A stretch of DNA of 64,000 nt. Source: Candidatus Krumholzibacteriota bacterium (lineage in GTDB: Bacteria > Krumholzibacteriota > Krumholzibacteriia > JAJRXK01). Position numbers and translations under genes: made by a program. The notes under the pieces were generated by a model. That model was not told the DNA's origin. It searched no databases and was given only the letters and a program-made list of their open reading frames with translations. Below are positions 1-64,000 of the stretch, piece by piece; the stretch's first letter is position 1; each line of letters starts with the position of its first letter. The stretch lies in contig CAVSGG010000005.1 in the NCBI GenBank assembly GCA_963727455.1, positions 529,538-593,537 on the forward strand, written 5' to 3'.

Positions 1-2
1 CG

Positions 3-1208
3 CTCAAGCTGATTGCTGCCTCAATTCTGACGGATGAGCCGCTGCGACTGCAGAGTTTTCCTCTGAAGCTCACGGATGTACAAGTCATGCTTGGCATGGT
101 CCGATCGCTCGGAAAGAAAGTAGTCGAGGGTGATTCTGCCGTAAGGATAGAGGGACCCTGCAAGGTGATGACTCTTGAGTGGCGGGAAAGATCAGTTCGG
201 ACCAGCCTCTTGTTGCTCGCGACTCTATTGGGACGATTTGGTAGAGGCGCAGTACCCATTCCAGGCGGATGCAAGATCGGAGAGAGGAAGTACGATCTCC
301 ACCAGATGGTTCTGGAGCGACTTGGTGCGGAGATTTGGGAGGAGGATGGGCTTCTGTGTGGTAAGGCCAAAAGTCGACTTCGGGGTACGGAGATTCACCT
401 GCCGATTCGGTCGACTGGAGCCACAGAAAGCGCAATACTTGCAGGTTGCCTGGCAACGGGCAGAACAGTACTCTGGAACCCACACGTCCGTCCCGAAATC
501 CTAGATCTTATCAACTTGCTGGGGAAGATGGGTGCTCGAATTCGAGTTTACGGGCAGGAGAGGATTGAGATAGATGGTGTGGACTGCCTTTATGGCGCTC
601 GGCATGCAGTCATCGTAGACAATATGGAGGCCTTCACTTTTCTCGTAGCCGCAGCGGTCACGGAAGGTAGTGTCGAAATTCTGGGCTTTCCGAAGCATGA
701 TCTAGAAGTTCCGCTTATCTTCGCGAAGGCAGCGGGCGTTCATGTCTATGAAGGCCCTGAGTCGATAATTGTCAATGGGAGTGAGCATTGGCCCATTGAG
801 TTGAGTACCGGACCTTATCCTGGGATCAATAGCGATATGCAACCGCTTTTCGCCGTGCTGGGTTCGTGCGCCCACGGAGAGAGCCGCATCACCGATCTTC
901 GCTTTCCGGACCGATTTGGCTATGTCGAGGAACTTGCTCGTTTTGGGGGTGATTATAAGGTTGAAGGAAATCTACTGCGCATAAGGGGGGGTGGAACTCG
1001 TCATGGAGCTGCGGTACGCGCATTGGACTTACGGTGTGGAGCCGCTCTGTTAGTGGCGGGAATGGTGGCGGATGGAACAACCAGAATTTTGGACTGTCAT
1101 CAGATCGATCGTGGCTATGAGAACATCGTGGGTAAGCTTCAGGGTCTAGGGGGGAGACTCCACAGGGAGCCAAGCGGATTACAGACATCGGAAAGCGTGC
1201 TCGAGTGA
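3..1208 (+). CDS. murA: UDP-N-acetylglucosamine 1-carboxyvinyltransferase (MurA)-family enolpyruvyl transferase, 5'-truncated; likely a glycan-locus paralog
   Basis: Frame is open from position 3 (LKLIAASILTDEP...). Motifs GGCKIGERKYDLH (Cys115 loop), STGATE, PYPGINSDMQP, DLRCGAAL, IDRGYE. Confidence 0.85.
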   Translation, partial: LKLIAASILTDEPLRLQSFPLKLTDVQVMLGMVRSLGKKVVEGDSAVRIEGPCKVMTLEWRERSVRTSLLLLATLLGRFGRGAVPIPGGCKIGERKYDLHQMVLERLGAEIWEEDGLLCGKAKSRLRGTEIHLPIRSTGATESAILAGCLATGRTVLWNPHVRPEILDLINLLGKMGARIRVYGQERIEIDGVDCLYGARHAVIVDNMEAFTFLVAAAVTEGSVEILGFPKHDLEVPLIFAKAAGVHVYEGPESIIVNGSEHWPIELSTGPYPGINSDMQPLFAVLGSCAHGESRITDLRFPDRFGYVEELARFGGDYKVEGNLLRIRGGGTRHGAAVRALDLRCGAALLVAGMVADGTTRILDCHQIDRGYENIVGKLQGLGGRLHREPSGLQTSESVLE

Positions 1209-1212
1209 TTTC

Positions 1213-2553
1213 ATGACAGCGTCGTCACCGCGTTCGCAACCATCCGCTCTCCGTCACATTCTCCAGACACTTGGGACACAGGTTCTTGTGCTCCTGCTCG
1301 GAGTTATCGGAGGGGTGCTCGTAGCAAGAATTTTGGGGCCTTCCGGGCGTGGACGCTACGCCCTTCTGATGATGATTCCCAACTTGGCCTTCACCTTTGG
1401 AAATCTGGGTTTTGGCAGTGCCGGTACCTACTTTCTCAATCGAGGAAGCATTGCGCGCGGTCAGGTTGTTGGATCACTCTATGCTATCGGGATTGCTCTT
1501 GCGCTTCTGAGTGCAGCAGTAGTGTTAGTGATTCATCCCCAAAGAATCTCTGTCTGGCAGGACCTTCCAACGCTACAGATCCTCATTGCAATTCTCACAA
1601 CGCCTTTTCTCTTTCTCTTGAATTTCTCAAGCCGGGTACTTCTGGGAACCGGCTCCATCGGGAAAATGAACATAGGTAGACTGCTGCAGGCCGGAAGCCG
1701 AGTGGTCGTAGTCGTAGCTCTTGTTGGAATACTCAGTTATGGCGTTACCGGAGCAATGGTCGCATTTGCACTCTCGACGGCAATTGGCGCAGCGTACAGT
1801 GCCTCTGTAGGATTGAAATCGGTTGGGCGTCCGATCAAATTCTCTTCTCGGTTCCTCACTCATGGGCTCAGTTATGGCCTGCCCTCCTTCCTGATTCTGC
1901 TGGCTAATTACCTAAATCATAATTTCGATGTGCTCATGGTGAAGCACTACCTCGACAACACAAATGTCGGTCTCTATACCTTGGTAGTCGCTTGGGTGGA
2001 GAGACTATTTTATCTTCCTCAGTCCGTGGGAGCCGTGATCTTTCAACGCGTGGCGTCGGATGAGAAAAGCGGGAGCCGCGCTCTCGTGATGAAGAGCGGG
2101 CGACATTCCCTTGCCCTAGTAGTGCTTGGAGCGCTGGTGCTGTCACTCTGCGGACCGGTATTAGTCGTAGGGCTGTACGGAGCCGAGTTTCGGGGCTCCA
2201 TTCCGGCTCTTTACTGCCTATTGCCCGCAATTGTAATGCTATCCCTCTATCAAGTCTATGCTGTAGCACTCGCGGCCGATGGACATCCGCGCGTCGGGGC
2301 AATCGCTTCTGCACTATCTTTCGCCATCAATTTTGCGCTAAACACCGTACTGATTCCCCGCATGGGTATAGTGGGCGCGGGACTCGCAACAACGGTCTCC
2401 TACGGGATCATGTCGGGGATAGTAGTCACCGCATACAAGCGCAGATATGGAGTATCCCTAGGAGAGATGTTGGTGATCCGGAAAAGTGAGATCAGGTCCT
2501 CTCTAGCGCGGCTCTTGAGCCATCTTCCACTGTCGAATCGAACGAGATCATGA
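1213..2553 (+). CDS. Wzx-type oligosaccharide flippase (MOP superfamily)
   Basis: 446 aa, multi-TM; ARILGPSGRGRY N-terminal motif, VGLYT, LIPRMGIVGAGLAT. Confidence 0.85.
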   Translation: MTASSPRSQPSALRHILQTLGTQVLVLLLGVIGGVLVARILGPSGRGRYALLMMIPNLAFTFGNLGFGSAGTYFLNRGSIARGQVVGSLYAIGIALALLSAAVVLVIHPQRISVWQDLPTLQILIAILTTPFLFLLNFSSRVLLGTGSIGKMNIGRLLQAGSRVVVVVALVGILSYGVTGAMVAFALSTAIGAAYSASVGLKSVGRPIKFSSRFLTHGLSYGLPSFLILLANYLNHNFDVLMVKHYLDNTNVGLYTLVVAWVERLFYLPQSVGAVIFQRVASDEKSGSRALVMKSGRHSLALVVLGALVLSLCGPVLVVGLYGAEFRGSIPALYCLLPAIVMLSLYQVYAVALAADGHPRVGAIASALSFAINFALNTVLIPRMGIVGAGLATTVSYGIMSGIVVTAYKRRYGVSLGEMLVIRKSEIRSSLARLLSHLPLSNRTRS

Positions 2554-4994
2554 TATCGCGAGAGGAACTGCTTCGCCGGATGTTGCTGCCTGGGTTGGTT
2601 ATCCTGACGCTACTGGCAGCGCGGTGGCTGGGGCTCCCAGAGGGCTTTGGGGTGTCCGCAGCCTGGCTATTGCTCGTCATCATGCCGGGGATACTGATTC
2701 TAGAATGTGTACCGGAGCTACGCTGCCAAGAACAGATCAGCTTTGGGATATTGGACCGCTGGCTTGAATCGACGGCAATCGGAGTGCTTTGTCTGTCGAT
2801 CTGGCTCGGGATCTCAGATGCAATCCGAATCCCCCTCGATCTTGCCATTATCGTGTATGGAGGCGCCGGTGTCGTTGTGTGGTGGTATACCGGCCCAAGC
2901 ATCAACTGGCAAGTTAAGAAAGTCAGTTGGGAGATTCTCCTGGTAGGGGCGATCATTGCAGTCTCTGTGATCCGGATATTGTCACTTCCTTATGTAACCT
3001 CAGCCAGCTCCGATCTGCTGGCCCATCTCGATGGTATAAGGCAAGTGAGATTTACCGGTGAGGTCTTTCCTCACATGCTCTCGACGGACGGTATGGCTGG
3101 TGTAAAGCCAGATCCCCGCTTCGGCACATGGCACGGAATGGTCGAGGGAATCTGGTATCTTGGAGCATCGTCATTACAAGGGGCATGGACCTGTGCTGCA
3201 GCGTGGATGGTAGGCCCCATTTTGCTGGCATCGGAGCGGTTGGGGCGAGAGATCTTCCGTAATGTCAAAGCCGGCGTAGTATGTCTCGTCGTGTATTTGC
3301 TTCTAATGTCTACCGTGGAGGGAGATCTTCTCTCGATGTCCGCCTTGCCGTCGGTAGTTGCACGCTGCATTTTTGGAGTAGTGTTGATTTGGTGCCTGCG
3401 AGGCCTCGATGGAGTTGGGGGCGCACGGTGGTATTGGAGCCTTGCAGTCGCTGCAGCGGGACTCGCGCTTTTCCGGTTGGATTATTTCATGATGGTTGGT
3501 GCTGTGCTAGGGATCCTGGCATGCGCCGGAATATTGGGTTTCATAGGAGAAGGTCGTTGGCTCTGGACTAAACGTCTGGGAATCTGGATCTGCGGTGCGG
3601 TTCCACTGCTCGCGTACAAATACTCGATCTCCTTGCCAACGCCGCCCGGCTACCTGTCTCAGTTTCGCGCTGGCGTGTTGCTACTCGGTTCCAAGTGGTG
3701 GATGACGGATATTTTTCGTTTCGGCCCAACGATTTTTATCCTCTTGGTGATGGGTTTGATTTGGTTGGTTCGAGCGCGACACACACTGACGCGCAGTTCA
3801 TGGCTCCTCCTCACGGTTCTTACCATCGGAGGTCTCCAGGCGTTTAATCCGCTTTTCTGCCGCCTATTCGAGCCTATTGTGAGCGCTCCGTATATCGTAC
3901 GACTTGCCAGGTTGGTACCCATATATCTCCTGGTGACTGGAGTTCTACTGGACTCGACTGGTTTTCGAATCTGGGCGAAACCTTCGAAGAGACGCCCTTT
4001 GGTTGCGGGTCTCGCTCTTGGGCTAATCGGTGTTAGCGTTATCCCCGAGTTGCCTGGCTGGCTCCAAAGGCCCACCGTCTCTGAGAACTCGGTACTTGAG
4101 TCAGGGATGACAAATTGGCTCCGGGACCACGCTGAGGTGGATACGACAGTCCTGGCGAGCCCCATCGTTGCATATTGTATCGCGGGCTTGACTGATTTGA
4201 AGGTAGTCGCAGTTCCTCCCAGCCATGCCTCACCCTGGGTGACGGACGCCAAACAGCGTGAGAGAGACGCTTATCGGGCGCTCAGCGATTGCACATCCTT
4301 GGTCGACAGAATGTCCATCTTGAGGAAATATGGCGCAAACTGGGTTCTATTTAGAGAAGAACCGGGAGTTGCTGATGATTGGGGCGCCTCCCAGGTCCTA
4401 CACGAGGACCACGAGTTGGTACTTCTCTCGGTTGACCCTGCACATGGTTCCGCAGAGGGAGAAGGGAGGGTGTGTGGTTCCACCAGCCTCCCCAATCAGG
4501 CTAACATTCGTCCCATTTCCCTTGAGCAGGGACTCGAGGCATACGTGGCTTGGCCGGATACCCTAGAGGGCACACGTGGAGCGATCCTGGAGCTTCCCGT
4601 AGTCTGGAGACCGAACAATCCGATCATGGAAAAGAAAATCTGGGCGCTGCGGTTCGAGAGTGGTTATCCCCGTAGCTTTTTGTACTCCCCAGTGTGGAGT
4701 AAGCCGTACCGCAAACTGGAGGAGCTTCTCACAGGCAGGCGATACCGATTTCGTGTACAAGGCAATCCTTGTGAGGATCGCCCCCCAATTTTCATCTGGG
4801 GCGCTAATCGAAGCTACAGCGATACCCTGAAGGTTCGAATTCCAGCTGATGTTCACGATGGCTACTACCGGGTTCAGCTGAAAGTGGTTACAGATAGCTT
4901 CATGAGAAATCACAGACCCCGTGATTATTTTAGTGATCGTGATCTCTGGACGGGCCAGGATTGCGGCGTCGTCTTGTCAATTCAGAACGAATAA
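2550..4994 (+). CDS. Large integral membrane protein, GT-C-like fold with C-terminal soluble domain
   Basis: 814 aa; many TM segments, acidic loop motif SSDLLAHLD, C-terminal WLRDH..VLASP..ILRKYGANWVL pattern; ATGA overlap with the flippase stop. Confidence 0.55.
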   Translation: MISREELLRRMLLPGLVILTLLAARWLGLPEGFGVSAAWLLLVIMPGILILECVPELRCQEQISFGILDRWLESTAIGVLCLSIWLGISDAIRIPLDLAIIVYGGAGVVVWWYTGPSINWQVKKVSWEILLVGAIIAVSVIRILSLPYVTSASSDLLAHLDGIRQVRFTGEVFPHMLSTDGMAGVKPDPRFGTWHGMVEGIWYLGASSLQGAWTCAAAWMVGPILLASERLGREIFRNVKAGVVCLVVYLLLMSTVEGDLLSMSALPSVVARCIFGVVLIWCLRGLDGVGGARWYWSLAVAAAGLALFRLDYFMMVGAVLGILACAGILGFIGEGRWLWTKRLGIWICGAVPLLAYKYSISLPTPPGYLSQFRAGVLLLGSKWWMTDIFRFGPTIFILLVMGLIWLVRARHTLTRSSWLLLTVLTIGGLQAFNPLFCRLFEPIVSAPYIVRLARLVPIYLLVTGVLLDSTGFRIWAKPSKRRPLVAGLALGLIGVSVIPELPGWLQRPTVSENSVLESGMTNWLRDHAEVDTTVLASPIVAYCIAGLTDLKVVAVPPSHASPWVTDAKQRERDAYRALSDCTSLVDRMSILRKYGANWVLFREEPGVADDWGASQVLHEDHELVLLSVDPAHGSAEGEGRVCGSTSLPNQANIRPISLEQGLEAYVAWPDTLEGTRGAILELPVVWRPNNPIMEKKIWALRFESGYPRSFLYSPVWSKPYRKLEELLTGRRYRFRVQGNPCEDRPPIFIWGANRSYSDTLKVRIPADVHDGYYRVQLKVVTDSFMRNHRPRDYFSDRDLWTGQDCGVVLSIQNE

Positions 4995-4996
4995 CG

Positions 4997-6280
4997 ATGG
5001 CTAGATCACTCAGAATCCTCATCCACCTGGATTTTTTGGGCCTGGGCGGCCATATGCTTTCGACCATCAGCCTCGCTGAAGCAATCAAGTGTAGAGGCCA
5101 CGAAGTATTGATTGCTGGAGAGATGGGATCTCTCCGGTCCAAACTCGAGGAAAGAGACCTGCCTTATGCCGAATTGGCGCTCGGGCTCGATCCAATTCCC
5201 AATGCCCCTGTACTGGCGCCGCCAAACGAACAACTGAACATCACTCGGCTGAGTCGGCTAGCAAGGGAATGGTCGGCCGATCTGGTTCACGCCTTTCATC
5301 CTTTCAATCTGCCAACCGCACGACGCGCTGCCCTTTCCTCGGGGATTCCTGCCATTTTGACGGTATGCGGGGGCAAACCAGCATATTCGTTACCGGCAAA
5401 GCAAACCGAGACCATTGTTTTCAGCGAGGAGTTGCGCGATGCCTACGTGCGCAAGCGGCTGGTCCAGGAAGACCGGATTCATGTAGTTGCGAATCGGCTC
5501 CCCCTGGGTGAATTGATGGATCGAACCTGGGAACTCGAGGAAGAGCTGTCAAGTCAGTTGAAGCCTGGTTCAAAGCGGATTTTGATGATTGGGCGATTGG
5601 ATGGTGCGAAAACAACAGCCGCTCTTCATGTCATTGAGGCGTGCGCACTGCTCCGACAGAAGTTCTCGTCGCTTCAACTCTTGCTTGTCGGATCCGGGTC
5701 AGGCGTCGGGACTGTCAAGATGAGGGCAAAGAAAGTGGGGCTCACGACCGAGGGCGGCGTCTTTGTGCACTATGGGCGCGTTCTAGACGCGTATCGCTTG
5801 ATTCCTCATGCAGATATTTGTGTCGGGGTGGGGAGGAGCATTTTCGAGGCAATGGCGATCGGGCGTCCCTGTGTCATTGTGGGCTCCGAGGGTTACGCGG
5901 GCCTGGTCTCGCCTGAGGCAATCGAAAAGATTGCCTACTTCAATTTCTCCGGACGTAACGCGCGAAAGCGGGAGGGGGTTGCGGTGCTGTCGGAGGCTTG
6001 CGAGGAAATTCTGGGCAACGAACGGCACGCCAGGTTCCTTGCGGATTTTGCACAGAAGTATGCCTCGAGAAATTTGGACGCGGCCGTTGGTGCGGAGAAA
6101 TACGAGGTGATCTATGAGAAGCTCCTGAGACGATGGAGGGAGGGAATGATTCCACGTGACGATGAATCTTCGATCAGTCGATATGCCCAAGCTCTCAGGA
6201 AGAAAGAAGCGCGGCAAAATCTTTCTGGTATGCCCAGGAGGATATTGCGGCGGGTTCTCCCGTGGTCAGGTCGTCAATGA
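4997..6280 (+). CDS. Glycosyltransferase family 4 (atypical GVGRSxxEAMA type)
   Basis: GLGGH..LAEAIKCRGHEV, MIGRLD, GVGRSIFEAMAIGRP; ATG at 4997 just after the upstream stop. Confidence 0.8.
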   Translation: MARSLRILIHLDFLGLGGHMLSTISLAEAIKCRGHEVLIAGEMGSLRSKLEERDLPYAELALGLDPIPNAPVLAPPNEQLNITRLSRLAREWSADLVHAFHPFNLPTARRAALSSGIPAILTVCGGKPAYSLPAKQTETIVFSEELRDAYVRKRLVQEDRIHVVANRLPLGELMDRTWELEEELSSQLKPGSKRILMIGRLDGAKTTAALHVIEACALLRQKFSSLQLLLVGSGSGVGTVKMRAKKVGLTTEGGVFVHYGRVLDAYRLIPHADICVGVGRSIFEAMAIGRPCVIVGSEGYAGLVSPEAIEKIAYFNFSGRNARKREGVAVLSEACEEILGNERHARFLADFAQKYASRNLDAAVGAEKYEVIYEKLLRRWREGMIPRDDESSISRYAQALRKKEARQNLSGMPRRILRRVLPWSGRQ

Positions 6281-6295
6281 GAAAATCACGGTGAA

Positions 6296-6967
6296 CTAGG
6301 CCCTGTGCATCAGCCGCCGCAGAATCAGTTTGGCCAGCGTCTTCAGCCCGACCGTGAAGCTCTGTCCCTTCGAAAGAGAATAATCGGTATAGATTGCTTT
6401 GATAGGGATTTCCACCAGGTTCAATCCGTGACGCCGAGATTCTGCGATGATCTCTGAGGACACCTCCATCCTGTCCGTCTTGATGTCGATCTGCTCCAGA
6501 GCCTCGCGCCGAAAGCCGCGATACCCGGATTGGGAATCCGTGACCCAGGCCCCGAAGAGAAAAAACGTGACGAGGTTACCCACCCAGTTTGCAAGCTGAC
6601 GGTGTTTCGGCATTCCCTCAGGCTCTAGGAGTCGAGAACCGATGACCACATCCGCTCCGTCATCGAGGGCTTCGAGGAATCGAGGTATGTCCTCCGGATC
6701 ATGCTGTCCATCTGCATCCAGGCAAATGACCGCCTCTCCGCCGCGCCTCAGAGCCGCGGCAAAACCAGTTCCCAAGGATGCACCGAGTCCGCGGTTGATT
6801 ACATGACGAACCAGGCATGCCCCTCCCTGTCGCGCGATCACTCCGGTTGCATCTCTCGAGCCGTCATCGACGACGATCACTTCGTCCACTCGGGGCCTGA
6901 CTCGCTCGAGAACTTGCGCCAGAGTCGACTCTTCATTGTATGCGGGGATGACGACGATGGTCTTCAT
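6296..6967 (-). CDS. GT2 polyprenol-phosphate glycosyltransferase (DPM1-like)
   Basis: VIPAYNE, VVDDGSRD, NRGLGA, LDADGQHDP, VIGSR, TDSQSGYR. Confidence 0.88.
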   Translation of the reverse strand: MKTIVVIPAYNEESTLAQVLERVRPRVDEVIVVDDGSRDATGVIARQGGACLVRHVINRGLGASLGTGFAAALRRGGEAVICLDADGQHDPEDIPRFLEALDDGADVVIGSRLLEPEGMPKHRQLANWVGNLVTFFLFGAWVTDSQSGYRGFRREALEQIDIKTDRMEVSSEIIAESRRHGLNLVEIPIKAIYTDYSLSKGQSFTVGLKTLAKLILRRLMHRA

Positions 6968-7220
6968 GCATCGATTGTAAACGGGCCTACTGGGCGAAGC
7001 AAGTGCCCTGGAACCGGTGATGCAAAGGAGGGGTCGGCGGTCCTGCGCGTGGTCTGCGGCGAAGTGCTGCGCGTTGGGGACGAGGCAGTCTCATCGTTTC
7101 CTGGGCCGCCCGAAAGCACCCTTTCGTGGCCCAGATGCGCCTATCTCCCGAACGAGAAGTTGTGCTAGGCTCCCCCCTCATTTTGGGGCGGCGAGCAGCA
7201 AGCAGGGGCTGGATCTTGCG

Positions 7221-8264
7221 ATGAGAGTTCTCTTGATATCCGAGCGATGGGAGGACGTAACTGATGAAGGTATGCTTGGTTTCCTTGATGAGTTCGCTCA
7301 GTTTCTCAAAATGAAGTTCTCCCTCCTCATCGTGTACGATCATGGAAGTGGCGCGGGAGATCTTCCGTCGCGGCGGCTTCCCTTGGGCAAGCGTCTCGTC
7401 ACACCCGAACTGAAGGGGTGTCTGGAGAGCTTCCGCCCCAACTTGGTTCTCTACTGCCCCACGGCATGCGCGACTTTCAATGCGCTCCTCCGTCACTCCC
7501 GATTGGAGCGTCTCGTTCCGGGAGCGCGCTGCGCATTGATGAGCTTACAATCGAGAGAGTACTCCTGGTGGCAGAAGCCGCTCCTGCGCTTCGTGCGTCC
7601 TTGGCGTCTGGTGGTGCTCTCGCGGGCGCAGGAGGAGTACTACCGGGAACGCGGGTTTGAGGCCCTCGCGGTGCGGGCGGGAGTCGATCTGACGCGCTTT
7701 TGTCCCGCGAATGCTCAGGAGCGGAAGTTACTCCGTAAGAGACTTGGGTGGCCTTCGGAAAAGCGAGTGATCTTCCATGCGGGCCATCTACGCGCCGGCA
7801 GGGGCCTCGATGCCATGAGCGCGTTGGCCCGACAGGAGGAGTTTCATCTGGTGATGGCTGCGAGCACCGCGAATCCCGCGGATGACTCTCTGCGGGAGGA
7901 ACTGGTGGCGGCGGGAATCGAGATACACCACGAATATCTTCCCAAGATCGAGGATTTTTATCGTGCAGCTGATCTCTACCTGTTTCCGGTGCGGGAGGCG
8001 AGCGAAAGTATCGAGTTTCCCCTGTCCGTACTGGAGGCCATGGCCTGCAATCTTGCCATCGTCACCACTCCGTTTGGGGCATTGACGGAGCATTTTACCG
8101 CTAGAGATGGTCTGCGATATTTTCAGAACTTGCGAGATCTGCCTGGCGCTGTGGATGCCGCATTGAGTCAGAAGGTAAACACGAGGGCGAAGGTGGAGAG
8201 CTTTGGTTGGCATGCGGGAATGGAGGAATTGATGTCCAAACTTCGAGAGGCAATGAGCGCGTGA
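7221..8264 (+). CDS. Glycosyltransferase family 4
   Basis: FHAGHL..GRG, ADLYLFP, EFPLSVLEAMAC; start set to ATG 7221. Confidence 0.82.
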   Translation: MRVLLISERWEDVTDEGMLGFLDEFAQFLKMKFSLLIVYDHGSGAGDLPSRRLPLGKRLVTPELKGCLESFRPNLVLYCPTACATFNALLRHSRLERLVPGARCALMSLQSREYSWWQKPLLRFVRPWRLVVLSRAQEEYYRERGFEALAVRAGVDLTRFCPANAQERKLLRKRLGWPSEKRVIFHAGHLRAGRGLDAMSALARQEEFHLVMAASTANPADDSLREELVAAGIEIHHEYLPKIEDFYRAADLYLFPVREASESIEFPLSVLEAMACNLAIVTTPFGALTEHFTARDGLRYFQNLRDLPGAVDAALSQKVNTRAKVESFGWHAGMEELMSKLREAMSA

Positions 8265-8944
8265 AGTCGACCTTGGTCTATCTTGCCGGACTCGATGGCT
8301 CGGGAAAGAGCACACAAGCGCAGCTCTACCTTTCACAGGCCCGTTTGCGGGGCCAGGACTGGAACTATCGCTGGGCTCGCTGGGAGCCGTGCCTCACTGC
8401 TCCTCTGATGCGTCTGGCCCGCAAGGTCCTCGGGCGGGGCACAGAACGCGGATCGAGCCGCCCGGAAGACGATGCTGGGTACGCCAGCTTCACCCAAGGG
8501 AAGCAGCGCATCTTTCGCCACGCCTGGTCGCGGCGACTCTGGACGACTGCAGTGCTGCTGGAGTACTTACCCCAGGTTTGGTGGCGACTTGGCGCCACCC
8601 GCATGCGAGGCAAACGGCTACTCTGCGACCGCTATCTCCCCGACCTTTGGGTTGATCTGGCAGTGAATTTCGCTACGGGAGTTCGGGGCGTAGAGGAACT
8701 GGCGCGCCATCCACTATGTCATCTCTTTCCAAAAGTGGATCGGATGATTTTCCTGGACGTCGATCCTCGCGTGGGTTTTGAGCGCAAGAGTGACGGGACC
8801 CCGCGTGCGTATCTCGAGGAGCGAAGGCCGCTGTATCTGGCGCTCACTAGGATCCTGCCATCGCGCGTAATCGATGCAAACGGCACGGTGGAAGAGGTGG
8901 CTCGCGAGCTGCGGGATGCCGTGGAAAACGACGCGGGCTGTTAG
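8261..8944 (+). CDS. Thymidylate-kinase-like P-loop kinase
   Basis: GLDGSGKST P-loop and LCDRY motif; GTG start overlaps the upstream TGA. Confidence 0.75.
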   Translation: MKSTLVYLAGLDGSGKSTQAQLYLSQARLRGQDWNYRWARWEPCLTAPLMRLARKVLGRGTERGSSRPEDDAGYASFTQGKQRIFRHAWSRRLWTTAVLLEYLPQVWWRLGATRMRGKRLLCDRYLPDLWVDLAVNFATGVRGVEELARHPLCHLFPKVDRMIFLDVDPRVGFERKSDGTPRAYLEERRPLYLALTRILPSRVIDANGTVEEVARELRDAVENDAGC

Positions 8945-9006
8945 GATCACCATGTGCTAAACTCATATGACGTCTTGGCTCCCCTTAACCTAAGTTCGGG
9001 AAGAAC

Positions 9007-10524
9007 ATGAAGCGGCTCATCATCATCGGAATCGACGGCATGGACGCGGATTTCGTGGCGGACCATCCCAAAGAGATGCCCAATTTCCACCGGCTCGGAC
9101 AAAAGGGTTATGGGGGAGGCCTGTACACGGTATTTCCTTCGGATTCGATCCCCTCGTGGATCACGATCTTTACCGGCATCCCGCCCGTCGATCACGGTAT
9201 CCTCGATGCCATTGACTACTTCAAGAAGAACCACACCGATTTTTCCGTCGATACTTCCGTATTCAAGGGCCGCACTTTCTGGGACATCGCGTCCGATGCG
9301 GGTAAGAAAGTATGTGTCATCAATCCCTTCATGGCCTATCCGCCCTGGCGAGTGAATGGCTATATGGTCTCCGGGCCGGTCTTCGTGACGGACGGGAAGG
9401 AAGCCTCCTGGCCGGAGGAACTCGCGGCGGAGATGCCGATCCCTTCGATGGGAGGAATCGTCGACTTCCCGTCCAAGGACACGCTCGGTCAGTTCCGCAA
9501 GGAGAGCATCGGATACACCGAAGCTCAACACCGCTTCTCGTTGGATCTGTTGCGGAAGAAGGGTCCCTTCGATCTCTTCTTCTCCACTTACCTCACGCTG
9601 GACCGAGTGCAGCATTTCTACTGGCGATATCACGACCGCCACGATCCCACGTACCCCGGACCCAGCGAACACGAAGGGGTGGTGTTGGAGTTTTATCAGC
9701 TCTTCGATCGTATCGTGGGTGAATACATGGAAGCAGCCGGCGACGACTATGAGATCATGGTGGTCAGCGACCACGGCCATGGGCGTCGCTGCACCAAGGT
9801 CGCGAACGTCAACGAGTACCTGCGGAGAAAGGGATGGCTGCATGCGCGGGGAGGAAACAAGAATCTCCTGAACCCGCGGCGAATGGTCCAGAAGCTCAAG
9901 ACCTCCGCCCTGAATACGCTGGACCGGCTCGACATGGTCGACGTGGCACATCGTATCGTGAAGACTGTTCCCAAAGTGCGTGAATTAAAGAAGACCTCAT
10001 TCCTCGTCGATGAGAAGGACAATCTCGTCTTTACTCCTCGTTTTGCCGGCACCAATCCCTGTGGGGGGGTATCCATAAACCGCGCCCTGTGTGAGGCGAG
10101 GGGTCTGAAGTACGACGAGCTTCGGGCCGAACTCAAGCGAGATCTTCTGGCCATGAAGGATGAAGCGACGAGCGAGGGACTCTTTCAATGGGTGCTGACA
10201 CGCGAGGAGTACGTGGGAGACGGGCAGGCGATCGAGAAATTCCCCGATCTCGTGTTTCTCTTGAAGATGCAATACGGAACAGGTTGGGATCTGTTTGGCG
10301 ATCTGGTCGATACGAATCCCACCCACCGCAAGATCTCCGGGGGACACAAACTGAGGGGCGTCCTCTACACGACTCTCAATCCGCATGCGGCGAACGGTGA
10401 CATCGAGGAAACCCCTGCCGTTCACGACATCGCACCGTTGGTGCTGCGCACTTTCGGACTGCCGCGCCAACCATGGATGCGGCGAGTAGGGTACGCGAAG
10501 CCAGAGGTGGCATGCGAATCCTGA
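9007..10524 (+). CDS. Alkaline phosphatase superfamily, type I phosphodiesterase/nucleotide pyrophosphatase
   Basis: IIIGIDG, PSDSIPSWITIFTG, DRVQHFYW, VSDHGHG, C-terminal GGH and DIAP. Confidence 0.85.
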   Translation: MKRLIIIGIDGMDADFVADHPKEMPNFHRLGQKGYGGGLYTVFPSDSIPSWITIFTGIPPVDHGILDAIDYFKKNHTDFSVDTSVFKGRTFWDIASDAGKKVCVINPFMAYPPWRVNGYMVSGPVFVTDGKEASWPEELAAEMPIPSMGGIVDFPSKDTLGQFRKESIGYTEAQHRFSLDLLRKKGPFDLFFSTYLTLDRVQHFYWRYHDRHDPTYPGPSEHEGVVLEFYQLFDRIVGEYMEAAGDDYEIMVVSDHGHGRRCTKVANVNEYLRRKGWLHARGGNKNLLNPRRMVQKLKTSALNTLDRLDMVDVAHRIVKTVPKVRELKKTSFLVDEKDNLVFTPRFAGTNPCGGVSINRALCEARGLKYDELRAELKRDLLAMKDEATSEGLFQWVLTREEYVGDGQAIEKFPDLVFLLKMQYGTGWDLFGDLVDTNPTHRKISGGHKLRGVLYTTLNPHAANGDIEETPAVHDIAPLVLRTFGLPRQPWMRRVGYAKPEVACES

Positions 10525-11753
10525 TGGCGAACACCTACCACTATCTCCGCGGGGGAGATAGTGCGTACGCCTTGGGCATCTCCTCCGCCTTGGAGCAAGA
10601 GGGGCACCAAGTCATTCCCTTCGCGATGAAGGGTGACGCGAATTTCGCCTCGGACTTCGCGCCCTACTTCACACCTGAGCTTGATTACCCTGCAATGCAA
10701 GCAGAGGGTGGACTGACAAATTCGTGGAGAGTGGTCAGTAATTCCATCTACAATCGACGGGCCCGGCGCAATCTTAGCCGGCTCTTGGACGAGCACCAGG
10801 TCGACCTGGTTCACCTTCACTCCATCATGCATCACCTCACCGCCTCCATCGTTCTGGAGTGTCGACAACGTGGTATCCCCATCGTGTGGACTCTCCACGA
10901 CGCCAAGGCGTGCTGTCCAACCACTCGGTTCATGCGCGAGGGAAGAGTGTGTCACGACTGCGCACAAGGACGCTTCTACCGTGCGGTGACCACCCGTTGC
11001 AAGCGCGGCAGTCTTGCCGCCTCGGCCATCGTGGCCTTCGAACTCTATCTACACCGTTGGTGGCGAATCTACGAGAGAGCCAACCTACTTTTAGCTCCCA
11101 GCCGGTTTCTGAGAGACCTTCTCGTCAACACGGGGCTTCGTCCCCATCGCTTCGAAGTGTTGCCGAACTACGTGGATGTCGCGGGCTTCGATCCCGCTCA
11201 GGGGAGCGGTGAGTATGCACTCTATGTCGGGAGACTCTCCCCCGAGAAGGGTCTCGATGTACTCTTGAAGGCGGCCGCCCGGGAGCCGAGGATGCCCCTG
11301 CGGATCGCCGGTTCGGGTGAAATGGAGGGCCAGTTGCGCCAGGAGTGTCGCGAGCGAGGTCTCGCCAACGTGCACTTCGAAGGGCATGTCGATCAGAGAC
11401 GAGTGAAGGAACTGCTGCACGATGCCCGCTGTCTCGTCCTTCCGAGTATCTGGGACGAGAATTGCCCCATCTCCATCCTGGAAGCGTTTGCCGCCGGAAG
11501 AGCGGTCCTGGCCAGTCGGAGTGGTGGGGTGCCCGAATTGGTCAGCCAGGGCGAGACGGGTCGCCTCGTCGAGCCCGGGAGGGTCGGTCCTCTGGCGGTT
11601 GCGCTCAAGGAGCTCGTGGAGGCGCCTGATGAATGGGTGCGTATGGGGCAGAAGGCTCGTGAGCAGGCCGAGCTTCGCTTCGACGCGAGCACCCACCTGG
11701 ACTCCTTGCTCGGCTATTACGAAGAGGTATTGGCTGTGCGGAAGAACGACTGA
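10512..11753 (+). CDS. Glycosyltransferase family 4
   Basis: MRILMAN..RGG, VWTLHD, VGRLSPEKG, ENCPISILEAFAAG. Confidence 0.88.
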   Translation: MRILMANTYHYLRGGDSAYALGISSALEQEGHQVIPFAMKGDANFASDFAPYFTPELDYPAMQAEGGLTNSWRVVSNSIYNRRARRNLSRLLDEHQVDLVHLHSIMHHLTASIVLECRQRGIPIVWTLHDAKACCPTTRFMREGRVCHDCAQGRFYRAVTTRCKRGSLAASAIVAFELYLHRWWRIYERANLLLAPSRFLRDLLVNTGLRPHRFEVLPNYVDVAGFDPAQGSGEYALYVGRLSPEKGLDVLLKAAAREPRMPLRIAGSGEMEGQLRQECRERGLANVHFEGHVDQRRVKELLHDARCLVLPSIWDENCPISILEAFAAGRAVLASRSGGVPELVSQGETGRLVEPGRVGPLAVALKELVEAPDEWVRMGQKAREQAELRFDASTHLDSLLGYYEEVLAVRKND

Positions 11754-11762
11754 GGTTCAGCG

Positions 11763-12875
11763 GTGCGTATTACCTTCGTCTCTCCTCCTCTGTACGCCAT
11801 GTTCGCGCGCCCCGACCTGCATTTTGCCGGGGGAGCGGAGTTTCAGCAGCTATCCCTGGCCCGGTGGCTGCGCGACCACGGACACGAGGTCTCGTTCGTG
11901 GTGGCCAACTTTGGACAGGGTGAGGTGGAGACGGCCGAAGGATTTCGCTTCTACCGCTCCTTCGTGCTGGGGGAGGGAAATCGCAAACTGCGCTTTCTTC
12001 CTGATATGATCAAGTTGCGCGAGGCCATTCACCGAAGTCGACCCGAAGTCGTCAACCAGCGCTCGACCTCCTTCTACACCGGCCAGTGCTGCTGGTTCAG
12101 CCACCAATGTGGCGCGGCCTTCACCTTTTCCCTGGGAATCGATTACAACTGCTGGCCCGATCTGCAGGGACGGGCCCCGAGGCCCATCCAGCAGCTCTAC
12201 CGCTGGGGGGTCGAGCATGCAGAGCTGGTTTTGGCCCAGACCGAGTGGCAAGCTGCTCTGATGGAGAGAAACTTTCAATGCACTCCGGACGTGCTTCCCA
12301 ACGTCCTGGAGATTCCCCCCGAGAGAAGCGACGGCGAAGAGGGGGATTACATCCTGTGGGTGGGCAGCCTCGCCAAGCGGAAGAGGCCCGAACTCTTCGT
12401 AGAGCTCGCGCGTGCGCTCCCGCAGCAGAACTTCGTTTTGGTTGGAGGGCCGGGAGAGGACCCGGGCTATGACGATGAAATGAAAAAGCACGCTTCCGAT
12501 CTGCAAAATCTCGAGTGGCGTGGCTTCGTGTCTCCGTCGGAAATCGAAGAGGTGTATCGGGGTGCCCATCTTCTGGTCGGAACCTCGCGCCTGGAGGGTC
12601 TTCCCAACACCTATCTGCAAGCCTGGTCGCATGGGGTTCCCGTGATCACGGTGAGTGTCGATCCTGACGGAGCCATCGCGGAGAAGGGTCTAGGGGAAGT
12701 GGTGGGAGAAGAGGGAAACCTGGCTCTGGCAGTGGAGAAATGGATCCGTGACGCTCGGCTCTGTCGAGAGGCCGGGGCGCGAGGGCGCGAGCACGTGCGC
12801 GCGCGACATGACATCGAGAACGTGGCCCCGCGAGCGGTCGAACTCTTCGAGCGAGCACGGAGGGGCCATGTCTGA
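11763..12875 (+). CDS. Glycosyltransferase family 4
   Basis: GGAEFQ, WVGSLAKRKRPE, EGLPNTYLQAW. Confidence 0.85.
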   Translation: MRITFVSPPLYAMFARPDLHFAGGAEFQQLSLARWLRDHGHEVSFVVANFGQGEVETAEGFRFYRSFVLGEGNRKLRFLPDMIKLREAIHRSRPEVVNQRSTSFYTGQCCWFSHQCGAAFTFSLGIDYNCWPDLQGRAPRPIQQLYRWGVEHAELVLAQTEWQAALMERNFQCTPDVLPNVLEIPPERSDGEEGDYILWVGSLAKRKRPELFVELARALPQQNFVLVGGPGEDPGYDDEMKKHASDLQNLEWRGFVSPSEIEEVYRGAHLLVGTSRLEGLPNTYLQAWSHGVPVITVSVDPDGAIAEKGLGEVVGEEGNLALAVEKWIRDARLCREAGARGREHVRARHDIENVAPRAVELFERARRGHV

Positions 12876-13983
12876 GAAAGTCCTTCGCGTTGCGATTCTC
12901 GGGACGCGCGGACTGCCGCCCCGCTACGGGGGACGGGAGACCGCAGCCGATGAGATCGGACGTCGCCTTGCCGCGCGTGGACACGAGGTAGTGGTGTACT
13001 GTCGTAACTACAACGTTTCCACCCCGCGACCGGCCGAGTATCAGGGCATTCGACTGGTTCATCTGCCGTCCATCCAGGAGAAGAACCTCGACACCCCTTT
13101 TCATCTTGTACTTTCTCTCATCCATTTGATTCTACGAGAAAGACCCCAGGTAGTGATTCTCAGCGGTTCAGGTACCGCCTTTGCCATCCCCATCCTGCAT
13201 CTTTTCAGGAAGAAAACCGTCATGTGGGTGGACGGGAAAGCGTGGACCCGCGGCAAGTGGGGAGCATTCGCGCGCTGGTATTTGAAGCGTTCCGCACTGT
13301 TCGGTGTCAGGCACAGTGATGCGATCATCACCGACACTCCTCTGGCGCATCGCTTCTATCTGGAGGAGATGGGCCGTGAGACCGACTACATTCCCTACGG
13401 CGCGCAGGTGGAGACGGGTGGAGGGACGGAAACGCTCGATCGCTTGGGACTCGTCCCCGAGCAATACCTGCTCTTCGTGGGGCGGTTGGTGCCGGAAAAG
13501 GGTGTGCAGTATCTCATCGAGGCCTTCGAGAGGATCGAAACCCCAAGACGCCTGGTGATCGTGGGGGATGACCCCTACCAGAAGGAGTTCGTCCAGGAGC
13601 TGAAGAGCACTCCGGACCCGCGGATACTCTTTACTGGCTATATCTTCGGGAAAGGCTTCCACGAGCTGATGCGCAACTGCCGCATCTATGTCCAGCCCAG
13701 TGACGTGGAGGGAACGAGTCCTGTACTCTTGAGTGCGATGGCCTACGGCCGGGCTGTCGTGGTCAACGGGATTCCGGAGAACTTGAATACCATGGGAGAT
13801 GCCGGTCTTTCGTTTGCGCCAGGCGATGTTTCCCAACTGCAGGACAGACTCGAGGAACTGATGGAGGACGAAGAGAAGATTCGAGAACTCGGACGCCGTG
13901 CATCAGATCGAGTGCGTGCCCTGTACGATTGGGACAAGATTACTGACACCTTTGCTGCTCTACTCACAAGTTTGACAGATTGA
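12868..13983 (+). CDS. Glycosyltransferase family 4 (DUF1972-type N-terminus)
   Basis: ILGTRGLPPRYGGRET, VGRLVPEKG, EGTSPVLLSAMAYG. Confidence 0.88.
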   Translation: MSEKVLRVAILGTRGLPPRYGGRETAADEIGRRLAARGHEVVVYCRNYNVSTPRPAEYQGIRLVHLPSIQEKNLDTPFHLVLSLIHLILRERPQVVILSGSGTAFAIPILHLFRKKTVMWVDGKAWTRGKWGAFARWYLKRSALFGVRHSDAIITDTPLAHRFYLEEMGRETDYIPYGAQVETGGGTETLDRLGLVPEQYLLFVGRLVPEKGVQYLIEAFERIETPRRLVIVGDDPYQKEFVQELKSTPDPRILFTGYIFGKGFHELMRNCRIYVQPSDVEGTSPVLLSAMAYGRAVVVNGIPENLNTMGDAGLSFAPGDVSQLQDRLEELMEDEEKIRELGRRASDRVRALYDWDKITDTFAALLTSLTD

Positions 13984-14024
13984 CCGCGCACAACTGACGG
14001 GAGGATGAACGGTCTGCCACTCGA

Positions 14025-15572
14025 CTACTTATCCTCTCTCGATTTTGGAGCCCAGTAGATCGCTTTGCCCATACCACTTGTGTCGTGGCGCAGCTCGTAT
14101 TCCTCCTGCCATCTTCGACGTTGCGCCTTGGTGCGAAAAAGCGCGTAATGAATGAAATCCTCTTTGATAACGCTCTCACCCTTTAAGCTTCTATCCAGAA
14201 TGAAAACCCGCGGATGGTAAGTATCCATGAGGTCACCGATGAAAACCGAATCACTTCTGGAATGCTCGAGCGCGAGATCGCGTGAGACCAGAGCACCCAA
14301 ATCCAAGATTTTGCGCTTGGAGGCCCAGCCAATCAGACCAATGTCACCGGTCGCCACCAGATCGTCGCGATTCGTGTTGGATTGAAGCCAATCCGCAACT
14401 TTCTGATAACGGCCACCTACGGATTCTCGAATCCTCGCGCTTCGATAGCTCTGAAGGGTCATGGAAATCAGGATGAGTCCAATAGCGAAGGTGGTTGCTA
14501 CGGATGGCTTCCGCAGTATGCGCAAGATTCCTGTGGGAAGAGTGATGCTGAGCAGAAGAACGAAACAGAGACAGCTGGGGACGCCGTACCAGGAGAAGAG
14601 CCGACCCGGATGTCCGAGCAAGTAGAAGGAAATGTAGGCGAGTAGCGAAAGCGTCAGCAAAAATCCCATGCTCGAAATGGCTCTTAGGTGACGCTTCAAA
14701 AACCAAGCGAGAAGGATGAGGCAGAGTAGGCCCAAAACAGAGGTTGCAAGAACCCCCATCCGGAGAAATACAGTATCGGGTAAACCAAAGAGCAAAGAGC
14801 TAATGTAGAGTGACAGATCAGCAAAGCTGTGAACGGCATTCAGCGAAGTACTGGCCTTCGCAAGAGCCGAATTGGGAAGAATGGAGCCATACTGAGTGAT
14901 CGCAAGTATGAACCAACCCAAGCCCATGACTGCGGCAATTACCGCACTGATCAAGGCCGATGTGAATCTCCGGAATGCCGCGACAGCCAATAAGACTCCA
15001 AAGAGGATGACGCCCTCCGGGCGTGTCAATCCGGTGACTCCACCCCAAACTCCTCGCACTACGCTTCGGCCCTTCAAATGTGCTTCCCACATCCCGAGGA
15101 TACCCAAGAGGAATAGCGGCGTTTCCATGCCCTCGATCGAACTGTCCACGAAAGCAAACCATACGGTAAAGATCATTGCTCCGAAGAGCGCACTCTCCTG
15201 TGAGAAAGAAGTCAAGAGTCTCCAGATGAACCACAGTCCCACGAGGTAGCAAAGAATCCCTAACCAGGGAAGAAAGGCAATGAGTGTTGCATCGGGAAGC
15301 ATTTTCGCCAAGGCGGCGAGGAGGTACATGTATAGGGGCGAGGTGAACCCCATTACAATTTCGCCCTGATTGTATACTAGGCCCAGGCCAGCCCGAAAAT
15401 TCTCTGCATATCGCAGGTAGATGTAGGTATCATCGATGAAGAGGCCGCCGCTCAGTCGGTGGGCAAGAAGCCTCAGGACGATTCCTATCCCTGCCAACAG
15501 CAGGAGATACCCAGGAATAGTCTCTTGAAGCTCGGCCTTCCTCGGAGAACCTTTAGCTGCAGAGTTCCACAT
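14025..15572 (-). CDS. GT-C-like membrane glycosyltransferase (AftB/PMT-like)
   Basis: DDTYIYLRYAENF..GLVYN.GE..GFTSPLY, GMETPL, TRPEG, DIGLIGW..ILDLGALV. Confidence 0.72.
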   Translation of the reverse strand: MWNSAAKGSPRKAELQETIPGYLLLLAGIGIVLRLLAHRLSGGLFIDDTYIYLRYAENFRAGLGLVYNQGEIVMGFTSPLYMYLLAALAKMLPDATLIAFLPWLGILCYLVGLWFIWRLLTSFSQESALFGAMIFTVWFAFVDSSIEGMETPLFLLGILGMWEAHLKGRSVVRGVWGGVTGLTRPEGVILFGVLLAVAAFRRFTSALISAVIAAVMGLGWFILAITQYGSILPNSALAKASTSLNAVHSFADLSLYISSLLFGLPDTVFLRMGVLATSVLGLLCLILLAWFLKRHLRAISSMGFLLTLSLLAYISFYLLGHPGRLFSWYGVPSCLCFVLLLSITLPTGILRILRKPSVATTFAIGLILISMTLQSYRSARIRESVGGRYQKVADWLQSNTNRDDLVATGDIGLIGWASKRKILDLGALVSRDLALEHSRSDSVFIGDLMDTYHPRVFILDRSLKGESVIKEDFIHYALFRTKAQRRRWQEEYELRHDTSGMGKAIYWAPKSREDK

Positions 15573-15582
15573 ATTGCAGCCC

Positions 15583-16857
15583 TTATTCGACAGTGTTGAC
15601 GTAATTGCGCCCGGACTTGATCTGAATGGCGCGTGCAACGAAGACCGGAAGAAAGGCGCCCAGTCGGTAGACGTTTTCGGGATAGCGGAGATAGCGGGCG
15701 ATCCCGAAGTACAGGGGGTGCATCACGGGCACGAAGACTCCACCAACGGCTCGAGCCGCCCGAAAATGGGTCAGGAAGTTGTCCCGAAGGTTCACGGGGA
15801 AACTCCTGTCTCCCGCTGCGGAAATGTCCGCGAAGTGCTGCCCGATGCTCAGTGTCCTTCGAACACCTTTCGTCGTCGGGAGGTGCAGGGGCAAATAGTA
15901 GCCATTGCGATACATGGTTTCATAACGATAGCCGGCCGCTTCCACCGCATCCCGCGTGCGTGGAGTGGTGTTGGTGCGGAGCTCACCTCCATGCATACAG
16001 ACACCCTCGACCTCTGCCCCAACTAGCTCCGCCAGAGTTCTCTTCTCTTCGATCGCAGCGGCTTCTTCGGTCCCAAAACGGCTCTGGGCCGTGGTCACGA
16101 ACTCACCATGAAGCGCAACCTCGTGCCCACGCATCTTCGCGACGCAATTGCGAATTTCCCGGTTGCCGTAGAACAGCCCCATGGGTCGCAAGTAAACGGT
16201 GCTTCTCAGTCCGAAGGTTTCTTCGAGCGCATGGATGGCGGGGAGGTTCACGATGGCCTTGTCGACGTCGTAGCGTGTCGATACTGCCGCACGATAGGGG
16301 CGACCATCACGGTGCGGCAGGGTCCAGATCCGAAGCTCCGGAAGGCCCTTTGCCCGGTGGGCTTCTCTCAGGAGATTACGCAGTCTATCTAGAGCCTTCT
16401 CGTCGAAACGTTGGTGCTTTTCAGCAGAGCGGCGGAGTTCTTCGAGCTGGATTCGTGCCGCCCTGGATTCGAGGCTCGGGTCGTTTTCCGGCGACCCGAG
16501 CATATGCCCGTAACCAAGGTGAGAAATCACTTCCCGCGCGAAGGGATCCGAGAACTCTGTTCCGAGAGTCGGCAGTCCCTGATCAGGTGAAGTGGAATCG
16601 AGAGGAAAGGGAGGGATGCGGAGTTCGGTTCTGTCCACCTCGACGACCGCATTCTCCAGATGGGTGTCCAGGCGGCCCTCGGCGTCCAGTGTCAGACTAG
16701 CCTCTTGGCGTTGCTCCCACCAGCTTGCGATCTCCCTTTGGGGGACACACCACACGTCTCCATCGGCGCGTACTTCTTCCAGGAATTCGCGGTAGGCGGG
16801 GGCATCCTTCATGAAGCGATGACGCGCGATCGCACGCTTGATCATCGCCAGATTCAT
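15583..16857 (-). CDS. Polysaccharide deacetylase (NodB/CE4-like) protein
   Basis: RYDVD, STVYL, HEVALHGE, GVCMHGG, VMHPLY motifs. Confidence 0.62.
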   Translation of the reverse strand: MNLAMIKRAIARHRFMKDAPAYREFLEEVRADGDVWCVPQREIASWWEQRQEASLTLDAEGRLDTHLENAVVEVDRTELRIPPFPLDSTSPDQGLPTLGTEFSDPFAREVISHLGYGHMLGSPENDPSLESRAARIQLEELRRSAEKHQRFDEKALDRLRNLLREAHRAKGLPELRIWTLPHRDGRPYRAAVSTRYDVDKAIVNLPAIHALEETFGLRSTVYLRPMGLFYGNREIRNCVAKMRGHEVALHGEFVTTAQSRFGTEEAAAIEEKRTLAELVGAEVEGVCMHGGELRTNTTPRTRDAVEAAGYRYETMYRNGYYLPLHLPTTKGVRRTLSIGQHFADISAAGDRSFPVNLRDNFLTHFRAARAVGGVFVPVMHPLYFGIARYLRYPENVYRLGAFLPVFVARAIQIKSGRNYVNTVE

Positions 16858-17120
16858 TCCGAAGAATCCTCGAGAGAGCTCTCCACGAAGCTGATCATTT
16901 GATCCAAACTGTCGAAGATCTGGAAGTTATCGTCGTCGATATAGATGCCAAATCGCTCTTCGATCGCGGTCAGGAGTTCGATGCCGCTCATGGAGTCCAT
17001 ACCCAAGCCTCCTGAAAAGACGGGCACATCAGTGGGCAAGTCCTCCGGTGCGATGGCACCGTCCAGCGCTCGGGAAACGATGGCTCGAATGTCCGTTTCG
17101 ATCGCCTCGCGCGAACTCAT
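16854..17120 (-). CDS. Acyl carrier protein
   Basis: Acidic 88-aa protein with GLGMDSMSGIELLTAIEERFGI phosphopantetheine site. Confidence 0.9.
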   Translation of the reverse strand: MSSREAIETDIRAIVSRALDGAIAPEDLPTDVPVFSGGLGMDSMSGIELLTAIEERFGIYIDDDNFQIFDSLDQMISFVESSLEDSSE

Positions 17121-18166
17121 GAGGGTTCCCCAATCGATCGCGGTGTCAAGGTCACCCAACTCGGACATTCGATGCTACCCTTGGAAAGGTCGAAGACGAA
17201 CACGCTCGACTCTTCGTTGCTCAAGTTCTGGTCTTTTTCGAAGCCCATAATCTTGTAGAGAAGTCCGATCTGACGATTTCGCTCGGTTCGGATGTATTTA
17301 GCTCTAAGCCAACGGCAGCCGCTTTCTTGGGCGAGTCGACCCAGGTGAGAGAGAAAGGCTGTCCCGAGTCCTCTTCCTGCAACTCGGCAGGAGAGGAGTA
17401 GAATCTCGATATTCCATGCATCGGGTTCGTGGCGGATGAGCGACACGCCACAGCGTCCATAATCTCCGTGTTTGTCCTCGAGAGAGCACACGTGAAACGA
17501 CATTTCCTTCGCACGGAAGAACTCCAAGATCTCCTCGTCGCTGTAGCGGATTCCAGTGGAATTGAACTGGTTGGTTCTCGTCACCAGTTCACTGATTCTG
17601 GGGAGATCATCTTCGTCTGCGAGCCACGGAGTTGCGACCATATCGAGAGACGTGAGGAAAGCTTCACGGCGGCCCTCGTGCTCTTCTTCCAGTCGCTTGC
17701 GCTCCGCCTCTTCGACGTACATGCGTCCTCTGGCACGCGCCTCGGGGGTATCGTAGTTGAGCTGGAATTCGGGAAGCTCGATCAACTTTCGATAATCCAG
17801 AGCGTCATAAGTGCGCACTTCCGGCAGCATGGCTTGCACGGACTCTCGCTCGAAGGGATTGTCATCGACGAAAGCCACTGCATCGAGTCCGATGTTGAGG
17901 GTCTCCACGATCCTCTTGATGTTGTCTTCCTTCGGATCCCAATTCACTTGCGGATGGACGAAGTACTGCATGAGGCCGAAGTTCTCCACAAATTCGAGGG
18001 CCTTTTCCTCGTTCTTGGAGGCGATCGACTGCACGAGTCCTCGTTCTTTCAATTCCGCGAGCACGTCGGTGATGCCCGGACGGAGTTGAACCTCCGGATC
18101 CTCCAGACAAATCCCGTCCCACAGCGTATTATCGAGGTCCCAGATCACACATTTGATGCCGGCCAT
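17117..18166 (-). CDS. fkbH: FkbH-like HAD-IIIC phosphatase/glyceryl-ACP synthase with C-terminal GNAT-like domain
   Basis: WDLDNTLW, SIASKN, FVDDNPFER, RTNQFN, LLSCRVAGRG. Confidence 0.92.
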   Translation of the reverse strand: MAGIKCVIWDLDNTLWDGICLEDPEVQLRPGITDVLAELKERGLVQSIASKNEEKALEFVENFGLMQYFVHPQVNWDPKEDNIKRIVETLNIGLDAVAFVDDNPFERESVQAMLPEVRTYDALDYRKLIELPEFQLNYDTPEARARGRMYVEEAERKRLEEEHEGRREAFLTSLDMVATPWLADEDDLPRISELVTRTNQFNSTGIRYSDEEILEFFRAKEMSFHVCSLEDKHGDYGRCGVSLIRHEPDAWNIEILLLSCRVAGRGLGTAFLSHLGRLAQESGCRWLRAKYIRTERNRQIGLLYKIMGFEKDQNLSNEESSVFVFDLSKGSIECPSWVTLTPRSIGEPS

Positions 18167-18183
18167 GTGGGAATCTCCCATAC

Positions 18184-18714
18184 TCAGGGGAGCTTTCGCT
18201 CCATTCGCTGTGCTGAGGGCTTGCGCAAAGGGCGCAGGCCCTTCTTGAATTCTTCCATGCTCTTGCGATAGCCGAGTGTCTTGGTGACACGGGCCATGGG
18301 CTTGGCCTCCGGCGATCCACCGACCAGAGTATAGTCGGGGACACTCTTGGTAACCACGGATCCCGCGGCTACCACCGCGCCCTCGCCAATGCGAACGTTG
18401 GGCATGATGACGGAGTTGGGACCGATAAAGGCGTCTGGACCAATTTCGACCGACCCTACCCCTCTCATGTGCGAGATGATGATCACCGAAATTCCGATCA
18501 CGGAGCGGTCGTGGATGGTCACTTTCTCCGGATACTCGTCATCGATGTAGACGTTCGCTCCCAGGAAGATCTTACCATCGATCTTGACGCCCCGGGCGCG
18601 GTGAAGCCACACACGTAGGCTCTCCGAGCCTGGGCAGAGTCTCGCCCATACGTGCAAGACTCTCTGAAAAACTCGTTGAGGAAGTCGGAGGAATCGCGAT
18701 AATTCGCTATTCAT
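18184..18714 (-). CDS. Hexapeptide-repeat (LbH) acyltransferase
   Basis: VEIGPDAFIGPNSVIMPNVRIGEGAVVAAGSVVTKSVP repeats. Confidence 0.85.
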   Translation of the reverse strand: MNSELSRFLRLPQRVFQRVLHVWARLCPGSESLRVWLHRARGVKIDGKIFLGANVYIDDEYPEKVTIHDRSVIGISVIIISHMRGVGSVEIGPDAFIGPNSVIMPNVRIGEGAVVAAGSVVTKSVPDYTLVGGSPEAKPMARVTKTLGYRKSMEEFKKGLRPLRKPSAQRMERKLP

Positions 18715-18775
18715 GGTAAGCTCGATTTTATCGCAGGATCCTGAAGTTCTGCAAGAGTTTAGGGAGATCAAGCGG

Positions 18776-20644
18776 ATGTGTGGGATCGCCGGCGCTGCGT
18801 TCGGTCGCGAGGAATTCCTCGAGGACGGTGAGCTGCGCGAGCGCCTTCAGCGGATGAGTCGGGCCATCCGTCACCGTGGACCGGACGATGCCGGGATCGA
18901 GACCTTTGGCCGCTGCGGACTGGCGTTCGTTCGTCTCTCGATCATCGACCTCGAGGGCGGTCACCAGCCCATGGCCAGCCCATCCGGGCGCTACACCGTC
19001 GTCTTCAATGGCGAAATTTACAACTTCCGCGAACTTCGCCGAGACCTCGAGTCCCGGGGCTGGCAATTCCGGACCAAGAGCGATACCGAAGTCCTGTTGG
19101 CGATGTACGAGGTCCATGGCGAAGACATGCTGGCACGGCTTAACGGCATGTTCGCCTTCATGATCTATGATCGGGAACGAAATGTACTTTTCGGTGCCCG
19201 GGACCGCCTCGGAATCAAACCGCTCTTCTATGCACCGACGGAGGGGGGCATGGTCTTCGCCAGCGAACTTCCCTCCATTCGGGCGTGGGGCCTGCCGGCC
19301 GCAGAGATCGATCCGCAGGCTTTCTCGGACTATTTGAGCTATGGCTTCGTATGCTCACCCCGGACCATCTATCGAAATGTGTATTCTCTGCCGCCTGGAC
19401 ACTCGATACGCCTCGAGGATGGCAAGATCGAGACTCAGCGCTACTGGCAAGTAATGCGCGACGACAGCGTTCCGAGGAACATGGATGAAGCCGTCGATGC
19501 CCTCGAAGCACTCCTGGAATCCGCAGTCAGCCTGCGCACCGTCGCCGATGTTCCTCTCGGCGCTCTCTTGAGCGGGGGGATCGATTCCGGCCTCGTGACC
19601 GTCATGCTGGCCCGGTCCTCGTCGAGTGCAGTTCGCACCTTTTCCGTAGGTTTCGAGGAGGAAGGATTCGACGAGCTTCCCTGGGCGCGGCGGGTCGCGG
19701 AGATGTACGGAACGGAGCATACCGAAATCATGTGCCGTCCCTCGATTCGCGATCTGGTCGCCAAGCTCGCTGTCGGCTACGGACAGCCCTTCGGCGATTC
19801 GAGTGCAATTCCCTCGTTTCTGGTTTGTCAGGAGGCTCGTCGCCACGTGACGGTCGCCCTCAGTGGCGATGGTGGAGATGAAGTTTTCGCCGGATATCAG
19901 AGACACACAGAGATGGCTCGTTGGAGGCCCTCACCCTTGCGCCCAGGAGCTGCGCTGCTTTATCAGCTTCTGCACCGGCTCTTGCCACCCATGACCAAGG
20001 GGATGAGTCGCATGCGACGGGCGGGCTTGTCAGAGCGGGAGCGACAGATAGATACGCTCGTCGTTCTAAGCGAAGGCTATAAAGAGTGGCTGGCGGGCCC
20101 ACGACTTTTCCCGGCCTTAAGTCGAGAGACAAGTCTCGAACTGGCTCGTCGTGCGGGTGGACCCTTCGAAAGGGAAGGGGGGGTCCGACGATTTCAGCAC
20201 CAGGATCTCGTCATGTACTTGCCGAACGATGTTCTTCAGAAAGTGGATCGCGCCAGCATGCTCAATTCCCTGGAGGTGCGCGTTCCACTCCTGGATCACC
20301 GTATCGTGGAATTCGGTCTCAATTTGGCAACGTCCCTTAAGAACGACGGAGCAAACGGCAAGCTGGTCCTCAGAGAACTCGGGAGAAAGGTTTTGCCAGA
20401 GGGACACCTCAAGAAGCCCAAGACCGGTTTCTCGGTTCCCATCGATCGTTGGCTTCGCGAGGAGCTGGATGATCTGGTCCAGGACTCCCTGGAACATTCC
20501 CATCTGGCAGAAGAGGGGTGGTTGAAGCAGACTTCACTACACCAGATCATGGATTCGCACCGGCAAGGGCGTTCAATGGCCAGCGCGTTGTGGTTCTTGA
20601 TGATGGCGGAGCTCTGGTACCGGGATGCTCGCACATATCGGTAG
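18776..20644 (+). CDS. asnB: Asparagine synthase (glutamine-hydrolysing)-like amidotransferase
   Basis: MCGIAG, HRGPDD, FNGEIYNF, LSGGIDS, SGDGGDE, KVDRASM. Confidence 0.93.
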   Translation: MCGIAGAAFGREEFLEDGELRERLQRMSRAIRHRGPDDAGIETFGRCGLAFVRLSIIDLEGGHQPMASPSGRYTVVFNGEIYNFRELRRDLESRGWQFRTKSDTEVLLAMYEVHGEDMLARLNGMFAFMIYDRERNVLFGARDRLGIKPLFYAPTEGGMVFASELPSIRAWGLPAAEIDPQAFSDYLSYGFVCSPRTIYRNVYSLPPGHSIRLEDGKIETQRYWQVMRDDSVPRNMDEAVDALEALLESAVSLRTVADVPLGALLSGGIDSGLVTVMLARSSSSAVRTFSVGFEEEGFDELPWARRVAEMYGTEHTEIMCRPSIRDLVAKLAVGYGQPFGDSSAIPSFLVCQEARRHVTVALSGDGGDEVFAGYQRHTEMARWRPSPLRPGAALLYQLLHRLLPPMTKGMSRMRRAGLSERERQIDTLVVLSEGYKEWLAGPRLFPALSRETSLELARRAGGPFEREGGVRRFQHQDLVMYLPNDVLQKVDRASMLNSLEVRVPLLDHRIVEFGLNLATSLKNDGANGKLVLRELGRKVLPEGHLKKPKTGFSVPIDRWLREELDDLVQDSLEHSHLAEEGWLKQTSLHQIMDSHRQGRSMASALWFLMMAELWYRDARTYR

Positions 20645-20656
20645 AGGAGTAGGTGA

Positions 20657-21496
20657 ATGGACGACAGGCGGGTTTGTCCTTGCTGTGAAGGATCGATGGA
20701 GGCCTGGAAGAGCTGGCTTTGGGGATGTCCGAACTGCAGGTTTCTGAGTTCGACCCTAAGTCCTGGTGCGGGGGCTCCGATCGAAGGGGTTGAGGAACTT
20801 CGAAGGAGAAACTTTGCGAGTCTCCTCGATTGGGTGCAGAGACATAGAGAGCTCAAAGGAGCGCGGCTACTGGAGGTAGGATGTTCCACCGGGACTTTCT
20901 TACTTGAAGCTCGCTCCCGTGGATCCGAGGTGCGCGCGATCGAACCCGAGCTGAAGGCGGTTCTGAGAGCCCGTGAGTTGGGATTCGAAGTGGATCATGG
21001 GTTTTTCCCGACTGACCTCAGCTGTGAGGGGCCATTCGACATTGTCGTCTTCAACGATGTCTTCGAGCATCTGCCCAATCCACGAGAATCCCTGGCTGCA
21101 GCGCGTGACCTCATCACAAAGAGCGGCCTTTTCGTGTTGAATCTGCCGAGTTCCAATGGCGTGCTGTACCGCACGGCCGAAGTGCTCGATCGATTGGGAA
21201 TATCAGGGGCACTTGAGCGGCTTTGGCAGCGTGGTCTGAGTTCTCCACATCTCAGCTACTTCAATGGAGGGAATCTGCACGAGTTCCTGACGCGGAATTC
21301 CGATCTCGAGATCTTGGAGCACGGAAGCCTATTGACGATGAGTCGTAGCGGGCTGCTAGCGCGCATACAAAGTACTGTCAGTGGCCCGGCAAGTTGGTTC
21401 GTTTACGGGTGTTTGTATCTGTTGGTAGGATTGCTCGAGAAGATGCCTTCAGACATCCAGTTCGTTATCGCAAGACCTGCTGGAGATGGCCCCTGA
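20657..21496 (+). CDS. Class I SAM-dependent methyltransferase with N-terminal Zn-ribbon
   Basis: CPCC..CPNC, LLEVGCSTG, DVFEHLPNP, HLSYF. Confidence 0.85.
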   Translation: MDDRRVCPCCEGSMEAWKSWLWGCPNCRFLSSTLSPGAGAPIEGVEELRRRNFASLLDWVQRHRELKGARLLEVGCSTGTFLLEARSRGSEVRAIEPELKAVLRARELGFEVDHGFFPTDLSCEGPFDIVVFNDVFEHLPNPRESLAAARDLITKSGLFVLNLPSSNGVLYRTAEVLDRLGISGALERLWQRGLSSPHLSYFNGGNLHEFLTRNSDLEILEHGSLLTMSRSGLLARIQSTVSGPASWFVYGCLYLLVGLLEKMPSDIQFVIARPAGDGP

Positions 21497-21504
21497 CATT
21501 AGTT

Positions 21505-22506
21505 CTACTCCGTGGAGGCCGATGCTTGAGGTTGAGTTTCTTGGCCGAGCCAGGGCATGGCGAGATAGTGCAGCCTACGCGCCTCCAGCCTGCCGTGAGT
21601 GACCGTGTCGAGGATAAGTCCACAGGTAATACTGAGGGATGCGATCAATGCGATTCCGGTTGCTAGGATAGCAGTGGGGAAACGCGGGACGAGACCGGTT
21701 CTCAGAAATTCTGTGACGATCGGCCAACCCAGTCCTATCGAGACGAGGAAGAGGAGTATCCCCAGGCTGCCGAAGAATGCAAGGGGCCGTTCCTCCTTCA
21801 CGAGAAAGAGAATGGTCCGGAGAATGACGAAGCCGTCACGGATGGTGTTTAGTTTACTGGCTGAGCCTTCCGGTCTCTCTTTATAGGGGGCGATCTGCTC
21901 GCGAGTTGGCATGTTCAACTCGAGTGCGTGCACGGTCAGTTCGGTCTCAATTTCAAAACCATGAGAAAGCGCCGGGAATGACTTCACGAACCGCCGGGAA
22001 AAAATCCTGTAACCGGAAAGCATGTCTCGAAGGCGATCTCCAAAGATAGCTCGCACGAGATTGGTCAAGACCACATTCCCGATCCTGTGACCAGTTCGGA
22101 AGGCCGCGGTGACGTTCTTTTCCCGGGCAACGTTCACCATGTCGAGCCGCTCATCGAGCAACATTTCTATGAGACGAGGGGCCACGCCGGCATCGTAGGT
22201 ATCATCTCCGTCCACGAGCACATAGATATCGGCTTCGACATCCGCAAACATGCGCCTGACAACGTGACCCTTCCCTTGGAGAGTCTCATGACGCACGACT
22301 GCGGAGGCCTGCCTCGCGAACTCTACAGTATTATCACTCGAGTTGTTGTCGTAGACGTAGATCGTAGCGTAAGGCAGGACGGCACGGAAGTCGTAGACTA
22401 CTTTCTGAATCGCAGCTTCCTCGTTATAGCACGGAATCAGCACAGCGATTCTGGGGGTACGTTCCACTATAGAGGCCTCTGACTGTCTAATAATGTGAAC
22501 ACCCAA
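21505..22506 (-). CDS. GT2 GtrB/DPM1-like bactoprenol glycosyltransferase with two C-terminal TM helices
   Basis: LIPCYNEE, YDNNSSD, QGKG, VDGDDTY, DMLSGYR, GFEIETE; exact start uncertain. Confidence 0.88.
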   Translation of the reverse strand: MGVHIIRQSEASIVERTPRIAVLIPCYNEEAAIQKVVYDFRAVLPYATIYVYDNNSSDNTVEFARQASAVVRHETLQGKGHVVRRMFADVEADIYVLVDGDDTYDAGVAPRLIEMLLDERLDMVNVAREKNVTAAFRTGHRIGNVVLTNLVRAIFGDRLRDMLSGYRIFSRRFVKSFPALSHGFEIETELTVHALELNMPTREQIAPYKERPEGSASKLNTIRDGFVILRTILFLVKEERPLAFFGSLGILLFLVSIGLGWPIVTEFLRTGLVPRFPTAILATGIALIASLSITCGLILDTVTHGRLEARRLHYLAMPWLGQETQPQASASTE

Positions 22507-22573
22507 CCGCGGCTATGCCGCACTGCCGTAAATCTCGATCCTGGAGATTGAATGGTCGAATTAATAGTGTACT

Positions 22574-24097
22574 ATGAAGCCTTCAAATGTGTCCATCGTC
22601 ATGCGACTCTCCTGTCGAGAGCAAGAGGTTGCCGAGATTATGATGACTGAAGGGCAGGCGCGCTCTCTATGGGGCTACTCGACCGTACACCCGCATCGGG
22701 CTTTGGCCGTAATTCTACTTCTTCATCTCCTTCTTGCCCTTCGCTTTGCGAGCGTGGGCTTGGACATCGACGAGTTCGAGTTCGTACGCGAGCCCTATGA
22801 ACTCCTGGGTGGGGATTACACGAAGGGGTATCTGAAGCAGAGGGAATTCGGGAAAGCGCTGGACGTCGCTCGCCGCGCGTACTGGTTCTATTGGAAGTAT
22901 CGACCTCTCAATGCACCGTTGGTCGCTCCGAAGGATCGCCGGACCTTCGCCGAAGAGGAGAGAGAATTTGGATACGTCGCGCCTACCAGGATTGCCAGAG
23001 ACGACCCAGAAGCTGTTGCCAAGTACAAATCTCGATTAATCGTTCCCGAGCCTGACAGAATGTATCGGCATGGAGCCGGTAAGCCACTTTTGCCTGCGCT
23101 ATTGATGGTCCCCCAGTTGGGGCTAACTTCAGCAGTATTGGGCTCACCGAGGCGTCTACTGGAGATTCAGTTCTCAAGTGGCTACCACGCGGCCTTCATT
23201 CTCGTTCGCTTGGACTTTGTTCTAGCTGGGCTTCTGGCAGTTTTCTTGACATACTGGCTTCTGCAAGGCTTCGCCAGCCCAGGAGTGGCGTTGGTAGGGG
23301 CCGCAATTCTTGGCTTGAATCCAATCTCCGTAAGTTACTTTCCGAACATCCATCATGATGCGATCATGGTGCCCTTTCTACTCGGAAGCATGGGCTTGCT
23401 TATCAGACGCAAACTCGTTCTTGGTGGAATCGCATTTGGCTTGGCCCTAGCAAGCAAGAACTCAGCGATACTTGTTGCTCCTGCAATGGCCTATCTCCTT
23501 CTGTCTGAAAAAGTCTGGTCGGGCGAAAGTTTGTCGTCGCACGCGAAGATAGTCGGATGCGCGAAGAGGATTTTGCTGTTCGCAGTAACTGCAATCGTGG
23601 TCTTGGTGCCATTCGCTAACCCAATCTCTTACACGAAAGAACTACTCACTCCGGTCAGTGGTCGAGCCTACGACTCTCGTGGTGAGAACATCGCCGGCTA
23701 CTCGCTCGTCGAGCGGGGTGGGGATGCGGATGACTCGCAGTCGATTTCGCACTCCGTGGTGAGGCCGGAGATCGACTTTTTGCAGAGAGTCACTGGGTTC
23801 AAGTTTACTCTTTGGTTTCCTGCGCTTCTGGGTATGCTCTTAATGGCTCTCCACCTGCAAGAGACAGGATCGCGGGCAGCCTGGATTTGGATGCTCGCGA
23901 TCTTCCCTGCTGGCGCCGTCTTCAGCTACTCGATGAATTATAGGGCCCTCATGTTTCTGCCACCATTCGCAATACTCGGAGCAACCTTGTTGCCGCGACG
24001 CTGGGCATGGTTACTAGTTCTTGCCCTTTGTTGCGCGAGCGTGGTCTATGCATGGGATCCAATGACCGTGAATATCTACCACACTCCGGTGCGATAG
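22574..24097 (+). CDS. GT-C (PMT/GT39-like) membrane glycosyltransferase
   Basis: LDIDEFEFV acidic motif after the first TM, HHDAIM, GLALASKN, multiple TMs; start uncertain. Confidence 0.65.
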   Translation: MKPSNVSIVMRLSCREQEVAEIMMTEGQARSLWGYSTVHPHRALAVILLLHLLLALRFASVGLDIDEFEFVREPYELLGGDYTKGYLKQREFGKALDVARRAYWFYWKYRPLNAPLVAPKDRRTFAEEEREFGYVAPTRIARDDPEAVAKYKSRLIVPEPDRMYRHGAGKPLLPALLMVPQLGLTSAVLGSPRRLLEIQFSSGYHAAFILVRLDFVLAGLLAVFLTYWLLQGFASPGVALVGAAILGLNPISVSYFPNIHHDAIMVPFLLGSMGLLIRRKLVLGGIAFGLALASKNSAILVAPAMAYLLLSEKVWSGESLSSHAKIVGCAKRILLFAVTAIVVLVPFANPISYTKELLTPVSGRAYDSRGENIAGYSLVERGGDADDSQSISHSVVRPEIDFLQRVTGFKFTLWFPALLGMLLMALHLQETGSRAAWIWMLAIFPAGAVFSYSMNYRALMFLPPFAILGATLLPRRWAWLLVLALCCASVVYAWDPMTVNIYHTPVR

Positions 24098-24099
24098 TA

Positions 24100-26508
24100 G
24101 TGTGGCGACGCATCGCTCGGATTAGCTTTCTGCTGGTTGCATGCATTCTGGGCCTCGTACTCCTTGCCCTCATACCCCTGACCATCGTGCTTCGCTCCAG
24201 TCTGCCCCGTCTCGAAGGCGAGTGTAGACTGGTTGGTCTACAACAAGTCGTGAGCGTGACCCGCGATTCTCTTGGCGTTCCGGAGATCGAAGCGCAGAAT
24301 CGCATGGATGCAGCACGTGCCCTTGGCTTCCTCCACGCGCAGGACCGTTTTTTCCAGATGGACCTCTTGCGGCGCAGCGCGGCGGGAGAACTGTCCGCGC
24401 TCTTGGGTCCAGCTCTCTTGCCAACGGATCATTCCCTGCGCCGGCACCGCTTTCGTGAGAGAGCCAAGCTGCTCGTATCTCGATGCCATGGACGCAATCA
24501 CCAGATCCTCCTGGCCTACACTGAAGGCGTGAACGAGGGCCTGACCGCTCTGCGCGCGCGACCCTTCGAATATCTGCTGCTGCGCCAGAAACCCAAACCA
24601 TGGCGTCCCGAGGACACCTATTTGACGCTGTACGCCATGTTCTTGGATCTGGGTCTCTCCGGAGCGCACGCCGAGGAGACTTACGAGAGCGTGAGGGAGA
24701 TGCTCCCGCCAGCTCTCGCCACGATGCTCCTGCCGAGGGGCAATCGCTGGGACGCTCCTCTGGAGCGGGGAGAAATGGAAGGGGTGGTCCTTCCCGGCGC
24801 GAGCCAGGTGGATTTGCGTCACGACCAACGCTATGAAACCAGCAACGGCCCGATGGAAGAGCCTGCCCCGCCGGAGCCGGCCGGTTCGAACAACTGGGCC
24901 GTGGCGGGCTCGCTCACCGGGCACGGCGGAGCCCTGCTGGCCAACGATATGCATTTGGGACACGCTCTCCCCAACATCTGGTATAGGGCTCTCATGAGTT
25001 GGCCCGAGGGCGGGGGAGTTCGCTCGGTGGTGGGAGTCACTCTGCCCGGCGCGCCGGCGCTGGTCGCAGGTAGCAACGGAGATGTGGCCTGGGGCTTCAC
25101 CAACAGCCAGGGGGATTGGTGCGATCTCGTCCGGGTCGACCTCGCCGCGGACGACTCGAGCCTCTACCGCACGCCGACTGGCTGGAGACACCTACAGCCT
25201 TTCGCGGAGCGCTTTGAGGTCGCCGGTGCCGAGGCGGATACCAACTGGGTGGACGAGACCATCTGGGGCCCCATCTGGACGCACGACGACGAAGGACGTC
25301 CGCTCGCCCTGCACTGGACGGCCTATGACACGAGCGCGGTGAATCTGAAACTTATGGATTTGGAGTCAGTCACTAGCGTCGATTCCGTGGTGGCGATGGG
25401 CGCTTACCTGGGGATTCCCGAGCAGAACTTGGTCTGTGCCGACCGCAACGGGCGCATCGCCTGGACGTTGGCCGGAGCCATCCCCGAACGGATCGGTTTC
25501 AGCGGTCGTTTTCCTCGCTCCTGGGCCGACGGCAGTTGCCGTTGGGAGGGGTACTGTGATGCGCAAACTCAACCCAAACTGCTCGACCCTCCCGAGGGAC
25601 GACTGTGGACGGCCAACAACCGGGTGACCGTAGGCAAAGACCTCGATCGGATCGGGAACGGGGGCTACGCGCTGGGCGCGCGCGCCACACAGATCCGCGA
25701 CGACCTGCGCGCATTGAACCATCCGGTGGAGAAAGACATGCTGGCGATCCAACTGGATGACCGGGCCGACTTCATGGGCCAGTGGCGAGAGCTTTTTCTC
25801 GGAGTTCTGCAACGAACACATCCCGGACTGAATGAGCCGAGGGCGGAGTTCGCAAGGATCGTGCGCGACAATTGGTCGGGCCGCGCGGACACGGAGTCAG
25901 TGGCATATCGCTTGGTGCGCGAGACCACCGAGCGCTGCGTGGCGGAGATCTACGCCATGCTCACCGCACCCTGTCGCGAGGCGAATCCGAACTTCCGATC
26001 CTCATGGCTACCCTTCCGTCACGCAGTGTGCTGGAAGCTGCTGAAAGAACAGCCGTCGAATCTCCTCACGGACCGTTACGCGAGTTGGGATGCCCTTGCG
26101 CTCACCGCCATCGATCATGTTATCGAAGAGGCCGTCGCCGATGGCCGCGCACTCGAGGATTACCGCTGGGGAGAACGCAACATGGTGGACATCGCCCATC
26201 CCTTCTGCCGTCTCTTTCCCTGGCTCAGACGCTGGCTCTCGCTTCCCAGGCGCGCTCTGCCGGGAGACTCCTGGATGCCGCGCGTACAACATCCACGGCG
26301 GGGGGCGAGCGAAAGGCTGGTGGTTTCTCCGGGACGCGAGGAGCAAGGCATTTTCGAGATGCCGGGGGGACAGAGCGGTCATCCGCTCTCGCCCTTCTTC
26401 AGGGCCGGTACGCGGGCCTGGGAGGAGGGCAAAGCCACGCCGCTACTCCCCGGGCCCGCAAAATACCGGCTCGTCCTCAGGCCCCCGCAATTAGAGGACA
26501 GAGACTAG
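24100..26508 (+). CDS. Penicillin acylase / acyl-homoserine-lactone acylase family Ntn-hydrolase, N-terminally anchored
   Basis: RDSLGVPEI, GFLHAQDRFFQMDL, GSNNWAV (catalytic Ser), ANDMHL, TANNR, PGGQSGHPLSP. Confidence 0.92.
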   Translation: MWRRIARISFLLVACILGLVLLALIPLTIVLRSSLPRLEGECRLVGLQQVVSVTRDSLGVPEIEAQNRMDAARALGFLHAQDRFFQMDLLRRSAAGELSALLGPALLPTDHSLRRHRFRERAKLLVSRCHGRNHQILLAYTEGVNEGLTALRARPFEYLLLRQKPKPWRPEDTYLTLYAMFLDLGLSGAHAEETYESVREMLPPALATMLLPRGNRWDAPLERGEMEGVVLPGASQVDLRHDQRYETSNGPMEEPAPPEPAGSNNWAVAGSLTGHGGALLANDMHLGHALPNIWYRALMSWPEGGGVRSVVGVTLPGAPALVAGSNGDVAWGFTNSQGDWCDLVRVDLAADDSSLYRTPTGWRHLQPFAERFEVAGAEADTNWVDETIWGPIWTHDDEGRPLALHWTAYDTSAVNLKLMDLESVTSVDSVVAMGAYLGIPEQNLVCADRNGRIAWTLAGAIPERIGFSGRFPRSWADGSCRWEGYCDAQTQPKLLDPPEGRLWTANNRVTVGKDLDRIGNGGYALGARATQIRDDLRALNHPVEKDMLAIQLDDRADFMGQWRELFLGVLQRTHPGLNEPRAEFARIVRDNWSGRADTESVAYRLVRETTERCVAEIYAMLTAPCREANPNFRSSWLPFRHAVCWKLLKEQPSNLLTDRYASWDALALTAIDHVIEEAVADGRALEDYRWGERNMVDIAHPFCRLFPWLRRWLSLPRRALPGDSWMPRVQHPRRGASERLVVSPGREEQGIFEMPGGQSGHPLSPFFRAGTRAWEEGKATPLLPGPAKYRLVLRPPQLEDRD

Positions 26509-26586
26509 GCCAGAGGGCCCATCCGCCGCCGCCGTGCGGCTTCGCCCTCAAAGCCGCCCCTCGCGAGATTTCTCGGGGCCGCTAGA

Positions 26587-26616
26587 TTGCTTGCGATGGG
26601 GCAAGAGTGCTATACT
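26587..26616 (+). promoter_or_regulatory. Putative sigma70 promoter with extended -10
   Basis: TTGCTT-N18-TATACT with TG at the extended position (TGCTATACT). Confidence 0.45.
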
Positions 26617-26769
26617 GATTCTCCTGGCGGGGATCCCAGTAGAAAAAGGCTTTAGAGCCACACCATGCGACGTTTGCGGCAGCATCTCCGTCTCTTCCGA
26701 ACATGCGGAAAGGGCTCCCATCCTCTCCGAGAGTTGCGCGTCGTTCCTTTCGAATCTTCGAGGTGATCC

Positions 26770-27903
26770 ATGGATCTGTCCGTGATCCTCACTTACCGCT
26801 GTGACTCGCGCTGCTCGATGTGCAACATCTGGCAGAATCCGACGCGGACCAGTAGCGAAGTGACCCTCGAAACTCTGGAACAGCTCCCGGGCGGCTTCGA
26901 CCACCTGAACCTCACTGGGGGCGAGCCGACCCTCCGCAAGGACCTCGCAGAGATCGTCGATGTCCTCTCGCCCAAGGCATGCACGACGGAAATTTCGACC
27001 AACGGCCTTCATCCGGACAAGTTGGTTCCCATCGTGAAGCGCCATCCCAACATCAAGATCCGCATCAGCGTGGAGGGCTTCGAGGCCACGAACAATTGCA
27101 TCCGCGGCGAGAAAGAGGGCTTCACCAAGAAGATGGAGTGCATGGATGCCCTGATCGAAGCGGGAGGAAGGGACCTGGGCTTCGCCACCACCTTCCAGGA
27201 CGAAAACGTGGACGAAATCGTGGACCTCTACGTCATGAGCCGCGACAAAAAAGTTGAATTTGCGACCTCCGCGCTGCACAACGGCTTCCAGTTCCACAAG
27301 GACGACAACGTTCCCTACGATCGCCGGGCCATCGCAGCGAGGGTGGAGGATCTGGTCAGCGAGATGATGAAGGCCTGGGATGCGAAGACACTGTTCCGCG
27401 CCTACTTGAACCTCGGTCTCATTGCGAAAGTCCTCGGACACGACCGGCTCATCCCGTGTACGGCAGGTAGCATGTTCGCCTTCATCGACCCCTGGAGCGA
27501 CGTCTACGCCTGCAACGTTCGCCCTGATCTCAAAATGGGCAACCTCCTCGAGGCCAACTGGAAGGAGATCATGAACTCGCCGCTGGCCAAGGAGCAGCGG
27601 CAGAAAGTTGCGGCCTGTACCCAGAACTGTTGGATGGTGGCTTCGGCCAAGACCGCGATGCGGAACGAGCACTACGCGAAACTCCCGCGGATGAAGCCAC
27701 TGCTCTGGGTGATGCGAAACAAGGTGCGGAGCATCCTGGGAATTCGCATTCCGTTCGAGAAGTACGTCGACTATTCCATCGTGCATCAGGACGAGAACAT
27801 CGTGCGGCGCGAAAGCTATCTGGGGAAACGTCAGAAGGCAGTCATGCAGCCCGACGAGAGCCGGCAGTACGGCCAGTTTGAAAACGGTTTCTTCAATCGC
27901 TAG
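26770..27903 (+). CDS. Radical SAM protein with SPASM/twitch domain
   Basis: CDSRCSMC, TGGEP, STNG; C-terminal PCTAG..IDPWSDVYAC..CTQNC. Confidence 0.9.
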   Translation: MDLSVILTYRCDSRCSMCNIWQNPTRTSSEVTLETLEQLPGGFDHLNLTGGEPTLRKDLAEIVDVLSPKACTTEISTNGLHPDKLVPIVKRHPNIKIRISVEGFEATNNCIRGEKEGFTKKMECMDALIEAGGRDLGFATTFQDENVDEIVDLYVMSRDKKVEFATSALHNGFQFHKDDNVPYDRRAIAARVEDLVSEMMKAWDAKTLFRAYLNLGLIAKVLGHDRLIPCTAGSMFAFIDPWSDVYACNVRPDLKMGNLLEANWKEIMNSPLAKEQRQKVAACTQNCWMVASAKTAMRNEHYAKLPRMKPLLWVMRNKVRSILGIRIPFEKYVDYSIVHQDENIVRRESYLGKRQKAVMQPDESRQYGQFENGFFNR

Positions 27904-27914
27904 GGGTCTCGCGG

Positions 27915-29078
27915 ATGAATGTCGCCATCCTGGGGATCAAGACTCTGCCCGCGGTGGCGGGAGCCGATCGGGTCGTCGAGAAGCTCCTGGAGAACTTCTC
28001 CGGAGAAAATGACTATTGGATCTACCTGCGGAAGGACACGTCCTCAAAGACCGTCTGCCACGACAATCTGCATTTCATCCACGTCCCTGCGCTCAGTGGA
28101 AAGCATCTCGGGTCGTTCAGCTACTTCTTCCTGTGCTGTGTGCACTATCTGCTCAAGGGTCGCTACGATCTCGCCCACGTGCACAATTCGGATTTCGGTT
28201 TCTTCGTGCCCCTCCTGCGCCTCAAATTCAGGGTTCCCATCCTGGGCACCTTCCACGGCGATCCCTACACGCGCCAGAAGTGGGGACGCTTCGCAAAGTT
28301 CTACTTGAGGCTCTCCGAGAGATTCTTCGTGCAGTTCTGCCACCGCCTGAGTTCGGTTTCTCGCTTCAAAGGGCGGGTCAATGGGCTGTGGAGCAGCAAG
28401 CAAGTGGACTACATCCCTAACGGCGTTGACCCCTACTTTCAGGAGAGTCACCCCGAGAGTCTCGATCTCGCGGATATGGCTTTGATGCCCGGGGCCTACG
28501 TCCTCTTCGCCTGTGGCCGGCTCGATTCCACGAAGGGACTGCACCATCTCCTGAGTGCTTGGGAGAGTGTGGATACCCCGTTGAAGTTGTGCGTCGTGGG
28601 CGACTTCACGCACGATGCGGCCTACAGCGCGAGAGTGGACGCAAGGATCGCTGCCGATGCTTCGATCGTTGCGCAACGAAGGCTGCTGGGGAGGGAGGCC
28701 CTTTTGGAGTTGGTGCGAAACTGCAAGCTCTTCGTGTTTCCTTCCGAATACGAGGCGATGTCGATGATGCTGCTCGAGGCGATCTCCTGCAAACGCCCCG
28801 TTCTCTGTTCAGACATTCCCGCCAACCGTGAGCTTCTCGTCCCCGACTATCCCTACCTTCATCGCACAAAGGATTCGGATTCGCTCGCCGAGCGACTTCA
28901 GGCCGCGTTGACGGATACGCGGCTCGAGGATTGGAGCTCGCGGCTCTACGAGCGCTGCATGCACGAGTACGCATGGGACTCCATCGCGTCCGCCTATGAG
29001 AGTCTCTATGCCTCGCTGAAAGGAGAGCCGCTCTCCGAAAGTTCGGTGGGGATGCCGGCGCAGAACGGGAGTGCCTAG
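27915..29078 (+). CDS. Glycosyltransferase family 4
   Basis: MNVAILGIK, GRLDSTKG, FPSEYEAMSMMLLEA, CSDIPAN. Confidence 0.87.
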   Translation: MNVAILGIKTLPAVAGADRVVEKLLENFSGENDYWIYLRKDTSSKTVCHDNLHFIHVPALSGKHLGSFSYFFLCCVHYLLKGRYDLAHVHNSDFGFFVPLLRLKFRVPILGTFHGDPYTRQKWGRFAKFYLRLSERFFVQFCHRLSSVSRFKGRVNGLWSSKQVDYIPNGVDPYFQESHPESLDLADMALMPGAYVLFACGRLDSTKGLHHLLSAWESVDTPLKLCVVGDFTHDAAYSARVDARIAADASIVAQRRLLGREALLELVRNCKLFVFPSEYEAMSMMLLEAISCKRPVLCSDIPANRELLVPDYPYLHRTKDSDSLAERLQAALTDTRLEDWSSRLYERCMHEYAWDSIASAYESLYASLKGEPLSESSVGMPAQNGSA

Positions 29079-31188
29079 GATGCGCGCGCGCGGTCCACTC
29101 GCCTTGCTCGTTGCGCTGGGGCTTCTTGCCGGATTGCCAGTCTATGCCCTCGGAAACTCCTTTCTGGTGCTGGGCGGCCACATGTACGGTGTAACGGCGG
29201 ACAAGAAACCCTGCCCCGGATTTCAGGCCATCGTGGACAGCCTGCCGCACTACGGTCCCGATGCCTACATTGCTGGAGGGGACTGCACCTTCTCCGGAGC
29301 TCCCGCCGAATGGGACAGCCTGGAAGCCACCTACGCCGGGAAGTGGAGCTTCCCCTTCGTGCCTGTGCTGGGCAATCACGACAGCGAGAACTTGGTCGAG
29401 TGGTATTCGCGATGGGGGGACGACACCTGGCGCAGCGACTACGATTCGACGCGAGTGCTCTTTCTGTGGTCCTCGCAGTCCCCCAACGGAAACCCCGACC
29501 AAGAGCATTTTGATTTCATCGTCAACGAGCTGGCACAGGCTGCCAGCGATCCCAGCGTCAGCGATCTTCTGATCGTGCAGCATCACTTGGCTTGGGTGAA
29601 GACGCACCCGCGCTACGAGGTCATTCGCCAGATGGGGAACGCCTGGTACGACGAGTTCTCCAGCCGAGGCTATGATGTAAACGGGTTCTTCGACGAGATC
29701 TGGCCGCACATCAAGGCGGTGGCGCAGGTCAAACCGGTGACGATGTACTGCGGGGATACCGGCTATACCATTCTGAACCCAGCGATCTTCTATGACGTAC
29801 TCGATGGAGTCACCCTCGTATCCTGCGGCTATCACGCCAGCGGTAATCCGAGTGGAGACGCGGTGATCTTCTATCGTTCGAGTGGGGGACAGGTCTCCCT
29901 CCAGCTCTTCTCTCCCTGGGGTACGGACTTCAATTCTCTTACGAGCTATAATTTGGACTACTGGACCGCCAAGCTAGCCGGAGCCAGTGATCCGGTCCCG
30001 ACTGTCACACCGGGACCCGAGCCACCGTTCGTCTCGGATCTCCCTGCGGGGACCTTCGACTTGGGGGACCACATCGATCCGCGCTTCGAAACCTACCAGG
30101 AATCAACGGGATACACGGTAACTCTCTCTCCTTTCGTAATGTCTGTCACCGAGATCACAGTGGCCCAATACCTGGCCTTCTTGAACGATGCGGGGACGAA
30201 CCTCTACGCCGGGTACTCTTGCGTCGACCTCGTCGATGCCCAGTGCCAAATACAGGATATCGGGGGGGTCTATTCCGCCAAGGATTCGGTAAATGTACAG
30301 GAGCCCATCGTAGAGGTGAGTTGGTACGGAGCCCTGGCCTACTGCAACTGGCGAAGCGGGCTGGATGGAACCACCCCGGCCTACGACGGGGTCGCCCCGG
30401 TCCCCGGGAGCGATGGCTGGCGGCTGCCCACCGACGCGGAGTTCGAGTACGCGATGCGCGGGGGCTATGGAGCAACTCCAGGGACACCCGGCTACACGCG
30501 CTTCTGGTGGGGGGATGACTCGTCCGACTACGTGCACGATTACGCCAACTACTATGGAACCGGAGGCGCCGACGTTTGGGAGGGTCTGGCTCCCGTCGGT
30601 TCGTTCCCGCCCAACCTCTTCGGACTGAGAGACATGGCCGGAAACGCCTTCGAGTGGTGCGAGGATCCCTGGACTTGGTCCTATCAGCTCTCGGGCAACG
30701 TGAACGATCCCCTCGAAAGCGGTTCCTTGGGCTACACCCAATACCGCGTGATCCGTGGCGGCGGTTACAATTTCGATTGGGCCGGCTGTCGCAACGGTTA
30801 TCGCAGCGGGGAACTCGCCCATGAAAGCCAGAGCTATATCGGTTTCCGTATCGTACGGTCGGGCAGTGACGTGGTAACGAGTGGACCCCCGGTGACGCGC
30901 ATTTCCACCGCCGTACGCCTGAAGCCGGCCTTCCCGAACCCGTTCAATCCTCGCACGACCCTGCACTACGAGTTGCCTCCGGGTCTCGATACTGCCAGCC
31001 TCTTCATCTACGACGCGCGAGGGAGGCTGGTGCGCCGACTCAGGAGCGGCGGGGGTTGGCCCTCCCAGGGAGACATCGTCTGGGATGGACTGGACGAGAC
31101 GGGGGGAGCGGTGTCGTCAGGGAGCTACTTTGCAACCCTGAGAGCCGGGGGCCAGAGCAGTACGCAGAAGCTGAGCCTCATCCGCTGA
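29071..31188 (+). CDS. Secreted multidomain protein: metallophosphoesterase-like + FGE/SUMF1 domain + FlgD Ig-like C-terminal domain
   Basis: Signal peptide; GD and VLGNHD; TEITVAQY, RLPTDAEFEYA, PNLFGLRDMAGNAFEWC, RVIRGG; FPNPFNPRT..IYDARGRLVR..WDG.D..SSGSYF. Confidence 0.82.
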   Translation: MPRMRARGPLALLVALGLLAGLPVYALGNSFLVLGGHMYGVTADKKPCPGFQAIVDSLPHYGPDAYIAGGDCTFSGAPAEWDSLEATYAGKWSFPFVPVLGNHDSENLVEWYSRWGDDTWRSDYDSTRVLFLWSSQSPNGNPDQEHFDFIVNELAQAASDPSVSDLLIVQHHLAWVKTHPRYEVIRQMGNAWYDEFSSRGYDVNGFFDEIWPHIKAVAQVKPVTMYCGDTGYTILNPAIFYDVLDGVTLVSCGYHASGNPSGDAVIFYRSSGGQVSLQLFSPWGTDFNSLTSYNLDYWTAKLAGASDPVPTVTPGPEPPFVSDLPAGTFDLGDHIDPRFETYQESTGYTVTLSPFVMSVTEITVAQYLAFLNDAGTNLYAGYSCVDLVDAQCQIQDIGGVYSAKDSVNVQEPIVEVSWYGALAYCNWRSGLDGTTPAYDGVAPVPGSDGWRLPTDAEFEYAMRGGYGATPGTPGYTRFWWGDDSSDYVHDYANYYGTGGADVWEGLAPVGSFPPNLFGLRDMAGNAFEWCEDPWTWSYQLSGNVNDPLESGSLGYTQYRVIRGGGYNFDWAGCRNGYRSGELAHESQSYIGFRIVRSGSDVVTSGPPVTRISTAVRLKPAFPNPFNPRTTLHYELPPGLDTASLFIYDARGRLVRRLRSGGGWPSQGDIVWDGLDETGGAVSSGSYFATLRAGGQSSTQKLSLIR

Positions 31189-31201
31189 CGCGCCTCGCAG
31201 C

Positions 31202-32080
31202 CTAGCGGAAGGTGGTCTGTACGTACTCGCTCAGGGCGATGCGCCAGTGTCGCATCGGCGCAAGTCCGATCAGCTTGGCGCGGAGTCCCTCGATTGCCTC
31301 GGAAGCGGGACGGAACGCGGCCAGGGGAAACTGGGCCGAGGAGCAGGGTTGTACCTCACAAGTTTCGATCCCAGCGGCTTTCAGAATTTCCTGCGCCATC
31401 TCGAAGCGCGTACACGATCCCTCGTTCGCGGCGTGGTAAGTGCCGAACCTCTCCGTCGGCAATAGCTCGAGGCAGCGGTGCGCGATGTCCACGGTGTAAG
31501 TGGGGGAACCTGACTTGTCGTCCACCGCCAAGAGGAGCTCGCTGGTGCGCGCGCGTTCGATCATCTTGGCCACGAACTTCTTGTCCTCGGGCCCTCCTCC
31601 GAACATCCAACCCGCGCGAACGAGGTAGTGTTTGGGAACCAGGCGGCGCACCGCTTCCTCACCGAAGTACTTGCTGCGCGCATAGACGCTCACCGGTCCG
31701 GGAGAATCGAACTCGTGATAGGGGAGGTTCTTGTCACCGGGGAATACGCTTCCGGTCGAAACGTAGAGGAGTCCGCAGTCGCGCTCGTGGCAGAGAATGG
31801 CCAGACTCTCGGTGCCCATGGCGTTCACGCGCCAGGCATCCTCCGGCTCACGCTCGCAGTAGTCCACGTCGGTGAGGGCGGCCAGATGGAGCACCCAGTC
31901 GGGCTGGAAGCGATCCAGGGCCCTGGCCAGCTCCTCATGGGAGGTGATATCCAGGCGGTCCTTGGGGTCCTTTTCCAGCTTGGCGATGTCGGTCCCCCAG
32001 GCCTCGTGCCCCGCCGCCTCCGCCGCAGCGCGAAGGTCTCTTCCCATCATACCCCGCGCGCCGGTGATGAGCAGCCTCAT
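31202..32080 (-). CDS. rfbD: dTDP-4-dehydrorhamnose reductase
   Basis: ITGARGMMG, AALTDVDYCE, YARSK, GSPTY. Confidence 0.88.
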   Translation of the reverse strand: MRLLITGARGMMGRDLRAAAEAAGHEAWGTDIAKLEKDPKDRLDITSHEELARALDRFQPDWVLHLAALTDVDYCEREPEDAWRVNAMGTESLAILCHERDCGLLYVSTGSVFPGDKNLPYHEFDSPGPVSVYARSKYFGEEAVRRLVPKHYLVRAGWMFGGGPEDKKFVAKMIERARTSELLLAVDDKSGSPTYTVDIAHRCLELLPTERFGTYHAANEGSCTRFEMAQEILKAAGIETCEVQPCSSAQFPLAAFRPASEAIEGLRAKLIGLAPMRHWRIALSEYVQTTFR

Positions 32081-32329
32081 GGAATCCTCCCAGAAAGTGC
32101 GCTTCTCGGCCCCAACTCGGAGATTAGCAGAGTGCGGGCCAGCTGGCGAGGGGAGAGCTGGGGCCGGTCCGGCACCTTCCGTTCCGGTCAGGCGGGGCCG
32201 AGGGGATCCGCGGCGACGGGACCGGGGCGGGCGGGCTAAGCTCCTCTTGGAAGGGAACTTGCTTGAGCGAAAAGTGTCGCATTGAGCCTCTTGGATTCCT
32301 CCGATTTTCTATGCTATACTGCGGAGGTC

Positions 32330-33442
32330 ATGCGAACCGATATCCAACAGGTACCGTTCCTGGACCTGATGGCCCAAAACGGCCCCCTTCGTGACCAGAT
32401 CAATACCGCGATGGCGCGCGTCATCGACCAGAATGCGTTTATTTTGGGACCTTCGCTGGTTTCCTTCGAAACCGCATTCGCGGATTACTGCGAAGCCGCG
32501 CGCTGCGTTGGCGTCAGCTCGGGCTGTATGGCCCTTCAGCTGATGATGCAGGCGGCCGGGGTTGGACCCGGGGACGAAGTCATCACCGTCCCCAATACCT
32601 TCGTGGCCACGGTCGAGGCAATTCTCGCGGTGGGAGCGACACCCGTGCTCAGCGATGTCGACCCCGAAACCTGGCTCATGGATCCCGCCGCGGTGAAGGA
32701 GAAGATCACTCCGCGTACCAAGGCAATCCTCGCAGTTCACCTCTACGGCATTCCCTGCGATCTCGATGCCCTGCGCGCACTCGCGCAAGCGCATGAGCTC
32801 GTGCTATTGGAGGATGCGGCGCAGGCGCACGGCGCGCGTTGGAAATCGTCTCGCATTGGCAGCAGCAGCACCGCCGCGGCCTTTTCGTTCTACCCGGGGA
32901 AGAACCTGGGAGCGATGGGCGACGGTGGCGCCGTGGTGACGGACGATCCTGATCTGGCCGAGAAAGTGGTGGCGTTGCGCCATCACGGTCAGCTCGAGAA
33001 GAACATCCATAGCCTCGTGGGAACCACCGGGAGACTCGATTCTCTGCAGGCGGCGGTTCTCGAGGTGAAGTTGGCACACCTGGACGACTGGAACGACGGA
33101 CGCCGTCGCGTGGCCAAGCGGTATCGAGAACGACTCGCCGGTACTCGGTATCGGATGCCGCAACCCCCAAAGGGGGCGGAGCCTGTCTATCATCTGTTCG
33201 TGGTCAACCATCCGGAGGTAGAGAAGCTCAGGGAGCTACTGAGGGAGCACCGAATCGGACATGGGGCGCATTACCCCATGGCGGTACACCAGCATCCTGC
33301 TTTCTCTAGCCTAGGTCGCAACGGTGAATTCCCGATTGCCGAAGGGATTTGCAACCACATCGTCTCGCTTCCGATCTTCGCGGAGCTGGACGATGAGATG
33401 GTGGACTACGTCAGTGAGGTGTTGCTGAAGCTCGAATCCTGA
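32330..33442 (+). CDS. DegT/DnrJ/EryC1/StrS sugar aminotransferase
   Basis: VPFLDL, EDAAQAHGA, FSFYPGKNLGAMGDGG, RLDSLQAA; GGAGG RBS. Confidence 0.93.
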   Translation: MRTDIQQVPFLDLMAQNGPLRDQINTAMARVIDQNAFILGPSLVSFETAFADYCEAARCVGVSSGCMALQLMMQAAGVGPGDEVITVPNTFVATVEAILAVGATPVLSDVDPETWLMDPAAVKEKITPRTKAILAVHLYGIPCDLDALRALAQAHELVLLEDAAQAHGARWKSSRIGSSSTAAAFSFYPGKNLGAMGDGGAVVTDDPDLAEKVVALRHHGQLEKNIHSLVGTTGRLDSLQAAVLEVKLAHLDDWNDGRRRVAKRYRERLAGTRYRMPQPPKGAEPVYHLFVVNHPEVEKLRELLREHRIGHGAHYPMAVHQHPAFSSLGRNGEFPIAEGICNHIVSLPIFAELDDEMVDYVSEVLLKLES

Positions 33443-33576
33443 GGCGAACTTCTTGTTTCGGGTTTCGGATGGAGAACCTGTAGAACATCGTGCCTGGTTT
33501 GAAAGGGCCGGGCGCCTGATTCGGGTCGGCCATTGATCACCGTGAAGTGCAGCTCAGCGCAGGGACGGCTCCAGAA

Positions 33577-34302
33577 ATGAAGAAAGACGCGACAGCCTTG
33601 AATCTCGCAACGCTCGAAAAGCAATTGGAAGCGGCGGAAGTCTTCAGTCTTCGCATCGGCAGGCTGGAACAATCACAGCTCCAGTTGGGCGTGAAGCGCG
33701 CGATGGATCTCTTCTTTTCGGCACTGGTGTTGGTGGGGGGAGCTCCGCTCTTTCTCTTCCTCGCCCTCGCCGTGAAGTGCAGCTCGCGCGGCCCGGTATT
33801 TTTCCGGCAAACCCGTTTGGGTAAGAACGGTATCCCTTTTACTTTTTATAAGTTCCGGACGATGCATCATAACAATGATGAATCGGTTCACCGCAGCTTC
33901 GCTCAGAGTTTCATCAACGGAAAGATGGAGAGTCACCAGGGAGGTCGTGTCTTCAAAATGATCAGCGACCCGCGTGTGACTCGCATCGGAACTTTCCTGC
34001 GGCAGAGCAGTCTCGATGAACTCCCGCAGTTCTGGAACATTCTGAAGGGCGAGATGAGCCTCGTCGGGCCGCGACCGCCCATTCATTACGAATTGGATCA
34101 CTATCAGGACTGGCACAAGGATCGCTTGAAAGCCAAGCCGGGACTCACCGGTCTCTGGCAGGTCAGCGGCCGCAGCCGAGTGCCCTTCGACGAGATGGTA
34201 ATGCTGGACTTGCATTACATCACCCATTGGAGTCTCGCGATGGATCTGAGGATCATCTTCAAGACGATTCCCGTGCTCCTGAAGGGAGATGGGGCGTACT
34301 GA
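33577..34302 (+). CDS. Priming sugar transferase (Bac_transf, polyprenyl-phosphate phosphoglycosyl transferase)
   Basis: [44 protein letters not shown]. Confidence 0.93.
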
Positions 34303-34353
34303 TCACCCCCGATTCCAAATGCCAGATTTCAGACCCTAAATCGAGGACCACCA

Positions 34354-35391
34354 ATGAGCGCTCCCATTCGCGTTGGTGTCATTGGGGTTGGGTACTGGGG
34401 ACCCAATCTCGTACGAAATTTCTCATCTCTTCCCAATACGCAGTGCGTCTGGGCCGTGGACTTGGACCAAGAGCGCCTGACTCACATGCAGGGGCTCTAT
34501 CCCTCTCTGCAAGTCAGCCAGAGGGCCTCCGACGCGATCGAGGACCCCTCGGTTGACGCTATCGTATTGGCCACCCCCGTGGACAAGCACGAGGAGATCG
34601 CGGTCAAGGCTCTGGACTATGGAAAACACGTCTTCGTGGAGAAGCCGATGGCCACCACGGTGGAGGAGTGTCACCGCATGATCGCCGCCGCCGAGCGTAA
34701 CGGGAAGGTCCTGATGGTGGGGCACACCTTTCTCTATAATTCGGTGGTGCGGAGGATCCGTCAGCTCATCGAGGAAGGCGAGTTGGGAGAGATCTTCTAC
34801 ATCAACATGACCCGCGTGAATCTCGGTCTCTTCCGGGAAGACGTGAACGTCGTCTGGGACCTCGCTCCGCATGACATTTCCATCCTGGGGTACTTGCTCG
34901 ACTCGCATCCTCTGAAAGTTCACGCCACCGGCAACGCATTCGTGCAGCCGGGAATCGAGGACGTGGCTTTCGTGGACCTGGAATACCCAGGTAGCGTGCG
35001 AGCGCATCTCCACGTGAGTTGGCTCGACCCCAACAAGATTCGCCGGGTCACCGTGGTCGGAAGCAGGAAGATGTTGGTCTACGACGACACTTCCAATCTC
35101 GAGAAACTGCGTGTATACGACAAGGGCGTCACCAAGATGCCGCACTACGACAGCTTCGGAGAGTTTCATCTGAGCTACCGTTACGGAGATATCGTCCTGC
35201 CCCGCATCGAAGAGGCCGAACCCCTCAAGACCGAAGCCCAGCATTTCCTTCAGTGCATTCGGGAGGGAAAGAAGCCCTTGAGCGATGGAGCCAATGGCCT
35301 CAAGGTGGTGGAAGTTCTGGAAGCCGCCTGTCGATCCATTACCGACGGCGGCGCGGCCATCGAGTTGAATGGGGTGGGGAGCCCGCGCTGA
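34354..35391 (+). CDS. Gfo/Idh/MocA family oxidoreductase
   Basis: GVIGVGYWGPN, HVFVEKP, WDLAPHD, SWLDPNK. Confidence 0.9.
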   Translation: MSAPIRVGVIGVGYWGPNLVRNFSSLPNTQCVWAVDLDQERLTHMQGLYPSLQVSQRASDAIEDPSVDAIVLATPVDKHEEIAVKALDYGKHVFVEKPMATTVEECHRMIAAAERNGKVLMVGHTFLYNSVVRRIRQLIEEGELGEIFYINMTRVNLGLFREDVNVVWDLAPHDISILGYLLDSHPLKVHATGNAFVQPGIEDVAFVDLEYPGSVRAHLHVSWLDPNKIRRVTVVGSRKMLVYDDTSNLEKLRVYDKGVTKMPHYDSFGEFHLSYRYGDIVLPRIEEAEPLKTEAQHFLQCIREGKKPLSDGANGLKVVEVLEAACRSITDGGAAIELNGVGSPR

Positions 35392-35408
35392 AGTCCCCTA
35401 GCACCAAA

Positions 35409-36530
35409 TTGAGGGTTCGTTTTCTGGCCGATCGCTTGCCTGTGGGAGGTGCAGAGCGGGTGGTCGAATCTCTCTGTCTGGGATTGCGGGAGCAAGGCTT
35501 CGAAACGGCTCTCACAACCTTTCGCGGACTGGGAGAAATTGGAGCACAAATCGCCGAGGCCAAAGTCCCAGTGGAGGGGAAGCTGCTCTCAGAACCCAAG
35601 TCTCCCTTCGCCCTACCCCGACTAATCCAGCATCTGGCGCGCGAGTCCTGTGACTTGCTCTACGTCCTCGATCATGGCAATGCACTCTTCTTGGGCCGGA
35701 TCGCGGCGCGCCTGGCCGGCGTGCCACATCAGGTCTGCGCAGTGCATCGCACGAGAAGAGCTGACGGCAGCCCCAGTCTCAATCTTCTGGATCGAATCCT
35801 GATGCCTCTGTCCGATAAGGTGATCGCGGTAAGCAATCGGCAGGCGAGGTATCTCCAGGAGGAGATGGGAATCTCCCCAGAGCGGGTTTCCGTCATCCAC
35901 AACGGGATCGACACCCGCCGTTTCGCGCCACGTCCTTATGGCGAGGAACGTATCGCGCGCCGTCGAGAACTTGGACTTCCTCTGCAGACTCCTCTGTTGG
36001 CCATCGTTGCTGCTCTGCGTCCCGAAAAGCACCACGAGTTGATTCTGGAGGCTCTGCAGCGCAGCACCCACGCGCCGAGTCCGCACCTATTGATCGTCGG
36101 GGCGGGAGCGCGCGAGTCAGCCATCCGCACCTACGCGGAGAAGCTCGGCGTCAGCGATCGCGTGCACTGGCTGGGGCTGCGCAATGACGTGCCCCAGATT
36201 CTCTCGATCGCCGATCTCCTGGTTCTCTCTTCGCACCCCGTCGTCGAAACCTTCCCGCTCTGTGTCCTGGAGGGGATGGCAGCTCAGCTTCCCGTCGTCT
36301 CCACTCGGGTGGGTTCGATCGAGGAAATGGTGTTGGAAGGCGAGACCGGATTGCTCGTGCCACCCTCCGATGCCCGCGCCCTGGCCAATGCAATCGATCA
36401 GCTCCTTCGCGAACCTGGTCGGGCCAACGCCATGGGAGAAGCCGGCCGCGAGCATGTGTTGCGGAACTTCGATCAGGAGATCATGGTAAAGGCTACGGCA
36501 CGCTTGCTTCGCCGGGTGCTGGCGAGGTAG
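35409..36530 (+). CDS. Glycosyltransferase family 4
   Basis: GGAER, IHNGID, VAALRPEKHH, ETFPLCVLEGMAA; start (TTG 35409 or CTG 35388) uncertain. Confidence 0.85.
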   Translation: MRVRFLADRLPVGGAERVVESLCLGLREQGFETALTTFRGLGEIGAQIAEAKVPVEGKLLSEPKSPFALPRLIQHLARESCDLLYVLDHGNALFLGRIAARLAGVPHQVCAVHRTRRADGSPSLNLLDRILMPLSDKVIAVSNRQARYLQEEMGISPERVSVIHNGIDTRRFAPRPYGEERIARRRELGLPLQTPLLAIVAALRPEKHHELILEALQRSTHAPSPHLLIVGAGARESAIRTYAEKLGVSDRVHWLGLRNDVPQILSIADLLVLSSHPVVETFPLCVLEGMAAQLPVVSTRVGSIEEMVLEGETGLLVPPSDARALANAIDQLLREPGRANAMGEAGREHVLRNFDQEIMVKATARLLRRVLAR

Positions 36531-36552
36531 GAGCGGCAAGGGAGGAACGAAA

Positions 36553-37437
36553 GTGGGGGATGCGTCTCTCGCGAAGTATTTGGAAGAGTTTGCGTGCCGT
36601 CTCCATCCTCGGCTTCTCGCGGCCGTCGAAGCGGAGGACCACGCTCACACCCCCCGTCTGCGGGAGGCTCTTGGCTACACCCTCCTCGCTCCCGGCAAAC
36701 GAATTCGTGCCGCTGTCATCGATCTATGGTCACGTTCCGCCATGGGGGCGGACGAAGATCTCGTGCTGGACGCCGCGACCGCGGTGGAACTGATCCACAG
36801 CGCCTCTTTGGTGCTGGATGACTTGCCCAGCATGGATGACGCGCGCACGCGTCGGGGATTGCCTTGCTGCCATCTGGTCTTTGGGGTTGACACTGCCATC
36901 TTGGTCGCCATCGCCAATCTGGCTCGGGCGTTCGAAATCCTGGGAGAAATCGACGCGAAGAGCCGTCGTCCGAAGCTTACCGCGCTCTTCGCCAGAGCAG
37001 TCGGTGTGAATGGAATGATCGGCGGCCAGCACGTCGATCTCCATCTGGAACAGCAGGAGCGCGATCTTGATACGCTCGAGTACATTCACCGGCACAAGAC
37101 CGGCGAACTCTTCAGTGCGTGTGCGCGCGCCGGAGTTCGCTTGAGCGAGGGAGAGGAACGCCTGGAGGAGATCGCGGCCAACTATGCGCGCAATCTCGGC
37201 CTCGCCTTCCAGATCAAGGACGATCTCCTGGACGCCTTTGGTCATGCGCAGGAAATGGGGAAGGACGCGCGCAAGGATCGGGGCAAAGCGACTTTCGTCA
37301 GCTCCCTGGGAGCCGAGGCCAGCGAGGAGATCATGAACCGACTCTTGGCGACGGCCAAGGAGAGCCTACTCCATCTGCAGAGACCGGATCCGCTTCTGGA
37401 CGAACTCTGTTCCTTCGTCGCCTCCCGAAGGAACTAG
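36553..37437 (+). CDS. Polyprenyl diphosphate synthase, CrtE/GGPP-synthase-like
   Basis: GKRIR, HSASLVLDDLPSMD..RRG, GQHVD, KTG, FQIKDDLLD. Confidence 0.88.
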   Translation: MGDASLAKYLEEFACRLHPRLLAAVEAEDHAHTPRLREALGYTLLAPGKRIRAAVIDLWSRSAMGADEDLVLDAATAVELIHSASLVLDDLPSMDDARTRRGLPCCHLVFGVDTAILVAIANLARAFEILGEIDAKSRRPKLTALFARAVGVNGMIGGQHVDLHLEQQERDLDTLEYIHRHKTGELFSACARAGVRLSEGEERLEEIAANYARNLGLAFQIKDDLLDAFGHAQEMGKDARKDRGKATFVSSLGAEASEEIMNRLLATAKESLLHLQRPDPLLDELCSFVASRRN

Positions 37438-37440
37438 AGC

Positions 37441-39300
37441 ATGCCGCGCGGTCCCCAAGAGGAAGAGCGCCTCAGGCAAGGGCTGGCCCGGCTCCGTGAG
37501 CTGGGGTATTTGCGGTCTCCCGTGGAGAGCTTCGTCGCGGAGAAAGTCTCACGCGGCCACAGTCCCTCACGCAGCGCTCTTTTGGCCGGACTGTGGTTGG
37601 GAGCGGGCGGGGGAGCTCTCACCGGCCTCTTGCTCACGATCTCGGTGGCAGTGGCGCAGACGGAAATTCTCGACAACCTCCACGATCTCCTCTGGTTGAG
37701 CTTCGATCTCGTGCTGGCAGCCGCGATCCTGGGTGGCGTATTGGTGAGCTTGTTCAGTTATCCGCTCCTCCTCAGCGCACGACACAACGGCTTTTCCGCG
37801 CGACGCCGCGGTGAAATCGCAGTGTTCGTCCTGTCCTCGCTTCTCTTCGGATTGTATCTGAGCGACGTGGCAGGGCGCTTTGTCCTGCCCAAGATTCAGG
37901 GCTCCGCCTGGTTCGTGTTCGCCCTCCTGGCAAGTCTGGTGTGCGCCTCACTCGGAGTGGCCTGGGGACGCCTCTTTCGCGCCCTTCTCGCGGTCGCGCG
38001 ATTGGACCATTTCGAGACGGACGCGAGCGAGACGAACCCACGCCACACCCCGCGCGTCATACTGCTCCTGTTTGCAGTGACAGCAGCTCTTCTACTCCTG
38101 GGCCCCTACCGACAATTGCGGCCGTTGCCTACCCTGGACGAGGTTCATCCCGCCGTGTCGTCTGCAAAGGGGCGGTCCCTCATCCTGTTCACGGTAGACG
38201 GCGAGAGTCCCACCGATCTTCCCGGACTCAAGCGCCGGCTCGATGGTCCCATGGTGGCCCTGAAAGCGCCGGGACTCGTGCTTCACCCCGAGAGCTTCTG
38301 GAACTGCGTCGCCACCGGATTCCCGCCGGAGGTGCACGGCCTCAATCGCGCGTCCTCCACCGGTCCCAAGGGAGTCGCGAGCGACCTGGCGCGGGCGCGC
38401 CGGCAACCTCTCCTGGCGCTGATGCTGCGCGGATTGTTGCCGGGGATCGGATTGGCCAAGGAGAAAGCGCACGATCAGCGCGAACTACTCCGGCCTCCGT
38501 TCTGGGAGATCGCCGTGCAGATGGGGCTGAACATGGAGGTGGTGAACGCCTGGGCCACTTTCCCGGCTGCGCGCCATGCGGGCCTCACCGTGGTCAGCGA
38601 TCGCTGCTTTCTGCGTCTGTGGGAGGGCGCCGACGCGGCATCGGACAGCCTGCTCGTGCAGCCCGCGCAAGACGAGCTGCTGCCCGAGCTGCGGGATGCG
38701 CTCGCGGAGGAGCGTGGGTACTCTTCGCTGGTTCGCGGCGATTCCCTCTTGGACAAGCTCCCGCTGCACGATCTGCAGGAGGTGGCTGAGGCCTGGCGTT
38801 ACGCGCTGGCCAGCGATCTCTTCCATTCCTATCTGATCCTCAAGAGGATGAAGAACCCGGACCAAGAGGGTCGCATCTGTCATCTGGGTGGCGCGGACAT
38901 CCTGGAGCGCGCGGTGAAGCGTATTCCAGCTGGTCCTTCAAAGGAGATGGGGAGACGGCTGGAAGGCCTCTATGCGAATTTTCTGGATGAACTGCTACAA
39001 AAAGTGGTAGAGGAAGTTCCAAGGGGGAGCGAATTGTGCTTCGTGCTCTCGAGGATCGACAGGGGGGAGCGACATGCGTGGGCGTTTCCTTCTTCCTTGG
39101 TGAGGGGAGAGGGGAGTGTGCTTCAGCTCGCGCCCTCCTTCTTGCGAATCGTGGGCTTGCCTCCCGCCAGAGACATGGCCGACAGCGAGGAGAATGGTCC
39201 CGCGACCTGGGGACGACGAGCAGCTTGGACGCCGCACGCGAAACGTTCGTCTTCGGACCTCGAGCGGCTCAAGTCGCTGGGTTACATCGGCGGTTCTTGA
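37441..39300 (+). CDS. Membrane protein with degenerate alkaline-phosphatase-like domain
   Basis: About 5 TMs, then LILFTVDG, WNCVATGFPPEVHG, FWEI..VVNAWATFPA; C-terminal ERLKSLGYI. Confidence 0.55.
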   Translation: MPRGPQEEERLRQGLARLRELGYLRSPVESFVAEKVSRGHSPSRSALLAGLWLGAGGGALTGLLLTISVAVAQTEILDNLHDLLWLSFDLVLAAAILGGVLVSLFSYPLLLSARHNGFSARRRGEIAVFVLSSLLFGLYLSDVAGRFVLPKIQGSAWFVFALLASLVCASLGVAWGRLFRALLAVARLDHFETDASETNPRHTPRVILLLFAVTAALLLLGPYRQLRPLPTLDEVHPAVSSAKGRSLILFTVDGESPTDLPGLKRRLDGPMVALKAPGLVLHPESFWNCVATGFPPEVHGLNRASSTGPKGVASDLARARRQPLLALMLRGLLPGIGLAKEKAHDQRELLRPPFWEIAVQMGLNMEVVNAWATFPAARHAGLTVVSDRCFLRLWEGADAASDSLLVQPAQDELLPELRDALAEERGYSSLVRGDSLLDKLPLHDLQEVAEAWRYALASDLFHSYLILKRMKNPDQEGRICHLGGADILERAVKRIPAGPSKEMGRRLEGLYANFLDELLQKVVEEVPRGSELCFVLSRIDRGERHAWAFPSSLVRGEGSVLQLAPSFLRIVGLPPARDMADSEENGPATWGRRAAWTPHAKRSSSDLERLKSLGYIGGS

Positions 39301-39326
39301 ATTCCTTCCGCACTGAGGAGTCTGTG

Positions 39327-40022
39327 ATGCGAAGCGACTTTCAGGGGATGATTGCACGAGCTTTTCTCATCCTGCTTGCGATTGGTCTGGGCGCGTGTTC
39401 TTCGCCTCCCTCGTCGAGCGTAAAGACCGACTCCGCAGCCGAGCAAGAGAGCGTTCGAAAAGAGAGCGCGTCTACCAAATCGCAGGACGCCGAAAGCAGC
39501 GACGCCTATCGCCTTCAGAGTGAGGGTGAAGCTCCGGTCACCAAGGACGTGGAGTTCGAGGAGGACCGTCTCCCGCCTTCCCCCGAGGAAATCGAGGCAA
39601 CAAAGCTCGAGAAAACCAAGGTGGCCCCAAGCGAGGTCGAGCAGATGCCCAAGGTGCAAGAGGAGGCCGCGACCGACAGCAACACGGAGAAGATTCCTCA
39701 GAGCGTCACGGCGCCGGTAGAGCCCAGTGTGAAGACGCCGATCGAGGGCAGCCGGCCGGCGGCGCGCAGAGGATTTCGCGTACAGATCGCGGCTTCGGGT
39801 AGCGAGAGCAGCGCGCAAGAGGTGGCCAGGGAGGCCCGCACCCGCGTTCCCGAGACGGTATACGTGGTCTTCGAGAGCCCCTATTACAAGGTTCGCGTGG
39901 GAGACTTCAGCGATCGGGACCTCGCGTTGCAATTGCGGGATCGGCTCCGCGGGTACGGTTATGACGGGGCCTGGGTGGTCACCACCACGATCCTGGAAAA
40001 CAGCAAGGATTCCGGGTCTTGA
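39327..40022 (+). CDS. SPOR-domain lipoprotein
   Basis: Lipobox LGAC; low-complexity linker; GFRVQIAA..PYYKVRVGDF..GYDGAWVV. Confidence 0.85.
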   Translation: MRSDFQGMIARAFLILLAIGLGACSSPPSSSVKTDSAAEQESVRKESASTKSQDAESSDAYRLQSEGEAPVTKDVEFEEDRLPPSPEEIEATKLEKTKVAPSEVEQMPKVQEEAATDSNTEKIPQSVTAPVEPSVKTPIEGSRPAARRGFRVQIAASGSESSAQEVAREARTRVPETVYVVFESPYYKVRVGDFSDRDLALQLRDRLRGYGYDGAWVVTTTILENSKDSGS

Positions 40023-40085
40023 CGGGGGGCCCTCATTCGCTAAACTAATCAGTCCCACACGGTGGGAATCCTTGGTTTTCAAGGA

Positions 40086-40161
<76 letters not shown>

Positions 40162-40170
40162 TTGCTTCCT

Positions 40171-40247
40171 GGCGGCATAGCCAAGTGGTCCAAGGCGACG
40201 GTTTGCAAAACCGTTATTCCCCAGTTCGAATCTGGGTGCCGCCTCCA
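40171..40247 (+). tRNA. tRNA-Cys (GCA)
   Basis: GGCGGCA/TGCCGCC acceptor stem, ACGGT-TTGCAAA-ACCGT arm, CCA end. Confidence 0.96.
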
Positions 40248-40309
40248 TCCGACCCGAGCACGGCCTGCGGACCCGAAAGAGGCCCGCCGAGCTTGGAATC
40301 GAGTTTGCC

Positions 40310-40343
40310 ACGCGGATGACGCCGCATGCGTCATCCGCGTTTT
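40310..40343 (+). terminator. Hairpin / probable intrinsic terminator
   Basis: Perfect 13-bp stem ACGCGGATGACGC / GCGTCATCCGCGT followed by TTT. Confidence 0.6.
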
Positions 40344-40387
40344 CGCTTGCCCAATTCCCATATGGCGCGGATTTTGGTACTCATGGA

Positions 40388-40472
40388 GCCCGGGTGGCGG
40401 AATTGGTAGACGCAGGGGACTTAAAATCCCCAGAAGCTTGTCTTCGTGAGGGTTCGATTCCCTCCCCGGGCA
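40388..40472 (+). tRNA. tRNA-Leu (TAA), CCA not encoded
   Basis: GCCCGGG acceptor stem, GGGGA-CTTAAAA-TCCCC arm, long variable arm. Confidence 0.95.
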
Positions 40473-40545
40473 GAACTACCGCGCCTGCAAGCAGGGCAAT
40501 CCAGATCTCAGGGAGCGTCTCGGCGCTTTGAGGCGGAAGGCACGC

Positions 40546-41679
40546 GTGCGCATCGCATACTTGAGCATAGGTCGGCATCTGCACACCGAGCGGTGGATCC
40601 AGTACTTCGCGCAGCGCGGTCACGAATGCCATTTGCTCACGGTACAGCCCGGACCCATCGAAGGGGTGCAGGTGCACGACATCCGCACACGCGCCCCCGG
40701 CAAGCCCTTGCGTTACTGGTTGAGCCTGAGAAAAGTGCGAACCATCCTGAAGGGCCTAAAGCCGGATCTGCTCCACACTCACTTTCTGACCGGCTACGGT
40801 TACTGGGGTCACTACTCGCGCTTCTCGCCCAACATCCTGACCGTGTGGGGAGATGACGTCTATGTCACGCCGTACGAAAATTTCCTGAAGGGTTGGTTGG
40901 CCCGGCGCGCTTTGCGCTCGGCCAGCGCGCTCACCGGCGACTCGGTCGACATTCTCCAACGCTGCGTCGCACTCGGCGCCGCACCCGAGAGGTGTTACGA
41001 GATCCAATGGGGCGTGGACTTTTCCATCTTTTATCCCGGGCGTGGAAGCCGGGTTCGAGAAAAACTGGGCATTCCCGAATCTGCGCCCGTCGTCTTCTCG
41101 CCGCGCTCCTTCACCCAGGCCTATTACAACATCGACATCATCATCGGTGCCGTAGCGCGTTTGCAGCAGGAACGCCCTGCGCTCCACGTAATCTTCGCGG
41201 GTTACGAGGGCGATCAAGCGCCCTTCCGCGCGTTGGCCGCGCGGGCCGGTCTGACCCGGCACACGCATTTTGTGGGCAGAATCCCGCACGAAGACTTCGC
41301 GGACTACCTGGTGGCCAGTGAGGTCTTCGTAAGCGTTCCCTCTGTCGACGCGACTGCGGTTTCACTGCTGGAGGCCATGGCCTGCGGCCGCGCGATCGTG
41401 GTCTCGTCTCTGGCATCCTCCTTGGAGTGGATTCGCGCGGAGGAAAACGGCCTGGTTGTGCCGCCGCGCGACGAAGGGGCCCTGGTAGATGCCTTGAGGA
41501 AACTCCTGGATGACGCTGCGCTGCGCGCGCGCTTTGGGAAGATCTGCGCAGAGGAAGTTCGCCGGCGCGCCGATCACGATCGGAACATGCAGTGGATGCT
41601 GCGCCTCTACGAACATTACACAGAGAACCAGCCTCTACCCGAGGAACTGCGCTCGATCAAAGAACGGGGGCTCTCGTGA
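40546..41679 (+). CDS. Glycosyltransferase family 4
   Basis: HTERWIQYF..RGHE, WGDD, WGVD, SLLEAMACG. Confidence 0.87.
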   Translation: MRIAYLSIGRHLHTERWIQYFAQRGHECHLLTVQPGPIEGVQVHDIRTRAPGKPLRYWLSLRKVRTILKGLKPDLLHTHFLTGYGYWGHYSRFSPNILTVWGDDVYVTPYENFLKGWLARRALRSASALTGDSVDILQRCVALGAAPERCYEIQWGVDFSIFYPGRGSRVREKLGIPESAPVVFSPRSFTQAYYNIDIIIGAVARLQQERPALHVIFAGYEGDQAPFRALAARAGLTRHTHFVGRIPHEDFADYLVASEVFVSVPSVDATAVSLLEAMACGRAIVVSSLASSLEWIRAEENGLVVPPRDEGALVDALRKLLDDAALRARFGKICAEEVRRRADHDRNMQWMLRLYEHYTENQPLPEELRSIKERGLS

Positions 41680-42614
41680 TCAGTGTCGTCGTTCCCACTC
41701 ATCGCAAACCCCAACTTTTGCGACGCACCCTGAGAGCTCTCAGCCAACAGCGCTTCGTGCCGGACTGGGAGTTGGTGGTGGTGGACGACGGATCCAACGA
41801 CGACACAGGCGAGGTTCTGCGCGAGTGGGGGAGGTGGCTTCCCTTACGCGCCGTCGCGCTCTCCGAGAACGAGGGACGCTCCCGCGCCCGCAACCGCGGC
41901 TGGCGTCACGCACGCGGGGACAGCGTACTCTTCCTGGACGACGACATCTTGCTCACCCAGAATGCGCTGGCCGCACACGCCGCGGCGCAGGCACGCGCCC
42001 CCGGGGTATGGTTGGCGGAGGTCAAGACTCTTCCGGAGATCGTGGACTCGACTCTCTTCGAGTACCTCGATGCTCAAGGGCTCGCGAAGTGTTCTCCGGA
42101 TGCTGCAGTGCCCGCGCGCTACTTCCTCACCCAAAACGTATCTCTGCCACGGGCCGCGCTTCTGCTCTGTGAGGGCTTCGACGAGCGCTTTCAATCCTAT
42201 GGCTTCGAGGATATGGAGCTGGCGTTCCGTCTCGAGGACCGGGCGGGACTTCGGTTCCACTTCCTCGAGGGGGCTCTCGGCTACCACGTGCACCATCACA
42301 CTCTCTCGGAGTATCTGCAGAAGAAGCGCGAGTGCGGACGCTCTTCTCTACCCCTGATCGCGCGTCTGCACCCCCATCGCCTGCGCGAGATGCAGCTCGA
42401 TCTCTTGCTCGCGCCTCTTGCGGAACTCGGCGTGCGCAGACGCGCCCTGGCCCTGGGCCTGCGCCAGAGCTTTCGCCTCGGGGGCGCCAGCGCGGTCCAG
42501 GCCGCCGTGCGAGGCTTCGGTGGGGGTATCCCCCAGGGCCTCTGCCGGCGCCTCTACGACTACCTGGTGCTCGCCTCGTACGCAAAGGGACTGGCAGAGA
42601 AGAACCTGTCATAA
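41676..42614 (+). CDS. Glycosyltransferase family 2
   Basis: SVVVPT, VVDDGSND, ARNRG, FLDDD, GFDERF..YGFEDMELAFR. Confidence 0.88.
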   Translation: MISVVVPTHRKPQLLRRTLRALSQQRFVPDWELVVVDDGSNDDTGEVLREWGRWLPLRAVALSENEGRSRARNRGWRHARGDSVLFLDDDILLTQNALAAHAAAQARAPGVWLAEVKTLPEIVDSTLFEYLDAQGLAKCSPDAAVPARYFLTQNVSLPRAALLLCEGFDERFQSYGFEDMELAFRLEDRAGLRFHFLEGALGYHVHHHTLSEYLQKKRECGRSSLPLIARLHPHRLREMQLDLLLAPLAELGVRRRALALGLRQSFRLGGASAVQAAVRGFGGGIPQGLCRRLYDYLVLASYAKGLAEKNLS

Positions 42615-42732
42615 CGACACAATTCTGCCACTATGTCACTGTCGAGGGCAGGAGCTGCTACGGGGCATACCAACTAATTTATTACATAGCAATAGCTTAG
42701 TGATTCTACCTTGGCTTGGCATGGGGCTTGTT
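42607..42732 (+). promoter_or_regulatory. Putative sigma54-type promoter region of dnaK (tandem palindromes, IHF-like site, -24/-12)
   Basis: TGTCATAACGACA (42607) and TGCCACTATGTCA (42626); AT-rich TAGCAATAGCTTA (42687); TGGCAT-N5-TTGT (42717). Confidence 0.5.
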
Positions 42733-42781
42733 TTCTCTGGGGGCACCAGGAATCTATCGCAGAAGGAAAGGAAGCAAGAGA

Positions 42782-44710
42782 ATGGGCAAGATCATTGGAA
42801 TCGACCTGGGCACGACGAACAGTTGCGTGGCCGTGGTCGAGGGTTCGGAAATCAAAGTCATCACCAACGCCGAGGGACAAAAGACCACCCCCTCGGTCGT
42901 GGGGTGGAACAAGGACGGAGACCGTCTCGTAGGCGTCGTTGCCAAGCGCCAGGCGGTGACGCAACCCGAGCACACGATTTATTCCATCAAGCGTTTCATG
43001 GGCCGCCAATTCAACGAAGTGGCCGAGGAGATCAGCGAGGTTCCCTACGAGCTCATCGAGGGACCTGGCGGCAAGGTGGTCGTGAAGACTCCCTCGGGGG
43101 AATTCACCCCTCCGGAGGTCTCCGCCGTGATCTTGCAGAAGATGAAGGAAACCGCCGAAGCCTACCTCGGCGAAGCGGTCACCGAAGCAGTGATTACGGT
43201 CCCCGCGTACTTCAACGATTCCCAGCGGCAGGCCACCAAGGACGCCGGACGCATCGCTGGACTCGATGTGAAGCGCATCATCAACGAACCGACCGCAGCC
43301 GCTTTGGCCTACGGACTCGACAAGAAGAAGAACGAGACGGTTGCCGTCTTCGACCTCGGAGGAGGAACCTTCGACATCTCCATTTTGGATTTGGGAGAGG
43401 GCGTCTTCGAGGTCAAGTCGACCAACGGCGACACCCATCTCGGCGGAGACGACTTCGACCAGGCCGTCATCGAGTGGCTCGTCCAAGAATTCAAGTCGGG
43501 GGAGGGCATCGATCTTTCCTTGGACAGCATGGCGATGCAGCGTCTAAAGGAAGCGGCTGAGCGCGCGAAGTGCGAACTCTCCAGTTCGACCCAGACCGAG
43601 ATCAATCTTCCCTTCATCACCGCGGACGCGAGTGGCCCCAAGCATCTGGTGAAGACTCTGACCCGCTCACGCTTCGAGCAATTGGTCGATGCTCTGGTGC
43701 AGCGAACGGTGGAACCCTGTCAGAAGGCGCTGCAGGACGCGGGCCTCTCGACTTCGGACATCGACGAGGTGATTCTCGTCGGGGGCTCGACTCGCATGCC
43801 AGTGATCCAGGAGAAGGTGAAAAGTCTGTTCGGGAAGGACCCGAATCATTCTGTCAATCCGGACGAGTGTGTGGCGATGGGCGCCGCAATCCAGGGAGGC
43901 GTGCTTTCCGGCGAGTCTCACCTGAACGACGTGGTGCTCCTCGACGTCACGCCTCTGAGTCTGGGCATTGAAACTCTCGGCGGAGTGATGACGAAGCTCA
44001 TCGAGCGCAACACCACGATTCCCACCAAGAAGTCGCAGACCTTCTCCACGGCCGACGACAATCAGAGCGTGGTGGAGATTCACGTTCTGCAGGGTGAGCG
44101 CGAGATGGCCGCGGGAAACAAGTCCATTGGCCGTTTCCAGCTCACGGGCATTCCGCCCGCGCCGCGTGGCATTCCGCAGATCGAAGTCAGCTTCGACATC
44201 GACGCCGACGGGATTCTCAACGTGAACGCCAAGGACAAGGCGACCGGCAAGGAGCAGAGCATCGTCATCCAGGCGTCGAGCGGCTTGGACGAATCGGAAA
44301 TTCAGAGGATGGTCGAGGACGCCAAGTCCCACGCCAACGAAGACAAGCAGCGACGCGAGAAGGTGGACGCCAAGAATCAGGCGGAATCGCTGCTCTACCA
44401 GGCGCGAAAGCTGCTGAGCGAGACGGGCGACAAAATCCAGTCCGACACGAAGCAGGCGGTCGAGACGGCAATCTCGGAGTTGGAGTCCGCCAAGGATGGG
44501 GAGGATCTGGCCGCGGTGAAGAGCCGAACCCAGACCCTGAGCGATGCTCTCCAGAAGGCGGGAACGGAAGCCTACCAGCAGGCCTCGGCCTCCCAGGGCG
44601 CCGCCGGCGAGTCTCACACGGATCAGGCGGAGGGCCAGGCTGAGGCCAAAGACGGCTCCTCCGGGCCGGTAGACGCCGATTTCGAGGTGGTGGACGAGGA
44701 CAAATCCTGA
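42782..44710 (+). CDS. dnaK: Molecular chaperone DnaK
   Basis: [41 protein letters not shown]-terminal DADFEVV. Confidence 0.98.
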
Positions 44711-44749
44711 GCGATCGGGCCCGAGCTTGAGATTCCCAGAGCCCCTCGG

Positions 44750-44779
44750 TTGACAGAGCTAGGGCCCATGGTTCACAAT
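44750..44779 (+). promoter_or_regulatory. Putative sigma70 promoter for the leader and sigma factor gene
   Basis: TTGACA-N18-CACAAT. Confidence 0.55.
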
Positions 44780-44784
44780 AGCTT

Positions 44785-45004
44785 CGCGAGTTCTCCCGCA
44801 AACAAGGGTTTACCGCGAGTGTGAGCCCGATCCCGGCGAACGCGGCATCATCGCCGGGAACTGCTTCCAGGGAATGACGTAGGAGAAAAGAGCCTTCACG
44901 GTCATGGGCCGCCAGGAACCCACCGGGGTTCTTGGCTCCTAGGTCAGTTGCCTGAATAGAGGGAGGCAGTGGGAGTGTCGCGGTCGAGTTTGCATGGAGA
45001 CGCG
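44785..45004 (+). ncRNA. Unassigned highly structured RNA / 5' leader
   Basis: Six nested or branching helices identifiable by eye (see finding); no family recognised. Confidence 0.5.
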
Positions 45005-45035
45005 CAACACGGGGCGTCCCAAGGTGGAGGAAATC

Positions 45036-45893
45036 ATGTATGAAGTCGAGCGGAGCCCTGATCGTCGTCAGGATCAGGCGCTTCAGCATTATTTGAAGGT
45101 GATCGGACGCTATCCCTTGCTCACCAAGGAGCAGGAGTTCGATCTGGCCTTCCGTATTCGTGGCGGCGACGATGCAGCTCTCGAGAAGCTGGTCTACTCG
45201 AATCTGCGCTTCGTCGTGAGTGTGGCGAAACGCTACGTCGGCCATGGGCTGTCCTTCCTCGATCTCATCGCGGAAGGCAACATGGGTCTCATCACCGCTG
45301 CGCATCGCTTCGATGAACGCCGCAATTTCCGTTTCATCTCCTACGCGGTCTGGTGGATTCGCCAGGCCATTCAAAAGGCGCTTGCGGAGCAGACGCACAC
45401 GGTGCGCCTGCCGATCAATCGCGCGCAGCAGGCCCAGCGATTGCGCAAGATCAACAACCGTATGGAGCAGGAGAAGGGCGGCACCATTCCGCGCGAGGAG
45501 CTGGCCAAGCAACTCGACATCTCGGTGAGCAAGCTCAACGAGATCAACGCAGTGCTTCGTCCGCTGCTCTCGATCGACGAGAGTCTGCACGACGAGGAAT
45601 CACAGCCTCTGCAGGAGATTCTCTCCAATCCCGAGGAATCCACTCCCGAAGACGAGTTCGTGCGGGACGAACTGCGCGATCAACTGGACTCCGCCATGAA
45701 AAACCTGACATCTCGCGAACGAGACATCGTGGTGCGCTACTACGGGCTCAGCGGGGAGGAGAGCACCTCACTGGAGGCGATTGGTGAGGACATCAACCTC
45801 TCTCGTGAACGCGTACGCCAGATTCGCAATGACGCGCTGCGCAAGATGCGTCATTCGGTTTCCGGCACCAACCTCACGGACTATCTCAGCTGA
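45036..45893 (+). CDS. RpoD/SigA-family sigma-70 factor lacking region 1.1
   Basis: YLKVIGRYPLLT (1.2), SNLRFVVSVAKRY, DLIAEGNMGL, FISYAVWWIRQAI, LSRERVRQI; GGAGG RBS before ATG 45036 (alternative ATG 44994). Confidence 0.92.
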   Translation: MYEVERSPDRRQDQALQHYLKVIGRYPLLTKEQEFDLAFRIRGGDDAALEKLVYSNLRFVVSVAKRYVGHGLSFLDLIAEGNMGLITAAHRFDERRNFRFISYAVWWIRQAIQKALAEQTHTVRLPINRAQQAQRLRKINNRMEQEKGGTIPREELAKQLDISVSKLNEINAVLRPLLSIDESLHDEESQPLQEILSNPEESTPEDEFVRDELRDQLDSAMKNLTSRERDIVVRYYGLSGEESTSLEAIGEDINLSRERVRQIRNDALRKMRHSVSGTNLTDYLS

Positions 45894-45915
45894 TCCGGAA
45901 CGACCGGTCAGCGTG

Positions 45916-45947
45916 AAAGGGGCCTGTTCTTGCGGCAGGCCTTTTTT
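45916..45947 (+). terminator. Intrinsic terminator
   Basis: AAAGGGGCCTG..CAGGCCTTTTTT. Confidence 0.75.
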
Positions 45948-45967
45948 ATGAGAACGAGGCGAGGGTC

Positions 45968-46219
45968 GTGAAGAAAACTCTCACACTGCTCTATTTCGCC
46001 GAGGTGGCGCGCAGGACGGGAACTCGCGAGGAGTCGATCCCACTGCCTGAAGACGCGACCCTGGGCCAGCTTCAGGAGAGACTCTTCCAGAAATACCCGC
46101 AGCTGAAGGCTATGGAGAAGCACCTCCTGTGGTCGGTTGACGAAGAGATCGCCAGCAGCGAGACACGACTGTCTCGGGCGCAGAGGGTGGGCGTCATGCC
46201 TCCCTTCAGTGGAGGGTGA
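45968..46219 (+). CDS. moaD: Molybdopterin synthase sulfur carrier subunit (MoaD/ThiS)
   Basis: LLYFA N-terminus, C-terminal PPFSGG; adjacent to moaE. Confidence 0.88.
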   Translation: MKKTLTLLYFAEVARRTGTREESIPLPEDATLGQLQERLFQKYPQLKAMEKHLLWSVDEEIASSETRLSRAQRVGVMPPFSGG

Positions 46220-46226
46220 GGCGCCA

Positions 46227-46616
46227 GTGGACCGGATTCTCCTCAGCAACGAAACACTAGATTTGGTGGGGCTGGAGGCGGAGCTCTCCGGCGGCGAACG
46301 GGGTGCGATCGTCAGTTTTCAAGGCCGTGTTCGCAGCACCGAGGGCCAGATGAGGTTGCGCGGCATCGACTACGAAGCCTACGGCGCAATGGCCGAGAAG
46401 AAGCTCTCGGAGCTCCTGCAGGAGGCCCACGCAAAGTGGCCCGAGTTCGACGTGGTGGTGGCGCATCGCAAGGGCGTGGTCGAGGTGGGGGAGTGCGCCG
46501 TGTTCATTGCGGTGGCGACCGCGCATCGCGCCGAGGCCTTTGCGATCTGCCGTTGGCTCATCGACGAACTCAAGGCGCGAGTTCCCATTTTCAAGCGCGA
46601 GCACCTACCACGCTGA
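46227..46616 (+). CDS. moaE: Molybdopterin synthase catalytic subunit
   Basis: GAIVSFQGRVR, YEAY, HRKG, HRAEAF, LKARVPIFKRE. Confidence 0.9.
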   Translation: MDRILLSNETLDLVGLEAELSGGERGAIVSFQGRVRSTEGQMRLRGIDYEAYGAMAEKKLSELLQEAHAKWPEFDVVVAHRKGVVEVGECAVFIAVATAHRAEAFAICRWLIDELKARVPIFKREHLPR

Positions 46617-46631
46617 GAAAGGCTGTCAGGC

Positions 46632-46660
46632 TTGACAGCGGGGTGTCGCTTGGATATTAC
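46632..46660 (+). promoter_or_regulatory. Putative sigma70 promoter for tRNA-Val
   Basis: TTGACA-N17-TATTAC, 13 bp upstream of the tRNA. Confidence 0.55.
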
Positions 46661-46673
46661 TTTGCGTTCCTGG

Positions 46674-46751
46674 GGGCGATTAGCTCAGCTTGGTTAGAGC
46701 GCTTGCTTGACATGTAAGAGGTCACTGGTTCAAGTCCAGTATCGCCCACCA
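46674..46751 (+). tRNA. tRNA-Val (GAC)
   Basis: GGGCGAT/ATCGCCC acceptor stem, CTTGC-TTGACAT-GTAAG arm, CCA end. Confidence 0.96.
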
Positions 46752-46814
46752 CCTCAAATCTCGAGATAGCGCTCCTTCGGAGGGAGCGCGCCGGGCCCGC
46801 GGGGCCATGCTCTT

Positions 46815-46840
46815 GGGTGAACCTCCGGGTTCGCCTTTTT
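46815..46840 (+). terminator. Probable intrinsic terminator after tRNA-Val
   Basis: GGGTGAACC-TCCG-GGTTCGCCT-TTTT. Confidence 0.55.
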
Positions 46841-46869
46841 CGTTCGACGCGCTTGCCGAAGGAGCGGTC

Positions 46870-48795
46870 ATGGCCGAGTCGACAGTCACCCTGAGTCTGC
46901 CCGATGGAAACGCGATCGAAGTGCCGCGCGGGAGCACGGTTCTGTCGGCCATCACGACGATTGGAGAAGGACTGGCTCGGGCCGCCGTCGCAGCAAAGGT
47001 CGATGGGGACTACCAGCCTCTCGACGAGCCCCTGGAACAGGACGCTCGACTCGAAGTGGTGACCAAGAGCTCCGAGGAAGCGCTCGACGTATTACGGCAC
47101 AGCACTGCTCACCTCATGGCCTACGCGATTCAGGAGCTGTTTCCCGAAGCCCAGTTCGCCTTCGGTCCACCGGTGGAAAACGGTTTCTACTACGACATCA
47201 AAGTGGACCAGCCCTTCTCCGAACAAGATCTGGAGAAGATCGAGAAGAGGATGCGGGAGCTGGCGAAGAAGAGCTTTCCTATCGTGCGGGAGAAAATCGA
47301 ACGCGCGGACGCTTTGAAACGTTTCGGTGACCAACCCTTCAAAGTGGAACAGATCGAGGAACTCGCAGGGCAGGAAATCTATGCCTACCACATGGGTGAG
47401 TTCACCGATCTGTGCGAGGGTCCCCACGTTCCCAATACCAAGAGCATCAAGGCCTTCAAACTCTTGAGCGTGGCGGGTGCGTATTGGCGAGGAGACGAGA
47501 ACCGAGAACAATTACAGCGAATCTACGGTACCTCGTGGTTTTCCAAGCAGGACCTCGATGCCTACTTGAAGCAACTCGAGGAAGCCAAGAAGCGCGACCA
47601 TCGCAAATTGGGCAAGGAACTGGACCTCTATTCCATCCAGGACGAGGCCGGCGGGGGATTGGCGTTCTACCACCCGAAGGGATCTGTCCTGCGCCATGTT
47701 CTCATGGACTTCTGGAAGCAGGAGCACCTCAAGCACGGCTACTTGATGGTGGATACGCCGCACATCAGCCGCGCCGATCTCTGGCGTACTTCGGGGCACA
47801 TGGACTTCTACAAGGAGAACATGTACCTCTTCGAGATAGAGAATCAGCAGTACGTGGTGAAGCCCATGAACTGCCCGGGTCACGTCCTGATCTACAAGCG
47901 TCGGCTCTGGAGTTATCGGGATCTACCGGTGCGCTACGCGGAGATGGGCACCGTCTATCGTTACGAACGCAGCGGTACTCTGCACGGGATGCTCAGGGTG
48001 CGGGGTTTCACCCAGGACGACGCCCACATTTTCTGCACACCGGAGCAGTTGGAGGAGGAGGTGTTGGGAGTCCTGCGTCTCACGCGACACATCCTGACCA
48101 CCTTCGGCTTCGAGGAATTCCACGTAGAGCTGAGCGTGCGCGATCCACAGAACAAGGGAAAGTACGCGGGCAGCGACGAGGAGTGGGAAAAGGCCGAACT
48201 CTCACTGGTGAAAGCCATCGAGGCCGAGGGCCTGAGCTACCGCCGCATGGAAGGCGAGGCGGTATTCTACGGCCCGAAGATCGACGTGAAGTTGGTGGAC
48301 GCCCTAGGGCGCAAGTGGCAGACCTCGACCTGCCAGTTCGATTTCAATCTCCCGCGCCGCTTCGGCGTCGAATACGTCGATAACCAGGGCGAACGGAAGA
48401 ACGTGTACATGGTCCACAGGGCCATCTTCGGCTCCCTCGAGCGTTTCATTGGAATGCTGACCGAGCAGTTCGCCGGGGAATTTCCCCTTTGGCTGGCCCC
48501 GTTGCAGGTGGCCATCTTGCCGGTGAACGAGGGGGTTCTGGACTACGCCAAGCAAGTCGACGCCAAGCTCAAGGCGGCCGGCATCCGCAGCCAGGTGGAT
48601 GCCCGGGATGAGAAGATCGGCCGCAAGATCCGCGATGCGGAGCTGGAGAAGCTGAAGTACATGGCGGTCATCGGCGAGCGCGAGCGTGAGGCCAATTCGG
48701 TCTCGCTGCGCCGTCATGGGGAGGGGGACCTGGGGGCGAGGGAGCTGGAGGCCTTCATTTCGGCCCTCCTTGACGAAATCGAGGCCAAGCGCTAG
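46870..48795 (+). CDS. thrS: Threonine--tRNA ligase
   Basis: TGS domain, RHSTAHL, DLCEGPHV, RDHRKLG, KPMNCPGH, FYGPKID, HRAIFGS. Confidence 0.98.
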   Translation: MAESTVTLSLPDGNAIEVPRGSTVLSAITTIGEGLARAAVAAKVDGDYQPLDEPLEQDARLEVVTKSSEEALDVLRHSTAHLMAYAIQELFPEAQFAFGPPVENGFYYDIKVDQPFSEQDLEKIEKRMRELAKKSFPIVREKIERADALKRFGDQPFKVEQIEELAGQEIYAYHMGEFTDLCEGPHVPNTKSIKAFKLLSVAGAYWRGDENREQLQRIYGTSWFSKQDLDAYLKQLEEAKKRDHRKLGKELDLYSIQDEAGGGLAFYHPKGSVLRHVLMDFWKQEHLKHGYLMVDTPHISRADLWRTSGHMDFYKENMYLFEIENQQYVVKPMNCPGHVLIYKRRLWSYRDLPVRYAEMGTVYRYERSGTLHGMLRVRGFTQDDAHIFCTPEQLEEEVLGVLRLTRHILTTFGFEEFHVELSVRDPQNKGKYAGSDEEWEKAELSLVKAIEAEGLSYRRMEGEAVFYGPKIDVKLVDALGRKWQTSTCQFDFNLPRRFGVEYVDNQGERKNVYMVHRAIFGSLERFIGMLTEQFAGEFPLWLAPLQVAILPVNEGVLDYAKQVDAKLKAAGIRSQVDARDEKIGRKIRDAELEKLKYMAVIGEREREANSVSLRRHGEGDLGARELEAFISALLDEIEAKR

Positions 48796-48849
48796 ATTGC
48801 TGCCAGTCTTCGAGGCTGGCTCCGACCGGCGCGAGGGCCAAAAAATCAA

Positions 48850-48962
48850 CAAGTAGAAGCGGTCTGCTTCTCACCCGGCGGAGGCCAAGCGAGCCACCGT
48901 CATCTGACCGGGTTCCCGAGGCACTCTGAGTGAGGGAGCAGACCATGTGGTTTGCTCCTTTT
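48850..48962 (+). promoter_or_regulatory. Ribosomal protein L20 leader (attenuator) upstream of infC-rpmI-rplT
   Basis: AAGTAGAAGC..GCTTCTCACC hallmark; terminator GGAGCAGACCA/TGGTTTGCTCC-TTTT; antiterminator pairing with GGTCTGCTTCTCA. Confidence 0.75.
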
Positions 48963-49001
48963 GTCATAAGAGGGGCCCAGTGAGACGAAGGAGGTCTCGA
49001 T

Positions 49002-49532
49002 ATCGCCAATTCGTCGTCGACTCCCCAAAATCGTGTCAATTATCAGATTCGCATTCCGCAGATTCGGGTAATCGACGAAGAGGGGGAGCAGCTCGGGATC
49101 ATGGAAACCAGGGATGCTCTGGAGCTGGCACAGGATCGAGGCTTGGACCTCGTGGAAGTTGCCCCGACCGCGCGTCCTCCCGTTTGCCGGATCATGGACT
49201 ACGGACGCTTCAAGTACGAAGAAAGTAAACGGCAGAAGCACGCCAAGTCCAAGCAGCAGCGCCAAAAGGTGAAGATGATCAAATTCCGTCCCAAGACGGA
49301 AGACCACGATTACAACTTCAAGAAGAAGCACATTCTGGAATTCTTGGCCGCGGGGGAGAGGGTGAAGGTCCTCGTGCAGTACCGCGGAAGGGAGATGGCG
49401 CACAAGGAACGAGGGATGATGGTGATCACGCGACTGCTTCAAGATTTGGACGAAGCGGCCTTGGTGGTCGACCCGCCGAAAATGGAAGGGAACACCCTCT
49501 CTTTGATGTTGATGCCACCGAGCAAGAAATAG
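49002..49532 (+). CDS. infC: Translation initiation factor IF-3 (non-canonical ATC start)
   Basis: AAGGAGGT RBS 6 nt before ATC; [37 protein letters not shown]. Confidence 0.93.
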
Positions 49533-49596
49533 CCGTGGCGAGAGGCGCGAGGCACCGTGCGTTCGCGTGAGGATCTTTCAGACTCAGGAGGGCGAG

Positions 49597-49794
49597 ATGC
49601 CCAAGATGAAGAGTAACCGGGCTGCCGCGAAACGGTTTCGACGTACCGGGAGTGGCAAGATACGCCGGCAGAAGGCCTTCCATGGCCACATTTTCACGAA
49701 GAAGACGACCAAGAGAAAGCGCAATCTGCGCCAGTTGACGCTCGTGGCCTCGGTGGACGAAAGCCGGGTCAAGAAGATGCTGGCGGGCGGCTAG
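49597..49794 (+). CDS. rpmI: 50S ribosomal protein L35
   Basis: [21 protein letters not shown]. Confidence 0.97.
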
Positions 49795-49824
49795 GCCAAC
49801 GGAGTTCAAGAGGAAGGTTCGACC

Positions 49825-50178
49825 ATGTCACGAGCAACCAACAACCCCGCAAGTCGCGCCCGTCGCAAGAAGGTCCTGCAGAGGGCTCGCGGCTACTACG
49901 GCGGACGCAGCAAACTGAATCGCACGGCGCAGGAGACTGTCGACCGCGCCCTGGCCTACGCCTACCGCGATCGCCGCAACAAGAAGCGGGATTTTCGCCG
50001 TCTCTGGATCACCAGAATCAACGCGGCTGCGCGGATTCACGGACTCAATTACAGTCGTCTCATCTGTGGCCTCAAGGCGGCCAAGGTGGAAATCGACCGC
50101 AAAATTCTCGCGGATCTCGCGGTGAAAGATGAGCAGAGCTTTGCGAAGATCGCCGAGCTCGCAAAGGCCCATCTCTGA
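49825..50178 (+). CDS. rplT: 50S ribosomal protein L20
   Basis: [24 protein letters not shown]. Confidence 0.98.
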
Positions 50179-50207
50179 TCGCCGCGGTATTGTGAGGAGA
50201 GACTCGC

Positions 50208-50243
50208 ACCGCCCCGGGCCCAGCTGGCTTCGGGGCGGTCTTT
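50208..50243 (+). terminator. GC-rich hairpin, possible terminator between rplT and pheS
   Basis: ACCGCCCCG..CGGGGCGGT followed by CTTT. Confidence 0.45.
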
Positions 50244-50259
50244 GATCCGGGAGGATGGA

Positions 50260-51255
50260 ATGCAGGAAAGAATCGAGCAGATTCTACACGAGGCTTCCGA
50301 GGCAATTCGCGAGGCGGAAGACGCCGCGAGTTTGGAAGAGGCCAGGATTCGCTACCTGGGCCGCAAGGGCTCGTTGACCTTGCTCCTTCGTGGATTGAAG
50401 GAAGTGCCGGCGGAAGAGCGCCCCCTAGTGGGACAAGCTTTGAATGCAGCGAAAGAGGAACTCACTCTCGCCTTGAGCAAGCGCCGCGAAGCGCTGGACT
50501 CCAAGCGAAGCGACTCGCTGGGAAACTTCGACCTGAGCCTGCCCGCGCGCAGACCCCACGCGGGAAGTCTCCACCTTCTTCAACAGACCATCGAACGCAT
50601 CTGCGACATCTTTCATGGCATGGGGTATTCCCGCGCGGACGGACCGGACGTGGAACTGGATGCCCTCAACTTCACTGCGCTGAACTTCCCCGACGACCAC
50701 CCGAGCCGGGATCTGCAAGATACCTTTTACGTGAACGACGAAGTCGTGTTGAGGACGCAAACCTCTCCTGTGCAGGTGCGCTACATGCGCGCGCACACGC
50801 CTCCGATCGCGATCCTCGCTCCGGGACGCGTCTACCGGCAGGAACAGCCCGACGCCAGCCACGCTGCCGAGTTCTACCAGATCGAGGGGCTCTTCGTGGA
50901 CCGGGCGGTCTCTATGGCAGATCTGAAGGCCACCGTGTACGCCTTTGTGAAGGCATTCCGCGAAGAAGAGAATCCCCGTCTGCGCTTCCGTCCCCACTTC
51001 TTTCCCTTCACCGAGCCCAGCGTGGAAGTCGATCTGTGGTGGGAGAGCGATGGTCGGGGACAGTGGCTAGAGATCATGGGCGCGGGTATGGTCCATCCGC
51101 ACGTATTTGCGAACTGCGGTTATTCGCCTGACGAATACACCGGCTTTGCCTTCGGAATGGGCATTGATCGTCTGGCCATGGTGAATGCGGAGATCCCCGA
51201 CATTCGTCTGCTGTACGAGAACGACATTCGCTTCCTTTCCCAATTTCCATCCTGA
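50260..51255 (+). CDS. pheS: Phenylalanine--tRNA ligase alpha subunit
   Basis: LGRKG, HPSRDLQDTFY, LRTQTS, FPFTEPS, GFAFGMGIDR. Confidence 0.98.
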   Translation: MQERIEQILHEASEAIREAEDAASLEEARIRYLGRKGSLTLLLRGLKEVPAEERPLVGQALNAAKEELTLALSKRREALDSKRSDSLGNFDLSLPARRPHAGSLHLLQQTIERICDIFHGMGYSRADGPDVELDALNFTALNFPDDHPSRDLQDTFYVNDEVVLRTQTSPVQVRYMRAHTPPIAILAPGRVYRQEQPDASHAAEFYQIEGLFVDRAVSMADLKATVYAFVKAFREEENPRLRFRPHFFPFTEPSVEVDLWWESDGRGQWLEIMGAGMVHPHVFANCGYSPDEYTGFAFGMGIDRLAMVNAEIPDIRLLYENDIRFLSQFPS

Positions 51256-51270
51256 GTCGAGGAGTCGATC

Positions 51271-53694
51271 GTGAAGCTCTCCATCGAGTGGTTGCGCGAA
51301 CTCGTGGATCTGCCACAGGACCTCGAGTCGATCTGTCAGGACCTCACCCTTTTGGGGCTGGAGGTCGAGCAGGTAGAAGAGGTCGGTCTGAGCTTTCCCG
51401 GGATCGTGGTAGGGCACGTCCTGCAGCAAGATCGCCATCCCAATGCAGACCGGCTGAGCGTTTGCGTGGTCAGTGACGGCAAGTCGGAGTACCCGGTGGT
51501 CTGCGGCGCTCCCAACGTGCGTCAGGGACTCAAGGTTGCTTTCGCTACCGTTGGCGCCACCCTGCCCGACGGCACCTCCATCAAGAAGAGCAAGATCCGA
51601 GGCGAGCTTTCTCTGGGGATGATCTGCAGCGAGCGCGAACTCGGACTGGGGGAGGGGCACAGCGGCATTCTGGAGCTGGACGGAGAGCACGAAGTCGGAA
51701 TTTCGGTGGACGAGATCTTCGGGTGGAAGGACACCTGCGTGGAGATCGAGGTGACGCCCAACCGTGCCGATTGGCTCAGCCATATCGGGGTAGCGAGGGA
51801 ACTGGCAGCGAAGTACGGCAAGGAGCTTCGCCTGCCGCAGGTGGACGAGAGCCTCGAGCTGGTCGATGAGGACGAGGGCTACCGCGTCCGTTGCGAGGAC
51901 GAGGAGGCCTGTCCGCGTTACACCGGACGCATCGTTCATGGTCTCACGATGGGCCAGACCCCCGATTGGATGAGACGAAGGCTCCTGGCGATCGGCCAGA
52001 GGCCGATCAACGCGGTGGTCGATTGCAGCAATTACCTCTTGCACGAATCAGGACAACCCAACCACGCCTTCGACCTCAAGAAGCTCGCAGGCAAGGAGCT
52101 TGTCGTGCGGCGCGCCAAGAAGGGCGAGACCTGCGTGACTCTGGATGACCAGAAACGCAGCTTGAAGCCCTCGCATCTGGTGATTGCGGACGAGAAAGGC
52201 CCCGCCGCATTGGCCGGCCTCATGGGTGGCAACCGCACCGAGGTTTCCGACGACACTACCGATCTTTTGCTGGAGGTCGCGAACTTCGATCCGAAGACCG
52301 TACGCGCCATGCGCCGGGATCTGGGGATGAATACGGATGCCTCGTACCGCTTCGAGCGCGGCTGCGACCAAGAGATGATCCCCTGGGTACAGTGCCGACT
52401 CGCACAGCTCCTCACGCAATGTTGTGGGGGCGCAGCCAGTCCGCGAGCGATGCAGGCCCTGGGCAAGTCCGCCGAAATTCCCGCTGCCTTTTTCGTGCGC
52501 TCGAAGCAAGTGCGGCGCGTCCTGGGGGTGGAGCTCCAGACCGGGCAGATCACGAAGATCCTGGAGCGCCTGCAGATCTCCGCCAAGACGGGCGAGGAGA
52601 AGGGGGAAAGTGGCGTGTGGGTGCAGGCGCCCAGCTTCCGACACGACCTTCTCGAAGAGGTCGACGCGATCGAGGAAATCGCGCGGCTCTACGGCTACGA
52701 CAACATCCCGGTCCGCGACCGAGCCCCCATGTTGCGTCCCGCGCGCCGGGAGAGGGCGGAGACCCTCCGACGTCATCTGCGCCAGCATCTTTCGGCCGTC
52801 GGGTTCCATGAAGTCGCGGGATCTTCCTTCATGGAATCGAAGGACCCCACACGTCTCCGACTTGCCGATGACGATTCACGCCGTAAGGCGGTGGAAGTGC
52901 TGAACCCGCTCGTGGCCGGCGAGGGTCTGATGAAGACGATCTCTTTACCGGAGATGCTGCGCTTCGTCGACCGCAATCGCCGGCGCGCATTCACCGGCCC
53001 GATCCGTTTTTTCCAGCTGGATCGTTGCTTCCTCGAAAGGCAGGACCAAGCACTGCCGCAGGAGCCGGAAGCGGTGGTCATGGTGTGGGCGGGTCCGGCG
53101 GAGACCGCGCATTTCTCTCGCGAGTCGCGTCCGGTGGATCCCTACGACGCGCGGGGAGAGCTCGAGCTCCTGCTCGAGAGTCTGGGAATTTCCCCGCGCT
53201 GCCTTCCGGGAGCCGAGGAGAACTTCTACGCACCCGGAAGCGGAATGAGAATCCTCGATCAAGAGCGGGAACTGGGGCGCATGGGCTTGATCCATCCCAA
53301 AGTACTTCGAGCCTACGATCTGGAAGGCTCTGTATTGCACGCCAGCCTCTCGCTCGAAGCCCTCCAAGAGGCTCTGCCGGAGGGGAAGAGCTACAATCCG
53401 GTGCCGGTCTATCCGCCGGTGCGGCGAGATTTGAGTCTGCTTGTGCCCGAAGGAGTACCCTATGGCGCCATCGCCGAGCTTCTCCGGAGCGAGGGGGGCG
53501 AGATTCTCGAGACGCTGGACGTGTTCGACCTCTACGAGGGCGAGGGAATCGGTTCGGCCGAGCGAGCTCTGGGGGTTCGCTTGGTTTTGCGCAGCCTCAA
53601 AGAGACCCTCAAGGACAAGCGGGTCGACAATCTTCTAGGCAAGATGCTGAAAAGATTGGAGTTGGAACTCAAGGTCAAATTGCGGGCGGAATGA
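51271..53694 (+). CDS. pheT: Phenylalanine--tRNA ligase beta subunit
   Basis: HPNADRL, VCGAPN, TPNRAD, ASYRFERG, IEEIARLYGY, RRDLS. Confidence 0.98.
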   Translation: MKLSIEWLRELVDLPQDLESICQDLTLLGLEVEQVEEVGLSFPGIVVGHVLQQDRHPNADRLSVCVVSDGKSEYPVVCGAPNVRQGLKVAFATVGATLPDGTSIKKSKIRGELSLGMICSERELGLGEGHSGILELDGEHEVGISVDEIFGWKDTCVEIEVTPNRADWLSHIGVARELAAKYGKELRLPQVDESLELVDEDEGYRVRCEDEEACPRYTGRIVHGLTMGQTPDWMRRRLLAIGQRPINAVVDCSNYLLHESGQPNHAFDLKKLAGKELVVRRAKKGETCVTLDDQKRSLKPSHLVIADEKGPAALAGLMGGNRTEVSDDTTDLLLEVANFDPKTVRAMRRDLGMNTDASYRFERGCDQEMIPWVQCRLAQLLTQCCGGAASPRAMQALGKSAEIPAAFFVRSKQVRRVLGVELQTGQITKILERLQISAKTGEEKGESGVWVQAPSFRHDLLEEVDAIEEIARLYGYDNIPVRDRAPMLRPARRERAETLRRHLRQHLSAVGFHEVAGSSFMESKDPTRLRLADDDSRRKAVEVLNPLVAGEGLMKTISLPEMLRFVDRNRRRAFTGPIRFFQLDRCFLERQDQALPQEPEAVVMVWAGPAETAHFSRESRPVDPYDARGELELLLESLGISPRCLPGAEENFYAPGSGMRILDQERELGRMGLIHPKVLRAYDLEGSVLHASLSLEALQEALPEGKSYNPVPVYPPVRRDLSLLVPEGVPYGAIAELLRSEGGEILETLDVFDLYEGEGIGSAERALGVRLVLRSLKETLKDKRVDNLLGKMLKRLELELKVKLRAE

Positions 53695-53811
53695 GCGCGC
53701 TTGCCGTGGGACCGGCCGCCGGATTAAGCTAGAAGGACTCGTAGGCAAGAGGATCGCAGCCGGCGGTGGGCGCGGCGAAAGAAGCTTTAGCCCTCAGAGG
53801 GGGAGGCAGTG

Positions 53812-54096
53812 ATGGAACCTGGTGTGACCACGGTCACGATTTTTGGCCAGGAATACAGCATTCGCGGCGGAGACGACGCGACCTATGTGCGCGAAATCGC
53901 CAAGTACGTGGACGAGCGCATGAACGAGGTTGCTTCCTCGACGAGCCAAATCACCTCGCTGCGGGTGGCAATCCTCGCCTCCTTGAATATCGCCGACGAG
54001 CTCTTCCAGGAACGGGAAGGTCGCCAGCGCACCCACAAAGAGCTGCGCAAACGCGCACAAAAGCTGCTGAAACGCCTGGAGAAGATCCCCGGCTGA
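53812..54096 (+). CDS. zapA: Cell division protein ZapA
   Basis: VTIFGQEYSI, A.YVDERM, AILASLNIADELF. Confidence 0.93.
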   Translation: MEPGVTTVTIFGQEYSIRGGDDATYVREIAKYVDERMNEVASSTSQITSLRVAILASLNIADELFQEREGRQRTHKELRKRAQKLLKRLEKIPG

Positions 54097-54112
54097 AGCT
54101 TTCTCTGACGAT

Positions 54113-54299
54113 TGGAGTATCCCTGCGGTGTTTGTGATGCACCGACGTTTTTGAGCCAACAAGTAGACCACGGAGTCCCGCAGTTCATGATCTCGAGGCC
54201 AAGTCTTGCGAAAGGAAAGGCCGAGGCTTGTGGCAGGGATTCCACTTGAACCGAATGGTTCAAAGGGTCCCGTGCACACGGCCTTGCGGGCCTACTCCA
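54113..54299 (+). ncRNA. ssrS: 6S RNA
   Basis: Classic position after zapA; closing stem TGGAGTA/TACTCCA, 5' CCCTGCGGTGTT, GGAGTCCC/GGGATTCC and TTGAACC..GGTTCAA elements. Confidence 0.85.
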
Positions 54300-54321
54300 T
54301 TCTCCCTTCGAGAGTGACTCC

Positions 54322-55116
54322 ATGCGCATCTTTTTCATCGGAGACATCGTGGGACGTCCCGGCCGGAAGGCTCTGCGACGTCTCTTGCCGGGGGTCAAGA
54401 ATTCCTATGCCCCTCAACTCGTCGTGGCGAACGTCGAGAACGCCGCCTCAGGATTCGGCCTGAACGAAAAAGTCGGACACGAGATTCTCGAGTCCGGGGT
54501 CGACGTCATGACCGGCGGTAACCACCTCTGGGATCGCAAGGGAAGCGAGGCCTACCTCGAAGCGGAGGAACGCCTGGTGCGCCCGGCGAATTATCCCGAG
54601 GGAACTCCCGGACGCCGTTATCGAGTCATCGATCTCGCGGGTACCCGAGTCGCAGTATTGAATTTGCAGGGCAGAGTGTTCATGCCACCCCTGGACTGTC
54701 CGTTCAAGGCCCTCGATGCTCTTCTTGAAGAGCTGAAACCTTCGGCGGATATATTTCTGCTCGACTTCCACGGAGAGGCCACGAGCGAGAAGAAGGCGAT
54801 GGCACTCTATGCCGACGGCCGCGTCTCCGCAGTGGTCGGCACTCATACCCACGTGCCAACCGCCGACGAGTGCATCCTCCCCGAAGGAACGGCCTTCGTA
54901 TCCGATCTCGGGATGACCGGCCCATACGACTCCGTCATCGGAATGGACCGCGAAAACGTTCTCGCCAAATTCGTGACCGGTCTCCCGCACCGCTTCGAAG
55001 TCGCCAGCGGAGACGCCCGTCTCAGTGGTCTCATCGTCGATCTGGACGAGGACAGCGGGAAGGCTCGCTTTGTACAGAGAGTCCACGAACGTCTTGCCGA
55101 TGTGGAGGAAGCATGA
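54322..55116 (+). CDS. TIGR00282/YmdB metallophosphoesterase
   Basis: MRIFFIGDIVG, NVENAA, GNHLWD, DFHGEATSEK, GTHTHV, DLGMTGP. Confidence 0.95.
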   Translation: MRIFFIGDIVGRPGRKALRRLLPGVKNSYAPQLVVANVENAASGFGLNEKVGHEILESGVDVMTGGNHLWDRKGSEAYLEAEERLVRPANYPEGTPGRRYRVIDLAGTRVAVLNLQGRVFMPPLDCPFKALDALLEELKPSADIFLLDFHGEATSEKKAMALYADGRVSAVVGTHTHVPTADECILPEGTAFVSDLGMTGPYDSVIGMDRENVLAKFVTGLPHRFEVASGDARLSGLIVDLDEDSGKARFVQRVHERLADVEEA

Positions 55117-56000
55117 GCGCCGGCATTCTGGACGGTAAGGCACTGGCCCGGAAGATTCGCGATCAGCTTGCCCAAGAAGTGGCGCGCAGGGTCCAACAGG
55201 GAGTGAGAGCTCCGGGACTCAAAGTGATTCTCGTCGGAGACGATCCGGCCAGCACGATCTATGTGCGCAACAAGGAAAAGGCTGCGGCGAAAATGGGAAT
55301 CGTGGGGGGGGTCGAACGCTTGCCGGCAAGCACCAGTTCCGAGCAGCTCCGCGCGGTGGTGCAGAGAGTCAACGCCGACGACGGAGTCGACGGTCTACTC
55401 GTTCAGCTTCCCCTGCCCGCCGCGATCGATCCGGCGCAGGTGCGATCCTGGATCGATCCCCAAAAGGACGTGGACGGACTGCATCCGGAAAACGTGGGCC
55501 TTTTGGCCAGCGGCCAGCCGCGTTTCATACCCTGCACTCCCGCGGGATGCCTGGCTCTACTGAAAGAACACGGAATCGAGATCGCGGGGAAGCGCGCGCT
55601 GGTCATCGGCCGCTCATTGATCGTGGGCCGTCCCATGGCCGCGCTTCTGTCGCAGAAGGGCGTGGATGCCACCGTCACGATCTACCATTCCAGAAGTCGG
55701 GATCTGGCCGAGCTGGCCAGGCAGGCCGACATCATCGTCGCGGCGGCGGGAACTCCGGGATTGCTGCGAGCCGAGTACGTGAAGAAGGGAGCGGCCGTTC
55801 TCGACGTCGGCATGCACCGTGTGCCCGACGACACCGCGCCCAAGGGAACACGGCTGGTGGGCGACGTGGATGCCGGAGTGGCCGAGGTTGCCTCGTGGCT
55901 CTCTCCGGTGCCCGGGGGCGTGGGCCCCATGACCATCGCCATGCTGCTCTCCAACACGGTGCTCTCCCACGGTCAAAGGACGGGGACTTCGAGCCAATGA
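55113..56000 (+). CDS. folD: Methylenetetrahydrofolate dehydrogenase/cyclohydrolase
   Basis: LDGKALA, YVRNK, KDVDGLHP, PCTP, PVPGGVGPMT. Confidence 0.97.
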   Translation: MSAGILDGKALARKIRDQLAQEVARRVQQGVRAPGLKVILVGDDPASTIYVRNKEKAAAKMGIVGGVERLPASTSSEQLRAVVQRVNADDGVDGLLVQLPLPAAIDPAQVRSWIDPQKDVDGLHPENVGLLASGQPRFIPCTPAGCLALLKEHGIEIAGKRALVIGRSLIVGRPMAALLSQKGVDATVTIYHSRSRDLAELARQADIIVAAAGTPGLLRAEYVKKGAAVLDVGMHRVPDDTAPKGTRLVGDVDAGVAEVASWLSPVPGGVGPMTIAMLLSNTVLSHGQRTGTSSQ

Positions 56001-56887
56001 CGGATGTGACACCGCAAGTCAAAGTGGACCACGACGCGGAAGAGCTCGCGCGGCGCGCAGCGCAAGCTCTGCTTGCGCGGAGCGGGGCGGCCCCCCGTCT
56101 GCTGGAGGCAATGGAGTACAGCCTCATGGGCGGAGGGAAGCGCCTGCGTCCTCTCCTGGCGCTGTGGGTTCACGATGCGGCCGGCCGTTCGGCCCAACGT
56201 ACGCCAGCGGTTTGGAATGCGGCGATCGCTTTGGAAATGATGCACACCTACAGCTTGATCCACGACGACCTTCCCGCGATGGATGACGATGATCTTCGGC
56301 GCGGCCAGCTCTCCTGTCATCGCAGCTTCGACGAAGCTACGGCCATTCTCGCCGGTGACGCGCTGCAGACGCTCGCTTTCGAAATCTTGGCGGAGATCGC
56401 GCCAGCCACCCTCGCGGCCGCCTGCGTGCTGCGCTTGGCGCGCAGCGCGGGAATTCAGGGAATGGCCAGTGGCCAGGAATGGGACCTCATGGCAGCCGCG
56501 CAGTCGGGGCAACCCGAGGTGGAGACGATTCACCGCCTCAAGACGGGCGCGTTGATCGGCGCGAGTTTCGCCCTGGGGGCCCTTTGCGCCGAGGCGGATC
56601 CGGCGGTGGTGGATGGAGCCGAAGAGGCCGGAGTGCGGCTGGGAATCGCGTTTCAGATCGTCGATGACATCCTGGACGAAACCGCCACTGCGCAGGAGTT
56701 GGGCAAGAGCCCGGGCAAGGACCAGAAGCAGGGGAAGCTGACCATCCTCCGAGCGCACGGCAAGGAAAAGAGCGAAGAACTGGCGCGCGAGTATCTGGTG
56801 CGGTCCAAGTCCCAGCTGCAGGAGCTGTCCCTGTGGTCGCCCGAGCTGAGCTGGCTCTGCGACTCTCTGGTGCATCGTGGTCGCTGA
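55997..56887 (+). CDS. ispA: Farnesyl diphosphate synthase
   Basis: GGKRLRP, HTYSLIHDDLPAMD, AILAGD, FQIVDDILD; upstream of dxs. Confidence 0.9.
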   Translation: MTDVTPQVKVDHDAEELARRAAQALLARSGAAPRLLEAMEYSLMGGGKRLRPLLALWVHDAAGRSAQRTPAVWNAAIALEMMHTYSLIHDDLPAMDDDDLRRGQLSCHRSFDEATAILAGDALQTLAFEILAEIAPATLAAACVLRLARSAGIQGMASGQEWDLMAAAQSGQPEVETIHRLKTGALIGASFALGALCAEADPAVVDGAEEAGVRLGIAFQIVDDILDETATAQELGKSPGKDQKQGKLTILRAHGKEKSEELAREYLVRSKSQLQELSLWSPELSWLCDSLVHRGR

Positions 56888-57347
56888 GGGAAACATTCCC
56901 GGCGCGAGCTTCCCCCCCTGGGCGTTCGTGATCGTGGCCGCGCTGGCGGTCCAGATCCTGAAGTTCGGTCTATACTGGCTGCTTCAGCGACGGAAAAACC
57001 TGCGAATTCTGGTCTCCTCCAACGGCTTCCCCAGCTTGCACGCAGTGGTGTTCGCCTGCCTGGCGACCCTGATCTGGCATGCGCGCGGAAGCCAGGACCC
57101 GGCCTATAATGCCGTTCTGGTCTATGGAGCTATCATTCTTCATGATGCGATGAGGGTGAAGGGCCGGGTGGAAGAGGGGAGAACCCTTGCCTTTGTCGTC
57201 GCGCAGCGGCTGCAGGGGCGACTGGCCCGCCCGTCTTCCTTCGGGGAACTCCTTCTGGGAAGCTCTTACAATCACCGGCCCGCCCATGTTCTGGCGGGTA
57301 TCGCCATGGGAATTCTCCTGGGGTTGGGCTACCGCTATTTGCCCTGA
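56877..57347 (+). CDS. Divergent PAP2 family (DUF212) membrane protein
   Basis: QILK, GFPSLHA, HDAMRV, HRPAHVLAG; usual ispA neighbour. Confidence 0.75.
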   Translation: MVAEGNIPGASFPPWAFVIVAALAVQILKFGLYWLLQRRKNLRILVSSNGFPSLHAVVFACLATLIWHARGSQDPAYNAVLVYGAIILHDAMRVKGRVEEGRTLAFVVAQRLQGRLARPSSFGELLLGSSYNHRPAHVLAGIAMGILLGLGYRYLP

Positions 57348-57441
57348 ACCTCGTCCCTTGGCGGTTTTTGAGGGCTGGGATAGACTGCAGAAGCGCGGCC
57401 TGAGAGGGGCCGCCTCAAAGGACGAGAAGGAGAGCGAATCC

Positions 57442-59376
57442 ATGGCTCCAATTTTGCCCGGAATCGAATCCCCGGACCAGGTCTCGGGCCTGAGCCCGGA
57501 GGAATTGCGTCAGCTCGCGGACGAGTTGCGCGAAGAGATTCTGCGCGTGGTGAGCGAGATCGGGGGGCACCTGGGGGCGAGCCTCGGGGTGGCCGAACTC
57601 ACGGTGGCACTGCACCACGCCTTCGATTCCCCCCGGGACAAGATCGTGTGGGACGTGGGTCACCAGGCCTACGGACACAAATTGCTCACTGGACGTCGCG
57701 AGCAGTTCGGATCCATCCGGCAGTACGGTGGGATCTCGGGCTTCCCCAAGCGCAGCGAGAGTGAACACGACACCTTCGGCGTGGGCCATGCCTCGACCGC
57801 CATTTCCGCCGCTCTGGGCTACTGCAAGGCTCGCGACCTGCGCCGGGAACGCCACCACGTCATCGCCGTGGTGGGGGACGGCGCGCTCACCGGAGGGATC
57901 GCCTACGAGGGGATGAACAACGCCGGTCAGCTCGATAGCGACCTCATCGTAGTTCTTAACGACAACGAGATGTCGATTTCGCGCAACGTGGGCGCGATGA
58001 GCCGCTATCTGACCCAGCTCACTTCCGGGCGTGTCTACACCGCGATGGAGGCCGAGATATTCAAGCTGCTGGGCCGCTTGCCCAAGGGAACCAAAGCGCA
58101 GGACCTGGCTGGAAGAGTCAAGGAAGCCCTCAAGACCCTCATGGTCCCCGGACAGCTCTTCGAGTCGCTCGGCTTCCGCTACTTCGGTCCACTGGACGGC
58201 CACGACATCGATCTGCTCGTCACCACTTTCGAGCAGGTGAAGAAGCTGAAAGGTCCCACCCTGCTGCACGTCATCACCTGCAAGGGCAAAGGTTATTCCT
58301 TCGCCGAGAAGGATGCGGCGAAGTACCACGGCGTTTCGCGCTTCGATCCCAAGGAGGGCGTCACCGCCCCGCCGAAGTCCAAGGGTGCGCCGAAGTACAC
58401 CTCGGTCTTCGGAAACACGCTGGTGGATCTGGCAAGAGACGACCGGCGGGTGGTGGCCATCACCGCTGCCATGCCGGATGGAACGGGGCTGAAGGCTTTC
58501 GCCCACGCGTATCCCGACCGCTTCTTCGACGTGGGGATTGCCGAGCAACACGCCGTGACCTTCGCCGCCGGCTTGGCTTGCCGTCAGATGAAGCCGGTGT
58601 GCGCGATCTACTCCACCTTCCTGCAGCGCGCCTACGACCAAGTCATCCACGATGTCGCGCTGCAAAAACTCAACGTGTTCTTTGCTCTGGATCGGGCTGG
58701 ACTGGTGGGAGCGGATGGGCCCACGCACCACGGCGCCTTCGACCTCTCGTACCTGCGAGCGGTACCGAACATGGTGATCATGTCACCCAAAGACGAGAAC
58801 GAGTTGCAGCGGATGATCGCAACGGGTTTGGCCTACGACGTGGGTCCGATTGCGGTGCGTTTTCCCCGCGGCGCTGGTCTGGGAGTGAAACTCGAAAAGA
58901 ACTACAAGCCGCTGACGATCGGGAAGGGCGAAGTCTTGCGCAGGGGGAAAGAAGTGCTCCTCATCGGGATCGGCTTCGGCGTACATCTGGCCAGTGAGGC
59001 AGCGGAGATTCTCCAGGAGTCACAGATCAGTTCCACCGTGGTGAACGCTCGCTTCGTGAAACCGCTCGACGAGGACCTGCTCTTGGAGCTGTCTTCGACA
59101 CATCAATTGGTGGCGACGATCGAGGAGAATACCCTGGCCGGTGGCTTTGGATCGGCGGTGCTCGAATTGTTCCACGAGAATCTCAAGCACCCCCCGCGAG
59201 TGCTCCGCTTCGGTCTTCCCGACCGTTTCCAGCAGCACGGTCCGCCCAGGAAGCTGCACGAGCAGTGTGGGTTGCACGCTCCTTCGATCGCCGATGAGAT
59301 TCGCAACCGGCTCATCCTCGACGAGCGCTGGATCGACCTCGGACATCATCGACGTTCACAGAATCACGAGAGTTGA
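57442..59376 (+). CDS. dxs: 1-deoxy-D-xylulose-5-phosphate synthase
   Basis: GGHLGASLG, WDVGHQAY, GDGALTGG, DVGIAEQHA, YSTFLQRAYDQ, DGPTHHG. Confidence 0.98.
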   Translation: MAPILPGIESPDQVSGLSPEELRQLADELREEILRVVSEIGGHLGASLGVAELTVALHHAFDSPRDKIVWDVGHQAYGHKLLTGRREQFGSIRQYGGISGFPKRSESEHDTFGVGHASTAISAALGYCKARDLRRERHHVIAVVGDGALTGGIAYEGMNNAGQLDSDLIVVLNDNEMSISRNVGAMSRYLTQLTSGRVYTAMEAEIFKLLGRLPKGTKAQDLAGRVKEALKTLMVPGQLFESLGFRYFGPLDGHDIDLLVTTFEQVKKLKGPTLLHVITCKGKGYSFAEKDAAKYHGVSRFDPKEGVTAPPKSKGAPKYTSVFGNTLVDLARDDRRVVAITAAMPDGTGLKAFAHAYPDRFFDVGIAEQHAVTFAAGLACRQMKPVCAIYSTFLQRAYDQVIHDVALQKLNVFFALDRAGLVGADGPTHHGAFDLSYLRAVPNMVIMSPKDENELQRMIATGLAYDVGPIAVRFPRGAGLGVKLEKNYKPLTIGKGEVLRRGKEVLLIGIGFGVHLASEAAEILQESQISSTVVNARFVKPLDEDLLLELSSTHQLVATIEENTLAGGFGSAVLELFHENLKHPPRVLRFGLPDRFQQHGPPRKLHEQCGLHAPSIADEIRNRLILDERWIDLGHHRRSQNHES

Positions 59377-59398
59377 GAACCTCAAGAGGAGCCGCATA

Positions 59399-60304
59399 GT
59401 GCTCACACGAATCGGGCTCATCGCGAATCTCACGAAACCCATCGTCAGAGATGCGGTACACGTTTGCCGGCGAGAACTGCTGACCAACGGATTCCAACCG
59501 GTTTTGTCGCAGACTCTGGCGGCAGAGCTCGGCTTGAAAGGTGCGGTGGTCAAGCAGGAGGAGATGGCGCGCTTCGTCGACGCCGTCATCACGCTCGGCG
59601 GAGACGGAACCTTCTTGATGGCCTCGCGCCTGGTGGGAAAGGACAAGATTCCCCTGCTGGGGATCAACCTGGGCAGCCTCGGTTTCCTGGCCGAAGTGCG
59701 CCACGAGGAGATCGCGAGCGCCATCAGCACTTTGGCCGAGGGCAACTACCGCATCGAGAAGCGCCGCAAGGTCAGCGCGGCCGTCGAGCGCGAAGGCGAG
59801 ATCGTGTGTGAACTGACCGCGCTGAACGACGTTGTCCTCAACATGGGCGCCACACCGCGCGTCCTCGATTTGGAAGTCAAAGTGAACTCCTCCTCGCTGG
59901 GACGCTATCTCGCGGACGGACTCATCGTTTCCACGCCTACTGGTAGCACGGCGTACTCCCTCTCCGCGGGTGGGCCCATAGTGGATCCCGCCATGGATGC
60001 ACTGGTGATCACGCCGATCTGCCCGCATAGCCTGGCCGTCCGTCCTCTTCTGCTCCACCACAACCATCCTCTGGAAATCATTCTTCACGATTGTCCCGAT
60101 GGCGTGATCTCGGGTGATGGGCAACTGCTGCAACACGTCATTACCGGCGACCATATCGCCTTTCGGCGCGCGCACGAGCCCGCCTACGTCATCCGTCTGC
60201 CGAGGCGGAATTTCTTCGAGATCATTCGCGAAAAACTGCGTTGGGGAGGAACCCCTCGCACTCTGAACGAAGGCCGCGACGACGGCGACTACGACGGGGA
60301 CTGA
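59399..60304 (+). CDS. nadK: NAD(+) kinase
   Basis: LGGDGT, GINLGSLGFL, ALND, DGLIVSTPTGSTAYSLSAGGP. Confidence 0.95.
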   Translation: MLTRIGLIANLTKPIVRDAVHVCRRELLTNGFQPVLSQTLAAELGLKGAVVKQEEMARFVDAVITLGGDGTFLMASRLVGKDKIPLLGINLGSLGFLAEVRHEEIASAISTLAEGNYRIEKRRKVSAAVEREGEIVCELTALNDVVLNMGATPRVLDLEVKVNSSSLGRYLADGLIVSTPTGSTAYSLSAGGPIVDPAMDALVITPICPHSLAVRPLLLHHNHPLEIILHDCPDGVISGDGQLLQHVITGDHIAFRRAHEPAYVIRLPRRNFFEIIREKLRWGGTPRTLNEGRDDGDYDGD

Positions 60305-60308
60305 CGAC

Positions 60309-62024
60309 GTGCTCGCCGAACTGCGTCTCAAGAACCTGGCGATTGCCCGCGATGTGTCCCTGTCCCTGGGAGCCGGACTCAATGCGCTGAGTGGGAGCAC
60401 CGGCGCGGGCAAGTCCCTGGTGGTGGAGGCGGTGCGCTGGTTGCGCGGAGAGAAAGCCGAATCGAGTTTGATTCGCGCCGGCGAGGACTGGGCTTCCGCC
60501 GAGGCCATCTTCGATCTCACGGAGAGTTCGCGGACCGAGGACTGGCTCTCTGAACTCGGAGTGGAGCTTTCGAAGGACGGTATTCTCACCCTGCGTCGCG
60601 AGCTGCGGCGCAACGGGCGGTCACGAGCCTTTGTGGACGGCCGTCTCACCTCCGCGAATCACCTGCGGGCGATTTGCGAGCATCTGCTCGAGCTGTTCAG
60701 TCAACATCAGCAAACACAGATACAGGATCCCTCACGCCATCGCAGCCTGCTGGATGACTGTGGGGTGTCGGACGAGCTGCTCAAGGAATGGGAAATCGCC
60801 TACGATCGCTATAAGAGCTGTGAGCGCGAACTCGCGTTGTGGCAAAAGCGCCGCGAGGAATTTCTCGCTCAACGCGAAATTCTCCTCTTCCAGAGGCGCG
60901 AGCTGGCGGACGCCCAGTTGCAAGAGGGAGAGATGGAGCAGCTGCGAGAACGTGTGGAGCTTCTCACCCACGGAGCGAAGATCTTCGAAGCGGCGCGGAC
61001 GGCCTTGGCCCGCCTGGAGACGGATGAGGGAGGTGCGGTAAGCGAGGTGTCGAGCGCCATACAATCGCTCGAACGCGCCGGTGACGCCATCGCAGTGATT
61101 GGCGAAGCGCGCGAGGCACTGATGCAGTCGCTCGAGCTGGCAAGCGACGCGGCGCGCGAACTCGAGCGCTTTCTGGACAACGCCGATTTCAGCCCACAGG
61201 CCCTGGATGCAGATCAGGCTCGCCTGTCCCAACTCGAGTCGCTCTGCCGTAAGTACTCACGCAGCGAGAGTGAACTCCTGCGATTGCTGGAGAAACTCTC
61301 CACCCAACTCGACGCTGAAGATTGGGAGGAAGCAGAGCCGGAGCGCCTGTTGGTACCGCTGAGGGAATCCATCAACGCCCTCGAGCAAGCCGGCGCTCGG
61401 CTGTGGAAGGAGAGGCGGAGGGTGGCGCGCAGGGTCCAACGCGCTGCGAAGGACCTGCTCGAGGACCTGAAGATGGGGGAAGCTGAATTGAGTTTCGAGC
61501 TCGATCTCAAACCGGATCCGGAGGGACCCCTCAAACTCTTAGGCACGCGCATCACCCCCTCCAAGGAGGGCCCGGGGAGTGTCAGATTGCTCGTGCGGAC
61601 CAATCGGGGCGAAGCTCTTGGTCCCATCGAGAGAATCGCCAGCGGCGGAGAGCTGAGTCGCATCAGCCTGGTCCTGCAGACTCTGGCGGCCCAGGGAGCG
61701 CGTCCTGCTCTCCTGATCCTGGACGAGGTGGACGCGGGAGTGGGGGCGGATCTCGGACCCGCTTTGGCGCGGCGTTTGGCGGCTATGTCGGACGCACTCC
61801 AGGTTCTGGTCATTACCCATCTCCCCGCGGTCGCAGCCGCCGCCTCCACGCACCTCGTAGCACAAAAATCGTCGAGCGGGGAGCGGACTCTGGCTCGCAT
61901 AGATCAAGTGCACGGGGAAGAACGCCTCGCCGAACTCAGCCGGATGGTGGGCGGAGAGAAGGGAGCGGCGGCTCAGGTCGCCCGTGGACTCCTCCGCGCC
62001 TCACGAGCGCGAGCCGGATCATGA
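60309..62024 (+). CDS. recN: DNA repair protein RecN
   Basis: GSTGAGKS Walker A, coiled coil, ASGGELSR, ILDEVDAG, ITHLP. Confidence 0.95.
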   Translation: MLAELRLKNLAIARDVSLSLGAGLNALSGSTGAGKSLVVEAVRWLRGEKAESSLIRAGEDWASAEAIFDLTESSRTEDWLSELGVELSKDGILTLRRELRRNGRSRAFVDGRLTSANHLRAICEHLLELFSQHQQTQIQDPSRHRSLLDDCGVSDELLKEWEIAYDRYKSCERELALWQKRREEFLAQREILLFQRRELADAQLQEGEMEQLRERVELLTHGAKIFEAARTALARLETDEGGAVSEVSSAIQSLERAGDAIAVIGEAREALMQSLELASDAARELERFLDNADFSPQALDADQARLSQLESLCRKYSRSESELLRLLEKLSTQLDAEDWEEAEPERLLVPLRESINALEQAGARLWKERRRVARRVQRAAKDLLEDLKMGEAELSFELDLKPDPEGPLKLLGTRITPSKEGPGSVRLLVRTNRGEALGPIERIASGGELSRISLVLQTLAAQGARPALLILDEVDAGVGADLGPALARRLAAMSDALQVLVITHLPAVAAAASTHLVAQKSSSGERTLARIDQVHGEERLAELSRMVGGEKGAAAQVARGLLRASRARAGS

Positions 62025-63506
62025 GCTTTCGCCAGGACACGCCCTCACCGCGTCGCTTTTCGTCGCTCGCGCGCCACTACAATCTCGTACCGGTCGTGCG
62101 CGAACTGATGGGGGATCTGGAAACCCCTGTCTCGGCCCTCCTCAAGCTGAGGGCTGGCTACTCGCGGAGTTTCCTTCTGGAGAGCGTCGAGGGGGCGAGA
62201 ACTGGGGGCGCTACTCCATCCTCGGGGCAAACCCTCGGGGACGCTTCCGCGCTCGCGGCCAGCAAGTGCTGATCGAATGGGATGGCCGCAAGCGCGCGCT
62301 GAAATCCAAAAATCCCCTCCGTGCGTTGGCAGACTGGATGAAGCGCTTTCGCGCGGCCCCCGTCGAGGGCCTTCCCCGCTTTTTCGGAGGCGCGGTAGGG
62401 AGTATCTCCTACGATGCCATTCGCGCATTCGAGAGGATCCCCGACCGTCACCGCTCCAAAGACGACCCTGAGGAGCTGGACTTCTTTCTCGTCACCGATC
62501 TCTTGGTCTTCGACAACCTGAGCAATCGCATGAAGCTGGTGGCCTGCGCCACGATCGACGGCGATGCGCGCGACGCCCGTGAACAAGCGCGCAATCGCCT
62601 GGACGCCATGGAGATGGCGCTGGCGGAAGCTCTGCCCAAGTCGAGCCGGCCGAGGCCCGCGCACGATCCCCGCTTGCGATCCACCGTGACCAAGCGACAG
62701 TTCGGGCGTTCGGTGAAGCGCGCCACGGAATACATTCGCGCCGGGGATTGCTTTCAGGTCGTCTTGAGTCGAGAGCTCTCCTGCAAGTCCCTTGCACCAG
62801 CTTTTGAGGTCTACCGCGCCCTGCGCGTGATCAACCCCAGTCCCTACATGTTTTACTTCGATTACGGCCAGAGACAGCTGGTGGGAGCCTCTCCTGAAGT
62901 CCTGGTGCGCGTGGAGGATGGAAGCGCCGAACTGCGTCCGATCGCCGGCACGAGGATGCGCGGTAAGTCCGCGCGCGAGGACGAGACTCTCATCGCCGAA
63001 CTCATCGCGGACGAAAAGGAACGAGCCGAGCACGTGATGCTCGTCGATTTGGGCCGCAACGACTTGGGAGGGTCTGCCGCTACGGAAGCGTGCGCACGGA
63101 CGAGTTGATGACAGTGGAGAAGTACAGTCACGTCATTCACCTGGTAAGCCACGTCAGTGGAGAGCTGCGTGACGATTGCGATTGTTTCGACGCGCTGGCG
63201 GCCTGCTTTCCCGCAGGCACCGTTTCGGGCGCGCCGAAGATTCGCGCCATGGAGATCATTGACGAATTGGAGACCCGGCGGCGCGGCAATTATGCTGGTG
63301 CGGTAGGTTACGTTTCCTTCGCGGGCTCGATGGACACCTGCATCGCCATCCGGAGCATGGTGAAAGAAGATGGTATCGTTCGACTCGGTGTGGGAGCCGG
63401 CATCGTTCTGGACAGCCTTCCTGAGCGCGAATTCGAAGAGACGAACGAAAAGGCGGGTGCGCTGCGCCAGGCCATCCAGTGGGCCGAGAGGGGAGAGCTG
63501 CAATGA
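62021..63506 (+). CDS. trpE: Anthranilate synthase component I, split by two frameshifts (~62191-62195 and ~63066-63069)
   Basis: DLETPVSA, FLLESVEG|GENWGRYS, GDCFQVV, NPSPYM, EHVMLVDLGRNDLG|RVC, GAPKIRAM, DTCIAIR spread over three frames. Confidence 0.85.
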
Positions 63507-64000
63507 GCGCGAAATCTACGCAGCCGCTCGTCCTGGTGCTGGACAATTACGACAGCTTCACCTTCAACCTGGTACAGTATCTGGGCGAACTCGGGGCCCG
63601 CATCGAGGTGCGGCGGAGACGACGAGATCAGCGTGGCGGGGATTCGTCGTCTGCGGCCCATGCCCTGCTCATACTCCCGGGTCCAGGAACTCCCGACGAC
63701 GCGGGAATCAGCCTGAAGGCGATCTCGGCCTTCGCCGGCAAGATCCCCGTCCTGGGTGTGTGTCTGGGTCACCAGGCTCTGGCCCAGGCCTTCGGAGGGT
63801 CGATCGGACAGGCACGCCACATCCTGCACGGGAAGACCTCGCGCGTGCTGCATGGCGAACGCGGAATCTTCCGCGGCTTGAAGAATCCCTTCACCGCCAC
63901 GCGCTATCACAGCCTCGAGGTGCCGCGCAGTGGTCTTCCCACGATTTCGAGGTGGTGGCCTGGACGGCCGACGATGAGATCATGGCGATCAAACACAAGC
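63503..64000 (+). CDS. trpG: Anthranilate synthase component II / PabA-type glutamine amidotransferase, 3'-truncated, with several indels
   Basis: LDNYDSFTFNLVQYLGELG, PGTPDDAG, LGVCLGHQ, ATRYHSL read across shifting frames. Confidence 0.8.
   Translation, partial: MSAKSTQPLVLVLDNYDSFTFNLVQYLGELGARIEVRRRRRDQRGGDSSSAAHALLILPGPGTPDDAGISLKAISAFAGKIPVLGVCLGHQALAQAFGGSIGQARHILHGKTSRVLHGERGIFRGLKNPFTATRYHSLEVPRSGLPTISRWWPGRPTMRSWRSNTS

Follow-up and report, generated by a model that had tools for sequence, protein, structure and literature searches.

LpxA and LpxD of the lipid A pathway are LbH (hexapeptide-repeat) acyltransferases that use acyl-ACP, and a de-N-acetylase acts between them, such that deacetylation is followed by re-acylation. 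The wbeK-O (rfbK-O) gene set of the Vibrio cholerae O1 O-antigen reportedly also includes an ACP and a hexapeptide acetyltransferase, as described in a 1995 sequence paper. In Dlt D-alanylation (DltA, DltC, the MBOAT protein DltB, and DltD), a small acid on a dedicated carrier is delivered to a cell-envelope polymer. FkbH enzymes act in the methoxymalonyl-ACP and tetronate pathways (FK520 FkbH/FkbJ; tetromadurin Mad7/Mad8 and Mad14/Mad12; available text of PMC7489565), and the chemistry of the methoxymalonyl-type enzymes is described in the accessible parts of PMC7489565 and PMC13122637. As far as the available text of PMC3441752 goes, the V. cholerae wbeK-O genes make an unusual hydroxy-acid with which perosamine is N-acylated, and WbeL, which has an ATP-binding domain, is required for the tetronate branch. 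The genetic basis of glyceroyl (2,3-dihydroxypropionyl) groups on bacterial surface sugars is mostly unknown; for Pse5Am7Gra of Tannerella forsythia, the candidate gene "remains elusive" (PMC6120980; see also PMC5378307). The sole route that we can cite, from the accessible portion of PMC11130364, is that of Neisseria PglB2, which yields glyceramido-acetamido trideoxyhexose (GATDH), an N-glyceroyl on a surface-glycan amino sugar. In PglB2 an ATP-grasp domain replaces the acetyltransferase domain, and this swap of the acyl-transfer module alters the decoration.

Here we analyse a 64,000-nucleotide stretch of DNA from an uncultured Krumholzibacteriota bacterium (the window) in which an FkbH-domain enzyme and a dedicated ACP are encoded beside an LbH protein and a protein with a predicted CE4 fold. 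This locus may well contain a cassette whose steps, all inferred, acylate a surface polysaccharide by way of a carrier protein. As in the methoxymalonyl-ACP and tetronate systems, FkbH has an adjoining stand-alone ACP; however, we found no acyl-CoA/3-hydroxyacyl-CoA dehydrogenase or FabH-like gene beside the cassette, the assembly (88.85% complete) shows neither a PKS nor an NRPS, and the neighbours are instead the LbH protein, the deacetylase-fold protein and glycosyltransferases. The likeness to Dlt is a small acid on a dedicated carrier destined for a cell-envelope polymer, and sister cassettes also have a DltA-like adenylation enzyme. In contrast, the window has a carrier but neither an MBOAT nor an adenylation enzyme was found in it, so that DltA, DltC, DltB and DltD do not occur together, and the transferase candidate is LbH. 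Three metagenome loci (L059, L071 and L121) that are not homologous to the cassette combine an MBOAT, a CE4 domain, an ACP and FkbH. The proposed order of events, deacetylation and then re-acylation, resembles that of LpxA/LpxC/LpxD, but LbH scores 33-42 bits on LpxA/LpxD models (cut-offs 207-242), the predicted deacetylase fold is CE4/PuuE-like rather than LpxC-like, and the proposed acyl group is a C3 hydroxy-acid rather than a fatty acid. The V. cholerae tetronate branch likewise has glycan-locus genes for N-acylation with a hydroxy-acid, but lacks FkbH and a CE4-fold partner and builds its acid by a different route. Neisseria PglB2 shares the N-glyceroyl on an amino sugar, as proposed here, and a swappable acyl module, but its route involves neither a carrier protein nor FkbH. 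If true, an FkbH/ACP/LbH route would be a second testable mechanism for glyceroyl decorations and a search key for them.

A conserved four-gene cassette with exchangeable candidate loading enzymes

The five minus-strand genes at 14025-18714 are translationally coupled (Table 1). The first-pass annotation described five tightly spaced or overlapping genes inside a glycan locus, and the open reading frames and their junctions agree with this description. Two nucleotides separate the LbH stop codon from the FkbH ATG, an ATG in the ACP frame overlaps the FkbH stop codon as ATGA at 17120, ACP and CE4 likewise overlap as ATGA, and 10 nt lie between the CE4 stop codon and the GT-C ATG. The LbH open reading frame (18184-18771) extends to a TTG at 18771, with a likely ATG start at 18714; that of the ACP (16854-17168) contains the ATG at 17120, which gives a protein matching its homologues in length; and that of the GT-C protein (14025-15638) has a likely ATG start at 15572. 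In this window, the cassette is flanked by glycosyltransferase genes.

Table 1. Cassette genes and selected neighbouring genes, with window coordinates
Feature	Position	Strand	Evidence and proposed role
LbH (hexapeptide-repeat) acyltransferase	18184..18714	-	176 aa; PF00132; proposed acyl-ACP:sugar acyltransferase
FkbH-domain enzyme	17117..18181	-	HAD-IIIC phosphatase half and GNAT-like half with Cys265; TIGR01686; proposed glyceryl-ACP synthase using 1,3-bisphosphoglycerate
Dedicated ACP	16854..17120	-	88 aa; PF00550
CE4/PuuE/ArnD-like-fold protein	15583..16857	-	424 aa, cytoplasmic; fold only; proposed acceptor-sugar de-N-acetylase
GT-C-fold membrane protein	14025..15572	-	515 aa; C-terminal soluble domain; AF2 and Foldseek
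AsnB-type glutamine amidotransferase, divergent	18776..20644	+	PF00733 (316 bits), GATase_7; true start MCGI at 18776; context
SAM-dependent methyltransferase	20657..21496	+	PF13489 (63.9 bits); context
DegT aminotransferase, Bac_transf initiating transferase, Gfo/Idh/MocA oxidoreductase	32282..35391	+	PF01041 (381.5 bits), PF02397 (223.4 bits), PF01408 (93.1 bits)

We found the LbH-FkbH-ACP-CE4 unit in six Krumholzibacteriota genomes out of 208; five have all four genes in the same order, and the other has FkbH-ACP-CE4 on a contig that is cut there. Since the four-gene core is kept in order in 5 further genomes, from 5 genera and 2 families and with protein identities of 45-74%, the arrangement is not due to chance. 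A GT-C homologue was found beside none of the 5 other FkbH-type cassettes and none of the 6 adenylation-type cassettes described below. We conclude that, of the five genes expected to co-occur, four (LbH-FkbH-ACP-CE4) form the conserved unit, and the GT-C gene is a local addition to the operon.

Six genomes encode CE4, ACP and LbH together with an AMP-binding enzyme in place of FkbH. These enzymes score 202-219 bits on PF00501 and 304-327 bits on TIGR01733 (amino-acid adenylation; cut-off 317.4), with DltA as the second- or third-best match at 200-254 bits, under the DltA cut-offs. The locus of one such genome, G005, is syntenic to this window, its GFO, Bac_transf, DegT and RmlD proteins being 67-71% identical. 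In three loci (L038, L006 and L052), the distance between the cassette and a DegT gene is 1-2 kb. Thus, the cassette is modular: FkbH is exchanged for a DltA-like adenylation enzyme while ACP, LbH and CE4 are kept. Given this replacement, the group attached by this machinery in the sister genomes would be an aminoacyl group. The exchange is a natural experiment in the co-adaptation of an LbH acyltransferase and its carrier, and hints at a way to install non-acetyl acyl groups on glycans. Three genomes have an LbH-CE4 pair outside glycan loci with no nearby carrier or loader, so the pair can work without an ACP; three genomes have a CE4 gene without other cassette genes in the flanks examined.

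Components of the cassette

The FkbH protein matches TIGR01686 at 253.7 bits (cut-off 146.65) over profile positions 3-322 of 323, and also matches HAD Pfam models. Its motifs DLDNT, SIASKN, K84, FVDDNPFE and LSC265R are invariant in all six aligned FkbH proteins, confirming the HAD DxDxT motif and LSCR cysteine noted earlier (here DLDNT and LLSCR); we take Cys265 to be the acyl-holding residue. FkbH is single-copy in this genome; 80 metagenome FkbH genes match it at 38-47% identity. Where the open reading frame is at least 300 aa, 52 of 74 metagenome FkbH genes adjoin acyl-CoA and/or 3-hydroxyacyl-CoA dehydrogenase genes, and by their gene content these 52 loci are methoxymalonyl-ACP sets; the nearest metagenome relatives of FkbH belong to classical methoxymalonyl-ACP/PKS sets. 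No LbH or CE4-like neighbour was detected at any of the 80 loci (tblastn, E<=1e-4); the arrangement is so far limited to one phylum. In a tree of FkbH proteins, those of the cassette (5 rows) are separate from the methoxymalonyl type, with SH-like support of 100.

The ACP matches PF00550 at 35.2 bits, and all 10 sequences compared share its Asp-Ser attachment motif; identity is 47-52% within the FkbH type and 22-27% to the AMP type. Across the whole assembly (88.85% complete, 6.68% contamination), there are two PP-binding carriers, AcpP and the cassette ACP, one strong ketosynthase, which adjoins AcpP, and one AcpS-type phosphopantetheinyl transferase. The earlier statement that the window has no PKS/NRPS or MBOAT is correct: no condensation domain was found in the assembly, at the completeness given above, and its single MBOAT is on another contig, with no cassette genes within 7 kb.

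The LbH protein is the sole Hexapep match within the window (PF00132, 47.1 bits; Pfam cut-off 27). It had been likened to LpxA/LpxD, a comparison that we do not uphold. The best NCBIfam matches are CoA-type O-acetyltransferases, each under its own cut-off (heptaprenylglyceryl-phosphate O-acetyltransferase at 75.6 bits, then Vat, WcaF and maltose acetyltransferases), whereas scores are far under the cut-offs for LpxD (42.1 bits against 207 and 34.7 against 242.5) and LpxA (33.1 against 226). Complex prediction for an LbH trimer with the ACP gave a weak pass at 0.45 (runs of 0.00, 0.50 and 0.45; best control 0.10), with partner pLDDT of at least 63 and contact agreement among runs of at least 11%. 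Of 80 solved complexes, 58 reach the mark used for such predictions, as do 2 of 110 mismatched pairs; at scores of 0.60 or less, just 7 of these 80 complexes reach it, along with both passing mismatches. LpxA/LpxD-ACP complexes are already solved, and memorisation of these could produce a pass.

In the LbH tree, three groups match loader type: FkbH (5 rows, weakly supported at 47/77), no loader (94/100) and AMP (94/99). As few label changes were seen in 0 of 200 shuffles, although kin in the tree are not independent. The CE4 tree does not track loader type; both trees are small (15 and 17 rows). Grouping of LbH and ACP by loader is what use of acyl-ACP by LbH predicts.

No Pfam family matches the 424-aa protein at E<=10, deacetylase PF01522 included, and in a profile search against PDB sequences the sole match spanned 30 residues (E 0.31). 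With its AF2 model (pLDDT 91.5) as query, Foldseek finds 16 matches at E<=0.001, of which the first 15 are to PuuE, polysaccharide/peptidoglycan/chitin deacetylases, ArnD and WbmS and the 16th is to a glucanotransferase. At the top are PDB entries 3cl6, 3rxz, 3qbu, 8t0j and 3hft, which cover PuuE allantoinase, putative polysaccharide deacetylases, ArnD and WbmS (E 1.5e-7 to 2.7e-4), with modest TM-scores in the top ten (0.33-0.38 by query, 0.46-0.54 by target) and rmsd of 8-13 A. The model indicates a polysaccharide-deacetylase (CE4) barrel fold, such that the "deacetylase" label of the first-pass annotation stands for the predicted fold and not for Pfam. All 31 sequences compared keep D197, D199, H250, E252, H289 and H380, which may include the Asp-His-His metal site and the catalytic acid/base of a CE4 enzyme, and there is no signal peptide. 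This family is rare and has no Pfam model, being present in 25 of 208 Krumholzibacteriota genomes and giving 174 matches among 1.84 billion representative proteins; from its predicted fold and company, it would gain a likely role.

Proposed acylation pathway and alternatives

We propose, as a reading whose chances we judge to be even, that FkbH makes glyceryl-ACP, LbH moves the glyceroyl to an amino sugar, and this acceptor is readied by the CE4-fold enzyme. The AcpS-type phosphopantetheinyl transferase would turn the dedicated ACP into its holo form. The HAD half of FkbH would strip phosphate from 1,3-bisphosphoglycerate, with the glycerate held on Cys265 and then handed to the ACP as glyceryl-S-ACP. 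The CE4-fold enzyme would de-N-acetylate an amino sugar linked to a nucleotide or to undecaprenyl or, alternatively, the DegT aminotransferase of the locus would provide a free amine; trimeric LbH would then transfer glyceroyl from the ACP to the amine, or to a hydroxyl. An acylation system had been suggested before, and it is favoured by the recurrence of LbH, FkbH, ACP and CE4 in glycan loci, the lack in the assembly of a PKS or NRPS to draw on glyceryl-ACP, the FkbH motifs, the loader swap, the grouping of LbH and ACP by loader, the position of LbH as sole hexapeptide protein in the window and the amino-sugar route of the locus; the inclusion of GT-C and the likeness to LpxA/LpxD were not borne out. 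Speaking against the proposed pathway are the closer match of LbH to CoA-dependent O-acetyltransferases, the LbH-CE4 pairs and CE4 genes that occur without a carrier, the lack of a Pfam deacetylase match and the modest TM-scores of the CE4-fold protein, and the failure to detect the arrangement at the 80 metagenome FkbH loci.

Alternatively, the CE4-fold protein could take the acyl group from the ACP, as a transferase or as a hydrolase releasing this group onto the sugar, with LbH then acting on the same glycan as an ordinary O-acetyltransferase that uses acetyl-CoA. We consider this unlikely, but it has parallels: in Dlt-type systems, carrier proteins have esterase-fold partners, and a deacetylase-fold partner accompanies FkbH and an ACP in three unrelated architectures, this cassette included. 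L059, L071 and L121, whose MBOAT is DltB-like (142.8 bits), also encode a 629-aa protein whose C-terminal domain is PF01522/PgaB-like, and in an Acidobacteriaceae locus a gene for a 603-aa FkbH is followed by PF01522, GT2 and WsaF genes. The resemblance of LbH to CoA-dependent acetyltransferases points the same way. However, it is LbH and ACP, and not CE4, that group by loader type, the LbH-CE4 pair also occurs without any carrier, and the LbH-ACP prediction, though weak, exceeds its best control. Moreover, CE4-fold enzymes are known as hydrolases and not as thioester-dependent transferases.

It is improbable that FkbH loads something other than glycerate or is a phosphatase only, in which case the decoration would be another small hydroxy-acid, or none. 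The separate grouping of the cassette FkbH would fit this, and our literature search found no assay of any glycan-locus FkbH; on the other hand, the TIGR01686 match spans the whole domain, the HAD and Cys motifs are invariant, a dedicated ACP is translationally coupled to FkbH, and 1,3-bisphosphoglycerate is, to our knowledge, the sole substrate reported for the family. We hold it similarly improbable that glyceryl-ACP is drawn on by a lipid or small-molecule pathway whose genes lie elsewhere, with the glycan-locus position incidental. The characterised FkbH enzymes all serve PKS or NRPS products in the literature searched, which includes the accessible parts of PMC7489565 and PMC13122637, and a cluster could be missing given the incompleteness and contamination of the assembly. 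Against this, PKS/NRPS domains were not found in the assembly, glycosyltransferase genes flank the cassette here, in G005 the cassette occupies a syntenic glycan locus, and its genes in this window are tightly joined, with LbH immediately adjoining and the ACP and CE4 stop and start codons overlapping.

Returning to glyceroyl transfer by LbH, a broader and more tentative possibility, which we think somewhat less probable than the pathway itself, is that swappable decoration cassettes (loader, carrier, LbH and a circularly permuted deacetylase-fold enzyme) in Krumholzibacteriota write different N-acyl groups on the same surface polysaccharide: glyceroyl via FkbH, aminoacyl via a DltA-like enzyme, and acetyl without a carrier, in the manner of serotype genes. 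FkbH-made glyceryl-carrier would then be an unrecognised general glyceroyl route to bacterial glycans and cell walls, and a "glyceryl-Dlt" system on the same route would be encoded by the loci that combine MBOAT, CE4, ACP and FkbH.

The GT-C protein and neighbouring genes

The membrane protein matches no Pfam family at E<=10. Its AF2 model (pLDDT 87.0) has 29 Foldseek matches at E<=0.001, led by AftB (1e-7) and followed by AftA, STT3, ALG12, ArnT and PglB; among the matches listed, all are GT-C enzymes. The model points to a GT-C fold, and the earlier "GT-C" label is supported in fold, not by Pfam. On the AftB family model, the protein scores only 25 bits (cut-off 1050), over residues 68-113; this segment contains a DD pair, and a further acidic residue, D48, is nearly invariant among 12 sequences; either may belong to the acidic motif that GT-C enzymes have in the first outer loop. 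The protein probably acts as a glycosyltransferase in the periplasm, on this particular glycan; the other cassette proteins look cytoplasmic. The DegT, Bac_transf and Gfo/Idh/MocA genes form an amino-sugar route that could supply the acceptor amine, and the AsnB-type amidotransferase may possibly amidate a uronic or acyl carboxylate.

The operon within its polysaccharide locus

The window is part of a large contig of a metagenome-assembled genome (G000; 3.46 Mb, 18 contigs, 88.85% complete, 6.68% contaminated). Its polysaccharide locus encodes a Wzx-type flippase, nine GT4-family and two GT2 glycosyltransferases, an AsnB-type amidotransferase and a methyltransferase, together with RmlD, a DegT aminotransferase, a Bac_transf initiating transferase and a Gfo/Idh/MocA oxidoreductase. 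Inside this locus we recovered the five minus-strand genes reported in the first-pass annotation; in gene order, their junctions are a 2 nt gap, two ATGA overlaps and a 10 nt gap. All five labels given there (LbH acyltransferase, FkbH, ACP, deacetylase and GT-C) were correct, those of the deacetylase and GT-C at the level of the fold only. GC content is 0.536 across 14-16 kb of the window, against ~0.60 in the surroundings. The start of a long AsnB ORF directly adjoins the LbH ATG; with the amidotransferase N-terminus placed at MCGI, at 18776, the divergent intergenic region is 61 nt long.

The glycan locus also contains a second GT-C gene, of PMT_2 type, and a penicillin-amidase-family gene (PF01804, 460.9 bits). 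An Ntn acylase sited in a glycan locus could be another remodeller of N-acyl groups. At the edge of the locus lies a gene for a 705-aa protein in which a metallophosphatase-like region is joined to FGE-sulfatase and FlgD Ig-like domains. Elsewhere in G000, regions of two contigs (C8 and C9) gave twin hexapeptide matches of equal score and twin DegT matches of nearly equal score, reflecting either a duplicated region or a share of the 6.68% contamination.

Coordinates of the features described in the window and in other loci
Feature	Sequence	Positions	Strand
Polysaccharide locus	window	1-41 kb	
Five-gene operon	window	18714-14025	minus
CE4-fold gene	window	15583-16857	minus
AsnB ORF to LbH ATG	window	18713-18776	
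Second GT-C gene	window	22574-24097	
Penicillin-amidase-family gene	window	24007-26508	
705-aa protein	window	29071-31188	
Syntenic glycan locus with adenylation-type cassette	L038 (G005:C2)	230000-248000	
Decaying adenylation-type cassette	L047 (G084:C5)	8552-12173	
MBOAT-FkbH set	L059 (metagenome)	4124-9059	
MBOAT-FkbH set	L071 (metagenome)	4183-9083	
MBOAT-FkbH set, MBOAT cut off by locus end	L121 (metagenome)	443-3590	
Long-form FkbH with deacetylase	L003 (Acidobacteriaceae MAG)	9239-14237	
Long-form FkbH with divergent AsnB	L136 (G161:C2)	1495-5131	
Twin hexapeptide and DegT matches	G000 C8	481347-486325	
Twin hexapeptide and DegT matches	G000 C9	211612-216539	

Families of the encoded proteins

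The first gene product, LbH (176 aa), is a hexapeptide-repeat protein (PF00132, 47.1 bits) belonging to the hexapeptide transferases, and is the sole hexapeptide protein of the window. Its top curated family matches are CoA-dependent O-acetyltransferases, every one under its cut-off, and scores of 33-42 bits on the LpxA and LpxD models place it outside both families. The second product is a member of the FkbH family (TIGR01686, 253.7 bits against a cut-off of 146.65); the HAD and LSCR cysteine motifs noticed on first inspection are both present in its sequence. FkbH is single-copy in G000, and scores above the cut-off in 9 of 208 genomes of the phylum Krumholzibacteriota, with fragments in two more. 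The third product is an acyl carrier protein with an Asp-Ser attachment site.

The fourth product, a 424-aa protein, has no Pfam or NCBIfam match and lies outside the Pfam CE4 family. Its predicted model (pLDDT 91.5, built on 31 homologues) matches PuuE allantoinase, several structures described as "polysaccharide deacetylase", ArnD and WbmS (E 1.5e-7 to 2.7e-4; TM by target ~0.5). Across its homologues, D197, D199, H250, E252, H289 and H380 are invariant. This fold search was the only route to known deacetylases: Pfam recovered no such link, PDB profile search recovered a short N-terminal match and no more, hhalign against one PF01522 protein returned a probability of 0.4%, and PDB sequence searches with two distant CE4-like relatives found no match. 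Residues 21-50, the N-terminal helix, match residues 279-308 of PDB 3s6o (PDB profile search, 30 residues, E 0.31), the C-terminal end of an ordinary deacetylase-fold protein. The same residues match ~370-430 of roughly 440-aa relatives, whose residues 171-353 match residues 213-394 of the query. Judged from these alignments, which involve the window protein, proteins P0130 and P0133 and PDB 3s6o, the CE4-fold family looks circularly permuted. It is also rare: of 1.84 billion representative proteins, 174 match at E<=0.001, and 26 do so at E<=1e-30. A word-based protein search gave 66 matches; four of these name an organism, each time one of the Krumholzibacteria.

The fifth product, GT-C (515 aa), has no match in Pfam or in a PDB sequence search; its predicted model (pLDDT 87.0) matches AftB, AftA, STT3, ArnT and PglB.

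Recurrence of the cassette and exchange of its loader

We matched the CE4-fold family in 25 of the 208 phylum genomes, 21 of them with strong matches or clear fragments, and for all 21 we fetched the surroundings and mapped the five operon families by tblastn. Six genomes have LbH-FkbH-ACP-CE4 (G000, G037, G052, G059, G055 and G056, the last counted although its contig ends before LbH). Six others have CE4, ACP and LbH, in three gene orders, with an AMP-binding enzyme in place of FkbH (G001, G005, G075, G076, G081 and G084). We found LbH-CE4 pairs without carrier or loader in G012, G072 and G032, an LbH-CE4 pair at a contig end in G080, CE4 without the other families in the fetched flanks in G083, G086 and G078, and fragments only in G077 and G071. 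The neighbours of the pairs in G012 and G072 are not glycan genes: Pfam identified an amino-acid permease, carbonic anhydrase, acylphosphatase, HtrA and a resolvase. Pfam also confirmed the AMP-binding enzymes and two of the extra ACPs; the enzymes score 304-327 bits on the amino-acid adenylation model TIGR01733 (cut-off 317.4), with DltA as their second or third best match.

The five-gene set foreseen in the first-pass annotation thus recurs as four genes, in 6 of 208 genomes, and GT-C stands beside none of the others. As a cassette member GT-C was ruled out, tblastn with the window protein having found no homologue beside the other 11 cassettes; its one match, of 32 residues, is in locus L042, 8 kb away from the CE4 gene. 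The GT-C gene is local to G000. We conclude that the cassette is a modular unit of four genes.

Both loader types occur in one genus, FkbH in G000 and adenylation in G001. In G005, of the same family, the adenylation-type cassette sits between RmlD and a GT4 gene, and the surrounding glycan locus shares synteny with the window: its GFO, Bac_transf, DegT and RmlD are 67-71% identical to their window counterparts, GT4e 65% and GT4f 48%. In G005, G037 and G055, the cassette has a DegT gene at a distance of 1-2 kb. The adenylation-type cassette of G084 (L047) is decaying, its CE4 gene being in four frame pieces and its LbH frame a read-through of 513 aa.

ACP identity is 47-52% within the FkbH type, compared with 22-27% across loader types, and the adenylation-type LbH proteins have a 12-residue insert in common. 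The LbH tree (15 proteins) contains three groups that match loader type: an FkbH-type group of 5 rows on one side of a weakly supported branch (47/77), a no-loader group (94/100) and an adenylation group that includes the contig-end case (94/99). None of 200 shuffles of the loader labels gave as few changes. The L047 row was trimmed to the wrong end of its read-through ORF, and its position, on a branch of length 5.5, is meaningless. The CE4 tree (17 rows, without L047 and a 141-aa fragment from L055) is star-like and does not track the loader (3 changes for the FkbH label, 4 for AMP). Such a pattern would be expected of an LbH that reads the acyl-carrier and a CE4-fold enzyme working on a common sugar; with labels shared among kin and trees of this small size, the co-grouping lends descriptive support only.

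Scanning metagenomes with the FkbH alignment yielded 545 relatives, and at the best 80 of these (38-47% identity) we detected no LbH or CE4-like neighbour; the cassette is absent from all 80. A genome-contig scan with a single FkbH protein as query returned only 2 loci. We clustered the neighbours of the best 80 and checked one representative per cluster by Pfam; for most metagenome loci, and for L136-L139, neighbours were assigned to families by tblastn or blastp alone, with one Pfam-checked protein standing for each family. Among the 76 loci with an identifiable FkbH ORF, 47 have an acyl-CoA dehydrogenase, 34 a 3-hydroxyacyl-CoA dehydrogenase, 27 an 85-aa ACP and 25 a KS-AT-ACP polyketide synthase, the classical methoxymalonyl-ACP sets as described in PMC7489565. 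The five full-length cassette FkbH proteins form a group of their own (FastTree, SH-like support 100). G000 carries one strong ketosynthase, adjoining AcpP, two carriers and one AcpS-type transferase; we found no condensation domain in the assembly (88.85% complete), which holds nothing able to take glyceryl-ACP as an extender unit.

A candidate route to glyceroyl sugars

Glycan acylation through glyceryl-ACP, as first proposed for this operon, is supported in part; the unit is modular and made up of four genes, with GT-C outside it. FkbH would form glyceryl-S-ACP, a cytoplasmic CE4-fold enzyme would expose an amine through putative de-N-acetylation, and LbH would move the glyceroyl group to the freed amine; alternatively, the amine could come from the DegT route of the glycan locus. 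Complex prediction of LbH with ACP passed weakly. The LbH trimer with ACP scored 0.45 (runs 0.00, 0.50 and 0.45; best control 0.10; partner pLDDT at least 63; at least 11% of contacts agreeing between runs). Of 80 solved complexes, 58 reached the mark, as did 2 of 110 mismatches; those reaching it with 0.60 or less were only 7 of the 80 and both of these mismatches. Solved LbH-ACP complexes exist, and these may explain part of the score.

Transfer by LbH has to be weighed against the resemblance of LbH to CoA-dependent acetyltransferases, its closest relatives, against the existence of LbH-CE4 pairs without any carrier, and against the fact that deacetylase activity is itself only predicted for the CE4-fold protein. 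The CE4-fold protein might instead handle the acyl-carrier itself. Room for this is left by two other architectures that pair FkbH with a deacetylase-fold partner. In L059, L071 and L121, all metagenome loci, FkbH is encoded together with an ACP, a DltB-like MBOAT and a 629-aa protein whose PF01522 domain is PgaB-like, adjoined in L059 by a VanW/PG_binding_4/G5 gene; they are Dlt-like sets with FkbH as loader. In L003, a 603-aa long-form FkbH (TIGR01686, 227.4 bits) is directly followed by a PF01522 deacetylase, a GT2 and a WsaF-like glycosyltransferase, and we detected no ACP in this locus. We consider carrier handling by the CE4-fold protein unlikely, and favour transfer by LbH.

By analogy, the cassette resembles a blend of known systems. 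It has the FkbH/ACP step in common with polyketide extender-unit synthesis; its logic is similar to that of LpxA/LpxC/LpxD in lipid A synthesis, although its LbH is neither LpxA nor LpxD; and like Dlt it would decorate the envelope from a carrier, although it does not belong to the Dlt system. Sugars receive unusual acyl groups by two known routes: in Vibrio cholerae O1 by the tetronate branch (PMC3441752), and in Neisseria by the ATP-grasp enzyme PglB2, which serves a glyceramido sugar (PMC11130364). The literature searched, which omits most subscription journals, yielded no paper on FkbH in a glycan locus. The cassette, confined in the data examined to one uncultured phylum and with a glyceroyl chemistry that is putative, is a possible answer to the origin of glyceroyl sugars.

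One further locus of the same phylum, L136, is a 5.3-kb contig on which we found no CE4-like gene; PDB sequence searches with two of its neighbour proteins gave no match. It carries a divergent AsnB gene, a 562-aa long-form FkbH (282.4 bits) and a weak LbH-like ORF (33% over ~95 aa).
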